Part shown: piece by piece, positions 1 to 34,815 of the stretch | Position numbering within the stretch: position 1 is the first letter of the stretch | Layout of the letters: the number at the start of each line of letters is the position of its first letter | From: Nitrospirota bacterium | GTDB taxonomy: Bacteria > Nitrospirota > Thermodesulfovibrionia > Thermodesulfovibrionales > Dissulfurispiraceae | Direction: 5' to 3' | DNA length: 34,815 bases | NCBI GenBank assembly: GCA_016212685.1 | Contig: JACREW010000002.1 | Span: forward strand, 1-34,815 | Position numbers and translations under genes: made by a program | Notes under the pieces: generated by a model | Told to the model about the DNA's origin: nothing | What the model saw: only the letters and a program-made list of their open reading frames with translations | Databases searched by the model: none

Positions 1-1
1 C

Positions 2-1150
2 AGATTCGAAGAGGTCACCTACGAGGCAAACCGCACGCGAAGGCACAAGATCCTTGCGCCTCCCCAGTTCGTCCTAAACAAGACCCTGGCCGAGCTTCGC
101 ACCGCTTATGATAAGGCAAAGGATATATGCGACAAGGAAAAAGATGGGGTATTGGCGGCAGGCGGGCTTCATATAATGGGAACAGAGCGACATGAGGCAA
201 GGCGAATAGACAACCAGCTCAGGGGAAGGTCGGGCAGGCAGGGAGACCCCGGCGCTTCGAAATTTTATCTTTCTCTCGAAGATGACCTCATGCGCATATT
301 CGGCTCTGACAGGATAAACGGCCTGATGAATCTATTGAAGATGGATGAAAGCATACCCATAGAAAATAAAATGGTAACAAAGGCCATCGAGAACGCGCAG
401 AAAAGGGTCGAGGCCCATAACTTCGACATAAGAAAACACCTTCTCGAATACGATGATGTAATGAACAAACAGAGACAAGAGATATACTCCTTCAGGCGGG
501 AGGCGTTGCAGAGCGAGTCTTTAAAGGAAAGGGTTATAGATATGATGGAAGACGAGACGGATGAGCTTCTCTCCGTCTATTGTCCGGATGCCGCTGAATG
601 GGACATTAACGGGCTTAAGGACGCGTTATACGGCCGATTTGCGGTAGATTTGAAATTAGACGGATTTTCATCGGTCGATGATCTCAGGGATTTTATTGTC
701 TCGCAGGCGCGGGGATCTTACGATAAGAAAGAAGTTGAAGCCGGCGCCGAATTTATGCGTTATATAGAGAAAATGGTGCTCTTGCAGGTAATAGACGCCC
801 AGTGGAAGGATCATCTCCTCGGCATCGACCATGTAAAAGAAGGCATAGGGCTGCGGGGATACGCGCAGCGTGATCCCCTTGTGGAGTATAAAAAAGAGGC
901 GTTCGATCTCTTTGCGGAAATGTCCGGGAGGCTTACCTCAGAGGTATTGATGAGGCTTTTTAAGATTCAGGTGCGGCATGAAGAAGAACAGGAGATAAAA
1001 ATGAAGTCGGAGCAGAACCTGGTTTATAACAGGGCAGGCGGTGATTCTGCGCATCAGCCGGTTCATAAAGAGAAAAAAGTAGGAAGAAACGACCCCTGCC
1101 CCTGCGGCAGCGGGAAGAAATATAAAAAGTGCTGCGGAGCATCGGCATAA
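2..1150 (+). CDS. secA: Preprotein translocase ATPase SecA, C-terminal part (5' end lies outside the window)
   Basis: Frame 2 is open from base 2, upstream of the listed Met at 152. SecA-type motifs are present: GTERHEARRIDNQLRGRSGRQGDPG, DDVMNKQR and QRDPLVEYKKEAF. The C-terminal zinc-binding tail CPCGSGKKYKKCCG is also present. Confidence 0.93.
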   Translation, partial: RFEEVTYEANRTRRHKILAPPQFVLNKTLAELRTAYDKAKDICDKEKDGVLAAGGLHIMGTERHEARRIDNQLRGRSGRQGDPGASKFYLSLEDDLMRIFGSDRINGLMNLLKMDESIPIENKMVTKAIENAQKRVEAHNFDIRKHLLEYDDVMNKQRQEIYSFRREALQSESLKERVIDMMEDETDELLSVYCPDAAEWDINGLKDALYGRFAVDLKLDGFSSVDDLRDFIVSQARGSYDKKEVEAGAEFMRYIEKMVLLQVIDAQWKDHLLGIDHVKEGIGLRGYAQRDPLVEYKKEAFDLFAEMSGRLTSEVLMRLFKIQVRHEEEQEIKMKSEQNLVYNRAGGDSAHQPVHKEKKVGRNDPCPCGSGKKYKKCCGASA

Positions 1151-1335
1151 ACCCTGTGGTTAACCCGGAAAATGCATTTATATGGAAGCATGAACAGCTA
1201 AAAGTCTTTACAATTCGCAATTTTTTGAAACAATCCAGTATGTCCAGCGTGAATTTTTTTATTGCATAAGTTTTAACAGTCATCCTCAATAATGTGGCGA
1301 GGTAAAGCCTTTTATCTGCCCATGCCTCCATATCT

Positions 1336-1857
1336 TCAGAGGTTAATTGCATTTTTCGGATTAATCGTCTTCGGCTTATCCCTTTTTGCGTTTACGATGC
1401 AGAAAAATCCGAAGGGCTCATCGTAAGGATTTATGAGTTGATGGGCGGTATCCGGAGCTACATATGCGGTATCGAGATAATTCAGGGCATAAGATTTTTT
1501 CCCCATCCTTATTCTTCCCTTGCCTCTAATGCAAACAACCACATGTTCATGGTTATGCCTTTCGAGGCTGCTGTAACCGCCCGGAGCTATCTCGAAATAC
1601 CTGAGATGGAATTTTGCCGTCTCTCCGCGATTGCCTATGAGGACATTTCTGACAATCGCAGACCAGTTGCCGTCTTTCTGTTTGTACTTTTCGGTCTTAA
1701 CGCCGCTCCACGTGAAATCGTTTTTATGTTTGTATATTTTACTGACCTCTGATCTTCTGCTCTCCTGCTCTTCTGCTCTATTTTTCGGCGACTTCCAGTC
1801 GCAAGAGGGGGCATTTGAAAGAGAGGGATGTTGAGCCGTTTTTTTCGTTTTTTCCAT
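1336..1857 (-). CDS. Cupin-domain protein
   Basis: Cupin core G-x5-H-x-H-x-E (GGYSSLERHNHEHVVVCIRGKG) plus a second motif (YVAPDTAHQLIN). The start is uncertain: ATG at 1857 or TTG at 1881. The N-terminal region contains an octamer array, so the N-terminus may be artificial. Confidence 0.7.
   Translation of the reverse strand: MEKTKKTAQHPSLSNAPSCDWKSPKNRAEEQESRRSEVSKIYKHKNDFTWSGVKTEKYKQKDGNWSAIVRNVLIGNRGETAKFHLRYFEIAPGGYSSLERHNHEHVVVCIRGKGRIRMGKKSYALNYLDTAYVAPDTAHQLINPYDEPFGFFCIVNAKRDKPKTINPKNAINL
1755..1778. repeat. Tandem octamer array, (t[tc]ctgctc) x3
   Basis: Direct reading gives ttctgctc tcctgctc ttctgctc. It lies in the 5' region of the cupin ORF. Confidence 0.8.
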
Positions 1858-1888
1858 AGGATTGATTATATATGAATTCAAGATTTGC

Positions 1889-1917
1889 TTGCAAAAGTAT
1901 TGTTCTAAGGCTATAAT
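1889..1917 (+). promoter_or_regulatory. Candidate sigma70 promoter for cheV
   Basis: TTGCAA (1889-1894), a 17-nt spacer, then TATAAT (1912-1917). It sits about 45 nt upstream of the cheV start, which has a GGAGGT RBS. Confidence 0.45.
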
Positions 1918-1963
1918 TTAAAAATATCAAAGGGTTTATGAACCGCACACATGGAGGTAGGTT

Positions 1964-2929
1964 ATGGCTCAGAGCATCGGCGTTTTGCCGGAGGTTTTAA
2001 AGGTCGGGACAAATGAGATGGAGCTTGTTGTTTTCAGGATGTATGGAACCCATCCTGACGGCAGTCCTGAAGTCCTTGATTATGGCGTGAATGTCGCTAA
2101 GGTAAGGGAAATTATACCAATGCCTACGCTCACAAAAGTTCCTGATATGCCTGCCTATGCAGAGGCCATTGCCGAGGTGCGCGGCGAGATCACGCCTATA
2201 GTTGACCTTGGAAAGTGGATGAAAATAGTTGCTCCTTCTAATATTGAAATACGCCCTAAGGTTATTGTCCTCGAGATGCTCGGAACAACAGTCGGCATGA
2301 TCGTTCACGAAGTGGAGAGAATTAGGAGAATTAAATGGGATCAGATAAAACCTCCGCCGTCGCTCCTTCAGGCCAAGCACGGGGGCAGGATAACCGGCGT
2401 AACAAAAATAGACGACGAAAGTGAATCGCTCCTGCTGATCGTCGATCTCGAGAGCGTTATTTCGGATATAGGCGCCCTTATGCCCAAGCACGGCGTAGCC
2501 GCCGAGGAGATAGAACGGATAGGCAAGAAGAAACTCAAAGGCAATGTCCTTATCGCAGACGATTCATCGGTTGCCAGAAAGATCCTCAGGGATACGCTGG
2601 AGAGCGCCGGATTGCATGTTATCGAGGCTATGGACGGCAAGCAGGCATTGGATATACTCAATGATTTCCTGCAGAAGATAGGCGACAAGCCCATTACCGA
2701 GTACATAAACCTTGTCGTTACCGATGTGGAAATGCCCGAGATGGACGGCCTGACATTTACGAAGAACGTTAAAAGCAATCCTAAGCTTCAGATACTTCCG
2801 ATAGTTGTGAATACTTCACTGAGCGGCGAGGAAAACAAGCAGAAGGCTACGCTTGTAGGGGCGGACGGTTATCTTGTGAAGTTCGATGTCACGAGGATGA
2901 TCCAGGAGATAGCGAGGTTTTTGAGTTAA
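1964..2929 (+). CDS. cheV: Chemotaxis coupling protein CheV (CheW-like domain plus receiver domain)
   Basis: The N-terminal CheW-like domain shows EMELVVFRM...GVNVAKVREI...ITPIVDL. The C-terminal REC domain shows VLIADDSSVARK...VVTDVEMPEMDG...GADGYLVKF. A GGAGGT RBS precedes the start. Confidence 0.88.
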   Translation: MAQSIGVLPEVLKVGTNEMELVVFRMYGTHPDGSPEVLDYGVNVAKVREIIPMPTLTKVPDMPAYAEAIAEVRGEITPIVDLGKWMKIVAPSNIEIRPKVIVLEMLGTTVGMIVHEVERIRRIKWDQIKPPPSLLQAKHGGRITGVTKIDDESESLLLIVDLESVISDIGALMPKHGVAAEEIERIGKKKLKGNVLIADDSSVARKILRDTLESAGLHVIEAMDGKQALDILNDFLQKIGDKPITEYINLVVTDVEMPEMDGLTFTKNVKSNPKLQILPIVVNTSLSGEENKQKATLVGADGYLVKFDVTRMIQEIARFLS

Positions 2930-2930
2930 A

Positions 2931-3004
2931 GGCAATAGGCGATGGGTGATAGGCGCTAAATTTTAGTGTTTTTTCCTATAGCCTCTTGCCTATAGCCCAT
3001 CGCC
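2931..3004. repeat. Two inverted heptamer arrays (ataggcg/atgggtg type) forming a long imperfect hairpin between convergent genes
   Basis: ggcgatgggtgataggcg (2938-2955) pairs with the reverse complement of gcctatagcccatcgcc (2988-3004) at 15 of 18 positions. The right arm encodes the last residues (FGDGL) and the stop of the dehydrogenase. The same word family recurs at 25394-25428. Confidence 0.7.
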
Positions 3005-4042
3005 AAATGCAATTGTGCATTTCAATGAGTCTTTTGCTTCTGAGGTTATTCTGTATGCCTTTTCTGTTTCTTCTATAGGGAAACTATGTGTAACGAGTTT
3101 ACTTGCCGTAATAATGCCTTTGTTTATAAATTGTAGAGACTCTCTCGTATCGTCCGGCCCGCACGAATAGCTGGTGACTATATTTATATCCCTGAAGTAG
3201 AGATAATTAGGATTGAGGCTTAGAATTTCTCCGGGCTTAGCGGGCGTAAAAAATACCACAGTACCTCCGCATGACGCGGCTTCTATCCCTTGTTTCATGA
3301 CATCGGCGCTGTTCGGTCCGGTTATGACAATATCGGCCATCATTCCGTCCGTTAAATCCTTTAGCTTCTTCGACATGTCTTCTTTCGATACGTCTATGGC
3401 GTAATCCGCGCCGAATTCGAGCGCCTTATCAAGTCTGAAAGGTATTATATCCGCGCCGATTATCTTTTCCGCCCCGAATTCCCTTACAAGCAGTGCATGA
3501 ATCTGTCCCATCACGCCGAGGCCGATAATCAATATGGTATCGCCTTTTTTTATATTCGCCCGTTTTAGCGATTTAACAACGCAGGCGGTAGGTTCAACGA
3601 GTGTGCCGTCCTCATAGCTTACATTTTCGGGAAGTTTGAGGGTGTCATTTCTCAAGTTAATTTCAGGGATGAGTATGTATTCTGATATTCCTCCCGGAAT
3701 TATTTTTGTGTTTCTCCATGTCTCACACTGAACATAATCGCCTCTCATGCAGTATTTGCAGTTTAGGCACGGCGCATGATGATGCACGAATACCCTATCA
3801 CCGACAGAAAAATTAGTAATCCCCCCTTTAGTAAATAATTCTTTTCCTAATTCAACGATTTCTCCGACAGGCTCATGACCGATTACTAAAGGCGCTTTTT
3901 TCTCGATATACCACGGCATTACATCTCCGGAGCATATGCCGCAAGCCTTTGTTTTAATCAGCGCATCGCGCGGGCCGATTTGCGGGATAGGCATATCCTC
4001 TATTCTAATGTCATCGAATCTGTAGAGTCTGGCGACTTTCAT
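2990..4042 (-). CDS. Zinc-dependent alcohol/polyol dehydrogenase (MDR superfamily)
   Basis: Catalytic Zn motif CGICSGD...GHEPVGEIVELG. Structural Zn Cys cluster CLNCKYCMRGDYVQC. Rossmann fold motif IIGLGVMG. Confidence 0.88.
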   Translation of the reverse strand: MKVARLYRFDDIRIEDMPIPQIGPRDALIKTKACGICSGDVMPWYIEKKAPLVIGHEPVGEIVELGKELFTKGGITNFSVGDRVFVHHHAPCLNCKYCMRGDYVQCETWRNTKIIPGGISEYILIPEINLRNDTLKLPENVSYEDGTLVEPTACVVKSLKRANIKKGDTILIIGLGVMGQIHALLVREFGAEKIIGADIIPFRLDKALEFGADYAIDVSKEDMSKKLKDLTDGMMADIVITGPNSADVMKQGIEAASCGGTVVFFTPAKPGEILSLNPNYLYFRDINIVTSYSCGPDDTRESLQFINKGIITASKLVTHSFPIEETEKAYRITSEAKDSLKCTIAFGDGL

Positions 4043-4194
4043 ATCTATGCTCCGTCAGTATAAATAATTCATAGATTATATCGCATGCAATATAATTTAC
4101 AACTAAAAATTATCCCGAAGGGCTGAAGCGTTTGATGAAAAAGACAGGTTCGGATAAAATATAGGCAAGATGAGAGGAGGCGCTGCCGCAATAG

Positions 4195-5076
4195 ATGAAA
4201 TCATTGGGACAGATACTCGACGAGTTCTATAGGGAATACAACTTCAAGGAAAGAGTTCTTCACGACCCTATAGAATTTCCGCATCAATATAAAAGATCGG
4301 AAGACATCGAGGTTTCCGGTTTTATCGCGTCATGTTTCGCGTACGGCAGGGTAGATTTATTCAAGCCCGTGGTAAAGAAGATACTTTCGATAATGGGTAA
4401 AAGCCCGTATGATTTTCTTTTAGGCTTTAATTTAAAGAAGCAGAGGGATTTGTTTTCAGGCGTCAAATACAGGTTTAATTAAAATGATGATATTGTATGT
4501 CTCATGCATGTTTTGAACAAGGTATTGAAGAGATACGGTAGTCTTGAAGCCATGTTCAAGAAGCGCTATAAAGACAGTGATTTAAACATAGGTAATGGAT
4601 TGATTGGTTTTGTTGGCACTTTGCTCACAATAGGTTTATCTCACCCTCCCCTTAATCCCCTCCCATCAAGGGAGGGGACAATTAAAAAAGATCCCCCCTC
4701 CCCTTGTGGGAGGGGGCGAGGGAGAGGTTTTCTTCAGTTTTTACCGTCGCCTGAAAAGGGCAGCGCGTGCAAGAGGATGAATCTTTTTTTGAGATGGATG
4801 ATAAGGGACAGGGACATTGATTTCGGCATCTGGAAAGGCATTCCTAAGAACAAGCTTATTATTCCGCTCGACACGCATATAGCCCGCATATCTAAATGCC
4901 TGAGCTTTACAAAGAGAAAATCTCAGGACTGGAAGATGGCTGTGGAGATAACGGAATCGCTCAAGGAGTTCGATTCCGAAGATCCGCTAAAGTATGACTT
5001 TGCCTTATGCCATCAGGGAATATCGAGGGTTTGCAGCAAAGCGAATTGCAAAGAATGTAGTTTTCAGGGAATATAA
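4195..5076 (+). pseudogene. TIGR02757/DUF2400-family gene interrupted by one in-frame TAA (4480-4482) and carrying an in-frame palindromic insertion
   Basis: ORFs 4195-4482 and 4504-5076 share a frame and read YRFN*NDDIVCLMHVLNKVLKRYGSLEAMF across the stop. The downstream part has the family-typical SACKRMNLFLRWMIR, IPLDTHIARI and KYDFALCHQG. The family assignment is from memory. Confidence 0.55.
4638..4728. repeat. GC-rich double-hairpin palindromic element inserted in-frame in the DUF2400 gene
   Basis: Hairpins cccctccc-atcaa-gggagggg and cccctcccc-ttgt-ggggagggg, with outer arms tctcaccctcccc and ggcgagggagag. It translates as SHPPLNPLPSREGTIKKDPPSPCGRGRGRG. Confidence 0.75.
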
Positions 5077-5102
5077 AGCAGCCTGAAACCTTAATGCAAC
5101 AT

Positions 5103-5396
5103 TTATCCCCTGTTGTCCTGAAAATATCCTATAACGGCGAGGATAAACATGGCTACACCAGAAAAGATGTATACCGGCAGTCCCCATGTTGTTCCTTCAA
5201 AAATGCCCATGAAATAAGTGTGGTTGAATATAAACCCCCAGTAGATGACGAAACAGTAGGAGATTAAGAGTCCCAGCTTGTGTTTGCCGAATAAAAGGCA
5301 GAAAGAGTTGATGCTTATAAAAACGATAACCTGTCCGAGAGGCACCGAAAGCTCTTTGCCGGAGAAGAAAATTAAAAGACTATTTATAAATTCCAT
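5103..5396 (-). CDS. Small integral membrane protein (about 3 TM), last gene of the cus-type operon
   Basis: It has hydrophobic segments. Its start lies 5 nt downstream of the cusA stop on the same strand. Confidence 0.55.
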   Translation of the reverse strand: MEFINSLLIFFSGKELSVPLGQVIVFISINSFCLLFGKHKLGLLISYCFVIYWGFIFNHTYFMGIFEGTTWGLPVYIFSGVAMFILAVIGYFQDNRG

Positions 5397-5400
5397 ACTG

Positions 5401-8400
5401 TTACTCTGTTTTTTTGAACTCCCTGCTTTTCCATATCATATATATTGCGGGATAAATTATCAACTCGAGGATCGTCGAGGTGATTACTCCGCCTACCATC
5501 GGCGCTGCAATACGCTTCATAACGTCCGAACCTGTGCCGTGGCTGAACATAATAGGGATAAGACCGGCTAATATAACGCTTACGGTCATGATCTTAGGCC
5601 TGATCCTTTTTACCGAGCCGTACATTATCGCCTCTTTCAGGTCGACAATGCCGTTTAACCTGCCTTCTTTTTTCCATTTTTCATAGGCGAGTTCGAGATA
5701 AAGGAGCATGACCACTCCTGTCTCGGCATCGAGGCCTGCAAGAGCGATAATACCCACCCACACGGCTATGCTCATATTATAGTTGAGGATATAAAGGAGC
5801 CAGAATGAGCCGACAAGAGAGAAGGGCACGGCAAGCAGCACTATGATTGTTTTTGTAACGGACTTTGTATTGAAGTAGATAAGCACAAAGATGATGAGTG
5901 CCGTGAGGGGAATCACGAGTTTCAATCTTTCATGTGTTTTAACGATGTATTCGTACTCGCCGCTCCATTCGAGGCGATAGCCCTCGGGAATCTTTAAAGA
6001 GGCGATTTTCTTTTTTGCCTCTTCGACATATCCGCCTATATCCCTGCCTGAAAAGTCTATATAAACGTATGCCGCCAGAAGCCCCTCTTCGCTCTTTATC
6101 TGCGTAGGGCCTCTTACAATCTTTATGTCCGTTAATTCTCCCAGCGGCACCTGAACAATATTCATGGATGCCGTCCGGATACCGCCCATCGCCGACTGCT
6201 GACCGATGATTGCCGGCTGCTGGTTATTCATAACCGGCACTAAAATTCTTTTTAGTTTTTCGACATCATTCCTTAATTCTCTCGAATAGCGGACATTTAC
6301 CGGATAGCGCTCTCTCCCTTCTACGGTGGTGGTAAGGTTCATGCCGCCTACGGCAGACTGAATGATTTCCTGCACATCGTCCACAGCCAGGCCGTATCGG
6401 GCTGCCTCTTCGCGTTTGATGTTGAAGTCGAGGAAATATCCTGTTGTCACCCTTTCGGCGTACACGCTCCTCGTGCCAGGAATTTCTTTGATATGGTGCT
6501 CTATTTCCAGTCCTAATCTTTCTATTTCTTCAAGTTTTGAGCCCATGACCTTAATCCCTACCGGAGTCCTTATGCCTGTGGAGAGCATATCGATACGTGC
6601 TTTTATGGGCATTGTGAACGAGTTTGCTACTCCGGGGATTGTGAGGGCTTCGTTCATCTCATTCTTCAGGCTTTCTACGGTTATGCCCGGCCTCCATTCC
6701 GATTCCGGTTTCAGATTTACAACAGTCTCGAACATCTCAAGGGGCGCGGGGTCTGTTGCCGTTTCTGCGCGTCCTGCTTTTCCGAATACCTGTGACACTT
6801 CAGGTATTCCTTTGAGTATTTTGTCTTGCATCTGCAGGAGTTTTGAAACCTCCGATATCGAAGCAGCAGGAACAGTTACCGGCATATAAAAGAGTGTGCC
6901 CTCATATAATGGCGGCATGAATTCGGAGCCGAGCTTAAGGAACGGATATGCGGTGATTGCCATGATAATCAGTGCAACTACAATTACCGTCCTTTTAAAC
7001 CTGAGCGCGAGTTTTGCAACCGGTTCATATATCTTATGGAGAATAATGCTTATGGGATTTTTTTCTTCCGGCCTTATTTTGCCTTTAATGAAGAGGGTCA
7101 TTAATACCGGAGTCAACGTAATCGCAAGGAATGATGAGAATAACATTGCAAATGTCTTTGTGTATGCCAGCGGTTTAAAGAGCCTTCCTGCCTGCGCCTG
7201 AAGCGTGAATACGGGAAGAAATCCGACCGTAATGACGAGCAAAGAGAAGAATAGGGAAGGTCCCACCTCTTTTGCGGCATCGATTATTACGTCCATGCGG
7301 CTGCCCTGCCTGCCATGTTCCTCCCATTCTTCGAGCTTCTTATGGGCGTTTTCCACCATAATGATGGAGGCGTCCACAATGGCTCCGATGGCAATGGCAA
7401 TTCCGCTTAAGCTCATGATATTCGAAGTTACGCCTAAATAGTACATGCAGATGAATGAAATGATTATTGCAACAGGCAAGGTAAGAATTACCACAAGCGC
7501 GCTCGGCAGATGGAACAGAAATACTATGCATACAGCGCTGACCGCTACAGAAAGCCTTAATATTTCTTCTTTAAGCGTATCGATTGAGCGGTGTATAAGG
7601 TCTGATCTGTCGTAGGTCACGACAATTTTCATGCCCTTCGGAAGGCTCGGCTCGATATCTTTTTTGATCTTTTCTTTTACCTTGTCTATGACCGTCAGGA
7701 CATTCTCGCCGAACCTGATAACTACTATGCCCCCGGCCACCTCGCCTCTGCCGTCGAGTTCCGTAATACCCCTTCTTATTTCCGGGCCGAGTTGGATATT
7801 CGCAATATCTCTTAGAAATATCGGAGTTCCGGCGCCGTTAGCGCCTACGGAGATGCTTTCGAGGTCTTTGAGGCTTTTAATGTAGCCCCGTCCCCTTACC
7901 ATATACTCTATGCCTGAGAATTCAAGCACCCTTCCTTCCACGTCGCTGTTGCTCTTCTTTATGGCCTCAAGCACCTTCGGCAGCGGAAGGTTATACGCCA
8001 GAAGCCGGTTGGGGTCTATGGTTATCTGGTACTGTTTTACGAATCCTCCGATGCTTGCAACCTGCGAAACGCCTTCGACGCTTTCGAGCGCGAGCTTTAT
8101 GTTGTAGTCCTGAACGGAGCGCAGTTGCGAGAGATCGTGTCCGCCTGTCTCATCCACCACTGCATATGAAAATCCCCATCCCACGCTGGTCGCATCAGGG
8201 CCGAGCACGGGATTCACATCCGCAGGTATCTTGCTTTTAACCGCCTGCAAATACTCCAATACCCTGCTTCGGGCCCAGTAGATATTCGTGCCCTCTTCAA
8301 AAATAACATATATGAACGAACTGCCGAGATATGAGAATCCGCGCACCACCTGCACTTTCGGGGCGGCAAGGAGAGTGGATGTTATCGGATAGGTTATCTG

Positions 8401-8589
8401 GTCTTCAACAAGGTCTGGGCTTCTTCCGGCCCATTCAGTGTAGATGATGACCTGCGTATCGCTTAAATCGGGTATTGCATCGAGAGGGGTCTGTTTTAAT
8501 GCCCAGTATCCCCATACGATGAGAAAAGCCACGAGCAGAAAAATGATAAACTTATTGCGCGCACTGTATTCGATTATTTTTGCTATCAT
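5401..8589 (-). CDS. cusA: Heavy-metal efflux RND pump, CusA/CzcA family
   Basis: 1062 aa. The N-terminus MIAKIIEYSARNKFIIFLL...PLDAIPDLSDTQVIIYTEWAGRSPDLVEDQITYPI is typical of CusA-type HME-RND. The protein has 12-TM RND architecture. Confidence 0.93.
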   Translation of the reverse strand: MIAKIIEYSARNKFIIFLLVAFLIVWGYWALKQTPLDAIPDLSDTQVIIYTEWAGRSPDLVEDQITYPITSTLLAAPKVQVVRGFSYLGSSFIYVIFEEGTNIYWARSRVLEYLQAVKSKIPADVNPVLGPDATSVGWGFSYAVVDETGGHDLSQLRSVQDYNIKLALESVEGVSQVASIGGFVKQYQITIDPNRLLAYNLPLPKVLEAIKKSNSDVEGRVLEFSGIEYMVRGRGYIKSLKDLESISVGANGAGTPIFLRDIANIQLGPEIRRGITELDGRGEVAGGIVVIRFGENVLTVIDKVKEKIKKDIEPSLPKGMKIVVTYDRSDLIHRSIDTLKEEILRLSVAVSAVCIVFLFHLPSALVVILTLPVAIIISFICMYYLGVTSNIMSLSGIAIAIGAIVDASIIMVENAHKKLEEWEEHGRQGSRMDVIIDAAKEVGPSLFFSLLVITVGFLPVFTLQAQAGRLFKPLAYTKTFAMLFSSFLAITLTPVLMTLFIKGKIRPEEKNPISIILHKIYEPVAKLALRFKRTVIVVALIIMAITAYPFLKLGSEFMPPLYEGTLFYMPVTVPAASISEVSKLLQMQDKILKGIPEVSQVFGKAGRAETATDPAPLEMFETVVNLKPESEWRPGITVESLKNEMNEALTIPGVANSFTMPIKARIDMLSTGIRTPVGIKVMGSKLEEIERLGLEIEHHIKEIPGTRSVYAERVTTGYFLDFNIKREEAARYGLAVDDVQEIIQSAVGGMNLTTTVEGRERYPVNVRYSRELRNDVEKLKRILVPVMNNQQPAIIGQQSAMGGIRTASMNIVQVPLGELTDIKIVRGPTQIKSEEGLLAAYVYIDFSGRDIGGYVEEAKKKIASLKIPEGYRLEWSGEYEYIVKTHERLKLVIPLTALIIFVLIYFNTKSVTKTIIVLLAVPFSLVGSFWLLYILNYNMSIAVWVGIIALAGLDAETGVVMLLYLELAYEKWKKEGRLNGIVDLKEAIMYGSVKRIRPKIMTVSVILAGLIPIMFSHGTGSDVMKRIAAPMVGGVITSTILELIIYPAIYMIWKSREFKKTE

Positions 8590-8593
8590 GATA

Positions 8594-9835
8594 TCAGTGT
8601 TTGTGTCCGCCGAGAGGCGCCACGTTTTTCAGTTTTGCCTCGGAATCTATGAGGAACGTGGCCGATGAAGCGACCTTTTCGCCTGCCTTCAATCCCATCG
8701 TTACTTCCCGCAATCCTTCCGCCCTTATACCGAGTATGACCTCTCTCGGTTCGAAATATCCTTCTCCTTTGTCCACATAGACTATCTGCCGCGTGCCTGT
8801 ATCGATTACTGCGTCTTCGGGAACAGCGAGTTTGTTGCCGATATTGATTTTTATCTCCACGGTGGTGAACATCTGGGGCTTCAGTTGCCCGCCCGGATTT
8901 GAGATTGTGAATCTCACCTTAGCCGTCCTCGTTTCGCCGGCAAGGGTAGGGTAGACATAATCAATTGTTGATGAAAATTCCTTGCCCGGGAAATAGCTTA
9001 GACTGATGTTTGCTGTTTGCCCTGTCTTTATTAGTGACAATTCATATTCATAAATATCAGAGATAACCCAAACCGTGGATAAATCAGCCACATCAAAGAG
9101 TTTTTCTCCCGGCATTATACGCATCCCCTGTAATGCCGTTTTTTGAACGATATAGCCGTTTACTGGACTGTATACGGTAAGAGTTCTTACGGGCTTGCCT
9201 GTCTCCTCTATTTTTTTAACCTGCGCCTCTGTTATGTCCCACAATTTTAAACGCTGCTTTGCGGCTTCTATGATCGCATCCGCATCTTTTGAAAGGAGAC
9301 CGCTCATTCTTTCGTTTTTTATTTCTTTGCCTTGTTTCGCCCATTTTATTACATTTATAAATTCCTGTTGCGTTGCGAAAAGTTCGGGGCTGTAAATCTC
9401 AGCGAGCGGCTCTCCTTTTTTTACATATTTGCCGGTGTAATCGATGTATAGTTTCTCTATCCATCCCTCGAATTTCGTATTGACGGTTGCGAGCCTTCTT
9501 TCATCATACTCGATTCGCCCGACAGTCCTGATAATCTTCTGCAGCGGCTTTACCGAAACTGCAACTGTTTTCACGCCTATCAACTGCTGTTTGTCGGGCG
9601 GTATTTCTATGGTAGGCGGCTCCTGTTGCTCTTGAGGCGCTTCTTGAGCTTGCGTCTGTGGTTGCTGCTGTCCGCTCTCCGTTGCATGCCCCTGATGCTC
9701 TGACGACTGAGATGCAGGCGGCTTTGAGGCTTTGCCCTGAAAGATTGTTTTTAAAGATACCGATTTCGAGAAATAAAGGAATATTCCTATCGCGAAACCG
9801 ACGGCGGCGATAATTATCAAATTTCTTTTGCTCAT
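8594..9835 (-). CDS. cusB: Efflux RND periplasmic adaptor (membrane fusion protein), CusB-like
   Basis: N-terminal anchor, a Q/H-rich linker (SEHQGHATESGQQQPQTQ), then barrel-sandwich and beta-barrel MFP sequence. Its stop lies 5 nt upstream of the cusA start. Confidence 0.88.
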   Translation of the reverse strand: MSKRNLIIIAAVGFAIGIFLYFSKSVSLKTIFQGKASKPPASQSSEHQGHATESGQQQPQTQAQEAPQEQQEPPTIEIPPDKQQLIGVKTVAVSVKPLQKIIRTVGRIEYDERRLATVNTKFEGWIEKLYIDYTGKYVKKGEPLAEIYSPELFATQQEFINVIKWAKQGKEIKNERMSGLLSKDADAIIEAAKQRLKLWDITEAQVKKIEETGKPVRTLTVYSPVNGYIVQKTALQGMRIMPGEKLFDVADLSTVWVISDIYEYELSLIKTGQTANISLSYFPGKEFSSTIDYVYPTLAGETRTAKVRFTISNPGGQLKPQMFTTVEIKINIGNKLAVPEDAVIDTGTRQIVYVDKGEGYFEPREVILGIRAEGLREVTMGLKAGEKVASSATFLIDSEAKLKNVAPLGGHKH

Positions 9836-9856
9836 TTTTTCTTCTCCTGACTCTTG

Positions 9857-9937
9857 CCCTTCGACAGGCTCAGGGTGACAGTCTTTATGTTGAACTTATA
9901 GATTTTTCCTGTCATGGTGAGCTTGTCGAACCATGAC
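9857..9937. repeat. Dispersed repeat units (cccttcgacaggctcagggtgaca ... gtcatggtgagcttgtcgaaccatgac)
   Basis: It belongs to the same unit families as 17193-17331 and 21486-21710. The right unit supplies the last 10 codons (VNSHGSTSSP) and the stop codon of the cusC-like ORF. Confidence 0.8.
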
Positions 9938-11249
9938 TGTTGACTGCTGTTATCGCCTCAAGCCTTGCTATGGCTTTTTCTCTTTCGGCGAATTGAACCC
10001 AATAGAAGGTCTCAAAGTCGATAAGTGATTTAAGCCTCGATATAACGGTGATCGCCTCGACCTTGCCGGTTGCATATCCCGAAATTGCCGATTCGAAGTC
10101 CTGATAGGTCTTGGGAATCAAGCCGGTTTTATATAAGTCCATCAGGCTTTCGGAAGTCTTCAACATGGAATAATTGTCCCTGACTGCTGAAGAAAGCATA
10201 AGTTTTAGTCCCTCAAGCTCATGCCGCGCCTCGGATAAAGCCGCCTTTGCCTCATTCACGGCCTGCCTCTGTTTTGTCCCGTAGAAAATAGGTATATTGA
10301 CGGTGGTCGTAAGGCTCCACATATCCTGCATGTTCCTTCTGTCAAAAAGGCTCGCGGCAACGGTAAAATCCGGATAATATTCTTTCTCGGCCATATTCAC
10401 TTTTACCTCTGCCGAGGAGACCATTTTTTCTCTGAGTTTTACTTCGGGCGAATTATTATGCGCCGTTAATATCAACTCGTCCATATTTCGAGCAAGCATT
10501 GTGGCGGGCATCTCCGCAGGCCTGCCGAGGGGAGATTTAACGTTCCTGCCTACTGTGGTGTTAAGCATTGCTTCGATGGATTGTATCTTCTGTTTCAGCA
10601 TTTCTTCTTTTTCAAGAAGCATATATTTTTCGGTCTGTGCCATTATTACCTCCTGCTGGGAGGCCATGCCTGAAGAGTATCTTGCTATAGCTGCGTCCTC
10701 GATCCGTGAGAAGAGCAGGGTTCTGTCTTTTATAAGGTCGATGTTTTTATACATAAGAAAAAGGTCGTAATACAGCTCTTTTATTCTCGCTATGGTTCTA
10801 AGTTGTACCGCTTCGGACGATGCCTTTATGCCCTCGGCATCTCTTTCAGCCATTTCGCCTTTCAGAGGGAGTTTGCCCGGAAAAGGGAACATCTGCGAGG
10901 CCGAGAACATCCACTGCGCGTCCGGAGAATACCCATAGTTATATCTTCCCAGACCTTCATTCTGGTAACCGAACATGAACATAGGGTCCGGAAGGCTCTT
11001 TACCTGTGGTATCTTGAACTTCGATACGGATATTTTCGATTCGGCTACAAGGATTTCGTGGTTGTTCTTCAACGCCTCGTCGATCAAAGATTGCAGGTTC
11101 AGTTCCTCGGCGAAAGCAGGTGAAGCTGACAGTTGACAGCCAACAGCTATTAGCAATGTAAAGACGCGGAGAACCGGTGAATGGGTGAATCGGTGAACAA
11201 ATAAAAATCCTTTTCTCCGTTTCTCCATGTCTCCGTTTCTCCGTATCAT
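9912..11249 (-). CDS. cusC: Outer-membrane efflux protein (TolC/CusC family)
   Basis: It has two OEP repeats (LNLQSLIDEALKNNHEIL... and LILTAHNNSPEV...) and a signal-like segment LLIAVGCQLSASPAFA. The first ~30 codons overlap octamer arrays, so the real start may be ATG 11228 or later. Confidence 0.82.
   Translation of the reverse strand: MIRRNGDMEKRRKGFLFVHRFTHSPVLRVFTLLIAVGCQLSASPAFAEELNLQSLIDEALKNNHEILVAESKISVSKFKIPQVKSLPDPMFMFGYQNEGLGRYNYGYSPDAQWMFSASQMFPFPGKLPLKGEMAERDAEGIKASSEAVQLRTIARIKELYYDLFLMYKNIDLIKDRTLLFSRIEDAAIARYSSGMASQQEVIMAQTEKYMLLEKEEMLKQKIQSIEAMLNTTVGRNVKSPLGRPAEMPATMLARNMDELILTAHNNSPEVKLREKMVSSAEVKVNMAEKEYYPDFTVAASLFDRRNMQDMWSLTTTVNIPIFYGTKQRQAVNEAKAALSEARHELEGLKLMLSSAVRDNYSMLKTSESLMDLYKTGLIPKTYQDFESAISGYATGKVEAITVISRLKSLIDFETFYWVQFAEREKAIARLEAITAVNSHGSTSSP
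11175..11243. repeat. Two tandem octamer arrays, (nnggtgaa) x3 and (tttctccg-like) x4
   Basis: ccggtgaa tgggtgaa tcggtgaa at 11175-11198. tttctccg tttctcca tgtctccg tttctccg at 11212-11243. Confidence 0.8.
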
Positions 11250-11252
11250 ATG

Positions 11253-11642
11253 CTATCGTGCGTCAACATTGAATTTTACCGAGGTCGTCTTTCCGCCGCG
11301 GGTTATTTTTACTGCAACATTCCATGCGCCCGACATGGAGAGGTTCATCTTAGTCTTATACTCGTTGCCTTTCAATTCTGCGTCGGCCTTGTAATTCATT
11401 GCAGGCATTCCCGGCATTGCAGGCATAGAATATTCGACCTTTACCTTCGCATCGGTGATATATTTTCCCGACGCGTCCTTAACTTCGACGGTTATATTGT
11501 TGTCTCCGACAACAGGCGGGTTTTTGTCTATTTTAGCAGTTACATCATACTCCCCTGCCTTTTTCTTTACCTCGTAATCTTTTGCGTACGCGATTCCTGC
11601 AATGAAAAGCAGTATCAAAGTGAATACGGCCAACTTTCTCAT
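11253..11642 (-). CDS. Secreted YtkA/FixH-like beta-sandwich protein with Met-rich loop
   Basis: Signal peptide MRKLAVFTLILLFIAGIAYA and the motif MPAMPGMPAM. Its size and pattern resemble the small FixH/YtkA-like proteins found in copper loci. The family assignment is from memory. Confidence 0.55.
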   Translation of the reverse strand: MRKLAVFTLILLFIAGIAYAKDYEVKKKAGEYDVTAKIDKNPPVVGDNNITVEVKDASGKYITDAKVKVEYSMPAMPGMPAMNYKADAELKGNEYKTKMNLSMSGAWNVAVKITRGGKTTSVKFNVDAR

Positions 11643-11669
11643 AACGCTGCCTCCTGTAATGTTAATTTA

Positions 11670-11939
11670 TTAGTGTTTGTGGCGCATGCGGTGATCTTTA
11701 TGTTTTCCCGTCATGTCTTCCATTGGTTTGTCTGACATTTTCTCCTTCATATCCTGTTTGTCCGACATATCTTTCTCTTTTGCATTATCGCTCTGTTTAT
11801 CGTGCTTGTTTCCATCAGACTTGTCGTCTCCCATTTTGCCGCCCATCATTTCGCCCATCATAGCATCTGAAAGGACGGGATAACTCACCAGAAATCCGAC
11901 CGCCAGAATGCTTAAAAATATACCGGATATCCTTTTCAC
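11670..11939 (-). CDS. Small secreted Met/His/Asp/Lys-rich protein (candidate periplasmic metal binder)
   Basis: GTG start 8 nt after an AGGAGG RBS. A signal peptide is followed by the low-complexity MMGEMMGGKMG...KHKDHRMRHKH. Confidence 0.6.
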   Translation of the reverse strand: MKRISGIFLSILAVGFLVSYPVLSDAMMGEMMGGKMGDDKSDGNKHDKQSDNAKEKDMSDKQDMKEKMSDKPMEDMTGKHKDHRMRHKH

Positions 11940-11951
11940 TTTTCAATCCTC

Positions 11952-12350
11952 CTATCGTTTAAACTCTTTTTCTACAGTCTCCTTTATCTTTTTTACAGGA
12001 TAACCTTTTTTGTAAAGTTCGGAAGCCCGCAGGGCCTCCCGTAGACAAATATCTCACATTGCGGCGTGATTGTCAACATAGCAACTGAGGAGACTCTTAT
12101 GTTTAAACGCCGGAGACTCTTTGCACATGCAGTAGCAATAGATACTGTCCAGGACCCAGGGAATTTCCTTTGCAATCTGGTATGCCTTTTTTATTTGCGC
12201 ATCGGGAAACAGGTTCGGGTCGAGGGTAGTCCTTGTTTCTCCCTTTCTCAGGGATTCGTCTTTTGCCTGCTTTTGCGCGAACGCGTCATTTGCCGCTGCA
12301 AAGAGGATCGTTACGGCAATCAGCAATAATGTTATCCGAAACTTTTTCAT
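11952..12350 (-). CDS. Candidate selenoprotein: secreted CYCxC / UxxC Cys-motif protein (PCYCGC-domain-like), UGA at 12054-12056 read as Sec
   Basis: It has a signal peptide and the sequence IYCYCMCKESPAFKHKSLLSCYVDNHAAM-[TGA]-DICLREALRASELYKKGYPVKKIKETVEKEFKR. Read-through stays open for 33 codons and ends at a TAG embedded in the next gene's RBS (TAGGAGG). A SECIS-like hairpin follows the UGA. Confidence 0.6.
12020..12041 (-). promoter_or_regulatory. SECIS-like hairpin 13 nt downstream of the in-frame UGA
   Basis: On the mRNA strand: CGGGAG(G)CC-CUGC-GG(G)CUUCCG. The lower stem has 6 bp, followed by a mismatch or bulge, 2-3 more bp, and a G-containing apical loop about 22 nt from the UGA. 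Confidence 0.5.
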
Positions 12351-12399
12351 AAACTCACCTCCTCTCGTCTTATTTGTTTTAGGGAGATTAACAAAAGAT

Positions 12400-12416
12400 T
12401 ATGAATGAAGTATGAA
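12400..12416 (-). promoter_or_regulatory. TATGAA-N5-TATGAA direct repeat upstream of the Cys-motif/Sec gene
   Basis: The plus strand reads TATGAAtgaagTATGAA, about 50 nt upstream of the ATG at 12350. This copy could also be read as a heptamer array, (tgaagta) x2. Confidence 0.3.
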
Positions 12417-12441
12417 GTATTCGGCGACATAGTGTGTTCCA

Positions 12442-13287
12442 TTAATAGGACGGTTTGGTGTCCCGAATGGAACCGCCGTCTTCCTTTGGCTCCTCAAGCA
12501 CGTTTATAAGGAGATCTATTTTCCTGATAATCCCGTTATGCTTGAATTCCCCGAAAACGGCATGTTTGCCGTGTTTCATAAAGACTATGCTTACCGCTAC
12601 CTCAGGGCCTCCGAGATTCTGTTTGGGGGCCGCATAGATGAATTCCTCCATATCCTCATCCCATGCGGCAACCTGCATATCGAAACCGTCGATCTTCTCA
12701 AGTCCTTTAAGTGGAATGCCTTTATACATTATTCCATAAACTATTGTCACTACATGTTCTGAATATATTCTTTTGGGAATAAGCTTTACCTTCACGCTGT
12801 AATCTTCATCACCGGCCTTTGTTTCCGGTTCTGAAGTTTTTTTGTCACCTTTGATTTTTATATCCCTGCTGATGTTTATCCAGCCATCCTGCGTTTTAAA
12901 TACCGCTTCAAACCTGTATTTCCCCGCTTGCGGGACATTGAAACCGAATGTATATTTCCCGTTGCCGGATATTACCGGCCTCAGATGTCTGTATATATGC
13001 AGGTCTTCATCGGCGATGAATACGTGAAGGTCGTCTATCTTTGCCGTCCCCTTTGAGCGAATGTCCATGCTGAAAGTAGTTTCTGTTCCGGCTGCGGTAT
13101 CATCGTATTGAAGATTAAGCTCATAATCTTTGGGGTTCCTTAGAACCTTCCATATATACGGCTTTTCATTATGAGTATCGGGTATTATAAGCACCTCCTT
13201 TTCGAGGTCGAGTTGTGCATGGGACGGCGCAGCCGCCAACAGCAAAGACAAAAGCAGTAATGACAAAAGTTTTGTTTTCATATCCAC
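12442..13287 (-). CDS. Secreted two-domain beta-sandwich protein of unknown function
   Basis: Signal peptide LLSLLLLSLLLAAAPSHA. Two similar halves are present: LHVFIADEDLHIYRHLRP...GKYRFEAVF and MQVAAWDEDMEEFIYAAP...HAVFGEF. Its start lies 2 nt downstream of the upstream gene's stop. Confidence 0.6.
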   Translation of the reverse strand: MDMKTKLLSLLLLSLLLAAAPSHAQLDLEKEVLIIPDTHNEKPYIWKVLRNPKDYELNLQYDDTAAGTETTFSMDIRSKGTAKIDDLHVFIADEDLHIYRHLRPVISGNGKYTFGFNVPQAGKYRFEAVFKTQDGWINISRDIKIKGDKKTSEPETKAGDEDYSVKVKLIPKRIYSEHVVTIVYGIMYKGIPLKGLEKIDGFDMQVAAWDEDMEEFIYAAPKQNLGGPEVAVSIVFMKHGKHAVFGEFKHNGIIRKIDLLINVLEEPKEDGGSIRDTKPSY

Positions 13288-13288
13288 C

Positions 13289-15343
13289 TCAATGACCGTG
13301 CCTCGGCGACATGGGCTGGCCGAGGATATATGTGTTTAGCATCATGAAGAAAACGGCAAGGGCTGCCATCGGAATAAATGCCCTCATCGCCTTATCTCCG
13401 TAATATTTTACCGCTATCCTATACCCCGAATAGAGGGAGAAGACATTGAGCATCATAAAAATGGCCATCTGCAGCCATAATATGGATTCAGAGCCCATAA
13501 GAGGTATTATATCCCAATCGGGCTCGCCCATGTTCAGACCCAAATGCAGCGCTGCCGCCCTCTGAATCGCCGGTATTATGCCGGGACCTTCTTTGAACAG
13601 ATGGGAGACATTATGGGCGAGATGCATAGAGAGCCCTACAGGGATGAACATATAGGCGAATCTTATAATGGTTTCCTTTAATGACAGGGGTGATCCCGGC
13701 CCGGTAGCTTTACGCACCGCAAACGCTGCAAAGGCAAGCAAAGACAGAGGTATAACGAGCGAGCCGACTGTCATAACTATCAGAAAGGTTAGCTTCTCTG
13801 CACCGGCATGGGACGCAATACCGAACCATTTGTAAGGGATAGCCTTCCCTATAACATCCATCCACTTATGCCACGGCTCCACCATCTCGCCTGTTACGAC
13901 TATCGTAAGCCCTACGAGCACCATTGCGAGATATGCCTCGTCCATATACCCTTTTGCAGAAACCCACAGATCTTTTGCAAAGCTCCTGACCCTGACAACG
14001 ATATTGTCCTGCGAGCATGATTTTATGCACTCGCTGCAGAAATTACAATAATTATTTCTGTCGAGAGTAACCGGGGTCACGAACATGGGGCATGGAAGGC
14101 CATTACCCGCTCCCTTAACGCATTCTTTTGCTTCGTGTCCTCTGCATACTTCGAGGCACTTATTCCTGAGTTCTACAGGGCTGAACATGGAATAGAGACC
14201 GATAATGCCTCCTATGGGACATACGTATCTGCAAAATGACCTGCCCTTAAATGTAACGGCCATTCCCACAGCGGCAATAAAAAAGCCGATAAGCAGGTAG
14301 GAGGTGAGGGCGGGTTTATTCACTATCCCGCTGTAACTGTCCCACCATGTGAGACCGAAGAATATGAAGCTCGACAGCCAGATGTTCCTTACGGGCTTTG
14401 GAAAGTTTTTGTTCAGGCTGAACAATCTGCCGAGCCGGTCCTGCGCCGCGCCGAAGGGGCACATCATGCACCAGACCCTTCCGGCAAATACAAATGTGAA
14501 TATTATGGCAGCCCACCATATGGTCCACATCGACAGCGTCGCGATGTTCCTGTCGCCCTGCTGCACGTCCAAAAGACCGGCCGCAATTATAATGAGGAAT
14601 AACACGAATGCGGGTATCTGAAACACCGGCTGGAACCACGAGGATTTGAAAAATTTCTTAATCCATGGAATATCGAGCAAGTTGAGCTTCTGTCCCGTCT
14701 GCAATGTCAGTGATTTCCTCTGTGACAGTATCCATATGCCTAAAAGGCCGCTTGAAAAGATAACAATTGCCGTGAACCACATCCGGTACAGCGGGATCTT
14801 CGACGCCTCACGGTATGGCATGGCGCCGCCGTAAATAATGGGTTCGGCAAACCTTTTTCCTCCGAGGGATTTCACTGCAATTATGAATTTGTAATCGCCT
14901 TTTTTAATTATAGGATATGATGTTGAATACATGCCGGCCATCTGACCTGCCTTAAATCTCGTGAAATACGAGAGGTCGTAAGAAGGCCGCTCATCAGGGG
15001 CGCTGCCAAAGTCGAGGCCGTCTTCGCCTGGAATGCTGTTTTTTACTGCCGGAGCCGCTGTGTGCCCTGCATGGGCGGCAGATGTAGAGGCATCCTGCAA
15101 GTATAGATATATCTCTGCATCCAAAACTGGGTTTCCTGACATGGAATCGGTCAGCGCCACCGATATTTCCGGCGTCTTTCCCTTTATAAATGTCGCAGGC
15201 TCGATCTTTAACTTTACCTCAGCCGTGTCAATGCGGAATTCATAGGAGGACCGGACGTTCCCGTGTCCTTCGCCGCCTAATGCATAGGTTGCAGTAAAGA
15301 GCATCGTCAAAAGTACAACAATATGCGAGATAAGCTTCTTCAT
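13289..15343 (-). CDS. Membrane polyferredoxin (NapH/NosR/CcoG-like 4Fe-4S protein) with N-terminal periplasmic YtkA-like domain
   Basis: A signal peptide and a ~170-aa soluble domain come first, followed by multiple TM segments. Motifs include CX3CP (CMMCPFG, CRYVCPIGG), the ferredoxin-type CNFCSECIKSC, and extra Cys residues (CLEVCRGHEAKEC). Confidence 0.75.
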   Translation of the reverse strand: MKKLISHIVVLLTMLFTATYALGGEGHGNVRSSYEFRIDTAEVKLKIEPATFIKGKTPEISVALTDSMSGNPVLDAEIYLYLQDASTSAAHAGHTAAPAVKNSIPGEDGLDFGSAPDERPSYDLSYFTRFKAGQMAGMYSTSYPIIKKGDYKFIIAVKSLGGKRFAEPIIYGGAMPYREASKIPLYRMWFTAIVIFSSGLLGIWILSQRKSLTLQTGQKLNLLDIPWIKKFFKSSWFQPVFQIPAFVLFLIIIAAGLLDVQQGDRNIATLSMWTIWWAAIIFTFVFAGRVWCMMCPFGAAQDRLGRLFSLNKNFPKPVRNIWLSSFIFFGLTWWDSYSGIVNKPALTSYLLIGFFIAAVGMAVTFKGRSFCRYVCPIGGIIGLYSMFSPVELRNKCLEVCRGHEAKECVKGAGNGLPCPMFVTPVTLDRNNYCNFCSECIKSCSQDNIVVRVRSFAKDLWVSAKGYMDEAYLAMVLVGLTIVVTGEMVEPWHKWMDVIGKAIPYKWFGIASHAGAEKLTFLIVMTVGSLVIPLSLLAFAAFAVRKATGPGSPLSLKETIIRFAYMFIPVGLSMHLAHNVSHLFKEGPGIIPAIQRAAALHLGLNMGEPDWDIIPLMGSESILWLQMAIFMMLNVFSLYSGYRIAVKYYGDKAMRAFIPMAALAVFFMMLNTYILGQPMSPRHGH

Positions 15344-15924
15344 TTCTTTCTAAACATCTCGTTGATGATGAGAAGTCCTCTCCTTGCGCCTGATGCGATT
15401 GCCTGCGCGGACTTCTCTCTGCCTGCCGGAGCGCTTATATCAGCGCCGACCTTAAAGAGGTCCGACGACTTTTTGTTTTCGAACTGTTTTAGGAACTGCG
15501 GCTGCAGGAGCTTTTCAGACTCTTTGTTCTCGAAGATGTATATCTTCATAATCTCTCCCTTGCCGCCCACAACAACTCCCATCTCTATTTTTCCGCCTTC
15601 GCCGTGCGCATCGATAAACATCATTGCAGCGGCCTTGCGCGGAGGGGCTTCAGGGCTGCTCCTAACCACCGCTAGATATATCGAAGGCTTCAGGTCTTCC
15701 TCAGGCAATCTGCTTCCTAAAGCCCTTTCGATGGCTGTTCGCTGTTCGTCGGAGACATAGAGATTTTTTTGTTCAAAGGACTCGGCCCGAGGAAACAGCT
15801 CTTTAAGTTTTTCGCCCGGCCATACAAGATCGTGGGCAAAAGAAACCGGGACAAAAAAGAGCAAAAGGATAATTGCCGATAGATTTAAGAATCTGTTTCT
15901 TATGTTATTAGATGCCATAACCAT
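15340..15924 (-). CDS. Periplasmic FMN_bind-like domain protein (NosR N-terminal-domain-like, degenerate flavinylation motif)
   Basis: N-terminal anchor, then ...MFIDAHGEGGKIEMGVVVGGKGEIMKIYIFENKESE...QPQFLKQFENK...VGADISAPAG. The canonical SGAT(I/V)S Thr motif is absent. It overlaps the polyferredoxin gene by 4 nt. Confidence 0.4.
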   Translation of the reverse strand: MVMASNNIRNRFLNLSAIILLLFFVPVSFAHDLVWPGEKLKELFPRAESFEQKNLYVSDEQRTAIERALGSRLPEEDLKPSIYLAVVRSSPEAPPRKAAAMMFIDAHGEGGKIEMGVVVGGKGEIMKIYIFENKESEKLLQPQFLKQFENKKSSDLFKVGADISAPAGREKSAQAIASGARRGLLIINEMFRKK

Positions 15925-15926
15925 CG

Positions 15927-16202
15927 CTATTTTAAGATGCCTTCTTTGGATGCGTTGGGCATAGTGTTTTTGAGTGTATTATTGTCTTGCTGCGTATGCT
16001 CTGCGGCATCGCTTTTCGGCGTCTGATGACTATTGGTTTTTCCATCGCCGACTGCGCTTTCCTGACGATTATCTATTACACCCTGTCCGCCCGTCATTTC
16101 GCTCTCCGGCTCTCCGGAGTCTCCATGACAGTTTATTATGGCATAACTATAGCCTGCCGTTAATATAATAATCAGTATACTTATAAATATTATTTTTTTC
16201 AT
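15927..16202 (-). CDS. Small secreted low-complexity protein
   Basis: It has a signal peptide (IFISILIIILTAGYSYA) and is tightly packed between the cytochrome c gene and the FMN_bind-like gene. No recognisable domain. Confidence 0.45.
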   Translation of the reverse strand: MKKIIFISILIIILTAGYSYAIINCHGDSGEPESEMTGGQGVIDNRQESAVGDGKTNSHQTPKSDAAEHTQQDNNTLKNTMPNASKEGILK

Positions 16203-16206
16203 CGAC

Positions 16207-16623
16207 TTATCTCCTGTCTCCTTCAGTTTTTTTGAGGCTTTTGATATAATTCACAAGATGCCATCTCATTTCCTTTGTCAATTCTTTTTTGAATCCTTTC
16301 ATAGGCGCGGGTCCTTTTGTCCCGTCCGTTATAACATGAAATATCTCGCCGTCGGTGTTCCCATGGATCAACAGTCCATCAGTGAGATCGGTTTTTTCAT
16401 TGCCTTTGCTCGATTCTCCATGGCATGAAACGCAGCGCTTTTCAAAAAGCCCTTTACCCTTGACTATGGAGTCTTCGGTCATGGGAACGGGATTTTTGAC
16501 CTTAGCGTATTCTTTGTGTTTGTGCGGATGCGGTTTGTGGACATGCTCCGTTGTCTGAGCGGATATTTCTACGGGTGCAAAATACGATACAGCCAATGCA
16601 GTTAAAACGATTATTTTTTTCAT
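16207..16623 (-). CDS. Monohaem c-type cytochrome (class I)
   Basis: Signal peptide, haem motif CVSCHG, and the distal Met region GPAPMKGF. A GGAG RBS precedes the start. Confidence 0.85.
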   Translation of the reverse strand: MKKIIVLTALAVSYFAPVEISAQTTEHVHKPHPHKHKEYAKVKNPVPMTEDSIVKGKGLFEKRCVSCHGESSKGNEKTDLTDGLLIHGNTDGEIFHVITDGTKGPAPMKGFKKELTKEMRWHLVNYIKSLKKTEGDRR

Positions 16624-16664
16624 AGCTTCTCCTTTATATTTATGGAACTAATGTAACAGGAGAA

Positions 16665-16692
16665 TTTGAATATATTATGAATGCCTTATGAA
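16665..16692 (-). promoter_or_regulatory. Triple 11-bp-phased direct repeat TTTGAA-N5-TATGAA-N5-TATGAA upstream of the cytochrome c gene
   Basis: The plus strand reads TTTGAAtatatTATGAAtgcctTATGAA, 42-69 nt upstream of the ATG at 16623. The phasing is typical of OmpR/PhoB-type regulator sites. Confidence 0.4.
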
Positions 16693-16704
16693 AAAACTGT
16701 GAAA

Positions 16705-16742
16705 ACAAAAAAAGAGGCAGCCTTGGGGGGAAAGGCTGCCTC
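16705..16742 (-). terminator. Rho-independent terminator after the small Cys-motif gene
   Basis: On the minus strand the stem is gaggcagcc / ggctgcctc with an 11-nt loop, followed by TTTTTTTG. Confidence 0.75.
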
Positions 16743-16771
16743 ATATGAGGGGGGGATAAAGCCTTTATTAA

Positions 16772-17092
16772 TTAATATATCGACCTGATCCTTCCTGTCC
16801 TGCAGTCGAGCAGGATTCTATCAATTATTTTTTTGTTTTTGATAACCTCCGCCTCTATAAATCTCCCGTCTTGCTTTATAATAACTACCTGCAGGCCTTT
16901 TTTTGCATAGTGCGATTTCAGGACATTGACTGCTTCCTCATGAGTAGGCTGCTCTTTGCAGTATCCGTACGCCCCGCACATAGGGCAGCGCTCTCCATAT
17001 GGCGTAGGGGTTTCGGATGGATGATTCTCCGGGTAAACATTCGCAGGCAAGGTTACAAGCAGAGCCGATATAAAAAAGATGTATAGCTTCAT
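16772..17092 (-). CDS. Small secreted protein with CxxCx5C motif and PepSY-like C-terminal half
   Basis: ATG at 17092 (MKLYIFFISALLVTLPANVY...) gives a signal peptide. It contains ERCPMCGAYGYC. The listed longer ORF (to 17287) runs into repeat DNA and is rejected as the start. Confidence 0.6.
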   Translation of the reverse strand: MKLYIFFISALLVTLPANVYPENHPSETPTPYGERCPMCGAYGYCKEQPTHEEAVNVLKSHYAKKGLQVVIIKQDGRFIEAEVIKNKKIIDRILLDCRTGRIRSIY

Positions 17093-17113
17093 GCAATCAT
17101 GATACAAACAGAC

Positions 17114-17130
17114 TTTGAATAAATTATGAA
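17114..17130 (-). promoter_or_regulatory. TTTGAA-N5-TATGAA direct repeat upstream of the small Cys-motif gene
   Basis: The plus strand reads TTTGAAtaaatTATGAA, 22-38 nt upstream of the ATG at 17092. Confidence 0.3.
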
Positions 17131-17192
17131 TTACTAAGAAATACATTTGTAATGCCACATTATTTGTCATTCCCGCGAAGGCGGGAATCCAG

Positions 17193-17331
17193 CCCTTCGA
17201 CAAGCGTTCGACTGAGGCTTCGACAGGTTCAGCCTGACATTGCTCACGCCGAAGGCTCAAGGTGTCATGGTGAGCCTGTCGAACCATGGATTCAGGGTCA
17301 AGCCCGGAATGACGGTTATGAGGCTTTGTTA
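17193..17331. repeat. Left copy of a ~140-bp inverted repeat (composite of dispersed palindromic units)
   Basis: Its reverse complement matches 21486-21625 with 2 substitutions and 1 single-base indel. It ends 10 bp from the stop of the C-N hydrolase gene. It is preceded by the unit gtcattcccgcgaaggcgggaatcc (17166-17190). Confidence 0.9.
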
Positions 17332-17340
17332 ACTTATGTC

Positions 17341-18111
17341 TTAGTATATGCGAATATCCTTAAGGAAAGGGAACCGCGCCCTTATTTCAACGGCCTCGGC
17401 CGGATCGAATTCGCATACTATAAATTCATCTTTGTCATTGCCAGAACAGACGGCGTTTCCCGGCGGATCGAAAACACTGGACGCCCCCGGATAATAAATG
17501 CCGTTTCCGTCCGTGCCGGTGCGGTTGACGCCGATCACAAAGCATTGGTTTTCGATGGCGCGGGCTTTAAGCAGGGTTTCCCAATGCTCTTTGCGGGATG
17601 CCGGCCAGTTGGCTATAACAAATATTGCCTGAACATCTCCGGCGACTTTTCTGAATACCTCAGGGAAGCGCAGGTCATAGCAGATAAATACGCTGCACGT
17701 CATGCCGTCTATGTCAAAAGTAACGGTATCCTCGCCGGCAGCATAATATTTGTCTTCATCCAAAAGCGAGAAGGGATGCATCTTTGTATAGGCGGCGATG
17801 CGCCTTCCCTTTCTATCGTATACAGCGGCTATGTTCCTGCCTTTTTCTTCTGAGGGTTCTTTTATAGGAAAACCTGCAATTATATATATGCCGTATTTTT
17901 GGGCTATCCCCGACAATACCGAATCGGTCTTTCCATGTTCGCTTTCTGCAATCCCTGAAACATTCATGGAAAATCCCGTGTTGAACATTTCCGGAAGCGC
18001 TGCAATGTCGCACTTCAGACAGGCAGCCTTTTCTATAAAAGATTCCGCCCGTTTATAATTTTCTTCCTTCTCTTCCCATTTGATGTCCAGTTGTATCAAA
18101 GCGATTTTCAT
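17341..18111 (-). CDS. Carbon-nitrogen hydrolase family protein (nitrilase/omega-amidase-like)
   Basis: It has the Glu-Lys-Cys signature regions: AALPEMFNTGF, the conserved Lys in the YTKMHPF region, and VFICYDLRFPE. Confidence 0.85.
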   Translation of the reverse strand: MKIALIQLDIKWEEKEENYKRAESFIEKAACLKCDIAALPEMFNTGFSMNVSGIAESEHGKTDSVLSGIAQKYGIYIIAGFPIKEPSEEKGRNIAAVYDRKGRRIAAYTKMHPFSLLDEDKYYAAGEDTVTFDIDGMTCSVFICYDLRFPEVFRKVAGDVQAIFVIANWPASRKEHWETLLKARAIENQCFVIGVNRTGTDGNGIYYPGASSVFDPPGNAVCSGNDKDEFIVCEFDPAEAVEIRARFPFLKDIRIY

Positions 18112-18261
18112 ATCCTATTCAAATGGCGGGGATGATTGCCTGAAGCGACTTCGGCAGCATAAGCGAAACCATGGAAGGTGAAGCATGCCGGCGTAGCTTC
18201 GGAGGAAGGCCGGATGCCTTATGAGAATGAAGCGGAAGGCTGTCATTCCCGCCAAAACATT

Positions 18262-19638
18262 TTATATATTTGTAGGCAAACATATCTTGAATGTCGTCCC
18301 CTTGCCGACCTCGCTTTTTACATCGATACTGCCGCCCATAACATTTACGAGTTCTTTTACGATTGCAAGCCCCAGCCCTAACCCCCCTTCGTCCCCCCTT
18401 TCTAAGGGTGGAATGAGAGGGTGATTTTTTATTCTATAAAAACGGGTGAATATGAGCGGTATTTTGTCTTCTGGAATGCCTTTGCCGGAATCCTTTATCT
18501 CTATATAAAGCGTGTTTCCGATTTTTTCATAATCTATCAGAACCCCGCCTTTTTCGGTGAACTTCAAAGAGTTAGAAATGATATTCCTCAATATCTTTTC
18601 GAGTTTTTCAACGTCGGCTGCGACCGGCGTATCTTTTTCTTTCAATATCTTTATTTCGAGACCCTTTTCTTTAAAAGACGGCTTCATGTCATCGACCAAT
18701 TCCGAGAGAAATTCTTTCAGGTTGATTTCGGTTAGATTTCCTTTTGCGAAAAAGCTCGCCTCCGCAGCCGTAATGTCTTCTATGCCTTTTACAAGTTTTA
18801 TCAGTCTGTCAATTTCATTTTTTATATTTTCCAGTCCTTTCTCTCTTTCTATCACCCCGTCAGCTATAGCCTCTGCATGGGTTTTGAGGATTGTCAGGGG
18901 TGTTCTGAGTTCATGCGCAACATTTGAAAAAAGATGTTTCCTGAGTTCCTCCTCTCTCTGAAGAGACTCTGCCATTCTATTGAAAGCTGTTGACAATTTT
19001 CCGACATCGTCATCGCTTTTTGGAATTATGCGCACATTGAAATCTCCCTGCGCTATCTTTTCCGCCGCTGTTTTTAGAACGGTAATAGGCCTTGAAAGAT
19101 ACCTGCTGAAGAGCAGGGCTATGAGCGCCGAACCTACGCCTGCGATTAAGAATGAAACAAAAAGGAAGTTTTTTGTCCTCCGTTTGAATATGGATTCTTT
19201 CTCCTTTATTTGTTCCTTCTGGAAAGGCCGGGACATAAGGATTCCGATCCGGTCGCCCTTGATGTACAGTGGATATTGATCGAAAGAGCCGGTTGTAGCG
19301 TGCATATGAAAGAGTCCTTCCATCCGGCGTTTCATCGATTCGGAAAGGAATTTCATAACCTCATTGGACGAAAGCACTTCTTCACCGGTAATGTCGATGA
19401 TTTTTATATCAAGGCCGAGCATCATTCCCCAATGGATGGATTCGGATAATTCCTTTTTATTCCATCCCCCGTTTGAGTAACTTCCTTCCACCGACGCCAG
19501 TATCCAGTAGAATTGATCTTCCCTTACACCGTTTACATAGTTGTCGAAGTCCCTTATTATGAGCCACTCGAAGATGAAGTTGGAAAGGAGCGCTGCAAGG
19601 ATGACGACTATGAACGCGAGGAATATTTTAGTTTTCAT
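18262..19638 (-). CDS. Sensor histidine kinase (2 TM, periplasmic domain, HAMP, HisKA, HATPase_c)
   Basis: HAMP region (RPITVLKTAAEKIAQGDFNVRI), H-box SNVAHELRTPLT, N-box NIISNSLKFT, G-boxes DSGKGI and GGLGLGLAIV. An in-frame repeat insertion precedes the G2 box. Confidence 0.9.
   Translation of the reverse strand: MKTKIFLAFIVVILAALLSNFIFEWLIIRDFDNYVNGVREDQFYWILASVEGSYSNGGWNKKELSESIHWGMMLGLDIKIIDITGEEVLSSNEVMKFLSESMKRRMEGLFHMHATTGSFDQYPLYIKGDRIGILMSRPFQKEQIKEKESIFKRRTKNFLFVSFLIAGVGSALIALLFSRYLSRPITVLKTAAEKIAQGDFNVRIIPKSDDDVGKLSTAFNRMAESLQREEELRKHLFSNVAHELRTPLTILKTHAEAIADGVIEREKGLENIKNEIDRLIKLVKGIEDITAAEASFFAKGNLTEINLKEFLSELVDDMKPSFKEKGLEIKILKEKDTPVAADVEKLEKILRNIISNSLKFTEKGGVLIDYEKIGNTLYIEIKDSGKGIPEDKIPLIFTRFYRIKNHPLIPPLERGDEGGLGLGLAIVKELVNVMGGSIDVKSEVGKGTTFKICLPTNI
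18376..18424. repeat. 45-bp-class GC-rich palindromic element inserted in-frame in the histidine kinase gene
   Basis: The minus strand reads aatcaccctctcattccacccttagaaaggggggacgaaggggggtta, translating as NHPLIPPLERGDEGGL. It lies between RFYRIK and GLGLGLAIV. Confidence 0.75.
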
Positions 19639-19654
19639 TTAAATGTTTTTTTCT

Positions 19655-19725
19655 GTCATTGCGAGCAAAGCGAAGCAATCCCGTTGTTCTTGAGATTGCT
19701 TCGGCACTTCGTGCCTCGCAATGAC
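19655..19725. repeat. gtcattgcgag...ctcgcaatgac palindromic element (intergenic copy)
   Basis: gtcattgcgag-caaagcgaagcaatc-...-gattgcttcg-gcacttcgtgc-ctcgcaatgac. It fills the spacer between the regulator and kinase genes. Confidence 0.85.
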
Positions 19726-19731
19726 GATATA

Positions 19732-20421
19732 TCAATCTGGGGCTCCGATAAATTTATATCCCGCCCCGTATACCGTTTTTATAAATACCGGCCTTTGAGG
19801 GTTATCTTCTATTTTATGCCTTATATTTTTGACATGCGCGTCGATGACCCTGTCGTATCCCTCGAAATCATATCCCTGCACGGCATTGACGATCTGCAGT
19901 CTGCTGAAGACCATCTGCGGTTTTTCGGCCATGCACAGGAGTATGCGGAATTCGGTGGCTGTCAGGGGTGTAACATCTTTCCCTTTTTTTACTTCCATCG
20001 AGAGTGTATCTATTGTCAGAAGCCCGTCGTTGAAGGAGAGCAGTTTTTTTTCATTTTTTTTCGTCCTTCTGAGATGTGCCTTGACCCGCGCCGCGAGTTC
20101 CCTCGGGCTGAAGGGTTTTATAACATAATCGTCGGCTCCGATGCCGAGCCCTTTGATCCTGTCCTCTTCCGCGCTTTTGGCGGTAAGCATTATTATCGGG
20201 ACATCCGAGAATTCCCTGATAGAGCCGCAAATAGTCTCCCCATCGATGTCGGGAAGCATTAAATCTAAAATTATAAGATCGAAGTCTTTTTTGATGAGTT
20301 GTAGCGCGGCCTGCCCTGTCTCTGCAACGGATACCTTGAAGCCGTCCCTCTCGAGGTATGATTTTACGATGTCCGAGATTTTTTTTTCGTCTTCTACTAT
20401 AAGAATTTTCTCATCGTTCAT
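19732..20421 (-). CDS. OmpR/PhoB-family response regulator
   Basis: Receiver domain (ILIVEDE...LIILDLMLPDIDG...MLTAK) plus winged-helix output domain (LTATEFRILLCMAE...RVIDAHVKNIRHKIE...IKTVYGAGYKF). Confidence 0.92.
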   Translation of the reverse strand: MNDEKILIVEDEKKISDIVKSYLERDGFKVSVAETGQAALQLIKKDFDLIILDLMLPDIDGETICGSIREFSDVPIIMLTAKSAEEDRIKGLGIGADDYVIKPFSPRELAARVKAHLRRTKKNEKKLLSFNDGLLTIDTLSMEVKKGKDVTPLTATEFRILLCMAEKPQMVFSRLQIVNAVQGYDFEGYDRVIDAHVKNIRHKIEDNPQRPVFIKTVYGAGYKFIGAPD

Positions 20422-21451
20422 GCGGTATCCTTACGTTCCTTAAAAAATCCGCGGCCGCCTCCGGAGGCAGCGGGTTTATGTATATTCCTGTGCCGAGTTC
20501 AAAGCCGGATACTGTAGCGACTCTCGGGACTATGCTTATATACCAGTGGATGAATTCCGAATTCGCATGAGAGGGGCTCCCCGACCTTATGACATAATTA
20601 TAGTCCGGGTTTTCAAGCCCGTAAAAGAGCGAGCTCGTCGTAAGTTTCAGATTTAAGGCAAGGTCCCATATTTCTTCCGAACGTATATCCGCGAATGAAC
20701 CCGAATGCCTTTTGGGAAATATCCATGTATGGAACGGAGAAAGCGCAGCGTAAGGTATGAACGATATGAAGTGTTCGGTATCGAATAATATTCTTGCCCT
20801 CTCGCTGAGTTCATCGATGACTGTTTTGCACATCAGGCAGTCTCCGGTATCGTCAAAGAATTTCATGGCGTTTTCGATTCTGTTCCTTACGCGTCTCGGA
20901 GTGATCGGGATGCCTACAATATGCGCTATGGAATGTTCGATAGGCGTTCCTGCGTTTGATCCGTCATTCTTAAAAATGATTACATTTTCAACGCGAGTAT
21001 CTTTATACGCCTCGATAAACCTTTCCTTGTACGTTTGAATTACCTCTTTCAGGTGGTCTGCCGGCATGGTGGCGATTGTGAGATTATGAAAAGGGGTTTC
21101 TATGACAACCTCGTGTATGCCGACCCCATTTACGGTTTTTTTCAATTCCGTATTTATCCTTGACCTGTCGCCGTCCTTTGAGAGCACCGAGAATTTGTTC
21201 GGCACTACCCTTATAATCCAACCTTTTTCGTCTTTGATTCTGTATATCTCATCGGGTGTTTTGGATTCATTGCCGGGACAGAATGGGCATGTTTGGACTA
21301 CCTCCGGATGTTTTTTTCTTTCCTTTGCATTTATGAAGTCAGCCGCGTTTTTTTTCTTTTCTTTAGCGATGATTACCCATTCACGGGTTATCAGATTCAA
21401 TCTAAGTTCAGGCATGGAATACCTCCCCCGGCTTTTATTTAATATTATCAT
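20411..21451 (-). CDS. GalT-like (galactose-1-phosphate uridylyltransferase / HIT-superfamily) nucleotidyltransferase
   Basis: It carries CPFCPGNE, the Zn motif typical of the GalT N-terminal half, and two HIT-like halves (HSIAHIVG, FIHWYISIVPR). It overlaps the regulator gene by 11 nt. Substrate is unknown. Confidence 0.65.
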   Translation of the reverse strand: MIILNKSRGRYSMPELRLNLITREWVIIAKEKKKNAADFINAKERKKHPEVVQTCPFCPGNESKTPDEIYRIKDEKGWIIRVVPNKFSVLSKDGDRSRINTELKKTVNGVGIHEVVIETPFHNLTIATMPADHLKEVIQTYKERFIEAYKDTRVENVIIFKNDGSNAGTPIEHSIAHIVGIPITPRRVRNRIENAMKFFDDTGDCLMCKTVIDELSERARILFDTEHFISFIPYAALSPFHTWIFPKRHSGSFADIRSEEIWDLALNLKLTTSSLFYGLENPDYNYVIRSGSPSHANSEFIHWYISIVPRVATVSGFELGTGIYINPLPPEAAADFLRNVRIPHER

Positions 21452-21485
21452 ACCATAACCCGTAATGACGCACTAAGACCTATCA

Positions 21486-21625
21486 TAACAAAGCCTCATA
21501 ACCGTCATTCCGGGCTTGACCCTGAATCCATGGTTCGACAGGCTCACCATGACACCCTGAGCCTTCGGCGTGAGCAATGTCAGGCTGAGCCTGTCGGAAG
21601 CCTCAGTCGAACGCTTGTCGAAGGG
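21486..21625. repeat. Right copy of the ~140-bp inverted repeat
   Basis: It is the reverse complement of 17193-17331 and starts 35 bp upstream of the GalT-like start codon. Further dispersed units follow, up to about 21710. Confidence 0.9.
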
Positions 21626-21791
21626 TGAATCGCCTATTATGGTTCGACAAAGCTTGCCCTGAGTGCTGCCATCCTTCGGCAGGCTCAGGATGACATATAC
21701 CGAAGGGCTCACAATGACAATGTGCGATTTTTATCGCTGGATTTGGGTAATACTTTTTTTGAAGTCGTGCCTTCCATTATATTATGGAATG

Positions 21792-22793
21792 TTATGGATG
21801 GGCGAGGGCATGGATAATGGGCATGAGCGAAAGGAGTTCGTCGTGTGTAATGGACGAATGCCATTTCCCTGTCACTTTAGCCGCGAGGATAATCCCGAAG
21901 AATATCAAGACCACACCCGAAACAAAGATCACCGGGTTGAGAACTATTTTTTTATGAAGGATCGCATCGAGCGCATGTCTTGCGGGGCAATGACTTACGC
22001 AGGTGAGGCATCCGGTGCACTCCGGCGACCTGACGGTCTCTTTTTTATCCACAGGCAGCAGGGAAGGGCAGTTTTTGGAACATAATCCGCATTGAATACA
22101 AGCGGTCTCATTTCTTTTTATTTTTACGGGACTTAAAATACTCAGCAATCCGAGTAGTCCGCCATAGGGGCATAAATATCTGCACCAGAAGTTTTTATAT
22201 AAAAGGGACAGGCTGAACAAAGCGCTCAAAGTTATCTTCGTGGTGAGAGACATTTCCGTGAAAAATTTCAATAATTTTATGTCGGAAACCTTCCAGTAGG
22301 GGGTGTTCAAAAATCCGGTTATCTGGAGGGGCGTCATTTGTATGATAATGACATAAAGGAAGAAGGCCATAAGGATATATTTTAAAGACCTCAGAGGGTA
22401 ATCGATATACTTAGTTATCTCAAAGTTTTTACCGAATACTTTTCTGCCGCCTTTCCATACGGCATCCGAAACGGTGCCCACAGGGCATATCCATCCGCAG
22501 AAGGATTTTTTCAATAAGAGAGAAACGAGCAGTGCGCCGATAAAGATTATGAGTGCGGCCGGGTGTGCGGGGTCGAAAATACCTTCCGTAATCCAGAGCT
22601 TGAGCGACATTAACGCGCCTATGGGCATGAACCCTTCGATAGACGGCGGACGGGTTACGGCAGGGATAAGTCCGTTCTCCAGCGCTTGCGCGAATAGATA
22701 AAATTTGTAACCCGCATATGCGACCATGAGGAATATTCCCCATTGAACCGCGTATCTTATTTTCCTGACATATGAACGGTCTATTTTTTCCAT
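21792..22793 (-). CDS. NapH/MauN/NosR-C-like membrane 4Fe-4S protein
   Basis: TM segments with CX3CP motifs (CGWICPVG, CRYLCPYGG) and two ferredoxin motifs (CIQCGLCSKNCP, CTGCLTCVSHCP). Confidence 0.85.
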   Translation of the reverse strand: MEKIDRSYVRKIRYAVQWGIFLMVAYAGYKFYLFAQALENGLIPAVTRPPSIEGFMPIGALMSLKLWITEGIFDPAHPAALIIFIGALLVSLLLKKSFCGWICPVGTVSDAVWKGGRKVFGKNFEITKYIDYPLRSLKYILMAFFLYVIIIQMTPLQITGFLNTPYWKVSDIKLLKFFTEMSLTTKITLSALFSLSLLYKNFWCRYLCPYGGLLGLLSILSPVKIKRNETACIQCGLCSKNCPSLLPVDKKETVRSPECTGCLTCVSHCPARHALDAILHKKIVLNPVIFVSGVVLIFFGIILAAKVTGKWHSSITHDELLSLMPIIHALAHP

Positions 22794-22840
22794 AGTTAAT
22801 TTTACTTGGAACGGCTTTAAGCGGGGTATGATTTATATCA

Positions 22841-24085
22841 TTAGCCTGTTGTCAACATTTCTTTCACTATTTGCAATGCCTCTTCCTTTGAGCGTATCTT
22901 ACCTTCCAAGACAGCATCCTCAATAGCGGCAAGTATCTTTTTGAATAACGGCGACGGCTTTAAATCGAAATTTTTTATCAGTTCGTCGCCCGTAATAACC
23001 GGAAGAATGCCCATCCTCGCTTTAAATGGTTCATTGTAAAATGCAAGCAGCTTCTTGCAAAAATCGGCAATTTCGGGCGCTTGGGCGATAGAGAGGATAA
23101 TCAAAGGATATATGTCGTCCCGGAATTCTTTTAAAAGCCTTACCGATGCTATTTCGTCAAAATGACCGTCGTATTCTTCGTACTGTCTTAAAATACGGCG
23201 GCGATTAGATGCCGTTTTATAAATAAACTCCACTTCTTTCCTCGACATTTTCAGCCGTATCGACGCGTTTTTGGCAGTGTCCGCATCGGTGAAAAAGACG
23301 GACAACTTAAGGCATATTTTTTTTGATTCCGGAAGCATAAAGTGCGGGTAGTTATTCAAAATATCCTCAACATTTTTATATAACTCTAAATTTAGGACAC
23401 TGAAGTCTTCTTTAAATTCAGGAAAGACATGACGCAGTATGCCCTTATTGCTCATTGTTTTAATTACGTCATACGAATCATCGAGCCTGAGAATATGCCT
23501 CAGTTCTTCGGCTATCCTTTCTACGGCAACAGAGCTTATCAGCGGCGAAAGTCTTCCGGATGCGTCTAATGTGTCTATTTCTATAAAAAAATTCAATTCG
23601 GCGCTGAACCGGTAGATTCTGAGAATCCTCAGAGGGTCTTTTATGAGGTTTTCTTCCGATACCATCCTGACGGTTTTGTTGGAAAGATCATCCCTGCCGC
23701 CATACGGGTCTATAAGACTAAGAGACTGAGGGCTGAGGGCTGAGGGCTGAAGGCTTAGGGGTATCGCCATCGCATTTATGGTGATGTCCCTCTCGGAAAG
23801 GTCGTCAAGAATTGAATCTCCCCTCATGACCGAGATGTCAAGAAAACAGCCGTTTTTTATCACTCGCGCTGTTTGGAATTCCGCATCGAGAAGGACGAAC
23901 GAACCTCCGGTCTCTTCCGCAAATTTCTTTGCGATATTAAGGGAATCGCCTTTTACGGCGATATCGATATCCTTCATATCATTGCCTAAAAGAATATCTC
24001 TGACCGCGCCGCCGACAACGAATGCATTATCAGTAAGACCGTGTTCTTCAGCAAAACAGATGAACAGTTTTAAAAGGGTATGCAT
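22841..24085 (-). CDS. cca: tRNA nucleotidyltransferase (CCA-adding) / poly(A) polymerase family protein
   Basis: It has VVGGAVRDILLGNDMKDIDIAV, ERDITINAMA, DPYGG..DL and RILRIYRF. It carries an in-frame heptamer-array insertion. Confidence 0.85.
   Translation of the reverse strand: MHTLLKLFICFAEEHGLTDNAFVVGGAVRDILLGNDMKDIDIAVKGDSLNIAKKFAEETGGSFVLLDAEFQTARVIKNGCFLDISVMRGDSILDDLSERDITINAMAIPLSLQPSALSPQSLSLIDPYGGRDDLSNKTVRMVSEENLIKDPLRILRIYRFSAELNFFIEIDTLDASGRLSPLISSVAVERIAEELRHILRLDDSYDVIKTMSNKGILRHVFPEFKEDFSVLNLELYKNVEDILNNYPHFMLPESKKICLKLSVFFTDADTAKNASIRLKMSRKEVEFIYKTASNRRRILRQYEEYDGHFDEIASVRLLKEFRDDIYPLIILSIAQAPEIADFCKKLLAFYNEPFKARMGILPVITGDELIKNFDLKPSPLFKKILAAIEDAVLEGKIRSKEEALQIVKEMLTTG
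23716..23757. repeat. Six tandem heptamers (gggctga core x3 plus degenerate flanks) inside cca
   Basis: gactaag agactga gggctga gggctga gggctga aggctta. The 42 nt equal 14 codons, translating as ...SLQPSALSPQSLSL... immediately before the conserved IDPYGG. Confidence 0.8.
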
Positions 24086-24086
24086 A

Positions 24087-24530
24087 TTACCTTTTTGAGT
24101 CTAACATGAATGTTACCGGCCCATCGTTTATAAGGCTTACTTTCATATATGCGCCGAATTGACCGGTGGAAACTGTAATACCGGTTTCTTTCAGTTTTTG
24201 CACGAATGTATTATAAAGCGTTTCTGCTTTGTCCGGCGACCCTGCATTATCAAAAGAAGGGCGGTTTCCTTTTCTGCAGTCTGCGGAGAGTGTGAACTGG
24301 GATACCACGATGATACTTCCATTAATGTCTTGCACGGAGAGGTTCATTTTCCCCTGCTCGTCTTCGAATATTCTGAGGTTTAGCGCTTTTTTTGAGAGAT
24401 ATTCGATGTCTTTTAATTCATCGCCCCTTTCGACGCCCAAAAAAAGCAAGATGCCCTTGCCGATGCTGCCGACAATATCTCCGTCAATTTCTACCGACGC
24501 ATCCGATACCCTCTGGATCAAAGCCTTCAT
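24087..24530 (-). CDS. dtd: D-aminoacyl-tRNA deacylase
   Basis: 147 aa. [17 protein letters not shown]...[12 protein letters not shown]...VSQFTL.AD..KGNRPSF is classic Dtd. Confidence 0.92.
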
Positions 24531-24561
24531 CGTAGATTTATTTTACTTAAGTTCTCCGGTG

Positions 24562-24591
24562 TTGACAAATGATTTTTTACGATGGTATTCT
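24562..24591 (+). promoter_or_regulatory. Candidate sigma70 promoter of the ECF Ni/Co transporter operon
   Basis: TTGACA (24562-24567), an 18-nt spacer, then TATTCT (24586-24591). A short inverted repeat tattct-N6-agaata overlaps the -10 region. Confidence 0.45.
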
Positions 24592-24606
24592 TTGTGCAGA
24601 ATATTA

Positions 24607-24672
24607 GAGCCACGAAGGCTTTATTTAATGACCAAGCAGGTCATAGTTTTGAAGAGCCTTCGTGGCTTTTTT
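24607..24672 (+). promoter_or_regulatory. Terminator-like leader hairpin with U-tract immediately upstream of the cbiM RBS (candidate attenuator)
   Basis: The 13-bp perfect stem agccacgaaggct / agccttcgtggct encloses an inner hairpin atgacc-aagca-ggtcat and is followed by TTTTTT. No plus-strand gene lies upstream for it to terminate. Confidence 0.5.
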
Positions 24673-24686
24673 ATTTGGAGGAGTAA

Positions 24687-25412
24687 ATGCATATCCCGGA
24701 CGGATATTTAAGCCCGCAGACCTATTTACCGCTTTACGGCGTATCGTTCGCTTTTTGGGCAATCGCCCTTAGAAAGCTTAAGAGCGAGCTTTCAGTCAAG
24801 CATATCCCATATCTCGCCATGACAGCGGCCTTTTCTTTTATTATCCAGATGTTCAATATTCCCATCCCCGGAGGAACCACCGGGCATGCCGTAGGCGCGG
24901 GTATTGCAGCGCTTCTTTTAGGGCCATGGACAGCGGTAATAGCGGTATCCGTAGCTTTGATAATTCAGGCTATTGTATTCGGAGACGGCGGGATAACAGC
25001 CATAGGAGCGAACTGCTTTAATATGGCGGTGGTAATGCCTTTTACGTCATATTGGGTTTTTAAACTGGCGATGGGAAAATCAAAAAATCTTTCCTCACCC
25101 CTCTTTAGTAAAGGGGGGAAGGGGGGATTTGCGAGGCTTTCTATAGCGTCATTTCTTTCCGGATATATCGGCCTTTCCATAAGCGCTGTAATTACCGCCG
25201 TAGAGTTTGGAATTCAGCCTATAATTGCTGCGGATGCCGACGGCAAGCCACTCTATGCGCCTTATCCCTTATCTGTGGCTGTTCCTGTCATGGCGTTGGA
25301 ACATTTGTTATTGTTCGGCATAATCGAAGGCGTGGTAACAGCGATGCTGCTTAAATATTTCCTTAAACACGAGCCGGATGCGGTCTATGCGATACGAGGC
25401 GACAGGCAATAG
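24687..25412 (+). CDS. cbiM: ECF transporter substrate-capture component CbiM/NikM (Ni/Co)
   Basis: The N-terminal MHIPDGYLSPQT is the metal-binding Met1-His2 motif. The protein has a multi-TM core. An in-frame palindromic insertion translates as SSPLFSKGGKGGFA. Confidence 0.9.
   Translation: MHIPDGYLSPQTYLPLYGVSFAFWAIALRKLKSELSVKHIPYLAMTAAFSFIIQMFNIPIPGGTTGHAVGAGIAALLLGPWTAVIAVSVALIIQAIVFGDGGITAIGANCFNMAVVMPFTSYWVFKLAMGKSKNLSSPLFSKGGKGGFARLSIASFLSGYIGLSISAVITAVEFGIQPIIAADADGKPLYAPYPLSVAVPVMALEHLLLFGIIEGVVTAMLLKYFLKHEPDAVYAIRGDRQ
25086..25129. repeat. 45-bp-class GC-rich palindromic element inserted in-frame in cbiM
   Basis: aatctttcctcacccctctttagtaaaggggggaaggggggatt, translating as NLSSPLFSKGGKGGF. 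Confidence 0.8.
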
Positions 25413-25428
25413 GCAATGGGCGATAGGC
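25394..25428. repeat. Five tandem heptamers (nnnnggc: acgaggc gacaggc aataggc aatgggc gataggc)
   Basis: Read directly from the sequence. The array spans the cbiM stop codon (25410-25412) and uses the same word family as 2931-3004. Confidence 0.75.
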
Positions 25429-25449
25429 GGATATGATGAGGATTAGAAA

Positions 25450-25782
25450 ATGACAGGATTTCAGAAAAAACTCTGGATTGCTCTTATCATAATGGCCTTG
25501 CTGTCGCCGCTCGGCATTATACTCCCTCAAAAATTCAATGCGGGAGACGCATGGGGAGAGTGGGGAACGGATACCCTCGAGAAATTTTTAGGTTATGTGC
25601 CGGAGGGATTGAAGAAGATGGCGGATATATGGAAGGCGCCGATAGCCGATTACAATCTTGGAGACGAGAATGCTTCATTTATTGTCCAAATTGTTTCTTA
25701 TATTATATCGGGAATTTTAGGAATAACGCTTGTGGGCGGTGTTGTATACTTGATAACAAGGCTTTTAGTAAAGAAGGGTTAG
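25450..25782 (+). CDS. PDGLE-domain / CbiN-NikN-like small membrane component
   Basis: It has TM segments at both the N- and C-terminal ends and the central motif YVPEGLKK (PDGLE-like). Its position between the M and Q components fits this role. Confidence 0.7.
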   Translation: MTGFQKKLWIALIIMALLSPLGIILPQKFNAGDAWGEWGTDTLEKFLGYVPEGLKKMADIWKAPIADYNLGDENASFIVQIVSYIISGILGITLVGGVVYLITRLLVKKG

Positions 25783-25788
25783 AGGCGG

Positions 25789-26637
25789 ATGTCTTTTATA
25801 GAAAGCGGCATAGAGCATTTAGGAAAGGTCATTAAGACCGGTTATGTCCAGTGGGAACTGGCGTCCGGAAACGGATTTTTTCAGAGGCTTGACGCGCGGA
25901 TAAAAGTGCTTTTCCTGATTTTCTTTATCGTTATTGTAAGCCTCAAAAGGGAACTGCTGCCTGAAATTGCGATAGCTTTTTTTGTTTTCAGCCTGACATT
26001 CGCATCGAGATTAAACATTTTGAATTTCTACGGCAGAGTCCTTTTTTTCGGATTCGTTTTCGGTTTTCTTATTGCCATGCCTTCGGCTTTCAATGTCATC
26101 ACAAAAGGAGATATTATCCTGCCTCTAATACATTTTTCAAAACCTTATGATTTCTGGATATACCATATTCCCGCAACTATCGGCATTACCGAAGAGGGAA
26201 TTTCAACGGTCGCCATGCTTACTCTCAGGGTTATAAATTCGGTGTCGCTGTCTTTTCTTGTTCTCTATACCACGCCGTTCCTGGACATTATCAGGGCATT
26301 GAAGGTTTTTAGAGTGCCTGATGCCGTTTTAATGATTATAACCCTGACATACAAATATATTTTTATTTTCGCGAAGACGATAGAGGATATGCATCTTGCA
26401 AAGAAGAGCAGGACAGCGGGAGGCATCGGCAATAAAGAGGCGAGGGAATGGATCGCGGGAAGGATTGCATTTATGTTCAAAAAGAGCCGGCAGAGGTGCG
26501 AGGATGTTTTTAATGCTATGATTGCGAGAGGGTTTTCGGATACGGTTGCGATTTACGGTTTTAAAAAAATGAATAAGCGGGATGCGGCTGCGGGGTGCGT
26601 ATTATTTTCGGCGGGCATTATATTTTTATGGATATAA
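25789..26637 (+). CDS. cbiQ: ECF transporter transmembrane (T) component CbiQ
   Basis: Multi-TM protein with the conserved coupling region A.KSR.... and ARGF (HLAKKSRTAGG...MIARGF). Confidence 0.85.
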   Translation: MSFIESGIEHLGKVIKTGYVQWELASGNGFFQRLDARIKVLFLIFFIVIVSLKRELLPEIAIAFFVFSLTFASRLNILNFYGRVLFFGFVFGFLIAMPSAFNVITKGDIILPLIHFSKPYDFWIYHIPATIGITEEGISTVAMLTLRVINSVSLSFLVLYTTPFLDIIRALKVFRVPDAVLMIITLTYKYIFIFAKTIEDMHLAKKSRTAGGIGNKEAREWIAGRIAFMFKKSRQRCEDVFNAMIARGFSDTVAIYGFKKMNKRDAAAGCVLFSAGIIFLWI

Positions 26638-26649
26638 TTGTGTTAACAA

Positions 26650-26780
26650 AACATAGGACAAGGCATTTCCGCTCATTCTCGAAAGGCATCCGAGCCTTTC
26701 TCCGAGGCTGCGCCAGCCCGCTTAATCATCCGTGGTACGCTTTGGGCTGCCGAAGCCGCTTCAATGCCTTATCCTATGTT
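26650..26780. repeat. ~130-bp structured element with 18-bp terminal inverted repeats in the cbiQ-cbiO spacer
   Basis: aacataggacaaggcatt (26650-26667) pairs with aatgccttatcctatgtt (26763-26780) with 1 mismatch. Internal hairpins include gaaaggc-atccga-gcctttc and cagccc...gggctg. Confidence 0.6.
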
Positions 26781-26802
26781 TCGAATATATAACGGGAGTG
26801 CT

Positions 26803-27612
26803 ATGGAAAATATCATAAAGATTGAAAATGTGAGCTATAAATATTACGACAAAATACCTGCGCTTGAGGACGTAAGCCTTCCGATAAGAGAGGGCGAGAA
26901 GTTTGCCGTTATAGGCGCAAACGGGAGCGGCAAATCGACGCTTCTTCAGATAATGAACGGCCTCATATATCCATCAAGCGGGCGCGTGTTTTTCAGAGAC
27001 AAAGAGGTATCGGAGAAAACATTAAAGGATAAAGAGTTCCTGAAATTTTTCAGGGAGAAGGTGGGATATGTGTTTCAGGACTCGGACATACAGTTATTTT
27101 GTCCGACTGTTCTGGATGAGCTGCTTTACGGCCCTATACAATTAGGGCTTAACGAAAATGAGGCTATTGATAGGGCGCACGAGGTAATGCAGATGCTGAA
27201 TATAGAAAACCTGAAAGACCGTCCCTCGTATATGCTTTCCGGCGGAGAAAAGAAGAGGGTCGCAATAGGCTCCGTATTGACTATGAATCCGGATGTATTG
27301 CTCTTTGATGAGCCCACAAACGGCCTCGATCCGAGGACGCAGTGCTTTTTAGTTGAGCTGCTTTTTGCGCTCAGCGAGGCCGGGAAAACCATTGTTATCG
27401 CGACCCATGATCTGTCATTGGTGGACGAGTTGCATACAAGAGTTGCCGTGCTTTCAGAGGATCACAGGCTTGAAAAAACAGGCAGCGCGGAAGATATTTT
27501 AAAGGATGAGGAATTGCTCTTAAAGGTGAATCTTGTTCACGAGCATATGCATTGCCACGGACCATCGGCGCATAAGCATATACATTCGCACTATTTATTT
27601 CACAAACATTGA
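26803..27612 (+). CDS. cbiO: ECF transporter ATPase CbiO with His-rich C-terminal tail
   Basis: Walker A GANGSGKST, signature LSGGEKKRV, Walker B LLFDEPTNGLD. The tail is HEHMHCHGPSAHKHIHSHYLFHKH. I chose the start at ATG 26803 (GGGAG RBS) over 26764. Confidence 0.9.
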   Translation: MENIIKIENVSYKYYDKIPALEDVSLPIREGEKFAVIGANGSGKSTLLQIMNGLIYPSSGRVFFRDKEVSEKTLKDKEFLKFFREKVGYVFQDSDIQLFCPTVLDELLYGPIQLGLNENEAIDRAHEVMQMLNIENLKDRPSYMLSGGEKKRVAIGSVLTMNPDVLLFDEPTNGLDPRTQCFLVELLFALSEAGKTIVIATHDLSLVDELHTRVAVLSEDHRLEKTGSAEDILKDEELLLKVNLVHEHMHCHGPSAHKHIHSHYLFHKH

Positions 27613-27828
27613 AAGGGAGCATATGGATGGCAGGCATACCTCAAAACCTTTAATAATGCGATGAGATTATTAGATAGCCTGTTTATGCTATTTAATTTAA
27701 AAGTGATGCTGAAGTTGCCCTTAAACGGCGGGAGGGTTCGGCACAAGGTATCGCGATTAAAGGTTTTTCGGCATACCCGCCATCCATATTAAAAATATCC
27801 GATTGCGGATTATGGGAAAGGAGAATAT

Positions 27829-28041
27829 ATGAACGAACTCGATAAGTTGAAACACCTTTTGCATCGCTGGAAGGAGCATAATGACGAGCATGCGGAGACT
27901 TACAGGACATGGGCGGAGAAGGCAGCAACGCTCGGTAATAAGGAACTGTCGGAGGTTCTCGATAAACTTTATCATGAGACGAGAAAGATGAACGGGCTTT
28001 TTGAAGAGGCTATAAAGGCAATCCAAGTTGAAAAATCATAA
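27829..28041 (+). CDS. Small helical His-rich protein of unknown function
   Basis: 70 aa with a GGAAAGGAG RBS. The sequence is KHLLHRWKEHNDEHAETY..., with no recognisable family. Confidence 0.5.
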   Translation: MNELDKLKHLLHRWKEHNDEHAETYRTWAEKAATLGNKELSEVLDKLYHETRKMNGLFEEAIKAIQVEKS

Positions 28042-28115
28042 AGGCATATGCTATAAAGTCTGTAATTTTGAGGCATGAAAATTCTTGAGAGGAGGAGGTG
28101 GTTAAAGTAAGTACA

Positions 28116-28150
28116 AAACACTAAACACTAAATGCTAATACTTAATATGG
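28116..28150. repeat. Five tandem heptamers (aaacact aaacact aaatgct aatactt aatatgg)
   Basis: Read directly from the sequence. The array lies immediately upstream of the riboswitch. Confidence 0.7.
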
Positions 28151-28345
28151 CTTGATGTCAGGGAAGAGGAGTGCCACTTTAATGTGAATTCTCCCGCTGC
28201 CCCGCAGCCGTGAAGGGAACGAAAGCCCAATTAAAAGCCACTGTCATGGGTAATATCATGATGGGAAGGCGGGCAAGTAGAAGGCATCACCTGTTTGCAT
28301 GAAGCAATCAGGTGATAGATGCCCTGAGCCGGAAGACCTATCCAG
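28150..28345 (+). ncRNA. Cobalamin (B12) riboswitch
   Basis: Core elements occur in the canonical order: GGGAAG..GGAGTGCC..AATGTGAATTCTCC, GCTGCCCCGCAGCCGTGAAG, AAGCCACTG...GGGAAGGC, and the B12-box-like GAGCCGGAAGACCTATCC. It lies just upstream of a TonB-dependent receptor. Confidence 0.75.
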
Positions 28346-28394
28346 ACCATACATCTTACAAAATCCAAATCAAAATTTCCCGAGGGAGGAAAAG

Positions 28395-30644
28395 ATGAAA
28401 AGACTTTTATCTTTATTCAATCGCATCACGCATTACGCATCACCCATCACGGTTGTTTTGCTTGCCTTTAGCCATCTGCCATTCGTCCTTACCCTGTTTG
28501 CTGTTCCTGTATTTGCACAGGGGAAGACCACATCTTTAGAAGAAATCGTAGTCACTGCCACGAGAACGGAAAAGGAATTGACGTCTGCACCCGGCAGTGT
28601 CTCGGTCGTAACCAAAGAAGACATTGAGAAAAGGAATATCAAGACGGTTGATGAGGCTTTGAATACTACTGCCGGTGTTTTTGACAAACGCGGCAAAGGG
28701 TTGATGGATCTAATGTCTTCTGTTACTCTCCGTGGAATCCCATCTCAACAAAGAACGCTCATTTTAATGGACGGCATTACCCTTAATGACTCCTACTCAG
28801 GAGGAGTCCGCTTTGACGGCATGGCTGCAGAAAATGTGGAGCGAATAGAGGTTGTAAAGGGCGCAGCTTCAAGCCTTTACGGCGGCTATGCAATGGGCGG
28901 CGTTGTAAACATTATCACAAAGATGCCTGAAAAACGGGAATTTACCCTTAAGACAGGTTATGGCTCAAGCTGGGAAAGGGGAGAGGCCATGGATGATGTA
29001 AGGAAGTTTTATCTATCCTATGGCGATAAGTTTAAAGACAAACTGAGCCTCTTTGTAAGTTATGGCTATAGGACAACAAACGGCTATCCTGCGGACTTTA
29101 ATGTCCAGAGCAGCAAGCCAACAGCAGGCATCACAGGTTGGTCTTACACAACAAACAATCAGGGACAGACGCGCTATCTCATCGGCGATAAGGGTGACAA
29201 CAGATGGTGGGACGATAATATCACATTAAAGGCTGGGTATAACTTTTCTAAGACATCTAAGGTCAATCTCTCCTTTATCAGAACCAGCTACGAATACAAC
29301 TATGACGAGCCGCACACCTATCTCAAAAATTCTTCAGGCAATCCTGTATGGTCATACGGGACTATAAGGGAAGCATCCTTTCTTTCAGGCAGCGGAGGCA
29401 GGGAGCAGAGTATTTACAACATCGGCTTTGAAACGGAATTTTCAAAGGTTAAAACAAAACTGACTTTAGGGATGGTTGATAATGGGAAAAACTGGAATGT
29501 TACACCCGGTACTACTGCATCCACTACAAGAACAGGCGGTCCGGGCAAGGTAAGCGAGACACCATCACAAAGCTATAATGCTGATATTCAATTTACCGTG
29601 CCGGTATTTGACAGGCATATACTGACCTTTGGCGGCACCTTCAGGCATGGATGGGCAGATACAAAGGAGCATAATCTCACGAACTGGAAGGATGAAGACT
29701 CAAAGACCACTTTAGCATATCAATCAAAAGGTAAGGACAGGACTTATGCCATGTTTTTGCAGGACGAGATAATGATTCTGAATAACCTCACTGCTTACAT
29801 CGGCTTCAGGCAGGACTGGTGGGAGACCTATGACGGCTATGTGGATCAGGTCGGCACGGCTGGTTATCCAAAGGAATACGATTCAAGAAATGCCTCTGCC
29901 TTCAGTCCAAAGGCTGCAATTGTTTACAAGCCTTTTGAAAAAACGACTCTAAGGACATCAATAGGAAAGGCATTCAGGCCGCCAACGGTTTACGAACTCT
30001 ACAGGACATGGACATCATCATCGGGAGTTACTTACGCTTCAAATCCTGATTTAAAGCCGGAGACCACCACATCATGGGATATAGGGATTGAGCAGGGCTT
30101 ATGGAAAGGCGCAAAGATAAAGGCTGCATATTTTGAAAACTACATGGAAGACCTTATCTACAGAAAAACTGTTTCATCAACCTATCAGGAATCAATAAAT
30201 GCAGGAAAGGCAGAAAGCAAGGGGGTTGAAATCGAAGCTGAGCAGAGATTTGATAAATGGCTCAGGCTTTTTGCCAATTTCACTTACACCGATGCAAAAC
30301 TGAAGGAGAATAATGCAAAGCCTGAGACAGTCGGCAAGAAATTAACGGATGTGCCTGAAAGGATGTTTAATGCAGGCGCTGAGTTTGAGAAAGGCCTGTT
30401 CTCTGCTTCATTGACCGGACGGTATGTGAGCAAGAGATATTCCAACGATGAAAACAAAGACACGGTGAACAATGTCTATACCTCATACGACCCTTATTTT
30501 ACAGCAGATGCAAAGGTCTCTTATAAACTTACAAAGTTTGCCACTCTTTCTTTCTCTGTGGACAACATCTTTGATAGAGACTACTTCGCTTATTACAAAG
30601 CGCCGGGAAGATCATGGTTCGGGGAACTGACATTAAAGTTTTAG
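28395..30644 (+). CDS. TonB-dependent outer-membrane receptor (BtuB-like size)
   Basis: Start at ATG 28395 (GGGAGGA RBS). The listed upstream extension overlaps the riboswitch. The signal peptide ends in VFAQG. It has the TonB box/plug LEEIVVTATR, the plug motif RGIPSQQRTLILMDG, and a terminal aromatic residue (...ELTLKF). Confidence 0.9.
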   Translation: MKRLLSLFNRITHYASPITVVLLAFSHLPFVLTLFAVPVFAQGKTTSLEEIVVTATRTEKELTSAPGSVSVVTKEDIEKRNIKTVDEALNTTAGVFDKRGKGLMDLMSSVTLRGIPSQQRTLILMDGITLNDSYSGGVRFDGMAAENVERIEVVKGAASSLYGGYAMGGVVNIITKMPEKREFTLKTGYGSSWERGEAMDDVRKFYLSYGDKFKDKLSLFVSYGYRTTNGYPADFNVQSSKPTAGITGWSYTTNNQGQTRYLIGDKGDNRWWDDNITLKAGYNFSKTSKVNLSFIRTSYEYNYDEPHTYLKNSSGNPVWSYGTIREASFLSGSGGREQSIYNIGFETEFSKVKTKLTLGMVDNGKNWNVTPGTTASTTRTGGPGKVSETPSQSYNADIQFTVPVFDRHILTFGGTFRHGWADTKEHNLTNWKDEDSKTTLAYQSKGKDRTYAMFLQDEIMILNNLTAYIGFRQDWWETYDGYVDQVGTAGYPKEYDSRNASAFSPKAAIVYKPFEKTTLRTSIGKAFRPPTVYELYRTWTSSSGVTYASNPDLKPETTTSWDIGIEQGLWKGAKIKAAYFENYMEDLIYRKTVSSTYQESINAGKAESKGVEIEAEQRFDKWLRLFANFTYTDAKLKENNAKPETVGKKLTDVPERMFNAGAEFEKGLFSASLTGRYVSKRYSNDENKDTVNNVYTSYDPYFTADAKVSYKLTKFATLSFSVDNIFDRDYFAYYKAPGRSWFGELTLKF

Positions 30645-31402
30645 CGCGGAAGAGATTTCCGTTAGCTGTTTCGCTGTTGTTTCATGCGGCTGCGATAGCG
30701 CTTGCCTTTTCAATTGCTGGACATGAAAGAGAGACGGTCTTTACAGTGGAGCTAAAGGAAATGGGCTGGAAAGATTTTGCAAAAGTCATCAATAAGGACA
30801 CATCGCACAGGAGAATTATGGTCAATCATAAGGAACCGGAGACTTTTACAGCGGGCAGCAGAAGGCAAAGCACTGATGCCGCGCTTCCTGCTTCTTATGA
30901 GCAGAGACCAGTGCAAAAGCATGATGATGAGAAAATGCCCGAGGGTCAGGAATTCATAGGCACTCCGGCAGTCGTTAATCCGGCGGCAGTTATTGACGCT
31001 GTGAAGCTTTTTTCCGGAGGTCAGATGGCTGCTCGTGTTTCTACTCCATCCGGTATCAAAGAGAGCGAAGATACAGGTAGGATTTCAACGGCTGTCCGGG
31101 CAGCAAAGGAGATAGCGAAGGGCGAATTCGGTTCACTGAACGGCCCTTCTTTTTTGAAGATGATCCGTCCTGAATATCCTCGTCTTGCCAGAAGGCTCGG
31201 CAAAGAGGGAAAGGTGCTTTTAAGGCTTTTCATTGATGAGCATGGAAGACTTGTAAGTGTGGAGATAGTTGAAAAGGCAGGGCATGGCTTTGATGAGGCA
31301 GCAATTGATGCTGTAAAGGCATCTACCTTCAGGCCTGCGAAATTAAATGGGCATTCGGTGGCATGTAAGGCAGTGCTGCCGATCAGGTTTAGGCTTGAGT
31401 AG
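30614..31402 (+). CDS. tonB: TonB-family energy transducer
   Basis: N-terminal TM with SxxxH (VSLLFH), a linker, and a C-terminal TonB domain (RPEYPRLARRLGKEGKVLLRLFIDEHGRL..VEIV...GFDEAAIDAVKASTFRPAKLNG). Confidence 0.82.
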   Translation: MVRGTDIKVLARKRFPLAVSLLFHAAAIALAFSIAGHERETVFTVELKEMGWKDFAKVINKDTSHRRIMVNHKEPETFTAGSRRQSTDAALPASYEQRPVQKHDDEKMPEGQEFIGTPAVVNPAAVIDAVKLFSGGQMAARVSTPSGIKESEDTGRISTAVRAAKEIAKGEFGSLNGPSFLKMIRPEYPRLARRLGKEGKVLLRLFIDEHGRLVSVEIVEKAGHGFDEAAIDAVKASTFRPAKLNGHSVACKAVLPIRFRLE

Positions 31403-31617
31403 CTGCCGGCATGGTGTGCGTCTATCTTTAGCAAAATTAATTAGTCGCTTGTAGTAGATGAAGAGCAAAGCAGAATATGAAAGGTTTCTCAGTGCAGAGC
31501 TAAGAGGCAGTCGTTACTTTGCCCCTCAGAGAACCCAGAAATTTTGCTAAATCCAGCCGCCCACCTGCTGATAGTTAATTGCAGGTGAGCAGGCTACAAA
31601 TTTGAATAAGTGAGGTG

Positions 31618-32334
31618 ATGACTATGGATTTGAGCATTGTTTTGTGGATGGGAGGTATGCTTTTCAGCCTCGGCATATTTGCCGTAAAAGTCGGCTTTGG
31701 GCTTAGTTTCGGGAGAATGAAATGGAAGGGGTTATTTCTGACTCTTTCTTTATATCTCGCCCTTTTTATTCTTATTGCCATACTCTCGGAACAATTAATC
31801 AAAATCCTTGAGCCTATTCTGAAAAAAGGTCCATATCTCCATGCATTAATGGCAACAGGCATGATTGTGTGGGGAGTTCTTTTGCTCAGAAAACAGAAGA
31901 CAGGAGCCTCCCAACCTCTTAACCTCTCAACCTCTTCTCTGTTGTTATTGATTCCCTGCCCTGTCTGTCTTACTGCCATGACATTTTCCACATGGGCGGC
32001 TCTAAGCGTGATTAAACTGCCGTCTCTCATTGTGGGCATAGGACTGGGCGTTATCTTTGTCCTTTTGACCCTTGCAATTGTGGGTCTGACCCGCATCAAA
32101 CAGACTTCAAGCCCTGAAATCAGTCTGGGACTCGGCATGATTGCAATCGGGCTTTATTTCATGGCTTCTCTGTATCTTCCCGCCAAGATTGAGGAGGCAA
32201 AAGGAGTATATAAATCATTTCTCACCGAAGGCGGCAATATTGCCCTGAATAATAGTATCGGCGTATTTGCACTGCTTTTTGTTACCTTGGTTATTGGTTA
32301 TCTGACAAATAAAAAACGGGAGGTTAAAAAGTGA
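31618..32334 (+). CDS. Polytopic membrane protein, DUF2162-like (predicted transporter) with CPVC motif
   Basis: About 7 hydrophobic segments and LLLLIPCPVCLTAM. Possible starts are GTG 31615, ATG 31618 or ATG 31624. The family assignment is from memory. Confidence 0.6.
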   Translation: MTMDLSIVLWMGGMLFSLGIFAVKVGFGLSFGRMKWKGLFLTLSLYLALFILIAILSEQLIKILEPILKKGPYLHALMATGMIVWGVLLLRKQKTGASQPLNLSTSSLLLLIPCPVCLTAMTFSTWAALSVIKLPSLIVGIGLGVIFVLLTLAIVGLTRIKQTSSPEISLGLGMIAIGLYFMASLYLPAKIEEAKGVYKSFLTEGGNIALNNSIGVFALLFVTLVIGYLTNKKREVKK

Positions 32335-33011
32335 ATATACTTGCAGGTCTCGAAACATTTCTCTATGTAATATCATCCGCCCTCTTTTATCCGGTAGTTG
32401 CTGGGCTTGTGCTTCTTACATTCTGGATAGTTATTTCCTTCGGCAGCTTTCTGAGGGAGTACATAGATAGAAAGCAGGGGAATTCTTCTGTATTAAACAG
32501 GTATAAAAAGACTCTTGAATCTGAAATTCAATTATTCCATGTCATTGCGAGGGACGGAGTTCCGAAGCAATCTCAAAACGAGATTCCTCGCTTCGCTCGG
32601 AATGACAGCAAACAACATAATGATGCCCTCGATATAAGACTTGAAAGGTTTCTGCAGGAGGCAGAACTCGGACTCATTAAATCCCTTGATAAAATCAGGT
32701 TTGCTATTCGTGTTGGTCCTGCCCTTGGCTTGATGGGCACACTGATACCGATGGGCATCTCCCTTTCCGCCCTTGCACAGGGAGATATGCCTAAAATGGC
32801 AGGAAGCATGGTTACGGCATTCACAACAACTGTTGTAGGACTTGCCTGCGGTGTAGCTGCTTATCTCATGTCACTTGCAAAGGAAAAATGGGTCAGGGCG
32901 GATATGAGGGAAATGGAATATCTCACTGAGCTAACGCTTAGAACACAGAAGGCAGAGGTCAGAAGTCAGACTACAAAGGAGAATGAAGATGAGATTTATG
33001 AAGAGGCGTAG
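32331..33011 (+). CDS. MotA/TolQ/ExbB-family proton-channel protein with in-frame repeat insertion
   Basis: C-terminal channel motifs GPALGLMGTLIPM and MVTAFTTTVVGLACGV. The GTG start overlaps the upstream stop (GTGA). Confidence 0.75.
   Translation: MNILAGLETFLYVISSALFYPVVAGLVLLTFWIVISFGSFLREYIDRKQGNSSVLNRYKKTLESEIQLFHVIARDGVPKQSQNEIPRFARNDSKQHNDALDIRLERFLQEAELGLIKSLDKIRFAIRVGPALGLMGTLIPMGISLSALAQGDMPKMAGSMVTAFTTTVVGLACGVAAYLMSLAKEKWVRADMREMEYLTELTLRTQKAEVRSQTTKENEDEIYEEA
32541..32606. repeat. gtcattgcgag...cggaatgac palindromic element inserted in-frame in the ExbB-like gene
   Basis: It translates as VIARDGVPKQSQNEIPRFARND and lies in the loop between TM1 and the channel domain. Confidence 0.8.
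32954..32974. repeat. Three tandem heptamers (agaggtc agaagtc agactac) at the 3' end of the ExbB-like gene
   Basis: Read directly from the sequence. It translates as AEVRSQTT. Confidence 0.6.
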
Positions 33012-33327
33012 AAGGTTTGATAAATATGAGCAGCCGCTTGAAGACCCTATATCAGGAGTCGCCAATCTTTTTGATGCAAGCGTTGTCTTTATTGTGAGCA
33101 TGATGGTCGCCCTCTTCATGGCCTACAACATGCTGGACCTGCTTGACCCGAAATCAGAGGTGACGATTACAAAAAAGAGTGCCGACGGAAAGATAGAGAT
33201 TGTCACAAAAAAGGGCAAGGAGATTAAGGTTCAAAAAGTGACGGATAAACGATTGGGCGGCGAGGGGGAGAGACTCGGAACAGCGTATCAGCTTAAGGAT
33301 GGGAGGGTTATTTATGTGCCTGAGTAG
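32989..33327 (+). CDS. DUF2149-like single-TM protein (possible ExbD-analogous partner)
   Basis: It contains DPISGVANLFDASVVFIVSMMVALF followed by a soluble tail. In-frame ATGs occur at 32983, 32989 and 32998. ATG 32989 has the best spacing to the AAGGAG RBS. The family assignment is from memory. Confidence 0.6.
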   Translation: MRFMKRRRRFDKYEQPLEDPISGVANLFDASVVFIVSMMVALFMAYNMLDLLDPKSEVTITKKSADGKIEIVTKKGKEIKVQKVTDKRLGGEGERLGTAYQLKDGRVIYVPE

Positions 33328-34815
33328 GTCAGAGTTTAGAGTCAGGAGTTTAGAGTTGAAGGTTATATGGATATTCATAATTCTATTTTTTACTATTCTT
33401 TCAACTGCTGCCAATGCCGAGCCTATAAAAGTAAGTCTTCTCCTCGGCGATACGCATTCAAGGACTGCCATAGAGGCAATAAAATTAGTTCAGAGTCAAG
33501 AGTCCGGAGTTAAGAGTCATGATATTTCATTCCATGTACATCCATCAAAGGACATACGGAATAAAGACCTCAGGCATCTTAAGGAATCTGGGCTTGTGAT
33601 AATCAATATAATGGGAAGGCAGCTTGTAAATACTGTTAAGCCTGAGATTGAAGAGGCAATTAAAAACGGTGCAAAGGTATATGCCGTGGCAGCAAGCGGA
33701 TCGTATAATGATGAGGCCAAAAAACTGGGCATTTTATTGGACAAAAAAATAGAAGAGTATTATCAGCACGGAGGCATTGAAAATCTTAAAAACATGGTTC
33801 TTTACGCATTAAAGAAGGATTTCGATTTTGATGTCTCTTATGGTGATGTGATTAAACTCCCTGAATTCGGGATATACGATTACAGGACAAAGAAGGTTTT
33901 TGAGGATTTTGAGGAATACAAAAAGGTCTACAGTCAAGAGTCAAATCCCCCCTTACCCCCCTTTTCTAAAGGAGGGCATGGGGGGATTAATAAACCGTGG
34001 ATAGGGATGGTTTTTTATAAAAATACTGTTGAATCGGGCCAGACAAAACATCTTGATGCAGTAATTGAAAACCTTGAATCCTCCGGCTTTAATGTCCTGC
34101 CTGTGTACGGCTATCCATCGGAGAATGCGGTGGAGAGATTTTTCTTTAATGAAAGTGGAAAAAGCAGAGTAAATGCGGTAGTTGGCATGTCTTTAAAAAT
34201 GGGCTTGAATCCACAGGTTGCCATACCGCTTCTAACTAAACTGAATGTTCCTGTGATTGACGCCATCACCCTTTATAGCCAGTCAAGAGAGGAGTGGGAA
34301 AAATCCCCTGTGGGTCTTGATATCTTTGAAAGGTCATGGCAGATAGCAGGCCCTGAAATGGCTGGAATTATCCAGCCCACAGTTATTGCGTCAAAGGAGA
34401 AAGTGGTTGATAAAGAGACAGGCATTGAATACATAGAAGAAAGACCGATATCCGAAAGGATAGAGAGGCTTACAGAGAGAGTAAAGGCATGGATAAATCT
34501 TCAGGAAAAGGCAAATAAAGACAAGAGGATTGCCATAATCTATTACAACTACCCGCCCGGCAAGCAGAACATAGGGGCGTCTTATCTAAATGTTCTTCCT
34601 GAGAGCCTTTGGGAGATACTGAACAGGTTGAAGACGGAAGGGTATGGTATAGGAGATAAGGGATTATGCAGCTATGAAGAGCCGTCATTGCGAGGAGTGG
34701 AGCGACGAAGCAATCTTAAAAAAGACGAGATTGCTTCGCCTTCGGCTCGCAATGACAACAACAAGGAATACATCTGTATTAGTAGGGAACAACTTTTTAA
34801 TGATATCCACAATTA
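33314..34815 (+). CDS. CobN/Mg-chelatase-like protein with N-terminal signal/anchor sequence (3' end outside the window)
   Basis: The frame is open from ATG 33314 to the window end. It was not in the ORF track because no stop occurs. It has the hydrophobic N-terminus VIWIFIILFFTILSTAANA-EP. CobN-type motifs are present: RIAIIYYNYPPGKQNIGASYLNVLPESLWEILNRLKTEGY and GFNVLPVYGY. It overlaps the DUF2149 gene by 14 nt. Confidence 0.82.
   Translation, partial: MCLSRSEFRVRSLELKVIWIFIILFFTILSTAANAEPIKVSLLLGDTHSRTAIEAIKLVQSQESGVKSHDISFHVHPSKDIRNKDLRHLKESGLVIINIMGRQLVNTVKPEIEEAIKNGAKVYAVAASGSYNDEAKKLGILLDKKIEEYYQHGGIENLKNMVLYALKKDFDFDVSYGDVIKLPEFGIYDYRTKKVFEDFEEYKKVYSQESNPPLPPFSKGGHGGINKPWIGMVFYKNTVESGQTKHLDAVIENLESSGFNVLPVYGYPSENAVERFFFNESGKSRVNAVVGMSLKMGLNPQVAIPLLTKLNVPVIDAITLYSQSREEWEKSPVGLDIFERSWQIAGPEMAGIIQPTVIASKEKVVDKETGIEYIEERPISERIERLTERVKAWINLQEKANKDKRIAIIYYNYPPGKQNIGASYLNVLPESLWEILNRLKTEGYGIGDKGLCSYEEPSLRGVERRSNLKKDEIASPSARNDNNKEYICISREQLFNDIHN
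33324..33358. repeat. Five tandem heptamers (gtaggtc agagttt agagtca ggagttt agagttg) at the 5' end of the CobN-like gene
   Basis: Read directly from the sequence. It translates as SRSEFRVRSLEL. Confidence 0.7.
33491..33518. repeat. Four tandem heptamers (cagagtc aagagtc cggagtt aagagtc) inside the CobN-like gene
   Basis: Read directly from the sequence. It translates as QSQESGVKS. Confidence 0.7.
33944..33988. repeat. 45-bp GC-rich palindromic element inserted in-frame in the CobN-like gene
   Basis: aatccccccttaccccccttttctaaaggagggcatggggggatt is a near-perfect palindrome translating as NPPLPPFSKGGHGGI. It is preceded by two heptamers, cagtcaa gagtcaa. Confidence 0.85.
34684..34756. repeat. 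gtcattgcgag...ctcgcaatgac palindromic element inserted in-frame in the CobN-like gene
   Basis: gtcattgcgagg-agtggagcgacgaagcaatc-ttaaaaaagac-gagattgcttcgccttcgg-ctcgcaatgac. It translates as SLRGVERRSNLKKDEIASPSARND. Confidence 0.85.

Follow-up and report, generated by a model that had tools for sequence, protein, structure and literature searches.

A co-directional twelve-gene cluster in a Nitrospirota genome

The 34,815-nt stretch of DNA that we analysed (the window) comes from a sulfate-reducer-like Nitrospirota genome and contains a co-directional cluster of 12 minus-strand genes (16623..5103) with intergenic gaps of -4 to 91 nt; all coordinates given below refer to features on the minus strand. 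A sequence-only reading of this DNA had described such dense packing, and all 12 ORFs were found where it had placed them. An intrinsic-terminator-like hairpin (16714..16742; an 11-bp stem with 7 GC pairs, followed by TTTTTTTGTT) closes the upstream unit, and a candidate sigma-70-like operon promoter (16674..16703; TTCACA-18-CATAAT, 10 of 12 matches) lies just upstream of the first gene of the cluster, which encodes a cytochrome c. No strong minus-strand terminators were found within the cluster, and the overall counts of promoters and terminators show no excess over shuffled sequence. At a related locus (L006), 4.5 kb of signalling genes are inserted exactly at this terminator/promoter boundary.

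The order cytochrome c, RnfG-like protein (FMNl), polyferredoxin, 281-aa protein (bs281), CYCXC, YtkA, CusC, CusB and CusA is complete in locus L008, whose polyferredoxin is 69% identical. The same order is found in L006 (95% identical) up to the end of the contig within CusC, and in L007 (82% identical), where the contig spans polyferredoxin to CusB. The arrangement is therefore not due to chance. All members of the cluster family that we compared are from uncultured MAGs. The 97-aa hydrophobic ORF (5103..5396) that begins 4 nt after CusA matches no family and has no homologue in related loci by phmmer, making its operon membership uncertain; the 91-aa low-complexity secreted ORF (15927..16202) is not conserved, with no family, a single distant match and no counterpart in L006.

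Module B, a Cu(I)/Ag(I) exporter of known type

One part of the cluster, Module B, consists of the genes for a CYCXC selenoprotein, a Met/His-rich peptide, a CrdA-like protein, CusC, CusB and CusA, and is a conventional exporter like the CrdAB-CzcBA system of Helicobacter and the Cus-type Cu(I)/Ag(I) exporters of E. coli. The CusA-type heavy-metal RND pump (5401..8589) exceeds the cutoff of TIGR00914 (1098 bits versus 701), scores far higher against E. coli CusA (1067 bits) than against ZneA (477 bits), has CusA as its best PDB match and retains an intact Met triad (M569/M619/M668). It is preceded by a membrane-fusion protein of the CusB/CzcB type (8594..9835; HlyD_D23, 272 bits; TIGR01730, 132 bits versus 94.9) and an outer-membrane factor of the CusC/CrdB type (9912..11249; PF02321, E 5e-37). 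The YtkA-family protein encoded at 11253..11642 (PF13115, E 3e-20) resembles H. pylori CrdA (9ll2; E 3e-14), contains a loop, YSMPxMPGMPxM, that is invariant in our alignment, and is a putative periplasmic Cu(I)/Ag(I)-binding protein. The adjacent gene (11670..11939) encodes, as read from its sequence, an 89-aa secreted peptide rich in Met, His, Asp and Lys, for which we found no family and, by phmmer, no homologues; Met/His-rich secreted proteins of like composition are nevertheless encoded next to the polyferredoxin triad (see below) at L001, L003 and L008. The YtkA-CusCBA part matches a described type, crdA-crdB-czcB-czcA of H. pylori (PMC9182242), so that the earlier claim of an undescribed gene order does not hold for this part; Module A is uncharacterised.

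Module A contains a polyferredoxin with extra N- and C-terminal domains

Module A comprises an RnfG/NqrC-fold protein, a 684-aa polyferredoxin, a 281-aa His-rich protein and, at this locus, the cytochrome c. The polyferredoxin (13289..15343; two Fer4_5 matches) is a membrane protein of the NapH superfamily in which an N-terminal periplasmic Ig-like domain with a His/Met loop precedes a NapH-like core, cytoplasmic 2x[4Fe-4S] motifs and a C-terminal 5-TM domain carrying H577, H581 and M678. The N-terminal domain, which had been read as YtkA-like, resembles CrdA and FetP/P19 (Foldseek E 5e-3). Of the CX3CP motifs read in the core, one is a CX3CP (C371-C375-P376) and the other is a CX2CP (C292-C295-P296); both, together with the ferredoxin cysteines, are invariant in our alignments. 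The family of the C-terminal domain has 303 representatives, and among 111 aligned members H577 is kept in 100%, H581 in 94% and M678 in 88%. In one relative (P0263) this type of C-terminal domain forms a fusion with a GltD-like NAD(P)H oxidoreductase, which suggests a cytoplasmic electron donor. The structure model is of moderate quality (pLDDT 67), with the Fe-S region poorly modelled, and the His/Met loop is missing from the distant clade.

Immediately upstream lies the gene for the RnfG/NqrC-fold periplasmic subunit (15340..15924), whose predicted structure (AF2 pLDDT 89.8) has RnfG and NqrC as its best Foldseek matches (E 5e-7, TM 0.55-0.61). The sequence-only reading had seen in this FMN_bind-like protein and the polyferredoxin a NosR split across two genes. 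The FMN_bind fold is indeed present, but the sequence does not reach the Pfam FMN_bind cutoff (16.8 bits versus 22), and the family has D162-I-(S/T)-A-P166, within D-I-(S/T)-A-P-x-G, where the flavinylation motif Dxx(S/T)GA(S/T) would be expected. ApbE is encoded neither in the window nor in six Pfam-annotated loci. The family's invariant pair, H31-D32, follows the predicted signal-peptide cleavage site. As for the polyferredoxin, no HMM match identified it as NosR or CcoG, its score against the NapH family is 24.7 bits versus a threshold of 213, and it carries N- and C-terminal domains that NosR lacks. The remaining core gene of the module (12442..13287) encodes the 281-aa secreted protein, which has four invariant histidines (H39, H101, H178 and H250); given a weak match to YtkA (E 1e-3) and an hhalign probability of 6.6%, the two-domain beta-sandwich read earlier is at most a putative fold.

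A NapH-like protein with a separate FMN-binding protein is a documented kind of generic electron-transfer module, found in 539 clusters (PMC8238504), and Module A could accordingly serve respiration or another extracytosolic electron transfer, passing electrons from quinols to a cytochrome c in the periplasm or to some terminal oxidoreductase, with copper genes nearby because of a cofactor need or island clustering and not because of detoxification. The first gene of the operon does encode, as had been read, a monohaem class-I cytochrome c (16207..16623; signal peptide, PF13442, PF00034, one CxxCH), and L006 and L008 also have this gene directly upstream of the RnfG-like gene. In Rokubacteria, homologues of the polyferredoxin paired with CYCXC lie amid tetra-/multihaem cytochromes, an EB_dh domain, cytochrome b and P19, a setting that looks more respiratory than detoxifying. 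We nevertheless consider this explanation unlikely: a terminal reductase or oxidase gene is absent from the cluster in the window and from the annotated sub1 loci, the cytochrome c is found in only 4/30 of the loci considered next, and exporters accompany the module far more often than the ~3% or less per 20-kb window that we estimated, rather than computed, as the expectation.

A conserved triad lies near Cu(I) exporters

We counted the polyferredoxin, the RnfG-like protein and the 281-aa protein (the triad) across 30 Nitrospirota loci. The triad is intact in 28-29 of them (RnfG-like protein, 29/30; 281-aa protein, 28/30), and the gap between either partner gene and the polyferredoxin gene stays below 50 nt. 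A Cu(I) exporter lies no more than 10 kb away in 21/30 loci, and in 15 of the 18 loci of at least 15 kb; CusCBA is found within 10 kb in 10/30 and a P1B copper ATPase in 13/30. In other genomes the triad adjoins P1B-ATPases with HMBD or YHS domains, a multicopper oxidase or CopB, and in L001 CopA, CYCXC and the triad are co-directional and tightly spaced. The earlier view of the locus, in which a Cus-type exporter is combined with a redox module that faces the periplasm, is borne out in this copper context. Co-conservation of the redox genes with cusCBA, in contrast, was only partly upheld: the full order recurs in L008, but 20/30 loci have the triad without Cus, often with a P1B-ATPase instead. 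The two modules can thus exist apart, which means that Cus function does not require the triad. Among the papers that we searched, none links polyferredoxins to copper resistance.

CcoG, a Cu(II) reductase of the polyferredoxin's superfamily, promotes copper tolerance and provides Cu(I) for assembly of the cbb3 oxidase (PMC7558416). By analogy with CcoG or YcnJ, Module A might bind copper in the periplasm and reduce it ahead of import or cuproprotein loading, the C-terminal His/Met membrane domain acting as a conduit. The cytochrome c is like cbb3 subunit III, and the combination of a CopC/CrdA-like N-terminal domain with a membrane domain is reminiscent of CopC-CopD fusions. This role is very unlikely, however, in that the neighbours are exporters (Cus and P1B-1-type ATPases) and not importers or oxidase genes, and CopD and CcoG HMM signals are absent.

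A CYCXC selenoprotein may connect the two modules

The gene at 11952..12350 encodes a 132-aa periplasmic selenoprotein of the CYCXC (OS_HP4/PCYCGC) family with Sec99 specified by a UGA at 12056..12054. With U read as C, it scores 127 bits against NF041379 (cutoff 90), and with Sec read-through it ends at 11952, 12 nt ahead of the next gene. A bSECIS-like hairpin (12021..12039) begins 14 nt past the UGA; the position of its 8-bp stem is common to both clades, and its sequence differs between them. The Sec column is an in-frame TGA in 35 of the 47 homologues encoded beside a polyferredoxin and Cys in the other 12. CYCXC adjoins the polyferredoxin in 33/51 loci of distant homologues, which lack the other two triad genes, and is present in 13/30 close loci. 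No other partner is as widely conserved across the polyferredoxin family, a point that the sequence-only reading had overlooked. Close homologues of CYCXC are usually the first gene of CrdA-CusCBA operons without the triad: in the 26 CYCXC loci that span 6 kb or more, a CrdA-like gene and CusC are present in 19, CusA is reached in 16 and a polyferredoxin is encoded in only 2. At L096, L106 and L127 the 281-aa protein, without the rest of the triad, precedes CYCXC-CrdA-CusCBA. These comparisons of gene neighbourhoods suggest that CYCXC may be the connector between the polyferredoxin and CrdA-CusCBA modules.

The conservation of CYCXC raises the possibility that the polyferredoxin's substrate is the CYCxC...UxxC selenoprotein itself, in a pathway like DsbD-DsbC or ScsB-ScsC, where copper is not reduced enzymatically and the reduced selenoprotein acts as a Cu(I) buffer or mends envelope proteins that copper has oxidised. 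The signal peptide and the redox-type UxxC/CxxC motif, with its Sec/Cys interchange, are consistent with this possibility, as is the VKOR-thioredoxin fusion that L086 encodes close to the triad; copper tolerance is a known effect of Scs-type systems. Yet we regard it as doubtful. Most close homologues of CYCXC lie with CrdA-CusCBA but have no polyferredoxin within 5 kb, and CYCXC therefore has no general dependence on the polyferredoxin. Moreover, the polyferredoxin has a His/Met-rich, metal-type periplasmic domain and a His2Met site of its own, and a thioredoxin fold in CYCXC is only putative.

A tentative model for copper reduction coupled to export

We tentatively favour, with slightly less than even confidence, a reading of the operon as a two-module copper/silver envelope-stress system in which Module A, a copper reductase or redox module directed at the periplasm, feeds Cu(I) exporters. 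Gene content, folds, conserved residues, synteny and copper context are directly supported; what we infer is which way the electrons flow, that copper is the substrate and that it is passed on to the exporter. The probable role of Module A is to deliver electrons to extracytoplasmic copper. A cytoplasmic donor or quinol would reduce the polyferredoxin's two [4Fe-4S] clusters on the cytoplasmic side, from which the electrons would cross the membrane through the core and C-terminal His2Met domain of the protein. In the periplasm they would convert Cu(II) held by the His/Met-rich Ig-like domains into Cu(I), maintain the CYCxC...UxxC selenoprotein in its reduced form, or do both, and Cu(I) would pass to CrdA and CusCBA, exporters of a kind that takes Cu(I) only. 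Speaking for copper redox are the Met/His-rich secreted proteins, the proximity of exporters, the Met loop of the CrdA-like protein, the intact CusA Met triad, the conservation of the gene triad, the ties of CYCXC to both modules, the invariant cysteines, CrdA/FetP-like N-terminal domain and conserved H577/H581/M678 of the polyferredoxin, the RnfG/NqrC fold of its partner, the sole terminator/promoter boundary upstream of the cluster and the CcoG precedent. Against it stand the separability of the modules, the RnfG-like subunit without a flavinylation motif or a nearby ApbE, the pLDDT of the polyferredoxin model, the distant clade without a His/Met loop and the respiratory-type setting in Rokubacteria.

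The host lineage is likely anaerobic, so that most copper there may already be Cu(I), which also counts against copper reduction. Multicopper oxidases would be inoperative in such a host, and electrons could instead flow inward, from periplasmic Cu(I) to Fe-S clusters and quinone, in an anaerobic cuprous oxidase replacing O2-dependent CueO. In FtrABCD-type systems, too, a membrane polyferredoxin serves as the electron sink for a periplasmic copper protein. We hold this to be highly improbable: low-potential [4Fe-4S] clusters and menaquinone should be poor acceptors of electrons from Cu(I), making the thermodynamics unfavourable, the co-located exporters accept Cu(I) and not Cu(II), and one relative has the NAD(P)H-type oxidoreductase fusion.

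Probable regulatory genes upstream of the cluster

Upstream of the cluster, an OmpR-family response regulator (19732..20421; Response_reg and Trans_reg_C) is the probable regulator of the locus; its score against the heavy-metal regulator model TIGR01387 is 167.6 bits, under the cutoff of 279. The accompanying HAMP/HisKA sensor histidine kinase (18262..19638) is closest to BaeS and scores 118.9 bits against TIGR01386 (cutoff 292.6), and so falls outside the CusS/CopS family by HMM. By HMM type the two-component system is neither CusRS nor CopRS, a further point against the copper-redox proposal. A carbon-nitrogen hydrolase (YafV/omega-amidase-like; 17341..18111; PF00795, E 1e-41) is co-conserved with the two-component system, next to which, together with copper genes, it is found in 5 of the polyferredoxin loci and 2 of the CYCXC loci. 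The response regulator and kinase, with or without the hydrolase, precede copper genes at L003, L006, L026, L031, L090-L096, L106, L125, L127, L133 and L147. Between the hydrolase and the terminator, a secreted protein of ~105 aa with a CPMCG motif was read from the sequence (16772..17089); a longer, 171-aa ORF would start inside a repeat element. Profile searches found no family for this protein, and its homologues adjoin the triad in L006, L026, L028, L031 and L040.

A minus-strand cluster that begins at a cytochrome c gene

Twelve ORFs run in one direction on the minus strand from 16623 to 5103, and neighbouring ORFs overlap by up to 4 nt or stand up to 91 nt apart. The first encodes a monohaem class-I cytochrome c (16207-16623, minus strand; Pfam and NCBIfam). 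Ahead of it lies a strong terminator-like hairpin (16742..16714, minus strand; 11-bp stem and T7 run), which is followed by the promoter-type sequence TTCACA-18-CATAAT (16703..16674, minus strand), directly upstream of the cytochrome c gene. A terminator scan found no comparable minus-strand terminator within the cluster. Because the totals of promoters and terminators were not above those of shuffled controls, we used only the terminator/promoter pair at 16742..16674. In L006, a 95%-identical relative among the homologous loci from other genomes (L numbers), a 4.5 kb insertion of MCP, HD-GYP and GGDEF genes sits exactly at this boundary, which is consistent with an operon that starts at the cytochrome c gene.

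Three minus-strand ORFs of 91 aa (15927-16202), 89 aa (11670-11939) and 97 aa (5103-5396; hydrophobic) had no detectable homologues in a sequence search of related loci and gave nothing usable in a weak-threshold Pfam scan. The 89-aa product is a Met/His-rich peptide, and non-homologous secreted proteins of similar composition occur elsewhere (L008 60-310; L001 13000-13434; L003 12973-13527 and 18125-18568) beside a triad of genes that encode an RnfG-like protein, a polyferredoxin and a His-rich protein. This recurring likeness suggests that the 89-aa peptide belongs to a class of fast-evolving components that escapes detection by sequence search. We note that the N-terminal 66 codons (…WIPAFAGMT…) of a 171-aa ORF, together with an overlapping plus-strand ORF (about 17090-17290), resemble an intergenic repeat element in translated form; the true gene start within this 171-aa ORF is probably at 17089 (MKLYIFF…).

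A polyferredoxin with copper-type and unannotated terminal domains

The 684-aa polyferredoxin (13289-15343, minus strand) has two Fer4_5 matches, and its invariant cysteines (C292/C295-P, C371/C375-P, C400, C408, C418, C433, C436, C439 and C443) make up a CX2CP and a CX3CP motif along with two cluster motifs of ferredoxin type. It is a member of the NapH/NosR/CcoG superfamily, yet it falls into none of the named families: the NosR (NF046105) and CcoG (TIGR02745) HMMs gave no match at E 0.1 or better, and the NapH HMM (TIGR02163) scored 24.7 bits against a cutoff of 213.05, so we assigned it to none of the three; nap genes are absent from the window. The sequence-only reading had called the redox module NosR/CcoG-like, and for the polyferredoxin the CcoG part of this label has to be given up as far as the HMMs and the N-terminal placement of its Ig-like domain are concerned. 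CcoG (FixG/RdxA), a proven Cu(II) reductase that affects copper tolerance and the sole specific bacterial cupric reductase described (PMC7558416), is nevertheless, like the polyferredoxin, a Fer4_5/CX3CP-superfamily membrane protein that holds two [4Fe-4S] clusters and has an Ig-like domain in the periplasm, and the two [4Fe-4S] and CX3CP-type motifs by which CcoG/FixG proteins are recognized are present in the polyferredoxin. By this precedent the polyferredoxin is a candidate Cu(II) reductase. It differs from CcoG, in which the Ig-like domain (FixG_C) is C-terminal, in having an additional C-terminal 5-TM His2Met domain, in having separate RnfG-like and His-rich partner proteins, and in lacking a ccoNOQP/ccoHIS context at its locus.

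The AF2 model of the polyferredoxin was of moderate quality (pLDDT 67), and a Foldseek search with the full model matched the N-terminal periplasmic domain alone, with CrdA (E 5e-3) and the copper proteins FetP/P19 as its matches; the CLC/transporter matches of the membrane part were of low probability and were set aside as spurious. This N-terminal domain carries a variable His/Met-rich loop, with the motif HxxHxM in the Nitrospirota clade. A PDB sequence search with the polyferredoxin profile returned zero matches.

The C-terminal 225 residues (residues 460-684; 13292-13966, minus strand), with about five TM helices, match no Pfam family even in a weak-threshold scan and represent an unannotated family of 303 representative clusters, in which the domain stands alone or is fused to Fer4_5 cores; in a single member, P0263, its fusion partner is a GltD-like NAD(P)H oxidoreductase. 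Among 111 members H577 is conserved in 100%, H581 in 94% and M678 in 88%; P568, A576 and P658 are also conserved, and P677, beside M678, is nearly invariant. Helix counting on the model would place these residues and a C-terminal RHxH on the periplasmic side and the Fe-S motifs in the cytoplasm. This His2Met domain appears to be undescribed in the searchable literature. A plasmid database search gave only distant homologues (at most 31% identity, for example on Deinococcus ficus pDFI1), in an uninformative context. A second, smaller NapH-type polyferredoxin of 333 aa (21792-22793, minus strand; Fer4_5 x2 and a dicluster domain) is encoded in the window just upstream of GalT-like, RR and HK genes, and it matches NapH, NosR and CcoG weakly.

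The RnfG-like and 281-aa partners

The 194-aa protein (15340-15924, minus strand) scored 16.8 bits against FMN_bind (PF04205; gathering threshold 22), and its profile reached RnfG (7zc6_G) at only E 0.03. Foldseek with its model (pLDDT 89.8), however, retrieved RnfG and NqrC (E 5e-7 to 8e-4, TM 0.55-0.61, probability 1.00), and by this model the protein has the RnfG/NqrC fold. Where the flavinylation motif Dxx(S/T)GA(S/T) would stand, 32 to 50 family members have D-I-(S/T)-A-P-x-G and conserve neither Ser nor Thr as acceptor residue. ApbE is found neither in the window nor in six Pfam-annotated loci, although it may be encoded elsewhere in the genome. With the motif absent and ApbE not nearby, we rejected covalent flavinylation, as in a canonical flavoprotein; the fold is retained. 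An N-terminal histidine brace (H31-D32, past the predicted cleavage site) stays no more than an idea, given that a second conserved His is absent and the pLDDT of the segment is low.

NosR/NirI, which serves a copper enzyme in the periplasm, and the system in the window both have an element of FMN_bind fold in the periplasm, a membrane core with CX3CP and ferredoxin motifs on the cytoplasmic side. The proposal that the two genes are a split NosR survives as to the fold, which by model is of the RnfG/NqrC (FMN_bind) type, but not as to family, since NF046105 is unmatched, the flavinylation motif is replaced and no nosZ or nosDFYL genes occur in the window. Unlike NosR, the FMN_bind-fold element here is its own gene without the flavinylated-Thr motif, and the polyferredoxin carries additional terminal domains. 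The arrangement also recalls the NapH-like flavinylation-associated systems (Meheust et al. 2021), in which a PF12801 membrane protein stands beside a separate secreted protein of FMN-binding type (539 clusters, most of them without an assigned function; PMC8238504). The window shares that adjacency but differs in that its partner lies under the Pfam FMN_bind threshold, lacks the flavinylation motif and has no ApbE nearby. Copper, a YtkA/CrdA-like domain, CYCXC and polyferredoxin receive 0 mentions in PMC8238504.

The 281-aa protein (12442-13287, minus strand), a putative beta-sandwich protein, has four invariant His and zero conserved Cys or Met in its alignment. Homology of its family to the YtkA/CrdA family was not supported (hhalign probability 6.6%), and the weak-threshold Pfam scan gave nothing usable for its second half. 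In a literature search that joined polyferredoxin with copper resistance, the word polyferredoxin occurred in none of the best-ranked matches; both the triad and its link to copper exporters appear to be undescribed in the searchable literature.

A predicted selenoprotein between the triad and the exporter genes

The CYCXC ORF (12054-12350, minus strand, as listed) is ended by an in-frame TGA at 12056..12054, at which a standard ORF call truncates the gene. Reading through this codon extends the gene to 11952-12350 and the product to UDIC...KEFKR, up to a TAG (11954..11952, minus strand) that lies 12 nt short of the next start codon. With U read as C, the protein scores 127 bits against the model for 'CYCXC family (seleno)protein' (NF041379; cutoff 90), and both a CYCMC and a UDIC motif are present. 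At the Sec/Cys column of 47 homologues adjacent to a polyferredoxin, 35 have TGA and 12 have Cys, with the downstream frame kept. A bSECIS-like hairpin (12021-12039, minus strand; 8-bp stem) begins 14 nt past the UGA and is kept in two clades with differing sequences. The CYCXC gene thus looks like a genuine selenoprotein gene with predicted Sec decoding. A selenoprotein with a signal peptide, and so periplasmic, is unusual.

OS_HP4 is a computationally known selenoprotein family (PMC13188914, PMC13068155), and UxxC is listed as a motif of the CYCXC/OS_HP4/PCYCGC family (PMC13188914; PF13798, NF041379), which the window protein joins by its NF041379 score and its UxxC. No function is assigned to the CYCXC/OS_HP4 family in the literature that we found, and its ties to CrdA-CusCBA and to this polyferredoxin family, new here, appear to be undescribed in the searchable literature.

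The exporter half is of a known type

The outer-membrane factor (9912-11249), membrane-fusion protein (8594-9835) and RND pump (5401-8589), all on the minus strand, were identified by Pfam and NCBIfam as OEP, a CusB-type adaptor and CusA/CzcA. The pump scores 1098.4 bits against TIGR00914 (cutoff 701.45), among solved structures E. coli CusA is its best relative (1067 bits, as against 477 for ZneA), and it keeps the Cu(I)/Ag(I) Met triad (M569, M619 and M668, corresponding to E. coli M573, M623 and M672). The 129-aa protein (11253-11642, minus strand) belongs to the YtkA family (PF13115, 73 bits against 25.9, E 3e-20), is homologous to the H. pylori CrdA structure 9ll2 (E 3e-14) and has a YSMPxMPGMPxM loop that is invariant across its family; it is a CrdA-like periplasmic copper protein with putative Cu(I)/Ag(I) binding. 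Its match to ExtJ of a selenite/tellurite operon was discounted as a sign of a metalloid function, being below cutoff (E 4e-4) and confined to the signal-peptide region.

The order CrdA-like protein, outer-membrane factor, fusion protein and RND pump places these genes in the H. pylori crdA-crdB-czcB-czcA type (PMC9182242), and the exporter half is in this sense ordinary. As in the H. pylori CrdA-CrdB-CzcB-CzcA and E. coli CusCFBA systems, a Met-loop periplasmic protein precedes the outer-membrane factor, and a two-component system lies upstream, like CrdRS and CusRS. In contrast to both, the unit in the window begins with the CYCXC selenoprotein and the Met/His-rich peptide and is joined downstream of the polyferredoxin module; in contrast to E. 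coli, it has no CusF-type OB-fold chaperone. The sensor kinase (118.9 bits against 292.55 for TIGR01386) and response regulator (167.6 against 279.2 for TIGR01387) both score below cutoff, so membership in CusRS/CopRS was rejected by HMM, but despite these scores the two-component system is syntenic with copper genes across loci. A carbon-nitrogen hydrolase resembling omega-amidase or deaminated-glutathione amidase (17341-18111, minus strand) is co-conserved with RR-HK upstream of copper genes (L003, L006, L026, L031, L106 and L147).

The locus is modular, with CYCXC as the connector

To survey homologous loci we searched six-frame ORFs by phmmer and hmmsearch with the window proteins as queries. 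Polyferredoxin homologues were found exclusively in MAGs: those of Thermodesulfovibrionales/Nitrospirota share 58% identity or more, a homologue of about 50% identity lies on one Desulfobulbaceae conjugative element, and a distant clade (33-46%) spans Methylomirabilota/Rokubacteria, Desulfobacterales, Nitrospinota, Acidobacteria and others. Among the 30 non-redundant loci of the close clade, the pairing of polyferredoxin and FMN_bind-like gene that the sequence-only reading had singled out is borne out, with the RnfG-like gene directly flanking the polyferredoxin in 29/30; the 281-aa gene flanks it in 28/30. Cus genes lie within 10 kb in 10/30 and a P1B-ATPase in 13/30, one or the other in 21/30 and in 15 of the 18 long loci (at least 15 kb), while CYCXC is present in 13, a CrdA-like gene in 12 and RR-HK in about 10 of the 30. 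The order varies: OmpA-CopA-CYCXC-triad in L001, RR-HK-CN_hydrolase-triad with CopA, an outer-membrane factor and a multicopper oxidase nearby in L003, CopB-OMF-HMBD-CusB-CusA-triad on a Trb element in L004, and YtkA-triad-OMF-CusB-CusA in L087. Copper acquisition is quite improbable as the role of the triad, the recurrent neighbours being Cus and P1B-ATPase genes. In L004 (Desulfobulbaceae MAG, VMSU01000225.1) the copper genes and triad adjoin the conjugation genes TrbL, TrbM and TraX; in this context the module may spread horizontally within a copper island.

The reciprocal scan of metagenome contigs with the CYCXC alignment yielded 26 loci with a length of 6 kb or more, of which 19 have a CrdA-like gene, 19 CusC, 17 CusB, 16 CusA and 10-11 HK/RR, usually in the order RR-HK-(CN_hydrolase)-(281-aa gene)-CYCXC-CrdA-CusCBA; just 2 of the 26 have the polyferredoxin. 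Close CYCXC homologues are mostly encoded by the first gene after RR-HK in RR-HK-CYCXC-CrdA-CusC-CusB-CusA units without polyferredoxin (L090-L168, for example L090, L107, L125 and L133), which points to a direct copper role of the CYCXC family. The view that the redox genes and cusCBA form one composite system, coupling metal reduction or handling to export, therefore holds in part: the window's complete order recurs in L008, up to contig ends in L006 and L007, and more loosely in L017 and L031, but the modules are separable. By this census the locus is modular, made up of a regulator (RR-HK-CN_hydrolase), module A (the triad, with or without the cytochrome c) and module B (CYCXC-CrdA-CusCBA), with CYCXC as the connector common to the modules and the window as the fullest, concatenated version.

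The 51 loci of the distant clade lack the RnfG-like and 281-aa genes; the polyferredoxin has CYCXC next to it in 33 of them and c-type cytochromes in 18. In Rokubacteria/NC10, polyferredoxin-CYCXC lies among genes for P19/FetP-like proteins, EB_dh haem-b proteins, tetra-/multihaem cytochromes c and cytochrome b (L058 7300-17000; L037, L047, L068, L074, L076 and L077), a context that looks respiratory or like extracellular electron transfer; one deltaproteobacterium has YHS, Metal_resist and P-ATPase genes beside it. A generic respiratory relay of NapH-like kind would suit the Rokubacteria/NC10 setting, but we regard it as unlikely, given how often an exporter lies near the triad.

A proposed role in conditioning copper

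ScsB-ScsC and DsbD pair a membrane electron transporter with a periplasmic CxxC-type protein, in the case of Scs at a copper-stress locus, and deliver reductant. The conserved partner of the polyferredoxin is likewise a periplasmic redox-type protein with Sec or Cys, CYCXC, and a DsbD/Scs-like pathway that reduces a selenol or thiol follows the same logic. We consider such a pathway possible but rather doubtful. The transporter is unrelated, and the Scs/DsbD route is a thiol-disulfide cascade whereas the system in the window uses Fe-S clusters.

The most far-reaching reading, which we hold to be less likely than not, is that the triad and CYCXC together are a copper reductase or redox relay of a class not recognised before, which faces the periplasm and, in anaerobes, prepares copper for Cu(I) exporters. 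The observed basis for a role in copper conditioning is the copper context, the architecture of cytoplasmic Fe-S, membrane and periplasmic domains, the RnfG-fold partner and the conserved His/Met sites. In the mechanism that we favour, tentatively and with less than even confidence, electrons would move out to the periplasmic side, where Cu(II) and/or the CYCXC selenoprotein would be reduced; the product Cu(I) would then go to CrdA and CusCBA, or Cu(I) delivered by CopA would be handled. The outward direction is suggested by the CcoG precedent (PMC7558416), the NAD(P)H-oxidoreductase fusion in one relative, the Cu(I) specificity of the exporters and, as we infer, redox potentials. An anaerobic cuprous oxidase is very improbable in light of these arguments for direction. 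The weaknesses of the copper-conditioning mechanism are the separable modules, the missing flavin site and the respiratory-looking distant clade, and its new part is built wholly from comparative genomics and structure prediction.

If true, the most far-reaching reading would give the CYCXC/OS_HP4 selenoprotein family its first function and assign a role to the Ig-like domain of CcoG-type proteins, so far unexplained. It would also add a transmembrane electron-transfer domain (A-H-x3-H ... P-M), new and unannotated, that occurs in about 300 protein clusters. The locus bears on the source of Cu(I) for Cus, CrdA and CopA systems from periplasmic Cu(II), and on transmembrane electron movement by NapH/NosR-type proteins. 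The candidate is compact, conserved and testable: a CcoG-superfamily protein combines a periplasmic domain of copper type with a conserved membrane domain of the His2Met kind, and its gene is linked both with copper exporters and with a selenoprotein family that lacks an assigned function. For the RnfG-like non-flavinylated protein, the 281-aa His protein and CYCXC, three orphan families, it offers concrete hypotheses, and it describes copper handling of uncultured anaerobic Nitrospirota.

Other features of the window

A DUF2400 gene is present on the plus strand as two ORFs (4195-4482 and 4504-5076) that align to positions 1-71 and 82-224 of the profile, and a Gly/Arg-rich stretch lies in the second; the gene may be frameshifted, a pseudogene or interrupted by an insertion. 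A second metal-transport region, unrelated to the copper cluster (24687-31402, plus strand), encodes CbiM-PDGLE-CbiQ-ABC (Co/Ni ECF-type uptake), followed by TonB-dependent receptor, TonB, DUF2162, ExbB-like and DUF2149 genes.

What the first reader, a model, noticed from the sequence alone, without database searches (positions are those of the whole stretch)
11952..12350. Probable selenoprotein: UGA replaces the first Cys of a CxxC motif in a secreted CYCxC-motif protein, with a SECIS-like hairpin
The minus-strand ORF from 12350 stops at TGA (12054-12056) right after ...IYCYCMCKESPAFKHKSLLSCYVDNHAAM.

Reading through in the same frame gives 33 further sense codons (DICLREALRASELYKKGYPVKKIKETVEKEFKR). 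The extension ends at TAG 11952-11954, which lies inside TAGGAGG. That sequence is the Shine-Dalgarno of the next gene (GTG at 11939). Without recoding, a 114-nt gap with clean coding character remains unexplained.

The UGA sits as U-D-I-C, the position of the first Cys of a CxxC redox or metal motif. This is the classic site of Sec/Cys exchange.

Thirteen nt after the UGA the mRNA can fold as CGGGAG(G)CC-CUGC-GG(G)CUUCCG (plus-strand coordinates 12020-12041). The apical loop contains a G and lies about 22 nt from the UGA, which fits the bacterial SECIS geometry.

The gene lies in the middle of a copper-type efflux and redox operon. A selenoprotein of this family in a metal-resistance context would be unusual.
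Basis: partly seen in the sequence, partly recalled or inferred. Interest (0 to 1): 0.85.

Follow-up and report, generated by a model that had tools for sequence, protein, structure and literature searches.

The report
Known CYCXC-family selenoprotein gene, mis-called short
The in-frame UGA is almost certainly a real selenocysteine codon in a small exported cysteine-rich protein, but this selenoprotein family (OS_HP4 / CYCXC, NCBIfam NF041379) is already catalogued, so the finding is correct and not new.

Summary
The minus-strand ORF 12350→12054 stops at TGA, and 33 further sense codons run to TAG 11954-11952. The read-through product (132 aa) matches the NCBIfam equivalog NF041379, "CYCXC family (seleno)protein" (OS_HP4), end to end at 127 bits against a cutoff of 90.

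- **Stop codon:** In 34/34 genome loci and 44 further metagenome loci the stop at this position is always TGA, never TAA or TAG.
- **Tail:** It is conserved and evolves like coding sequence.
- **Cysteine alignment:** Full-length homologues carry Cys where the UGA sits (37/39; 34 TGC/TGT loci).
- **Genetic code:** TGA ends 6 of 17 other genes in the window, so the code is standard.
- **Hairpin:** An 8-bp hairpin (12021-12039, −13 kcal/mol, loop UGC, 22 nt from the UGA) meets every criterion of the published bacterial SECIS model and is conserved. UGA forms have much stronger hairpins here than Cys forms.

Reviews already list the family as a UxxC selenoprotein, so novelty is low. What is new is modest. 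Public records truncate these genes to about 98 aa. In Nitrospirota the gene is tightly linked to a YtkA-like gene and a Cus-type efflux pump. Elsewhere relatives sit next to cytochrome c maturation and periplasmic thiol-reduction genes. The biochemical function remains untested, and no Sec machinery could be checked for this genome.

The parts
11952..12350 (-). Full selenoprotein gene: 132 codons (M1...U99...R132) plus stop TAG 11954-11952. Gene callers stop at 12054 and report only 98 aa.
   Evidence: sequence. (NF041379, 127 bits against cutoff 90, profile 1-90/90). (PF13798: 42.2 bits for the read-through product, 26.1 for the truncated one). (tail conserved in 33/34 loci). (diversity by codon position in the tail 0.124/0.102/0.412, close to the upstream CDS at 0.14/0.106/0.50).
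12054..12056 (-). In-frame UGA = selenocysteine codon (U99), first position of U99-D-I-C102.
   Evidence: TGA in 34/34 genome loci and in all 44 stop-containing metagenome loci, with no TAA or TAG. It aligns with Cys in 37/39 full-length homologues and with 26 TGC and 8 TGT loci.
12021..12039 (-). SECIS-type hairpin inside the coding sequence: 5' arm 12039-12032 (GGAGGCCC), loop 12031-12029 (UGC), 3' arm 12028-12021 (GGGCUUCC).
   Evidence: (RNAalifold gives the same structure; 98.4% of cells paired in 33 sequences; pair 24-36 occurs as GC/GU/AU and never A-C; -13.0 kcal/mol). Model criteria taken from PMC13188914. Sec forms against Cys forms compared.
12276..12350 (-). Probable Sec-type signal peptide (MKKFRITLLLIAVTILFAAANDAFA, then QK), implying export to the periplasm.
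   Evidence: Read from the sequence: basic N-terminus, hydrophobic core, A-F-A before the putative cleavage site. No signal-peptide predictor was run. The structure model of an orthologue has an N-terminal helix detached from the confident domain.
12123..12137 (-). C72-Y-C74-M-C76, the CYCXC motif that names the family.
   Evidence: All three Cys are invariant in alignment A2.
12045..12056 (-). U99-x-x-C102 motif. In the model of an orthologue the U position sits immediately before a long helix.
   Evidence: C106 invariant and C103 nearly invariant in P0017 numbering. (helix 104-118 in P0017; W103 stands for the U).
11253..11642 (-). YtkA-like / FixH-like small exported protein, the most conserved neighbour of the selenoprotein gene.
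   Evidence: PF13115, 73 bits; FixH, 26 bits. (found just downstream of the CYCXC gene in 26/34 loci).
11670..11939 (-). 89-aa His/Met-rich small exported protein. Its Shine-Dalgarno sequence (GGAGG 11952-11948) overlaps the selenoprotein's true stop codon.
   Evidence: No family match. This slot is variable in other loci.
5401..11249 (-). Heavy-metal RND efflux genes: outer-membrane factor (9912-11249), CusB/CzcB-type adaptor (8594-9835) and CusA/CzcA-type pump (5401-8589), co-directional with and downstream of the selenoprotein gene.
   Evidence: TIGR00914, 1098 bits. (outer-membrane factor in 21/34 and adaptor in 17/34 loci, limited by the flank length fetched).

Best explanation
Gene 11952-12350 (minus strand) encodes a 132-residue exported protein of the CYCXC (OS_HP4) selenoprotein family, a branch of Pfam PCYCGC (PF13798). 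UGA 12056-12054 is decoded as selenocysteine.

**Recoding mechanism (inferred from the established bacterial pathway).** As the ribosome nears the UGA, the hairpin 12039-12021 in the mRNA would be bound by SelB carrying GTP and Sec-tRNASec. This complex delivers Sec to the A site in competition with release factor 2. Translation then continues for 33 codons to TAG 11954-11952.

**The product (inferred).** The mature protein is a small all-helical periplasmic domain. It carries invariant C72, C74, C76, C90, H95 and C102, with U99 in place of a seventh conserved Cys-type position. U99-x-x-C102 lies at the start of a helix.

**Function (most likely, but inferred from gene context only).** The protein is a periplasmic selenol/thiol centre that binds a soft metal or cycles between selenylsulfide and selenol/thiol states. 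In this Nitrospirota lineage it works with the adjacent YtkA-like protein and the Cus-type efflux pump to handle Cu(I)-like metals or to repair metal-induced thiol damage.

**What is shown and what is inferred.** Shown: the conserved UGA, the coding tail, the Sec/Cys pairing, the conserved hairpin, family membership and synteny. Inferred: SelB dependence, export, and the metal or redox role.
For: **Family membership.**
- NF041379 'CYCXC family (seleno)protein', 127 bits against cutoff 90, whole profile matched.
- PF13798 scores 42 bits with the tail and 26 without it.

**Conserved UGA.**
- 34/34 genome loci have TGA.
- 44/44 stop-containing metagenome loci have TGA.
- A homologue printed with 'W' at this position is TGA in its DNA.

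**The tail is coding.**
- It is conserved in 33/34 loci.
- Third-position diversity is 0.41, against 0.12 and 0.10 at positions 1 and 2. This matches the upstream CDS.

**Sec/Cys pairing.**
- 37/39 full-length homologues carry Cys at the aligned column.
- 34 loci carry TGC or TGT there.

**Standard genetic code.** TGA terminates 6 of 17 other genes in the window.

**SECIS.**
- The 8-bp stem, loop UGC, 22-nt spacing and -13.0 kcal/mol meet the four criteria of the published model.
- 98.4% of cells are paired across 33 orthologues, against at most 68% for slid controls. One pair varies GC/GU/AU at synonymous sites.
- Synonymous diversity is near zero at four stem third-codon positions.
- A distant clade has a different hairpin, GAGGCGC-NGUUN-GCGUCUC, at the same place.
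- Hairpins average -10.8 kcal/mol in UGA forms and -5.6 in Cys forms, p = 7e-8.

**Literature.** The family is listed as a UxxC selenoprotein.

**Context.** YtkA-like, outer-membrane factor and CusB-type genes follow the gene in 26, 21 and 17 of 34 loci.
Against: - No Sec machinery (selA, selB, selC, selD) could be examined for this organism. The window has no tRNA and no sel gene. Support here is only from the literature: selB/selC have been reported in a groundwater Nitrospirae lineage.
- No selenoprotein of this family has been verified experimentally in anything I could find. All assignments are computational.
- Part of the hairpin's complementarity is forced by conserved residues (Glu-Ala ... 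Ala-Ser). Only one pair shows changes on both sides.
- Nine of 33 orthologues have UUC or UUA loops, with no G in the first two loop positions.
- The comparison of Sec and Cys hairpins is confounded by G+C content (0.58 against 0.50) and by lineage.
- The functional reading rests on gene neighbourhood alone, and the neighbourhood differs between clades.
Confidence: 0.9

Rival explanations
1. Same recoding, different function. The protein is a periplasmic thiol/selenol-disulfide oxidoreductase that serves cytochrome c maturation or other envelope thiol reduction. It would be reduced by a TlpA/ResA-like thioredoxin and CcdA, rather than acting as a metal-binding partner of the efflux pump.
For: - Cys-form relatives lie next to a TlpA-like redoxin plus DsbD_TM/CcdA.
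- Others lie next to a CcmH-type TPR protein, ResB, CcsA and a SCO1-like redoxin.
- In a de-duplicated metagenome sample, upstream neighbours include CcmH (6/42), multihaem cytochromes (5/42) and cytochrome c (3/42). Downstream neighbours include TPR proteins (7-8/36, four matching the CcmH/CycH TPR domain) and redoxins (3/36).
- CcmH lies directly upstream of five UGA forms.
- A Desulfobacteraceae UGA form is flanked by a multihaem cytochrome and a redoxin.
- A cytochrome c gene (16207-16623) lies in the window's own cluster.
Against: - In the window's own clade the conserved partners are the YtkA-like gene and the RND metal pump (26/34 and 21/34), not Ccm or Res genes.
- Six invariant Cys/Sec positions plus His are more than a simple CxxC oxidoreductase needs.
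- The fold is not thioredoxin-like and matches nothing in the PDB.
- The two functions are not mutually exclusive, because periplasmic copper targets cytochrome c assembly thiols (my own knowledge, not tested here).
Confidence: 0.35
2. The TGA is an ordinary stop codon. The real product is the 98-residue protein, and the 33 downstream codons are a non-translated relic or a spacer.
For: - Every gene caller ends the gene there. About 119 of the 120 best database homologues are 87-129 aa long and cover at most 74% of the read-through query.
- No Sec machinery is visible in the window.
Against: - A relic would not keep an open frame of the same length in 31/34 loci, nor show a coding-type substitution pattern.
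- A plain stop codon would drift among TAA, TAG and TGA, yet 78/78 are TGA.
- The tail adds 16 bits to the Pfam match and is needed for the full-length NF041379 match.
- Homologues carry Cys plus the same tail.
Confidence: 0.03
3. The UGA is read through without selenium. Either the code is reassigned (UGA = Trp or Gly, tables 4 or 25), or a near-cognate tRNA inserts Trp or Cys.
For: Two database entries print W at this position (P0017, P0143).
Against: - The W is an artefact of a gene caller using an alternative table. The DNA of P0017 has TGA, and the tool reports that the gene does not translate to the query under table 11.
- TGA ends CusB, the outer-membrane factor and four other genes in the window, so there is no reassignment.
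- Alignment to an almost invariant Cys, together with a SECIS-type hairpin, is the signature of Sec and not of leaky termination.
Confidence: 0.03

Closest known systems
CYCXC family (seleno)protein, NCBIfam NF041379 (= 'hypothetical protein OS_HP4'; the reviews attribute it to Zhang & Gladyshev 2007 on the Olavius symbionts)
   Same: Full-length match above the curated cutoff. Same CYCXC motif and same UxxC motif with one Sec. Same Sec/Cys alternation.
   Different: Nothing essential differs; this gene is a member. The main text of the 2007 paper that I could read names OS_HP1-3 but not OS_HP4, so the attribution rests on the reviews' tables. The Nitrospirota members are deposited as truncated 'hypothetical proteins'. 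Their linkage to a YtkA-like gene and a Cus-type pump is not mentioned in the papers I read.
Pfam PF13798, PCYCGC (protein of unknown function with PCYCGC motif), e.g. the Parageobacillus lipoprotein AOT13_14730
   Same: Match above the gathering score. The pattern of three motif Cys plus three further conserved Cys agrees with the description in PMC13068155.
   Different: The Firmicutes members are Cys-only lipoproteins with P-C-Y-C-G-C. Here the motif is Y-C-Y-C-M-C and one Cys is replaced by Sec. No function is known for either.
Bacterial SECIS elements (consensus model behind bSECISearch; the E. coli fdhF/fdnG hairpins are the tested examples)
   Same: A hairpin inside the CDS just after the UGA. 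Stem length, loop size, G in the loop, 22-nt spacing and stability all fall inside the model.
   Different: The sequence is unrelated to E. coli fdhF. The loop is only 3 nt, and 9/33 orthologues lack the loop G. SelB binding was not tested.
CusF, the periplasmic Cu(I)/Ag(I) chaperone encoded inside E. coli cusCFBA (my own knowledge)
   Same: A small exported protein encoded in the same operon as a Cus-type RND pump.
   Different: There is no sequence or fold relationship. CusF uses Met/His/Trp ligands in a beta-barrel, whereas this protein is all-helical and rich in Cys/Sec. The analogy is functional speculation only.

Membership tests
NF041379 CYCXC family (seleno)protein (OS_HP4) | Whole-protein HMM score above the curated cutoff, covering the full profile | tested here: met
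   127 bits against 90; residues 39-131 match profile positions 1-90 of 90.
NF041379 CYCXC family (seleno)protein (OS_HP4) | C-Y-C-x-C motif | tested here: met
   C72-Y-C74-M-C76. All three Cys are invariant in 39 homologues.
NF041379 CYCXC family (seleno)protein (OS_HP4) | [U/C]-x-x-C motif with a single Sec | tested here: met
   U99-D-I-C102. The reviews list 'UxxC, 1 Sec'. Cys occupies this column in 37/39 homologues.
Selenoprotein gene by the Sec/Cys-pair criteria of Zhang & Gladyshev 2007 (PMC1976440) | [quoted passage not shown] | tested here: met
   Criteria quoted. 34 genome loci and 44 metagenome loci with TGA; 34 loci with TGC/TGT.
Bacterial SECIS consensus model (PMC13188914, Fig. 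2A) | Apical loop of 3-9 nt and upper stem of 4-16 bp | tested here: met
   3-nt loop and 8-bp stem.
Bacterial SECIS consensus model (PMC13188914, Fig. 2A) | At least one G in the first two loop positions | tested here: met
   The window loop is U-G-C. 24/33 orthologues meet the criterion; 9 have UUC or UUA.
Bacterial SECIS consensus model (PMC13188914, Fig. 2A) | 16-37 nt between the UGA and the apical loop; MFE of -7.5 kcal/mol or lower | tested here: met
   22 nt and -13.0 kcal/mol.
Bacterial SECIS consensus model (PMC13188914, Fig. 2A) | Binds SelB and supports selenium-dependent UGA decoding | not testable with these tools
   Needs a reporter assay or a binding assay.
Sec-decoding organism | Genome encodes selA, selB, selC (tRNA-Sec) and selD | not testable with these tools
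   Only 35 kb is available. There is no tRNA and no sel gene among the annotated ORFs. selB/selC are reported in a Nitrospirae lineage.
Pfam PF13798 PCYCGC | Score above the gathering threshold | tested here: met
   42.2 bits against 25.
Thioredoxin-fold CxxC oxidoreductases (considered) | Thioredoxin fold | tested here: not met
   The model is all-helical (pLDDT 89). No PDB fold match has E below 3, and there are no Trx-family Pfam hits.

The most novel reading that the evidence does not exclude
The Nitrospirota/Thermodesulfovibrionia branch of the CYCXC selenoproteins would be a dedicated selenol-based periplasmic partner of Cus-type heavy-metal RND pumps. It would act together with the YtkA-like protein as a Sec-containing soft-metal chaperone or metal-damage repair factor, filling the role CusF plays in E. 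coli. The wider family would then link periplasmic copper stress to cytochrome c maturation (CcmH, ResB, TlpA contexts). That would be the first assigned function for PF13798 and a new class of metal-efflux accessory protein.
Probability: 0.25. Interest if true: 0.55.

Novelty: already known. Interest (0 to 1): 0.22.

Why it matters
**Annotation.** The gene, and essentially all of its orthologues in public Nitrospirota MAGs, are called as 98-101-aa 'hypothetical proteins' that lack the UxxC motif and a third of the domain. Some are even printed with Trp at the Sec position. Recognising them as NF041379 members corrects this.

**Biology.** The family itself is not news. The useful by-products are two context signals for a family with no known function:
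- A tight link to a YtkA-like gene and a Cus-type efflux pump in Nitrospirota.
- Links to CcmH, ResB, TlpA and CcdA elsewhere.

Both point to a testable periplasmic role in metal handling or thiol redox chemistry.

Tried and rejected
- **Rfam, whole window:** only a cobalamin riboswitch was found, and nothing matched at the hairpin.
- **tRNA scan:** none in the window.
- **Second selenoprotein in the window:** a scan of all frames for TGA-split ORFs found no other credible case. The other hits lie in non-coding frames or are ordinary gene overlaps.
- **PDB sequence search:** only chance hits, E about 0.8.
- **Foldseek of a confident model against the PDB:** nothing with E below 3. The structure therefore gave no functional lead beyond 'all-helical, U at a helix start'.
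- P0017 was used instead.
- **Failed scan:** the metagenome scan with the broad alignment A2 failed because no stretch was conserved enough. It was redone with a core alignment, A3.
- **Literature:** a search for Nitrospirae or Thermodesulfovibrio in Peng et al. 2016 found nothing. OS_HP4 is not named in the main text of the 2007 or 2008 Zhang & Gladyshev papers.
- **Explanations rejected:** sequencing error (78 independent assemblies share the TGA), code reassignment (TGA stops other genes in the window), and a thioredoxin-fold oxidoreductase (fold test not met).

Full report
**1. The observation**

- ATG 12350 is preceded by GGAGG at 12362-12358.
- It opens a 98-codon ORF that ends ...SCYVDNHAAM at TGA 12056-12054.
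- The same frame then runs for 33 sense codons (DICLREALRASELYKKGYPVKKIKETVEKEFKR) to TAG 11954-11952.
- That TAG is the first triplet of TAGGAGG, the ribosome-binding site of the next gene (GTG 11939).
- RNAfold places a perfect 8-bp hairpin, GGAGGCCC-UGC-GGGCUUCC, at 12039-12021.
- As a single sequence, the 71-nt region is only mildly more stable than shuffles (z = -1.9). The fold alone would not carry the case.

**2. What it is**

With Cys substituted for the stop, the read-through product matches the NCBIfam equivalog NF041379, 'CYCXC family (seleno)protein' (OS_HP4_CYCXC).
- The score is 127 bits against a curated cutoff of 90, over the whole profile (1-90 of 90).
- Pfam PF13798 (PCYCGC) scores 42 bits with the tail and 26 without it.

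The gene therefore belongs to a family that NCBI already models as a selenoprotein.

**3. Comparative test of the UGA**

A search of 5.8 billion proteins returned 427 homologues.
- About 119 of the best 120 are 87-129 aa long and cover at most 74% of the query. Gene callers stop at the same place everywhere.
- Source names point to Nitrospirae / Thermodesulfovibrionales MAGs.

I fetched 34 genome loci: Nitrospirota, one Chloroflexota MAG and two Desulfobacteraceae.
- In 34/34 the stop is TGA.
- In 33/34 it is followed by the same conserved tail, x-D-I-C-L-G-E-A-L-R-A-x-E-L-Y-K-K-G-Y..., usually exactly 33 codons long.
- The exception, L033, has a 1-nt insertion just after the UGA.

Across 33 orthologues the tail evolves like coding DNA.
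- Mean pairwise diversity by codon position is 0.124/0.102/0.412.
- The 33 upstream codons give 0.14/0.106/0.50.

A wider metagenome sample of 78 loci with the motif split into two groups.
- 44 have a stop at this codon. All 44 are TGA.
- 34 have Cys there (26 TGC, 8 TGT).

An exhaustive HMMER search seeded with a full-length orthologue found 893 relatives, most of them 130-180 aa long.
- In an alignment of 39 of these, the column under the UGA is Cys in 37.
- C72, C74, C76, C90, H95 and C102 (window numbering) are invariant.
- The two exceptions print 'W'. For one (P0017) I fetched the DNA. It has TGA, so the 'W' comes from a gene caller using a TGA = Trp table.

In the window itself, TGA terminates 6 of 17 other well-supported genes. 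The organism therefore uses the standard code, and the recoding must be local.

**4. The hairpin**

RNAalifold on 33 orthologous segments predicts exactly the same 8-bp stem.

Counting pairs gives the following.
- 98.4% of cells are paired, against 23-68% when the 3' arm is slid by 1 to 3 columns.
- One pair joins the third position of Glu GAR to the third position of Ala GCY. It occurs as G-C (15), G-U (10) and A-U (7), and never as A-C.
- Only 1 of 500 column shuffles reaches the observed score.

Synonymous diversity drops to 0.00-0.06 at four third-codon positions within the stem.

The bacterial SECIS model summarised in PMC13188914 sets four criteria. The window meets all of them.

| Criterion | Model | Window |
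|---|---|---|
| Apical loop | 3-9 nt | 3 nt |
| Upper stem | 4-16 bp | 8 bp |
| G in first two loop positions | required | U-G-C |
| UGA to loop | 16-37 nt | 22 nt |
| MFE | -7.5 kcal/mol or lower | -13.0 kcal/mol |

Two caveats apply.
- Nine of 33 orthologues have UUC or UUA loops.
- Part of the complementarity is imposed by conserved residues (Glu-Ala ... Ala-Ser).

Two further observations answer the second caveat.
- The deltaproteobacterial-type UGA forms carry a different hairpin, GAGGCGC-(U/A)G(U/G)(U/A)N-GCGUCUC. It starts 15 nt after the UGA, with the register shifted by one base.
- Within the metagenome sample, the best hairpin in this window averages -10.8 kcal/mol in UGA forms (n = 28) and -5.6 in Cys forms (n = 25), Mann-Whitney p = 7e-8. 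The G+C difference (0.58 against 0.50) is a confounder.

**5. Sec machinery**

This is the one test I could not run. The window has no tRNA, no Rfam hit other than a cobalamin riboswitch, and no sel gene among about 37 annotated ORFs. The literature reports selB/selC in a groundwater Nitrospirae lineage (PMC8124441).

**6. What is known**

[quoted passage not shown] It cites the 2007 Olavius-symbiont study.
- The 2022 review PMC9312934 lists 'Hypothetical protein OS_HP4, UxxC'.
- The main text of the 2007 paper names only OS_HP1-3, so the attribution rests on the reviews.
- PF13798 has no assigned function.
- The same review notes that many bacterial selenoproteins are implicated in metal or metalloid resistance.

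**7. How it probably works**

Recoding follows the textbook bacterial route and is inferred, not tested here. SelB carrying GTP and Sec-tRNASec docks on the hairpin and decodes the UGA in competition with RF2.

The protein has these properties.
- Its N-terminus reads as a Sec-type signal peptide (AFA, then QK; read from the sequence only).
- An AlphaFold model of an orthologue built on the 39-sequence alignment is confident: mean pLDDT 89, and above 94 over the domain.
- The model is all-helical, and the U position lies immediately before helix 104-118 of P0017.
- No PDB chain resembles it by sequence or by fold.

Context in the window's clade is striking.
- The gene is followed by a YtkA-like/FixH-like gene in 26/34 loci.
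- An outer-membrane factor follows in 21/34 loci and a CusB/CzcB-type adaptor in 17/34. These counts are limited by the flank length fetched.
- In the window, CusA/CzcA completes the pump.
- A NapH-like 4Fe-4S membrane protein, two unknown proteins and a cytochrome c recur upstream.

Relatives outside this clade tell a different story.
- Cys forms sit beside a TlpA-like redoxin plus CcdA/DsbD_TM.
- Others sit beside a CcmH-type TPR protein, ResB, CcsA and a SCO1-like redoxin.
- One sits beside MtrABC-like cytochromes.
- In a de-duplicated sample, upstream neighbours include CcmH (6/42) and multihaem cytochromes (5/42). Downstream neighbours include TPR proteins (7-8/36) and redoxins (3/36).
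- CcmH lies directly upstream of five UGA forms.

My best reading is a periplasmic selenol/thiol centre that binds a soft metal or cycles through a selenylsulfide. In this lineage it would be tied to copper-type efflux. The rival reading is a thiol oxidoreductase serving cytochrome c maturation. It is nearly as likely, and the two may be one function seen from two sides.

**8. Verdict**

The observation and the interpretation are correct. Confidence that this is a Sec codon in a CYCXC-family selenoprotein is about 0.9. The kind is already known and curated. What remains of value is the annotation fix and the context clues to function. Interest is low (0.22).

Noticed in passing
L035:566-976 (P0017); also P0143: Two database proteins of this family print Trp at the Sec position. 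The DNA of P0017 has TGA there, so a gene caller applied a TGA = Trp table to a short contig and produced a false full-length 'W' protein.
   Followed up: yes
L065:207-6243: In one metagenome contig a Cys-form family member (3737-4225) lies directly after selB (C-terminal part, 207-1253), a selD-like AIRS gene (1311-2297), pfk, and a tRNA-Sec gene (3561-3655). It lies directly before a CcmH-type TPR gene and ResB. The adjacency of Sec machinery to a Cys form may be coincidental.
   Followed up: partly
L109:2623-2709 and the 48 nt downstream: One Cys form (TGC/TGT) keeps the full SECIS-type hairpin CGAGGCGC-UGGAU-GCGUCUCG (-13.1 kcal/mol), typical of the neighbouring UGA clade. This looks like a recent Sec-to-Cys conversion.
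   Followed up: no
L033:3199-3265: The Desulfobacteraceae orthologue has a 1-nt insertion right after the UGA (GGGAAUCUG against GGGAUCUG). It shifts the tail out of frame, although the hairpin is intact. This is either an assembly error or a pseudogene.
   Followed up: partly
window 28137-28359 (+), with 24687-27612 and 28299-33011: A cobalamin riboswitch (Rfam RF00174, 61.9 bits) lies upstream of a TonB-dependent receptor, TonB, DUF2162 and ExbB genes. A CbiM/CbiQ/ABC-ATPase cobalt-uptake cluster lies just upstream of it. Together they look like a B12/cobalt acquisition island.
   Followed up: partly
window 11670-11939 (-): An 89-aa exported protein, very rich in Met, His, Asp and Lys (MMGEMMGGKMGDD...HKDHRMRHKH), has no family match. 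It sits between the selenoprotein gene and the YtkA-like gene. It is a plausible metal-binding peptide, and the slot is variable in other loci.
   Followed up: no
window 12442-15924 (-); L002, L005, L017, L018, L021, L026, L028, L030, L032: A recurrent three-gene module accompanies the selenoprotein gene on either side in 6-9 of 34 loci. It comprises an unknown 194-aa protein, a 684-aa NapH-like membrane protein with Fer4_5 domains, and an unknown 281-aa protein. By my own recollection the domain type recalls CcoG/FixG-like cupric reductases; this was not tested.
   Followed up: no
L050, L068, L072, L086, L116 (about 350-800 nt upstream of the motif): In deltaproteobacterial-type UGA forms of the family, a CcmH gene (cytochrome c maturation thiol oxidoreductase, about 100 bits) lies immediately upstream. 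This association is not mentioned in the papers I read.
   Followed up: partly

Follow-up and report, generated by a model that had tools for sequence, protein, structure and literature searches.

The gene cluster at the end of the window (the complete contig of 34,815 nucleotides analysed here) encodes, as we conclude with high confidence, a periplasmic system of the Hmu/BtuS type that belongs to the B12 regulon (Table 1). Most likely, cobalt-containing corrinoids are imported and subsequently processed outside the cytoplasm. That the chemical step is the removal of cobalt is suggested by analogy, and we put this forward tentatively, giving it somewhat less than an even chance. The comparison set comprised 86 related loci and 71 full-length CobN-like relatives. 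Across these loci the last four genes co-occur with TonB-dependent receptors, as the original prediction required. The gene assignments made there were likewise recovered by domain searches for the receptor, TonB and the DUF2162, ExbB-like, DUF2149 and CobN-like genes, and the start/stop overlaps of 4, 23-29 and 14 nt were confirmed exactly.

Table 1. Features of the cluster and of its upstream neighbour in the window
Feature	Position	Strand	Evidence
cbiM / PDGLE (CbiN-like) / cbiQ / cbiO, ECF-type cobalt transporter, immediately upstream	24687..27612	+	Pfam CbiM 3.7e-63, PDGLE, CbiQ, ABC_tran
Cobalamin (AdoCbl-type) riboswitch aptamer	28137..28359	+	RF00174, model 1-189 in full
TonB-dependent outer-membrane receptor, HmuR/BtuB-position, signal peptide	28395..30644	+	Plug E 1e-25, barrel E 1.5e-55
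TonB-family energy transducer, start codon uncertain	30614..31402	+	TonB_C E 1.1e-20
Intergenic spacer TonB/DUF2162, 212 nt	31403..31614	+	No sign of structure or conservation
DUF2162, polytopic inner-membrane protein, HmuT-position	31615/31624..32334	+	PF09930 E 1.4e-56
MotA/TolQ/ExbB-family proton-channel protein, HmuU-like	32331..33011	+	PF01618 E 6.7e-12
DUF2149, HmuV-like	32983/32989..33327	+	PF09919 E 1.8e-32
Exported, membrane-tethered class I chelatase homologue (BtuS/HmuS-like), N-terminal 500 aa	33314..34815	+	PF02514 E 3.9e-68

The cluster is controlled by a cobalamin riboswitch, and this control is conserved among its relatives. The aptamer, previously placed at 28150-28345, was matched by RF00174 with 61.9 bits (E 3.6e-13; gathering score 31.5), and no other RNA family was found at E<=1 in positions 24000-34815. 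It ends 36 nt upstream of the receptor ATG at 28395, which is located behind a GGAGG sequence and gives a product of 749 aa (750 aa in the original prediction); the first ATG of this open reading frame (28299) falls within the aptamer. Since no terminator-like site was detected between aptamer and ATG, control is probably exerted at the level of translation. The same riboswitch subtype precedes the receptor gene in loci L016, L017, L025, L026, L040 and L043. Among the 65 evaluable loci, a B12 riboswitch lies directly 5' of 29/36 clusters containing DUF2162 vs 5/29 clusters without it (Fisher p 3e-7 for loci that share ancestry and are not phylogenetically independent). Two riboswitch families serve such clusters, RF00174 and, in Desantisbacteria, RF01482. 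Many versions from beta- and gammaproteobacteria are riboswitch-free.

By sequence, the receptor seems slightly closer to heme receptors than to BtuB, and no substrate is assigned by this likeness. Its best NCBIfam match was a heme/hemoglobin receptor subfamily (248 bits, under the cut-off of 317 bits), the BtuB model scored 198 against a cut-off of 600, and the matches in the PDB ranked CirA > PhuR > BtuB. TonB is encoded at the equivalent position in L086, L087, L037, L009 and L016. The spacer behind tonB had been described as structured, which was not upheld: its folding did not differ from that of shuffled sequences (z = -0.17; 81/200 shuffles equally stable), no Rfam match was obtained at E<=1, and in L086, the closest relative, the gap measures only 14 nt.

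The DUF2162, ExbB-like and DUF2149 proteins look like a module apart from the TonB energiser. DUF2162 carries a CPVC motif, and P-C-P-x-C is invariant across 36 homologues; His76 is a further feature, and the invariant columns were read from these 36 and from 43 locus homologues. Its AF2 model contains 8 helices (pLDDT 73), for which a fold search of the PDB gave no match (best E 0.37, TM <= 0.37). We regard this protein as a candidate permease or redox/metal site. The ExbB-like protein aligned with canonical ExbB of the same loci (hhalign probability 87%, E 4.5e-6), and its core motif GPALGLMGTLIPMG...MVTAFT is kept in 76 loci. The window copy of this gene contains an in-frame palindromic-repeat insertion at ~32541-32606. 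DUF2149, with an identity of 81-89% across phyla, is predicted to have an N-terminus that is basic and cytoplasmic, a single TM helix bearing a conserved Asp (NLFD; Asp31 is invariant), and a small beta-rich periplasmic domain. Its AF2 model is poor (pLDDT 55.8), and a profile search of the PDB gave no match. Despite its ExbD position, homology to ExbD was not demonstrable by hhalign (E 0.14). Canonical ExbD is also present in 18/86 loci, mostly in the same operon as ExbB and TonB, which agrees with the alternative module proposed originally; canonical ExbB-ExbD(-TonB) sets are found within or beside the cluster operon in, for example, L015, L018, L024, L026, L034, L035, L038, L085 and L001. 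However, the window cluster encodes TonB without canonical ExbBD, so here the role of the ExbB-like/DUF2149 pair could simply be to power TonB.

As had been claimed, the CobN-like protein very likely lies outside the cytoplasm. The N-terminus MCLSRSEFRVRSLELK-VIWIFIILFFTILSTAANA followed by EP was found as originally given; TTG 33356 is an alternative start. A signal-peptide-like N-terminus, typically closed by an AxA-type site, and a TM helix with a basic tail behind it at the C-terminal end are seen in almost all 71 full-length relatives (CobN-like relatives are ~1300-1400 aa long), among which the mature start 'EP.KVSLLLGD' recurs behind that site. Published predictions or reports give this topology for BtuS1/2 and HmuS as well (PMC6460266, PMC12583661, PMC12094164). 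The window spans the contig completely and the gene runs off its end, so PF02514 is covered only over the first 297/1090 profile positions. A second in-frame palindromic-repeat insertion is located in this gene at 34684-34756. Searches of the PDB gave matches to ChlH (3e-28), HmuS (5e-21) and CobN (5e-13). As the window copy ends at residue 500, evidence on the domain V motif and the C-terminal half was taken from relatives (57-74% identical). In their C-terminal half HmuS is the nearest homologue (9.5e-47; CobN 5e-30, ChlH 3e-18). The domain V motif of the window clade, LDNDDxFQYLGG (matched in 60/71 relatives), is of the CobN type (CobN, LDSDDYYQFEGG; HmuS, LSLDHVYEFMGG; ChlH, DVSHYFD). The His538-type (HIGTHG) and CobN-type acidic motifs are kept in 42-60 of 71 relatives.

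The domain V motif, together with the database annotation of relatives as 'cobaltochelatase subunit CobN', might point to a canonical CobN of the aerobic pathway that was mis-started and whose signal peptide is only apparent. We consider this explanation effectively refuted. Both the hydrophobic N-terminal stretch and the mature start recur in the 71 relatives, a start at M100, the next in-frame Met, would delete conserved sequence, a C-terminal TM anchor is present, and every NCBIfam CobN and BchH equivalog score stays below its cut-off. Moreover, CbiX is encoded in the operon of a close relative, and CobST are missing from G. lovleyi (PMC3403914). The CobN-like protein is thus distinct from the biosynthetic chelatase, in keeping with the original view that it is not a canonical CobNST subunit.

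The upstream cbiMNQO genes (NCBIfam CbiM equivalog, 290 bits; cut-off 225) encode a probable functional partner for Co2+ uptake. Such genes commonly adjoin any gene of the B12 regulon, so adjacency by itself says little. cbiM is present in 10/86 loci: L017 and L025 show the arrangement of the window, and in L016, L014, L009 and L007 it is interleaved with the cluster. In L016 the cluster separates cbiMN from cbiQO, and in L014 cbiQO comes directly after the CobN-like gene. In Methylomonas, the ExbB-like, DUF2149 and CobN-like genes are flanked by non-homologous HupE/UreJ Ni/Co permeases, and we count these arrangements as a link to a free-metal permease. They would also fit a TonB-dependent uptake of cobalt (or nickel) without a tetrapyrrole, in which the receptor would take up Co2+ itself or cobalt in a small chelate, and the CobN-like protein would serve as a chaperone that binds or strips metal in the periplasm and delivers it to CbiMNQO, DUF2162 or, in Methylomonas, HupE/UreJ. 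The CooT and DUF4198 genes in the L088 region and the riboswitch-free versions also favour this explanation. We nevertheless judge it improbable: CbiZ, a corrinoid amidohydrolase, is encoded within the operon in 21/86 loci, with at least 14 copies carrying a signal peptide and 2 fused to a BtuF-like binding protein, and we count its presence as support for a corrinoid substrate. In addition, the domain III and V motifs are conserved among the relatives, and the sole characterised homologue works on a tetrapyrrole (PMC12583661). Related clusters are also embedded in anaerobic B12 operons with their own CbiX chelatase. In L086, whose DUF2162 is 80% identical to that of the window, the order is CobC-CbiP-CbiB-CobD-CbiA-CbiX/CbiC, riboswitch, cluster, CobA/BtuR, TP_methylase; on pGLOV01 the cluster is located between cobyric acid synthase, cobT, bzaF and an ECF permease.

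We propose that the cluster salvages cobalt tetrapyrroles and is repressed by B12. A shortage of adenosylcobalamin would allow expression of the operon via the riboswitch, whose aptamer is present and whose OFF logic is presumed. Receptor and TonB would then deliver a chelated form of cobalt to the periplasm. Corrinoids are the most likely cargo, for instance cobinamide or cobamides that the cell cannot use, and in many relatives exported CbiZ would trim them to cobyric-acid-like forms. The CobN-like protein, held at the inner membrane and facing the periplasm, would bind the macrocycle in a cavity with the CobN-type domain V motif, which we count as a cobalt/corrin flavour. The metal might then be removed by a reversal of the CobN reaction, analogous to the conversion of heme to Fe2+ and protoporphyrin by HmuS; the closeness of the C-terminal half to this proven de-chelatase, the accessory trio shared with hmuT/U/V and the joint need for BtuS1 and BtuS2 in heme-iron use support metal removal. 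Since the periplasm offers neither ATP nor CobST, the ExbB-like and DUF2149 proteins are invoked as a dedicated proton-motive stator that would supply the work. DUF2162, with its conserved membrane PCPxC, could pass the macrocycle, metal or reducing equivalents across the membrane, and freed Co2+ would enter via the adjacent CbiMNQO and feed the cell's own anaerobic (CbiX-dependent) B12 synthesis. But we know of no enzyme that removes cobalt from a corrin, Co-corrin is much less labile than Fe(II)-heme, and for a B12-limited cell the import of intact corrinoids is worth more than their destruction. B. fragilis, a carrier of a riboswitch-linked BtuS operon, is not known to make the corrin ring and would gain little from free cobalt.

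The main rival to cobalt stripping is an import of intact corrinoids, which we regard as rather unlikely. Corrinoids would reach the periplasm via the receptor and be remodelled there by CbiZ in the relatives, the CobN-like protein would only be a tethered periplasmic corrinoid receptor or hand-off platform, and DUF2162 would be an inner-membrane corrinoid permease, driven by the PMF via ExbB-like/DUF2149 as an ATP-independent alternative to BtuFCD. The concentration of the riboswitch in DUF2162-containing clusters fits such a permease at least as well as it fits metal removal. It is also favoured by the absence of BtuCD from most loci in which exported CbiZ or BtuF-CbiZ fusions occur and by a conserved Met equivalent to a heme-ligating Met of HmuS, as well as by the riboswitch-linked BtuS operon of B. 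fragilis (PMC10100974) and the possibility that HmuT/U/V carry heme over the inner membrane (PMC10100974, PMC12094164). On the other hand, a 1300-aa chelatase fold with HIGTHG and acidic motifs far exceeds the needs of a binding protein, DUF2162 has no detectable likeness to transporters of known structure, BtuF and an ABC ATPase are already present in some loci (L041, L072), and the interleaved cbiMNQO and HupE/UreJ-flanked versions would be left unexplained. Intact import and cobalt stripping are compatible; in Hmu, heme may be both imported and stripped.

Judged by its genes, the window cluster is a non-Bacteroidota, B12-regulated counterpart of hmuRSTUV. The Bacteroidota system shares with it a receptor, an S-like chelatase homologue and T-, U- and V-like membrane proteins, and the accessory trio corresponds to hmuT/U/V (PMC11681262). 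An ordinary Hmu-type heme/iron system with HmuS-like iron extraction and an incidental riboswitch would be consistent with this gene set and with the best receptor match. The same holds for FecR and an STN-type receptor in L001, typical of iron regulons, and for the joint requirement of BtuS1 and BtuS2 for heme-iron use, on which a B. fragilis btuS1 btuS2 double mutant is impaired (PMC6460266). We consider this explanation very improbable, since a riboswitch, from one of two families, is conserved across phyla, operons for B12 synthesis surround the cluster, and its neighbours are CbiZ and cbiMNQO, not feoB. HmuY is missing, and so are the hallmarks of HmuS (the Met-rich insertion; His254 is replaced by Leu, His1209 by Asp, Glu1212 by Gln); shared with HmuS is the conserved equivalent of Met79, a heme ligand at the head/neck site. 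The original statement that such clusters are uncharacterised holds for the B12-regulated variant itself, but not for the homologous hmuYRSTUV, for which HmuS, with a cryo-EM structure, was established in 2025 as a de-chelatase that acts on heme in the periplasm (PMC12583661), nor in view of the BtuS1/BtuS2 genetics. The B12-linked type was noticed earlier (Wagner 2012, PMC3403914; Mesle 2023, PMC10100974), and Rodionov 2003, as cited in PMC6460266, already noted it and named such CobN-like proteins "BtuS". The window cluster is a further member of this predicted family.

The original prediction had placed a cobalamin riboswitch in front of the receptor gene, and a covariance scan with RF00174 accepted it over the full length of the model and well above the gathering score (see table). 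All other Rfam families together gave two chance-level matches in 24000-34815 at E<=1. The distance from the end of the aptamer to the ATG of the receptor gene, which lies on the same strand, is 36 nt. The receptor reading frame formally opens at 28299, within the aptamer; the ATG at 28395 has GGAGG in front and opens a typical signal peptide (MKRLLSLFNRITHYASPITVVLLAF...). No terminator was found between the riboswitch and the receptor start, and minimum free energy folding of the expression platform did not resolve a sequestration of the ribosome-binding site.

The genes downstream of the riboswitch and their domain assignments are compiled in the table. The gene overlaps of 4, 23-29 and 14 nt were confirmed. 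Since the window is the entire 34,815-bp contig, the assembly truncates the CobN-like gene. One earlier claim had to be given up: the 212-nt spacer behind the TonB gene, described as structured, is not more stably folded than shuffled sequence (z = -0.17). As a candidate regulatory RNA it was rejected on the same fold value, together with the lack of any RNA family match and a gap of only 14 nt in the closest relative. Sequence comparison of the receptor was not diagnostic for its substrate specificity.

Coordinates of features in the window and in related loci (L-numbers are handles of the related loci)
Feature	Locus	Position	Strand	Evidence or remark
RND efflux and two-component region	window	5401-11249 and 18262-20421	-	upstream of the cluster
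Palindromic repeat, about 70 bp	window	19655-19725		intergenic or in frame, see text
Palindromic repeat, about 70 bp	window	32541-32606
Palindromic repeat, about 70 bp	window	34684-34756
cbiM, PDGLE/CbiN-like, cbiQ, cbiO	window	24687-27612		directly upstream of riboswitch-led cluster
His-rich helical ORF, 70 aa	window	27829-28041	+	no Pfam/NCBIfam match
Cobalamin riboswitch (RF00174)	window	28137-28359	+	61.9 bits (gathering score 31.5); E 3.6e-13; model positions 1-189 (full)
TonB-dependent receptor (TBDR)	window	28395-30644	+	Pfam Plug and barrel
TonB	window	30614-31402	+	Pfam
Spacer	window	31403-31614		fold z = -0.17
DUF2162 (PF09930)	window	31615-32334	+	E 1.4e-56; 191.8 bits vs 34.4; profile 1-223 of 223
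MotA/ExbB family (PF01618)	window	32331-33011	+	E 6.7e-12; 45.7 bits vs 22.9
DUF2149 (PF09919)	window	32983-33327	+	E 1.8e-32; 112 bits vs 27.1; profile 2-92 of 92
CobN/Mg-chelatase family (PF02514)	window	33314-window end	+	E 3.9e-68; first 297 of 1090 profile positions
RF01482 riboswitch	L003	4604-4740		Desantisbacteria
RF01482 riboswitch	L030	860-998		Desantisbacteria
Tandem cobalamin riboswitches	L040	5795-6347		Trichlorobacter
Tandem cobalamin riboswitches	L043	5419-6000		Trichlorobacter
Tandem cobalamin riboswitches	L085	7499-7947
Tandem cobalamin riboswitches	L055	7700-8146
CbiZ (among other copies)	L016	3581-4402
CbiZ	L019	2928-3809
CbiZ	L035	6271-7158
CbiZ	L048	8040-8900
CbiZ	L088	9092-9940
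CbiZ	L050	6713-8368		fused to BtuF-like domain
Methyltransferase-like gene	L007	7195-7980
Methyltransferase-like gene	L009	4258-5193
Methyltransferase-like gene	L016	4359-5312
Methyltransferase-like gene	L020	92-928
Methylomonas cluster (example)	L071	4003-16477
Cluster with CobN-like paralogues	L001	448-22092		metagenomic
Cluster with IS elements	L004	6585-11560		Desulfobacter

Three further features of the window were observed. A small His-rich ORF between cbiO and the riboswitch is kept directly after cbiO in L017 (86%), L025 (71%), L007 and L016, and may encode a metal-binding accessory of the CbiMNQO transporter. The palindromic repeat (GTCATTGCGAGG ... CCTCGCAATGAC) is present in three copies; its half-sites match 5 times where 0.16 matches would be expected. 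Two of the copies lie in frame in the ExbB-like and the CobN-like gene, where they add the peptides …VIARDGVPKQSQNEIPRFARNDS… and …PSLRGVERRSNLKKDEIASPSARND…, which the relatives lack, and the third is intergenic. The upstream region on the - strand encodes an RND efflux system (AcrB/CusA-like pump, membrane-fusion protein and outer-membrane factor) and a two-component system consisting of a HAMP histidine kinase and an OmpR-type regulator.

Relatives of the N-terminus of the CobN-like protein were collected by a scan of one genome per species, which yielded 279. The best 80 of these 279 loci were kept and, with six from other routes, make up a set of 86, window counted. The closest relatives (57-74% identity) are found in Nitrospirota/Thermodesulfovibrionia, followed by Thermodesulfobacteriota, Geobacterales and Desantisbacteria; those from beta- and gammaproteobacteria are more distant. 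The conserved gene order is TBDR, sometimes TonB, DUF2162, ExbB-like, DUF2149 and CobN-like, with DUF2162 missing from the proteobacterial version. Riboswitches were mapped by Rfam on 40 loci and by an nhmmer profile on all loci; among those checked by both, the profile recovered all RF00174 matches and missed the RF01482-type riboswitches in L003 and L030. Of 36 clusters with DUF2162, 29 have a B12 riboswitch directly 5' of the first operon gene; for clusters without DUF2162, the figure is only 5 of 29 (65 loci with the 5' boundary present; Fisher p 3e-7, a value that overstates independence because the loci are phylogenetically related). In the Desantisbacteria clusters L003 and L030, RF01482 stands in front instead of RF00174, so the regulatory link must have been kept or reinvented with different RNAs.

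The tight link between DUF2162 and the riboswitch favors the main rival to cobalt removal by the CobN-like protein, namely import of the intact corrinoid. DUF2162 would then be a permease driven by the proton-motive force (PMF) and the CobN-like protein a receptor; the value of the whole corrinoid under B12 scarcity also speaks for this rival. We regard this as a serious, if rather doubtful, alternative. Both processes could also coexist, as may hold for heme in the Hmu system.

In Trichlorobacter and in a Desulfobulbales MAG, the cluster is led by cobalamin riboswitches in tandem. The receptor-proximal copy in Trichlorobacter L040 and L043 belongs to the same distinctive sequence subtype as that of the window, which scores lower against RF00174 (about 62-72 bits vs about 100).

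The neighborhood of the cluster connects it to the B12 pathway. In L086, whose DUF2162 is 80% identical to that of the window, riboswitch and cluster are embedded in an anaerobic B12 operon in the order CobC, CbiP, CbiB, CobD, CbiA, CbiX/CbiC, cluster, radical SAM, CobA/BtuR, TP_methylase; CbiX means that this cell already has a cytoplasmic chelatase. The cobalt transporter gene cbiM is present in 10 of the 86 loci, where transporter genes and cluster are physically interleaved: L016 has the entire cluster between cbiM-cbiN and cbiQ-cbiO, in L014 cbiQ-cbiO begin 18 nt 3' of the CobN-like gene, and L017 and L025 repeat the cbiMNQO/cluster arrangement of the window. The Methylomonas loci (L067-L071, L077-L079) have neither riboswitch nor DUF2162, and two HupE/UreJ Ni/Co permeases and an extra TBDR flank their ExbB-like, DUF2149 and CobN-like genes. 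One of these HupE genes sits exactly at the position of DUF2162 in the window. The CbiMNQO and HupE neighbors would suit a system for the uptake of metal only. This reading, which we consider improbable, is contradicted by CbiZ (adenosylcobinamide amidohydrolase, PF01955), which is encoded in 21 of the 86 loci. At least 14 of the 21 copies carry a clear signal peptide, and two (L050, L066) are fused to a BtuF-like periplasmic binding domain, implying that corrinoids are trimmed in the periplasm. Within the literature searched, we found no paper describing an exported CbiZ.

Additional arrangements were noted among the related loci. A gene of about 315 aa resembling SAM-dependent methyltransferases is interleaved with cbiM/cbiQ or the cluster and conserved in Nitrospirota relatives. 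The metagenomic locus L001 comprises FecR and an STN-domain receptor, DUF2162, ExbB-like, DUF2149 and four consecutive CobN-like paralogues, followed by canonical TonB-ExbB-ExbD and another receptor; with its FecR/STN receptor and no riboswitch, this version looks iron/sigma-factor regulated. In the Desulfobacter locus L004, a riboswitch-led cluster is broken by several IS elements (DDE transposases) and its CobN-like gene is split, so that it appears to be in decay. Beyond the families named, a census of further neighbor genes returned only lineage-specific ones.

The CobN-like protein of the window starts with a basic n-region and a 17-19-residue hydrophobic core followed by ANA|EP. The same signal-peptide-like N-terminus is found in nearly all of 71 full-length relatives (mostly ~1300-1400 aa), in agreement with the export originally claimed for this protein. 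Nearly all of them also end in a hydrophobic helix followed by Arg/Lys, e.g. ...SSAPIPYLFLIGFLVFIGLIAWGFRRR. Applied to both termini, the positive-inside rule predicts a mostly periplasmic protein. The start is unlikely to be mis-called because the next in-frame Met (M100) would remove conserved sequence. The predicted signal peptide and C-terminal TM helix, the presence of CbiX/CbiC, i.e., the early-insertion pathway, in L086, and the lack of CobST in G. lovleyi (PMC3403914) effectively exclude that the protein is a biosynthetic CobN inserting cobalt. No ChlI/ChlD/CobST-type genes were detected among the neighbors called in L001, L003, L086 and L088.

We compared the protein with the solved structures of CobN, ChlH and HmuS, the heme de-chelatase of Bacteroidota. 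For the N-terminal third, similarity falls in the order ChlH, HmuS, CobN, and for domain III in the order CobN, HmuS, ChlH; the C-terminal third is closest to HmuS (9.5e-47), followed by CobN (5e-30) and ChlH (3e-18). For the C-terminal half, the evidence comes from the relatives only, since the window copy stops before domains IV and V. We then examined the features by which Nath et al. (2025) define HmuS. Of its heme ligands at the head/neck interface, Met79 and His254, the equivalent of Met79-Gly80 is kept in the window as 'NIMGRQ', and His254-Gly-Arg aligns with 'SLKMGL', which contains no His (a moderately reliable column, with gaps nearby). The superfamily-wide HFG(T/A)HG motif with the essential His538 is retained: HIGTHG of L007 aligns to HFGTHG, and H[ILVF]G[TK]HG was matched by 42 of the 71 relatives, a count not pursued in the proteobacterial branch. 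The Met-rich insertion of HmuS (domain IV, 22-120 residues) is absent from the 71 full-length relatives, which have at most 8 Met per 60 residues.

A further difference concerns domain V. HmuS LSLDHxxEFMGG (His1209, Glu1212) is replaced by LD[NTG]DDx[FY]QYLGG in the relatives, with Asp and Gln at the two positions; motifs of the LDNDDxFQYLGG type occur in 60 of 71 relatives, with or without a riboswitch. Both CobN structures likewise have Asp...Gln here (LDSDDYYQFEGG, ADSDDYFQYHGG), whereas the porphyrin enzymes have His...acid (HmuS DHVYE, ChlH SHYFD). All NCBIfam equivalog scores fall below the cut-offs; in the comparison with CobN, the full-length relative L007 reaches at best 998 bits vs a cut-off of 1619, and 676 vs 822 with TIGR02257. 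Judged by sequence, the protein therefore belongs neither to HmuS proper nor to CobN proper, and combines an HmuS-type setting with a CobN-type domain V motif. That the cluster is an ordinary heme system is very improbable, given its regulation, its context and the HmuS residues that are not conserved.

DUF2149 is exceptionally well conserved: in a comparison with 120 homologues, identity is 81-89% across distant phyla, with Nitrospirota, Geobacterales, Desantisbacteria and an anammox planctomycete included. In the same comparisons, CobN-like protein and DUF2162 are only about 40-60% identical, which argues for an unusually strong constraint on the 112-aa DUF2149. The N-terminus of DUF2149 is basic, its single TM helix contains an invariant Asp (NLFD), and its C-terminal domain is short and beta-rich. 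An assignment to ExbD/TolR (PF02472) was rejected: only PF09919 matched, and hhalign against 19 canonical ExbD gave E 0.14, the alignment covering only the TM helix with the Asp. A profile search of the PDB gave no match, and the AF2 model was poor (pLDDT 55.8). DUF2149 is laid out like ExbD, TolR and MotB; homology could not be demonstrated. The ExbB-like protein is a true family member (PF01618; hhalign against canonical ExbB, E 4.5e-6), and its gene overlaps that of DUF2149 as if translationally coupled. Eight helices are predicted for DUF2162, which also carries an invariant PCPxC motif embedded in the membrane and a conserved His. Its AF2 model was moderate (pLDDT 73), a PDB search gave no meaningful match, and homology to HupE/UreJ was not detected. 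In the window cluster, ExbB-like/DUF2149 is the sole ExbBD-type pair. Canonical ExbD is additionally encoded in 18 of the 86 loci; it is usually accompanied by ExbB and TonB, within or next to the operon of the trio (e.g., L015, L018, L024, L026, L034, L035, L038, L085, L001). As no canonical ExbBD accompanies TonB in the window, the ExbB-like/DUF2149 pair may energize the receptor here.

Starting from the observed aptamer, gene set, conservation, B12-pathway context and export-predicting sequence features, we infer a mechanism whose steps are given in order of falling confidence. The operon would be repressed by AdoCbl. The CobN-like protein would act in the periplasm with neither ATP nor CobST. 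The imported substrate would be a corrinoid, as suggested by exported CbiZ, the riboswitch and the CobN-type domain V motif. ExbB-like/DUF2149 would serve as the proton-motive unit of this machinery, instead of or besides TonB. Finally, the chemical step would be cobalt removal, to which the homology with HmuS points, and the freed Co2+ would be taken up by CbiMNQO. This de-chelation model as a whole is tentative; we give it somewhat less than an even chance. To our knowledge, corrin de-metallation has no biochemical precedent. A more specific version, which we think unlikely, casts ExbB-like/DUF2149 as a proton-motive stator with a client that is neither TonB nor a flagellum: in the place of the AAA+ proteins (CobST/ChlID), it would mechanically drive cobalt removal from corrinoids by the periplasmic class I chelatase homologue. 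Exported CbiZ would prepare the substrate, and DUF2162 with its PCPxC motif would supply electrons or carry the product. If true, this would be the first biological corrin de-metallation and would recycle cobalt from 'dead' B12 analogues.

Class I chelatases are ATP-driven cytoplasmic machines. HmuS showed in 2025 that a periplasmic relative runs this chemistry backwards on heme (PMC12583661). The B12-regulated branch has been studied much less. It is widespread among anaerobes of the environment (Nitrospirota, Thermodesulfobacteriota, Geobacterales, Desantisbacteria), is also found in some proteobacteria, and keeps ExbB-like/DUF2149 even where canonical ExbBD-TonB shares the operon. As an object, the cluster will not surprise a specialist: clusters of this type have come up repeatedly since 2003, and the homologous Hmu system is partly characterized. 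New here are the numbers behind the riboswitch link and its DUF2162 specificity, the involvement of two riboswitch families, the export signals of CbiZ, the CobN-type motif in domain V of the clade, the co-occurrence with canonical ExbBD-TonB and the interleaving with cobalt/nickel permeases. The cluster bears on a question that is now tractable, the role of periplasmic class I chelatase homologues and their T/U/V partners. If stripping of cobalt from corrinoids or PMF-driven import holds true, models of anoxic cobalt/corrinoid cycling would change, DUF2162 and DUF2149 would gain functions, and there would be direct implications for how the medically relevant Hmu system works.

With CobNST and ChlHID (PDB 9UK9, 7C6O, 4ZHJ), the CobN-like protein shares the PF02514 fold family, HxGxHG in domain III and the Glu of (V/P)GEG, and with CobN also the domain V motif LD-x-DD-x-x-Q-x-x-GG. 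However, CobN and ChlH work as soluble proteins of the cytoplasm with an AAA+ ATPase as power source, whereas the window protein is predicted to be exported and membrane-tethered, and has no ATPase partner nearby. Relative to ExbB-ExbD, TolQ-TolR and MotA-MotB, the ExbB-like protein passes Pfam MotA_ExbB and DUF2149 has an ExbD-like layout with its basic N-terminus inside; it differs in a periplasmic part predicted to be all-beta, in the lack of significant ExbD or PDB similarity, and in that the pair co-occurs with canonical ExbBD.

On plasmid pSZ77 of G. lovleyi, whose genome lacks CobST, a cobN-exbB-exbD-tonB cluster was described amid cobalamin genes (Wagner et al., PMC3403914). Its "exact biochemical role unknown," the cluster was suggested to transport B12 or corrinoid precursors; the DUF2162/ExbB-like/DUF2149 trio was not recognized as a unit in that 2012 paper (PMC3403914). 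This locus of Trichlorobacter (Geobacter) lovleyi SZ (pSZ77/pGLOV01, Glov_3667-3675; L085) is directly related to the window cluster and contains the four-gene core and a receptor among cobalamin genes, with a CobN-like protein 49.5% identical to that of the window. The order is TBDR, DUF2162, MotA/ExbB, DUF2149, CobN, canonical ExbB-ExbD-TonB and second receptor. It differs from the window in its tandem rather than single riboswitch, its plasmid location and the extra ExbB-ExbD-TonB and second receptor.

Metalloporphyrin salvage was predicted for the BtuS family, a group of CobN-like proteins, by Rodionov et al. in 2003, as summarized in PMC6460266. BtuS1 and BtuS2 of B. fragilis are predicted to be periplasmic and are jointly needed for heme-iron use (Rocha et al., PMC6460266). 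hmu-like operons with a cobalamin riboswitch in front and no HmuY have been noted (Mesle et al., PMC10100974), and B. fragilis BtuS1 is encoded in a riboswitch-preceded hmu-like operon (PMC10100974). By the definition summarized in PMC6460266, the window protein resembles this family in being CobN-like, distinct from CobN/ChlH, B12-regulated and clustered with a TBDR, and, compared by description rather than by the BtuS1 sequence, in its predicted periplasmic, membrane-anchored state. The Bacteroides operon differs in its two HmuR copies, and the window clade occurs in organisms with their own anaerobic B12 pathway.

The closest known system is hmuYRSTUV of Bacteroidota, in which HmuU is annotated as MotA/TolQ/ExbB, HmuV as DUF2149 and HmuS as "cobaltochelatase subunit CobN" (PMC11681262, PMC10434189). 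The original prediction had called such clusters experimentally uncharacterized; this stands for the function of the B12-linked kind, but the homologous hmuYRSTUV gene set had been missed. HmuS of B. thetaiotaomicron is a membrane-bound de-chelatase (heme -> Fe(II) + protoporphyrin IX) with a single TM helix at each end and a 2.6 A cryo-EM structure, PDB 9D26 (PMC12583661). The window cluster differs by the absence of the HmuY hemophore, by its order R-TonB-T-U-V-S instead of Y-R-S-T-U-V, by control through a B12 riboswitch rather than iron/heme, and by its neighbors, which are cbiMNQO, CbiZ and B12 synthesis genes instead of heme/iron genes. Its hosts are Nitrospirota, Thermodesulfobacteriota and Geobacterales. 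In the protein itself, the window clade lacks the Met-rich insertion and has Leu-Lys-Met-Gly-Leu for His254-Gly-Arg and Asp and Gln for His1209 and Glu1212. Nevertheless, both systems combine a TBDR, a MotA/ExbB protein (HmuU), DUF2149 (HmuV) and a polytopic membrane protein at the HmuT position with a large periplasm-facing class I chelatase homologue, here predicted to carry a TM helix at both ends, in which HxGTHG and the counterpart of Met79-Gly80 are retained.
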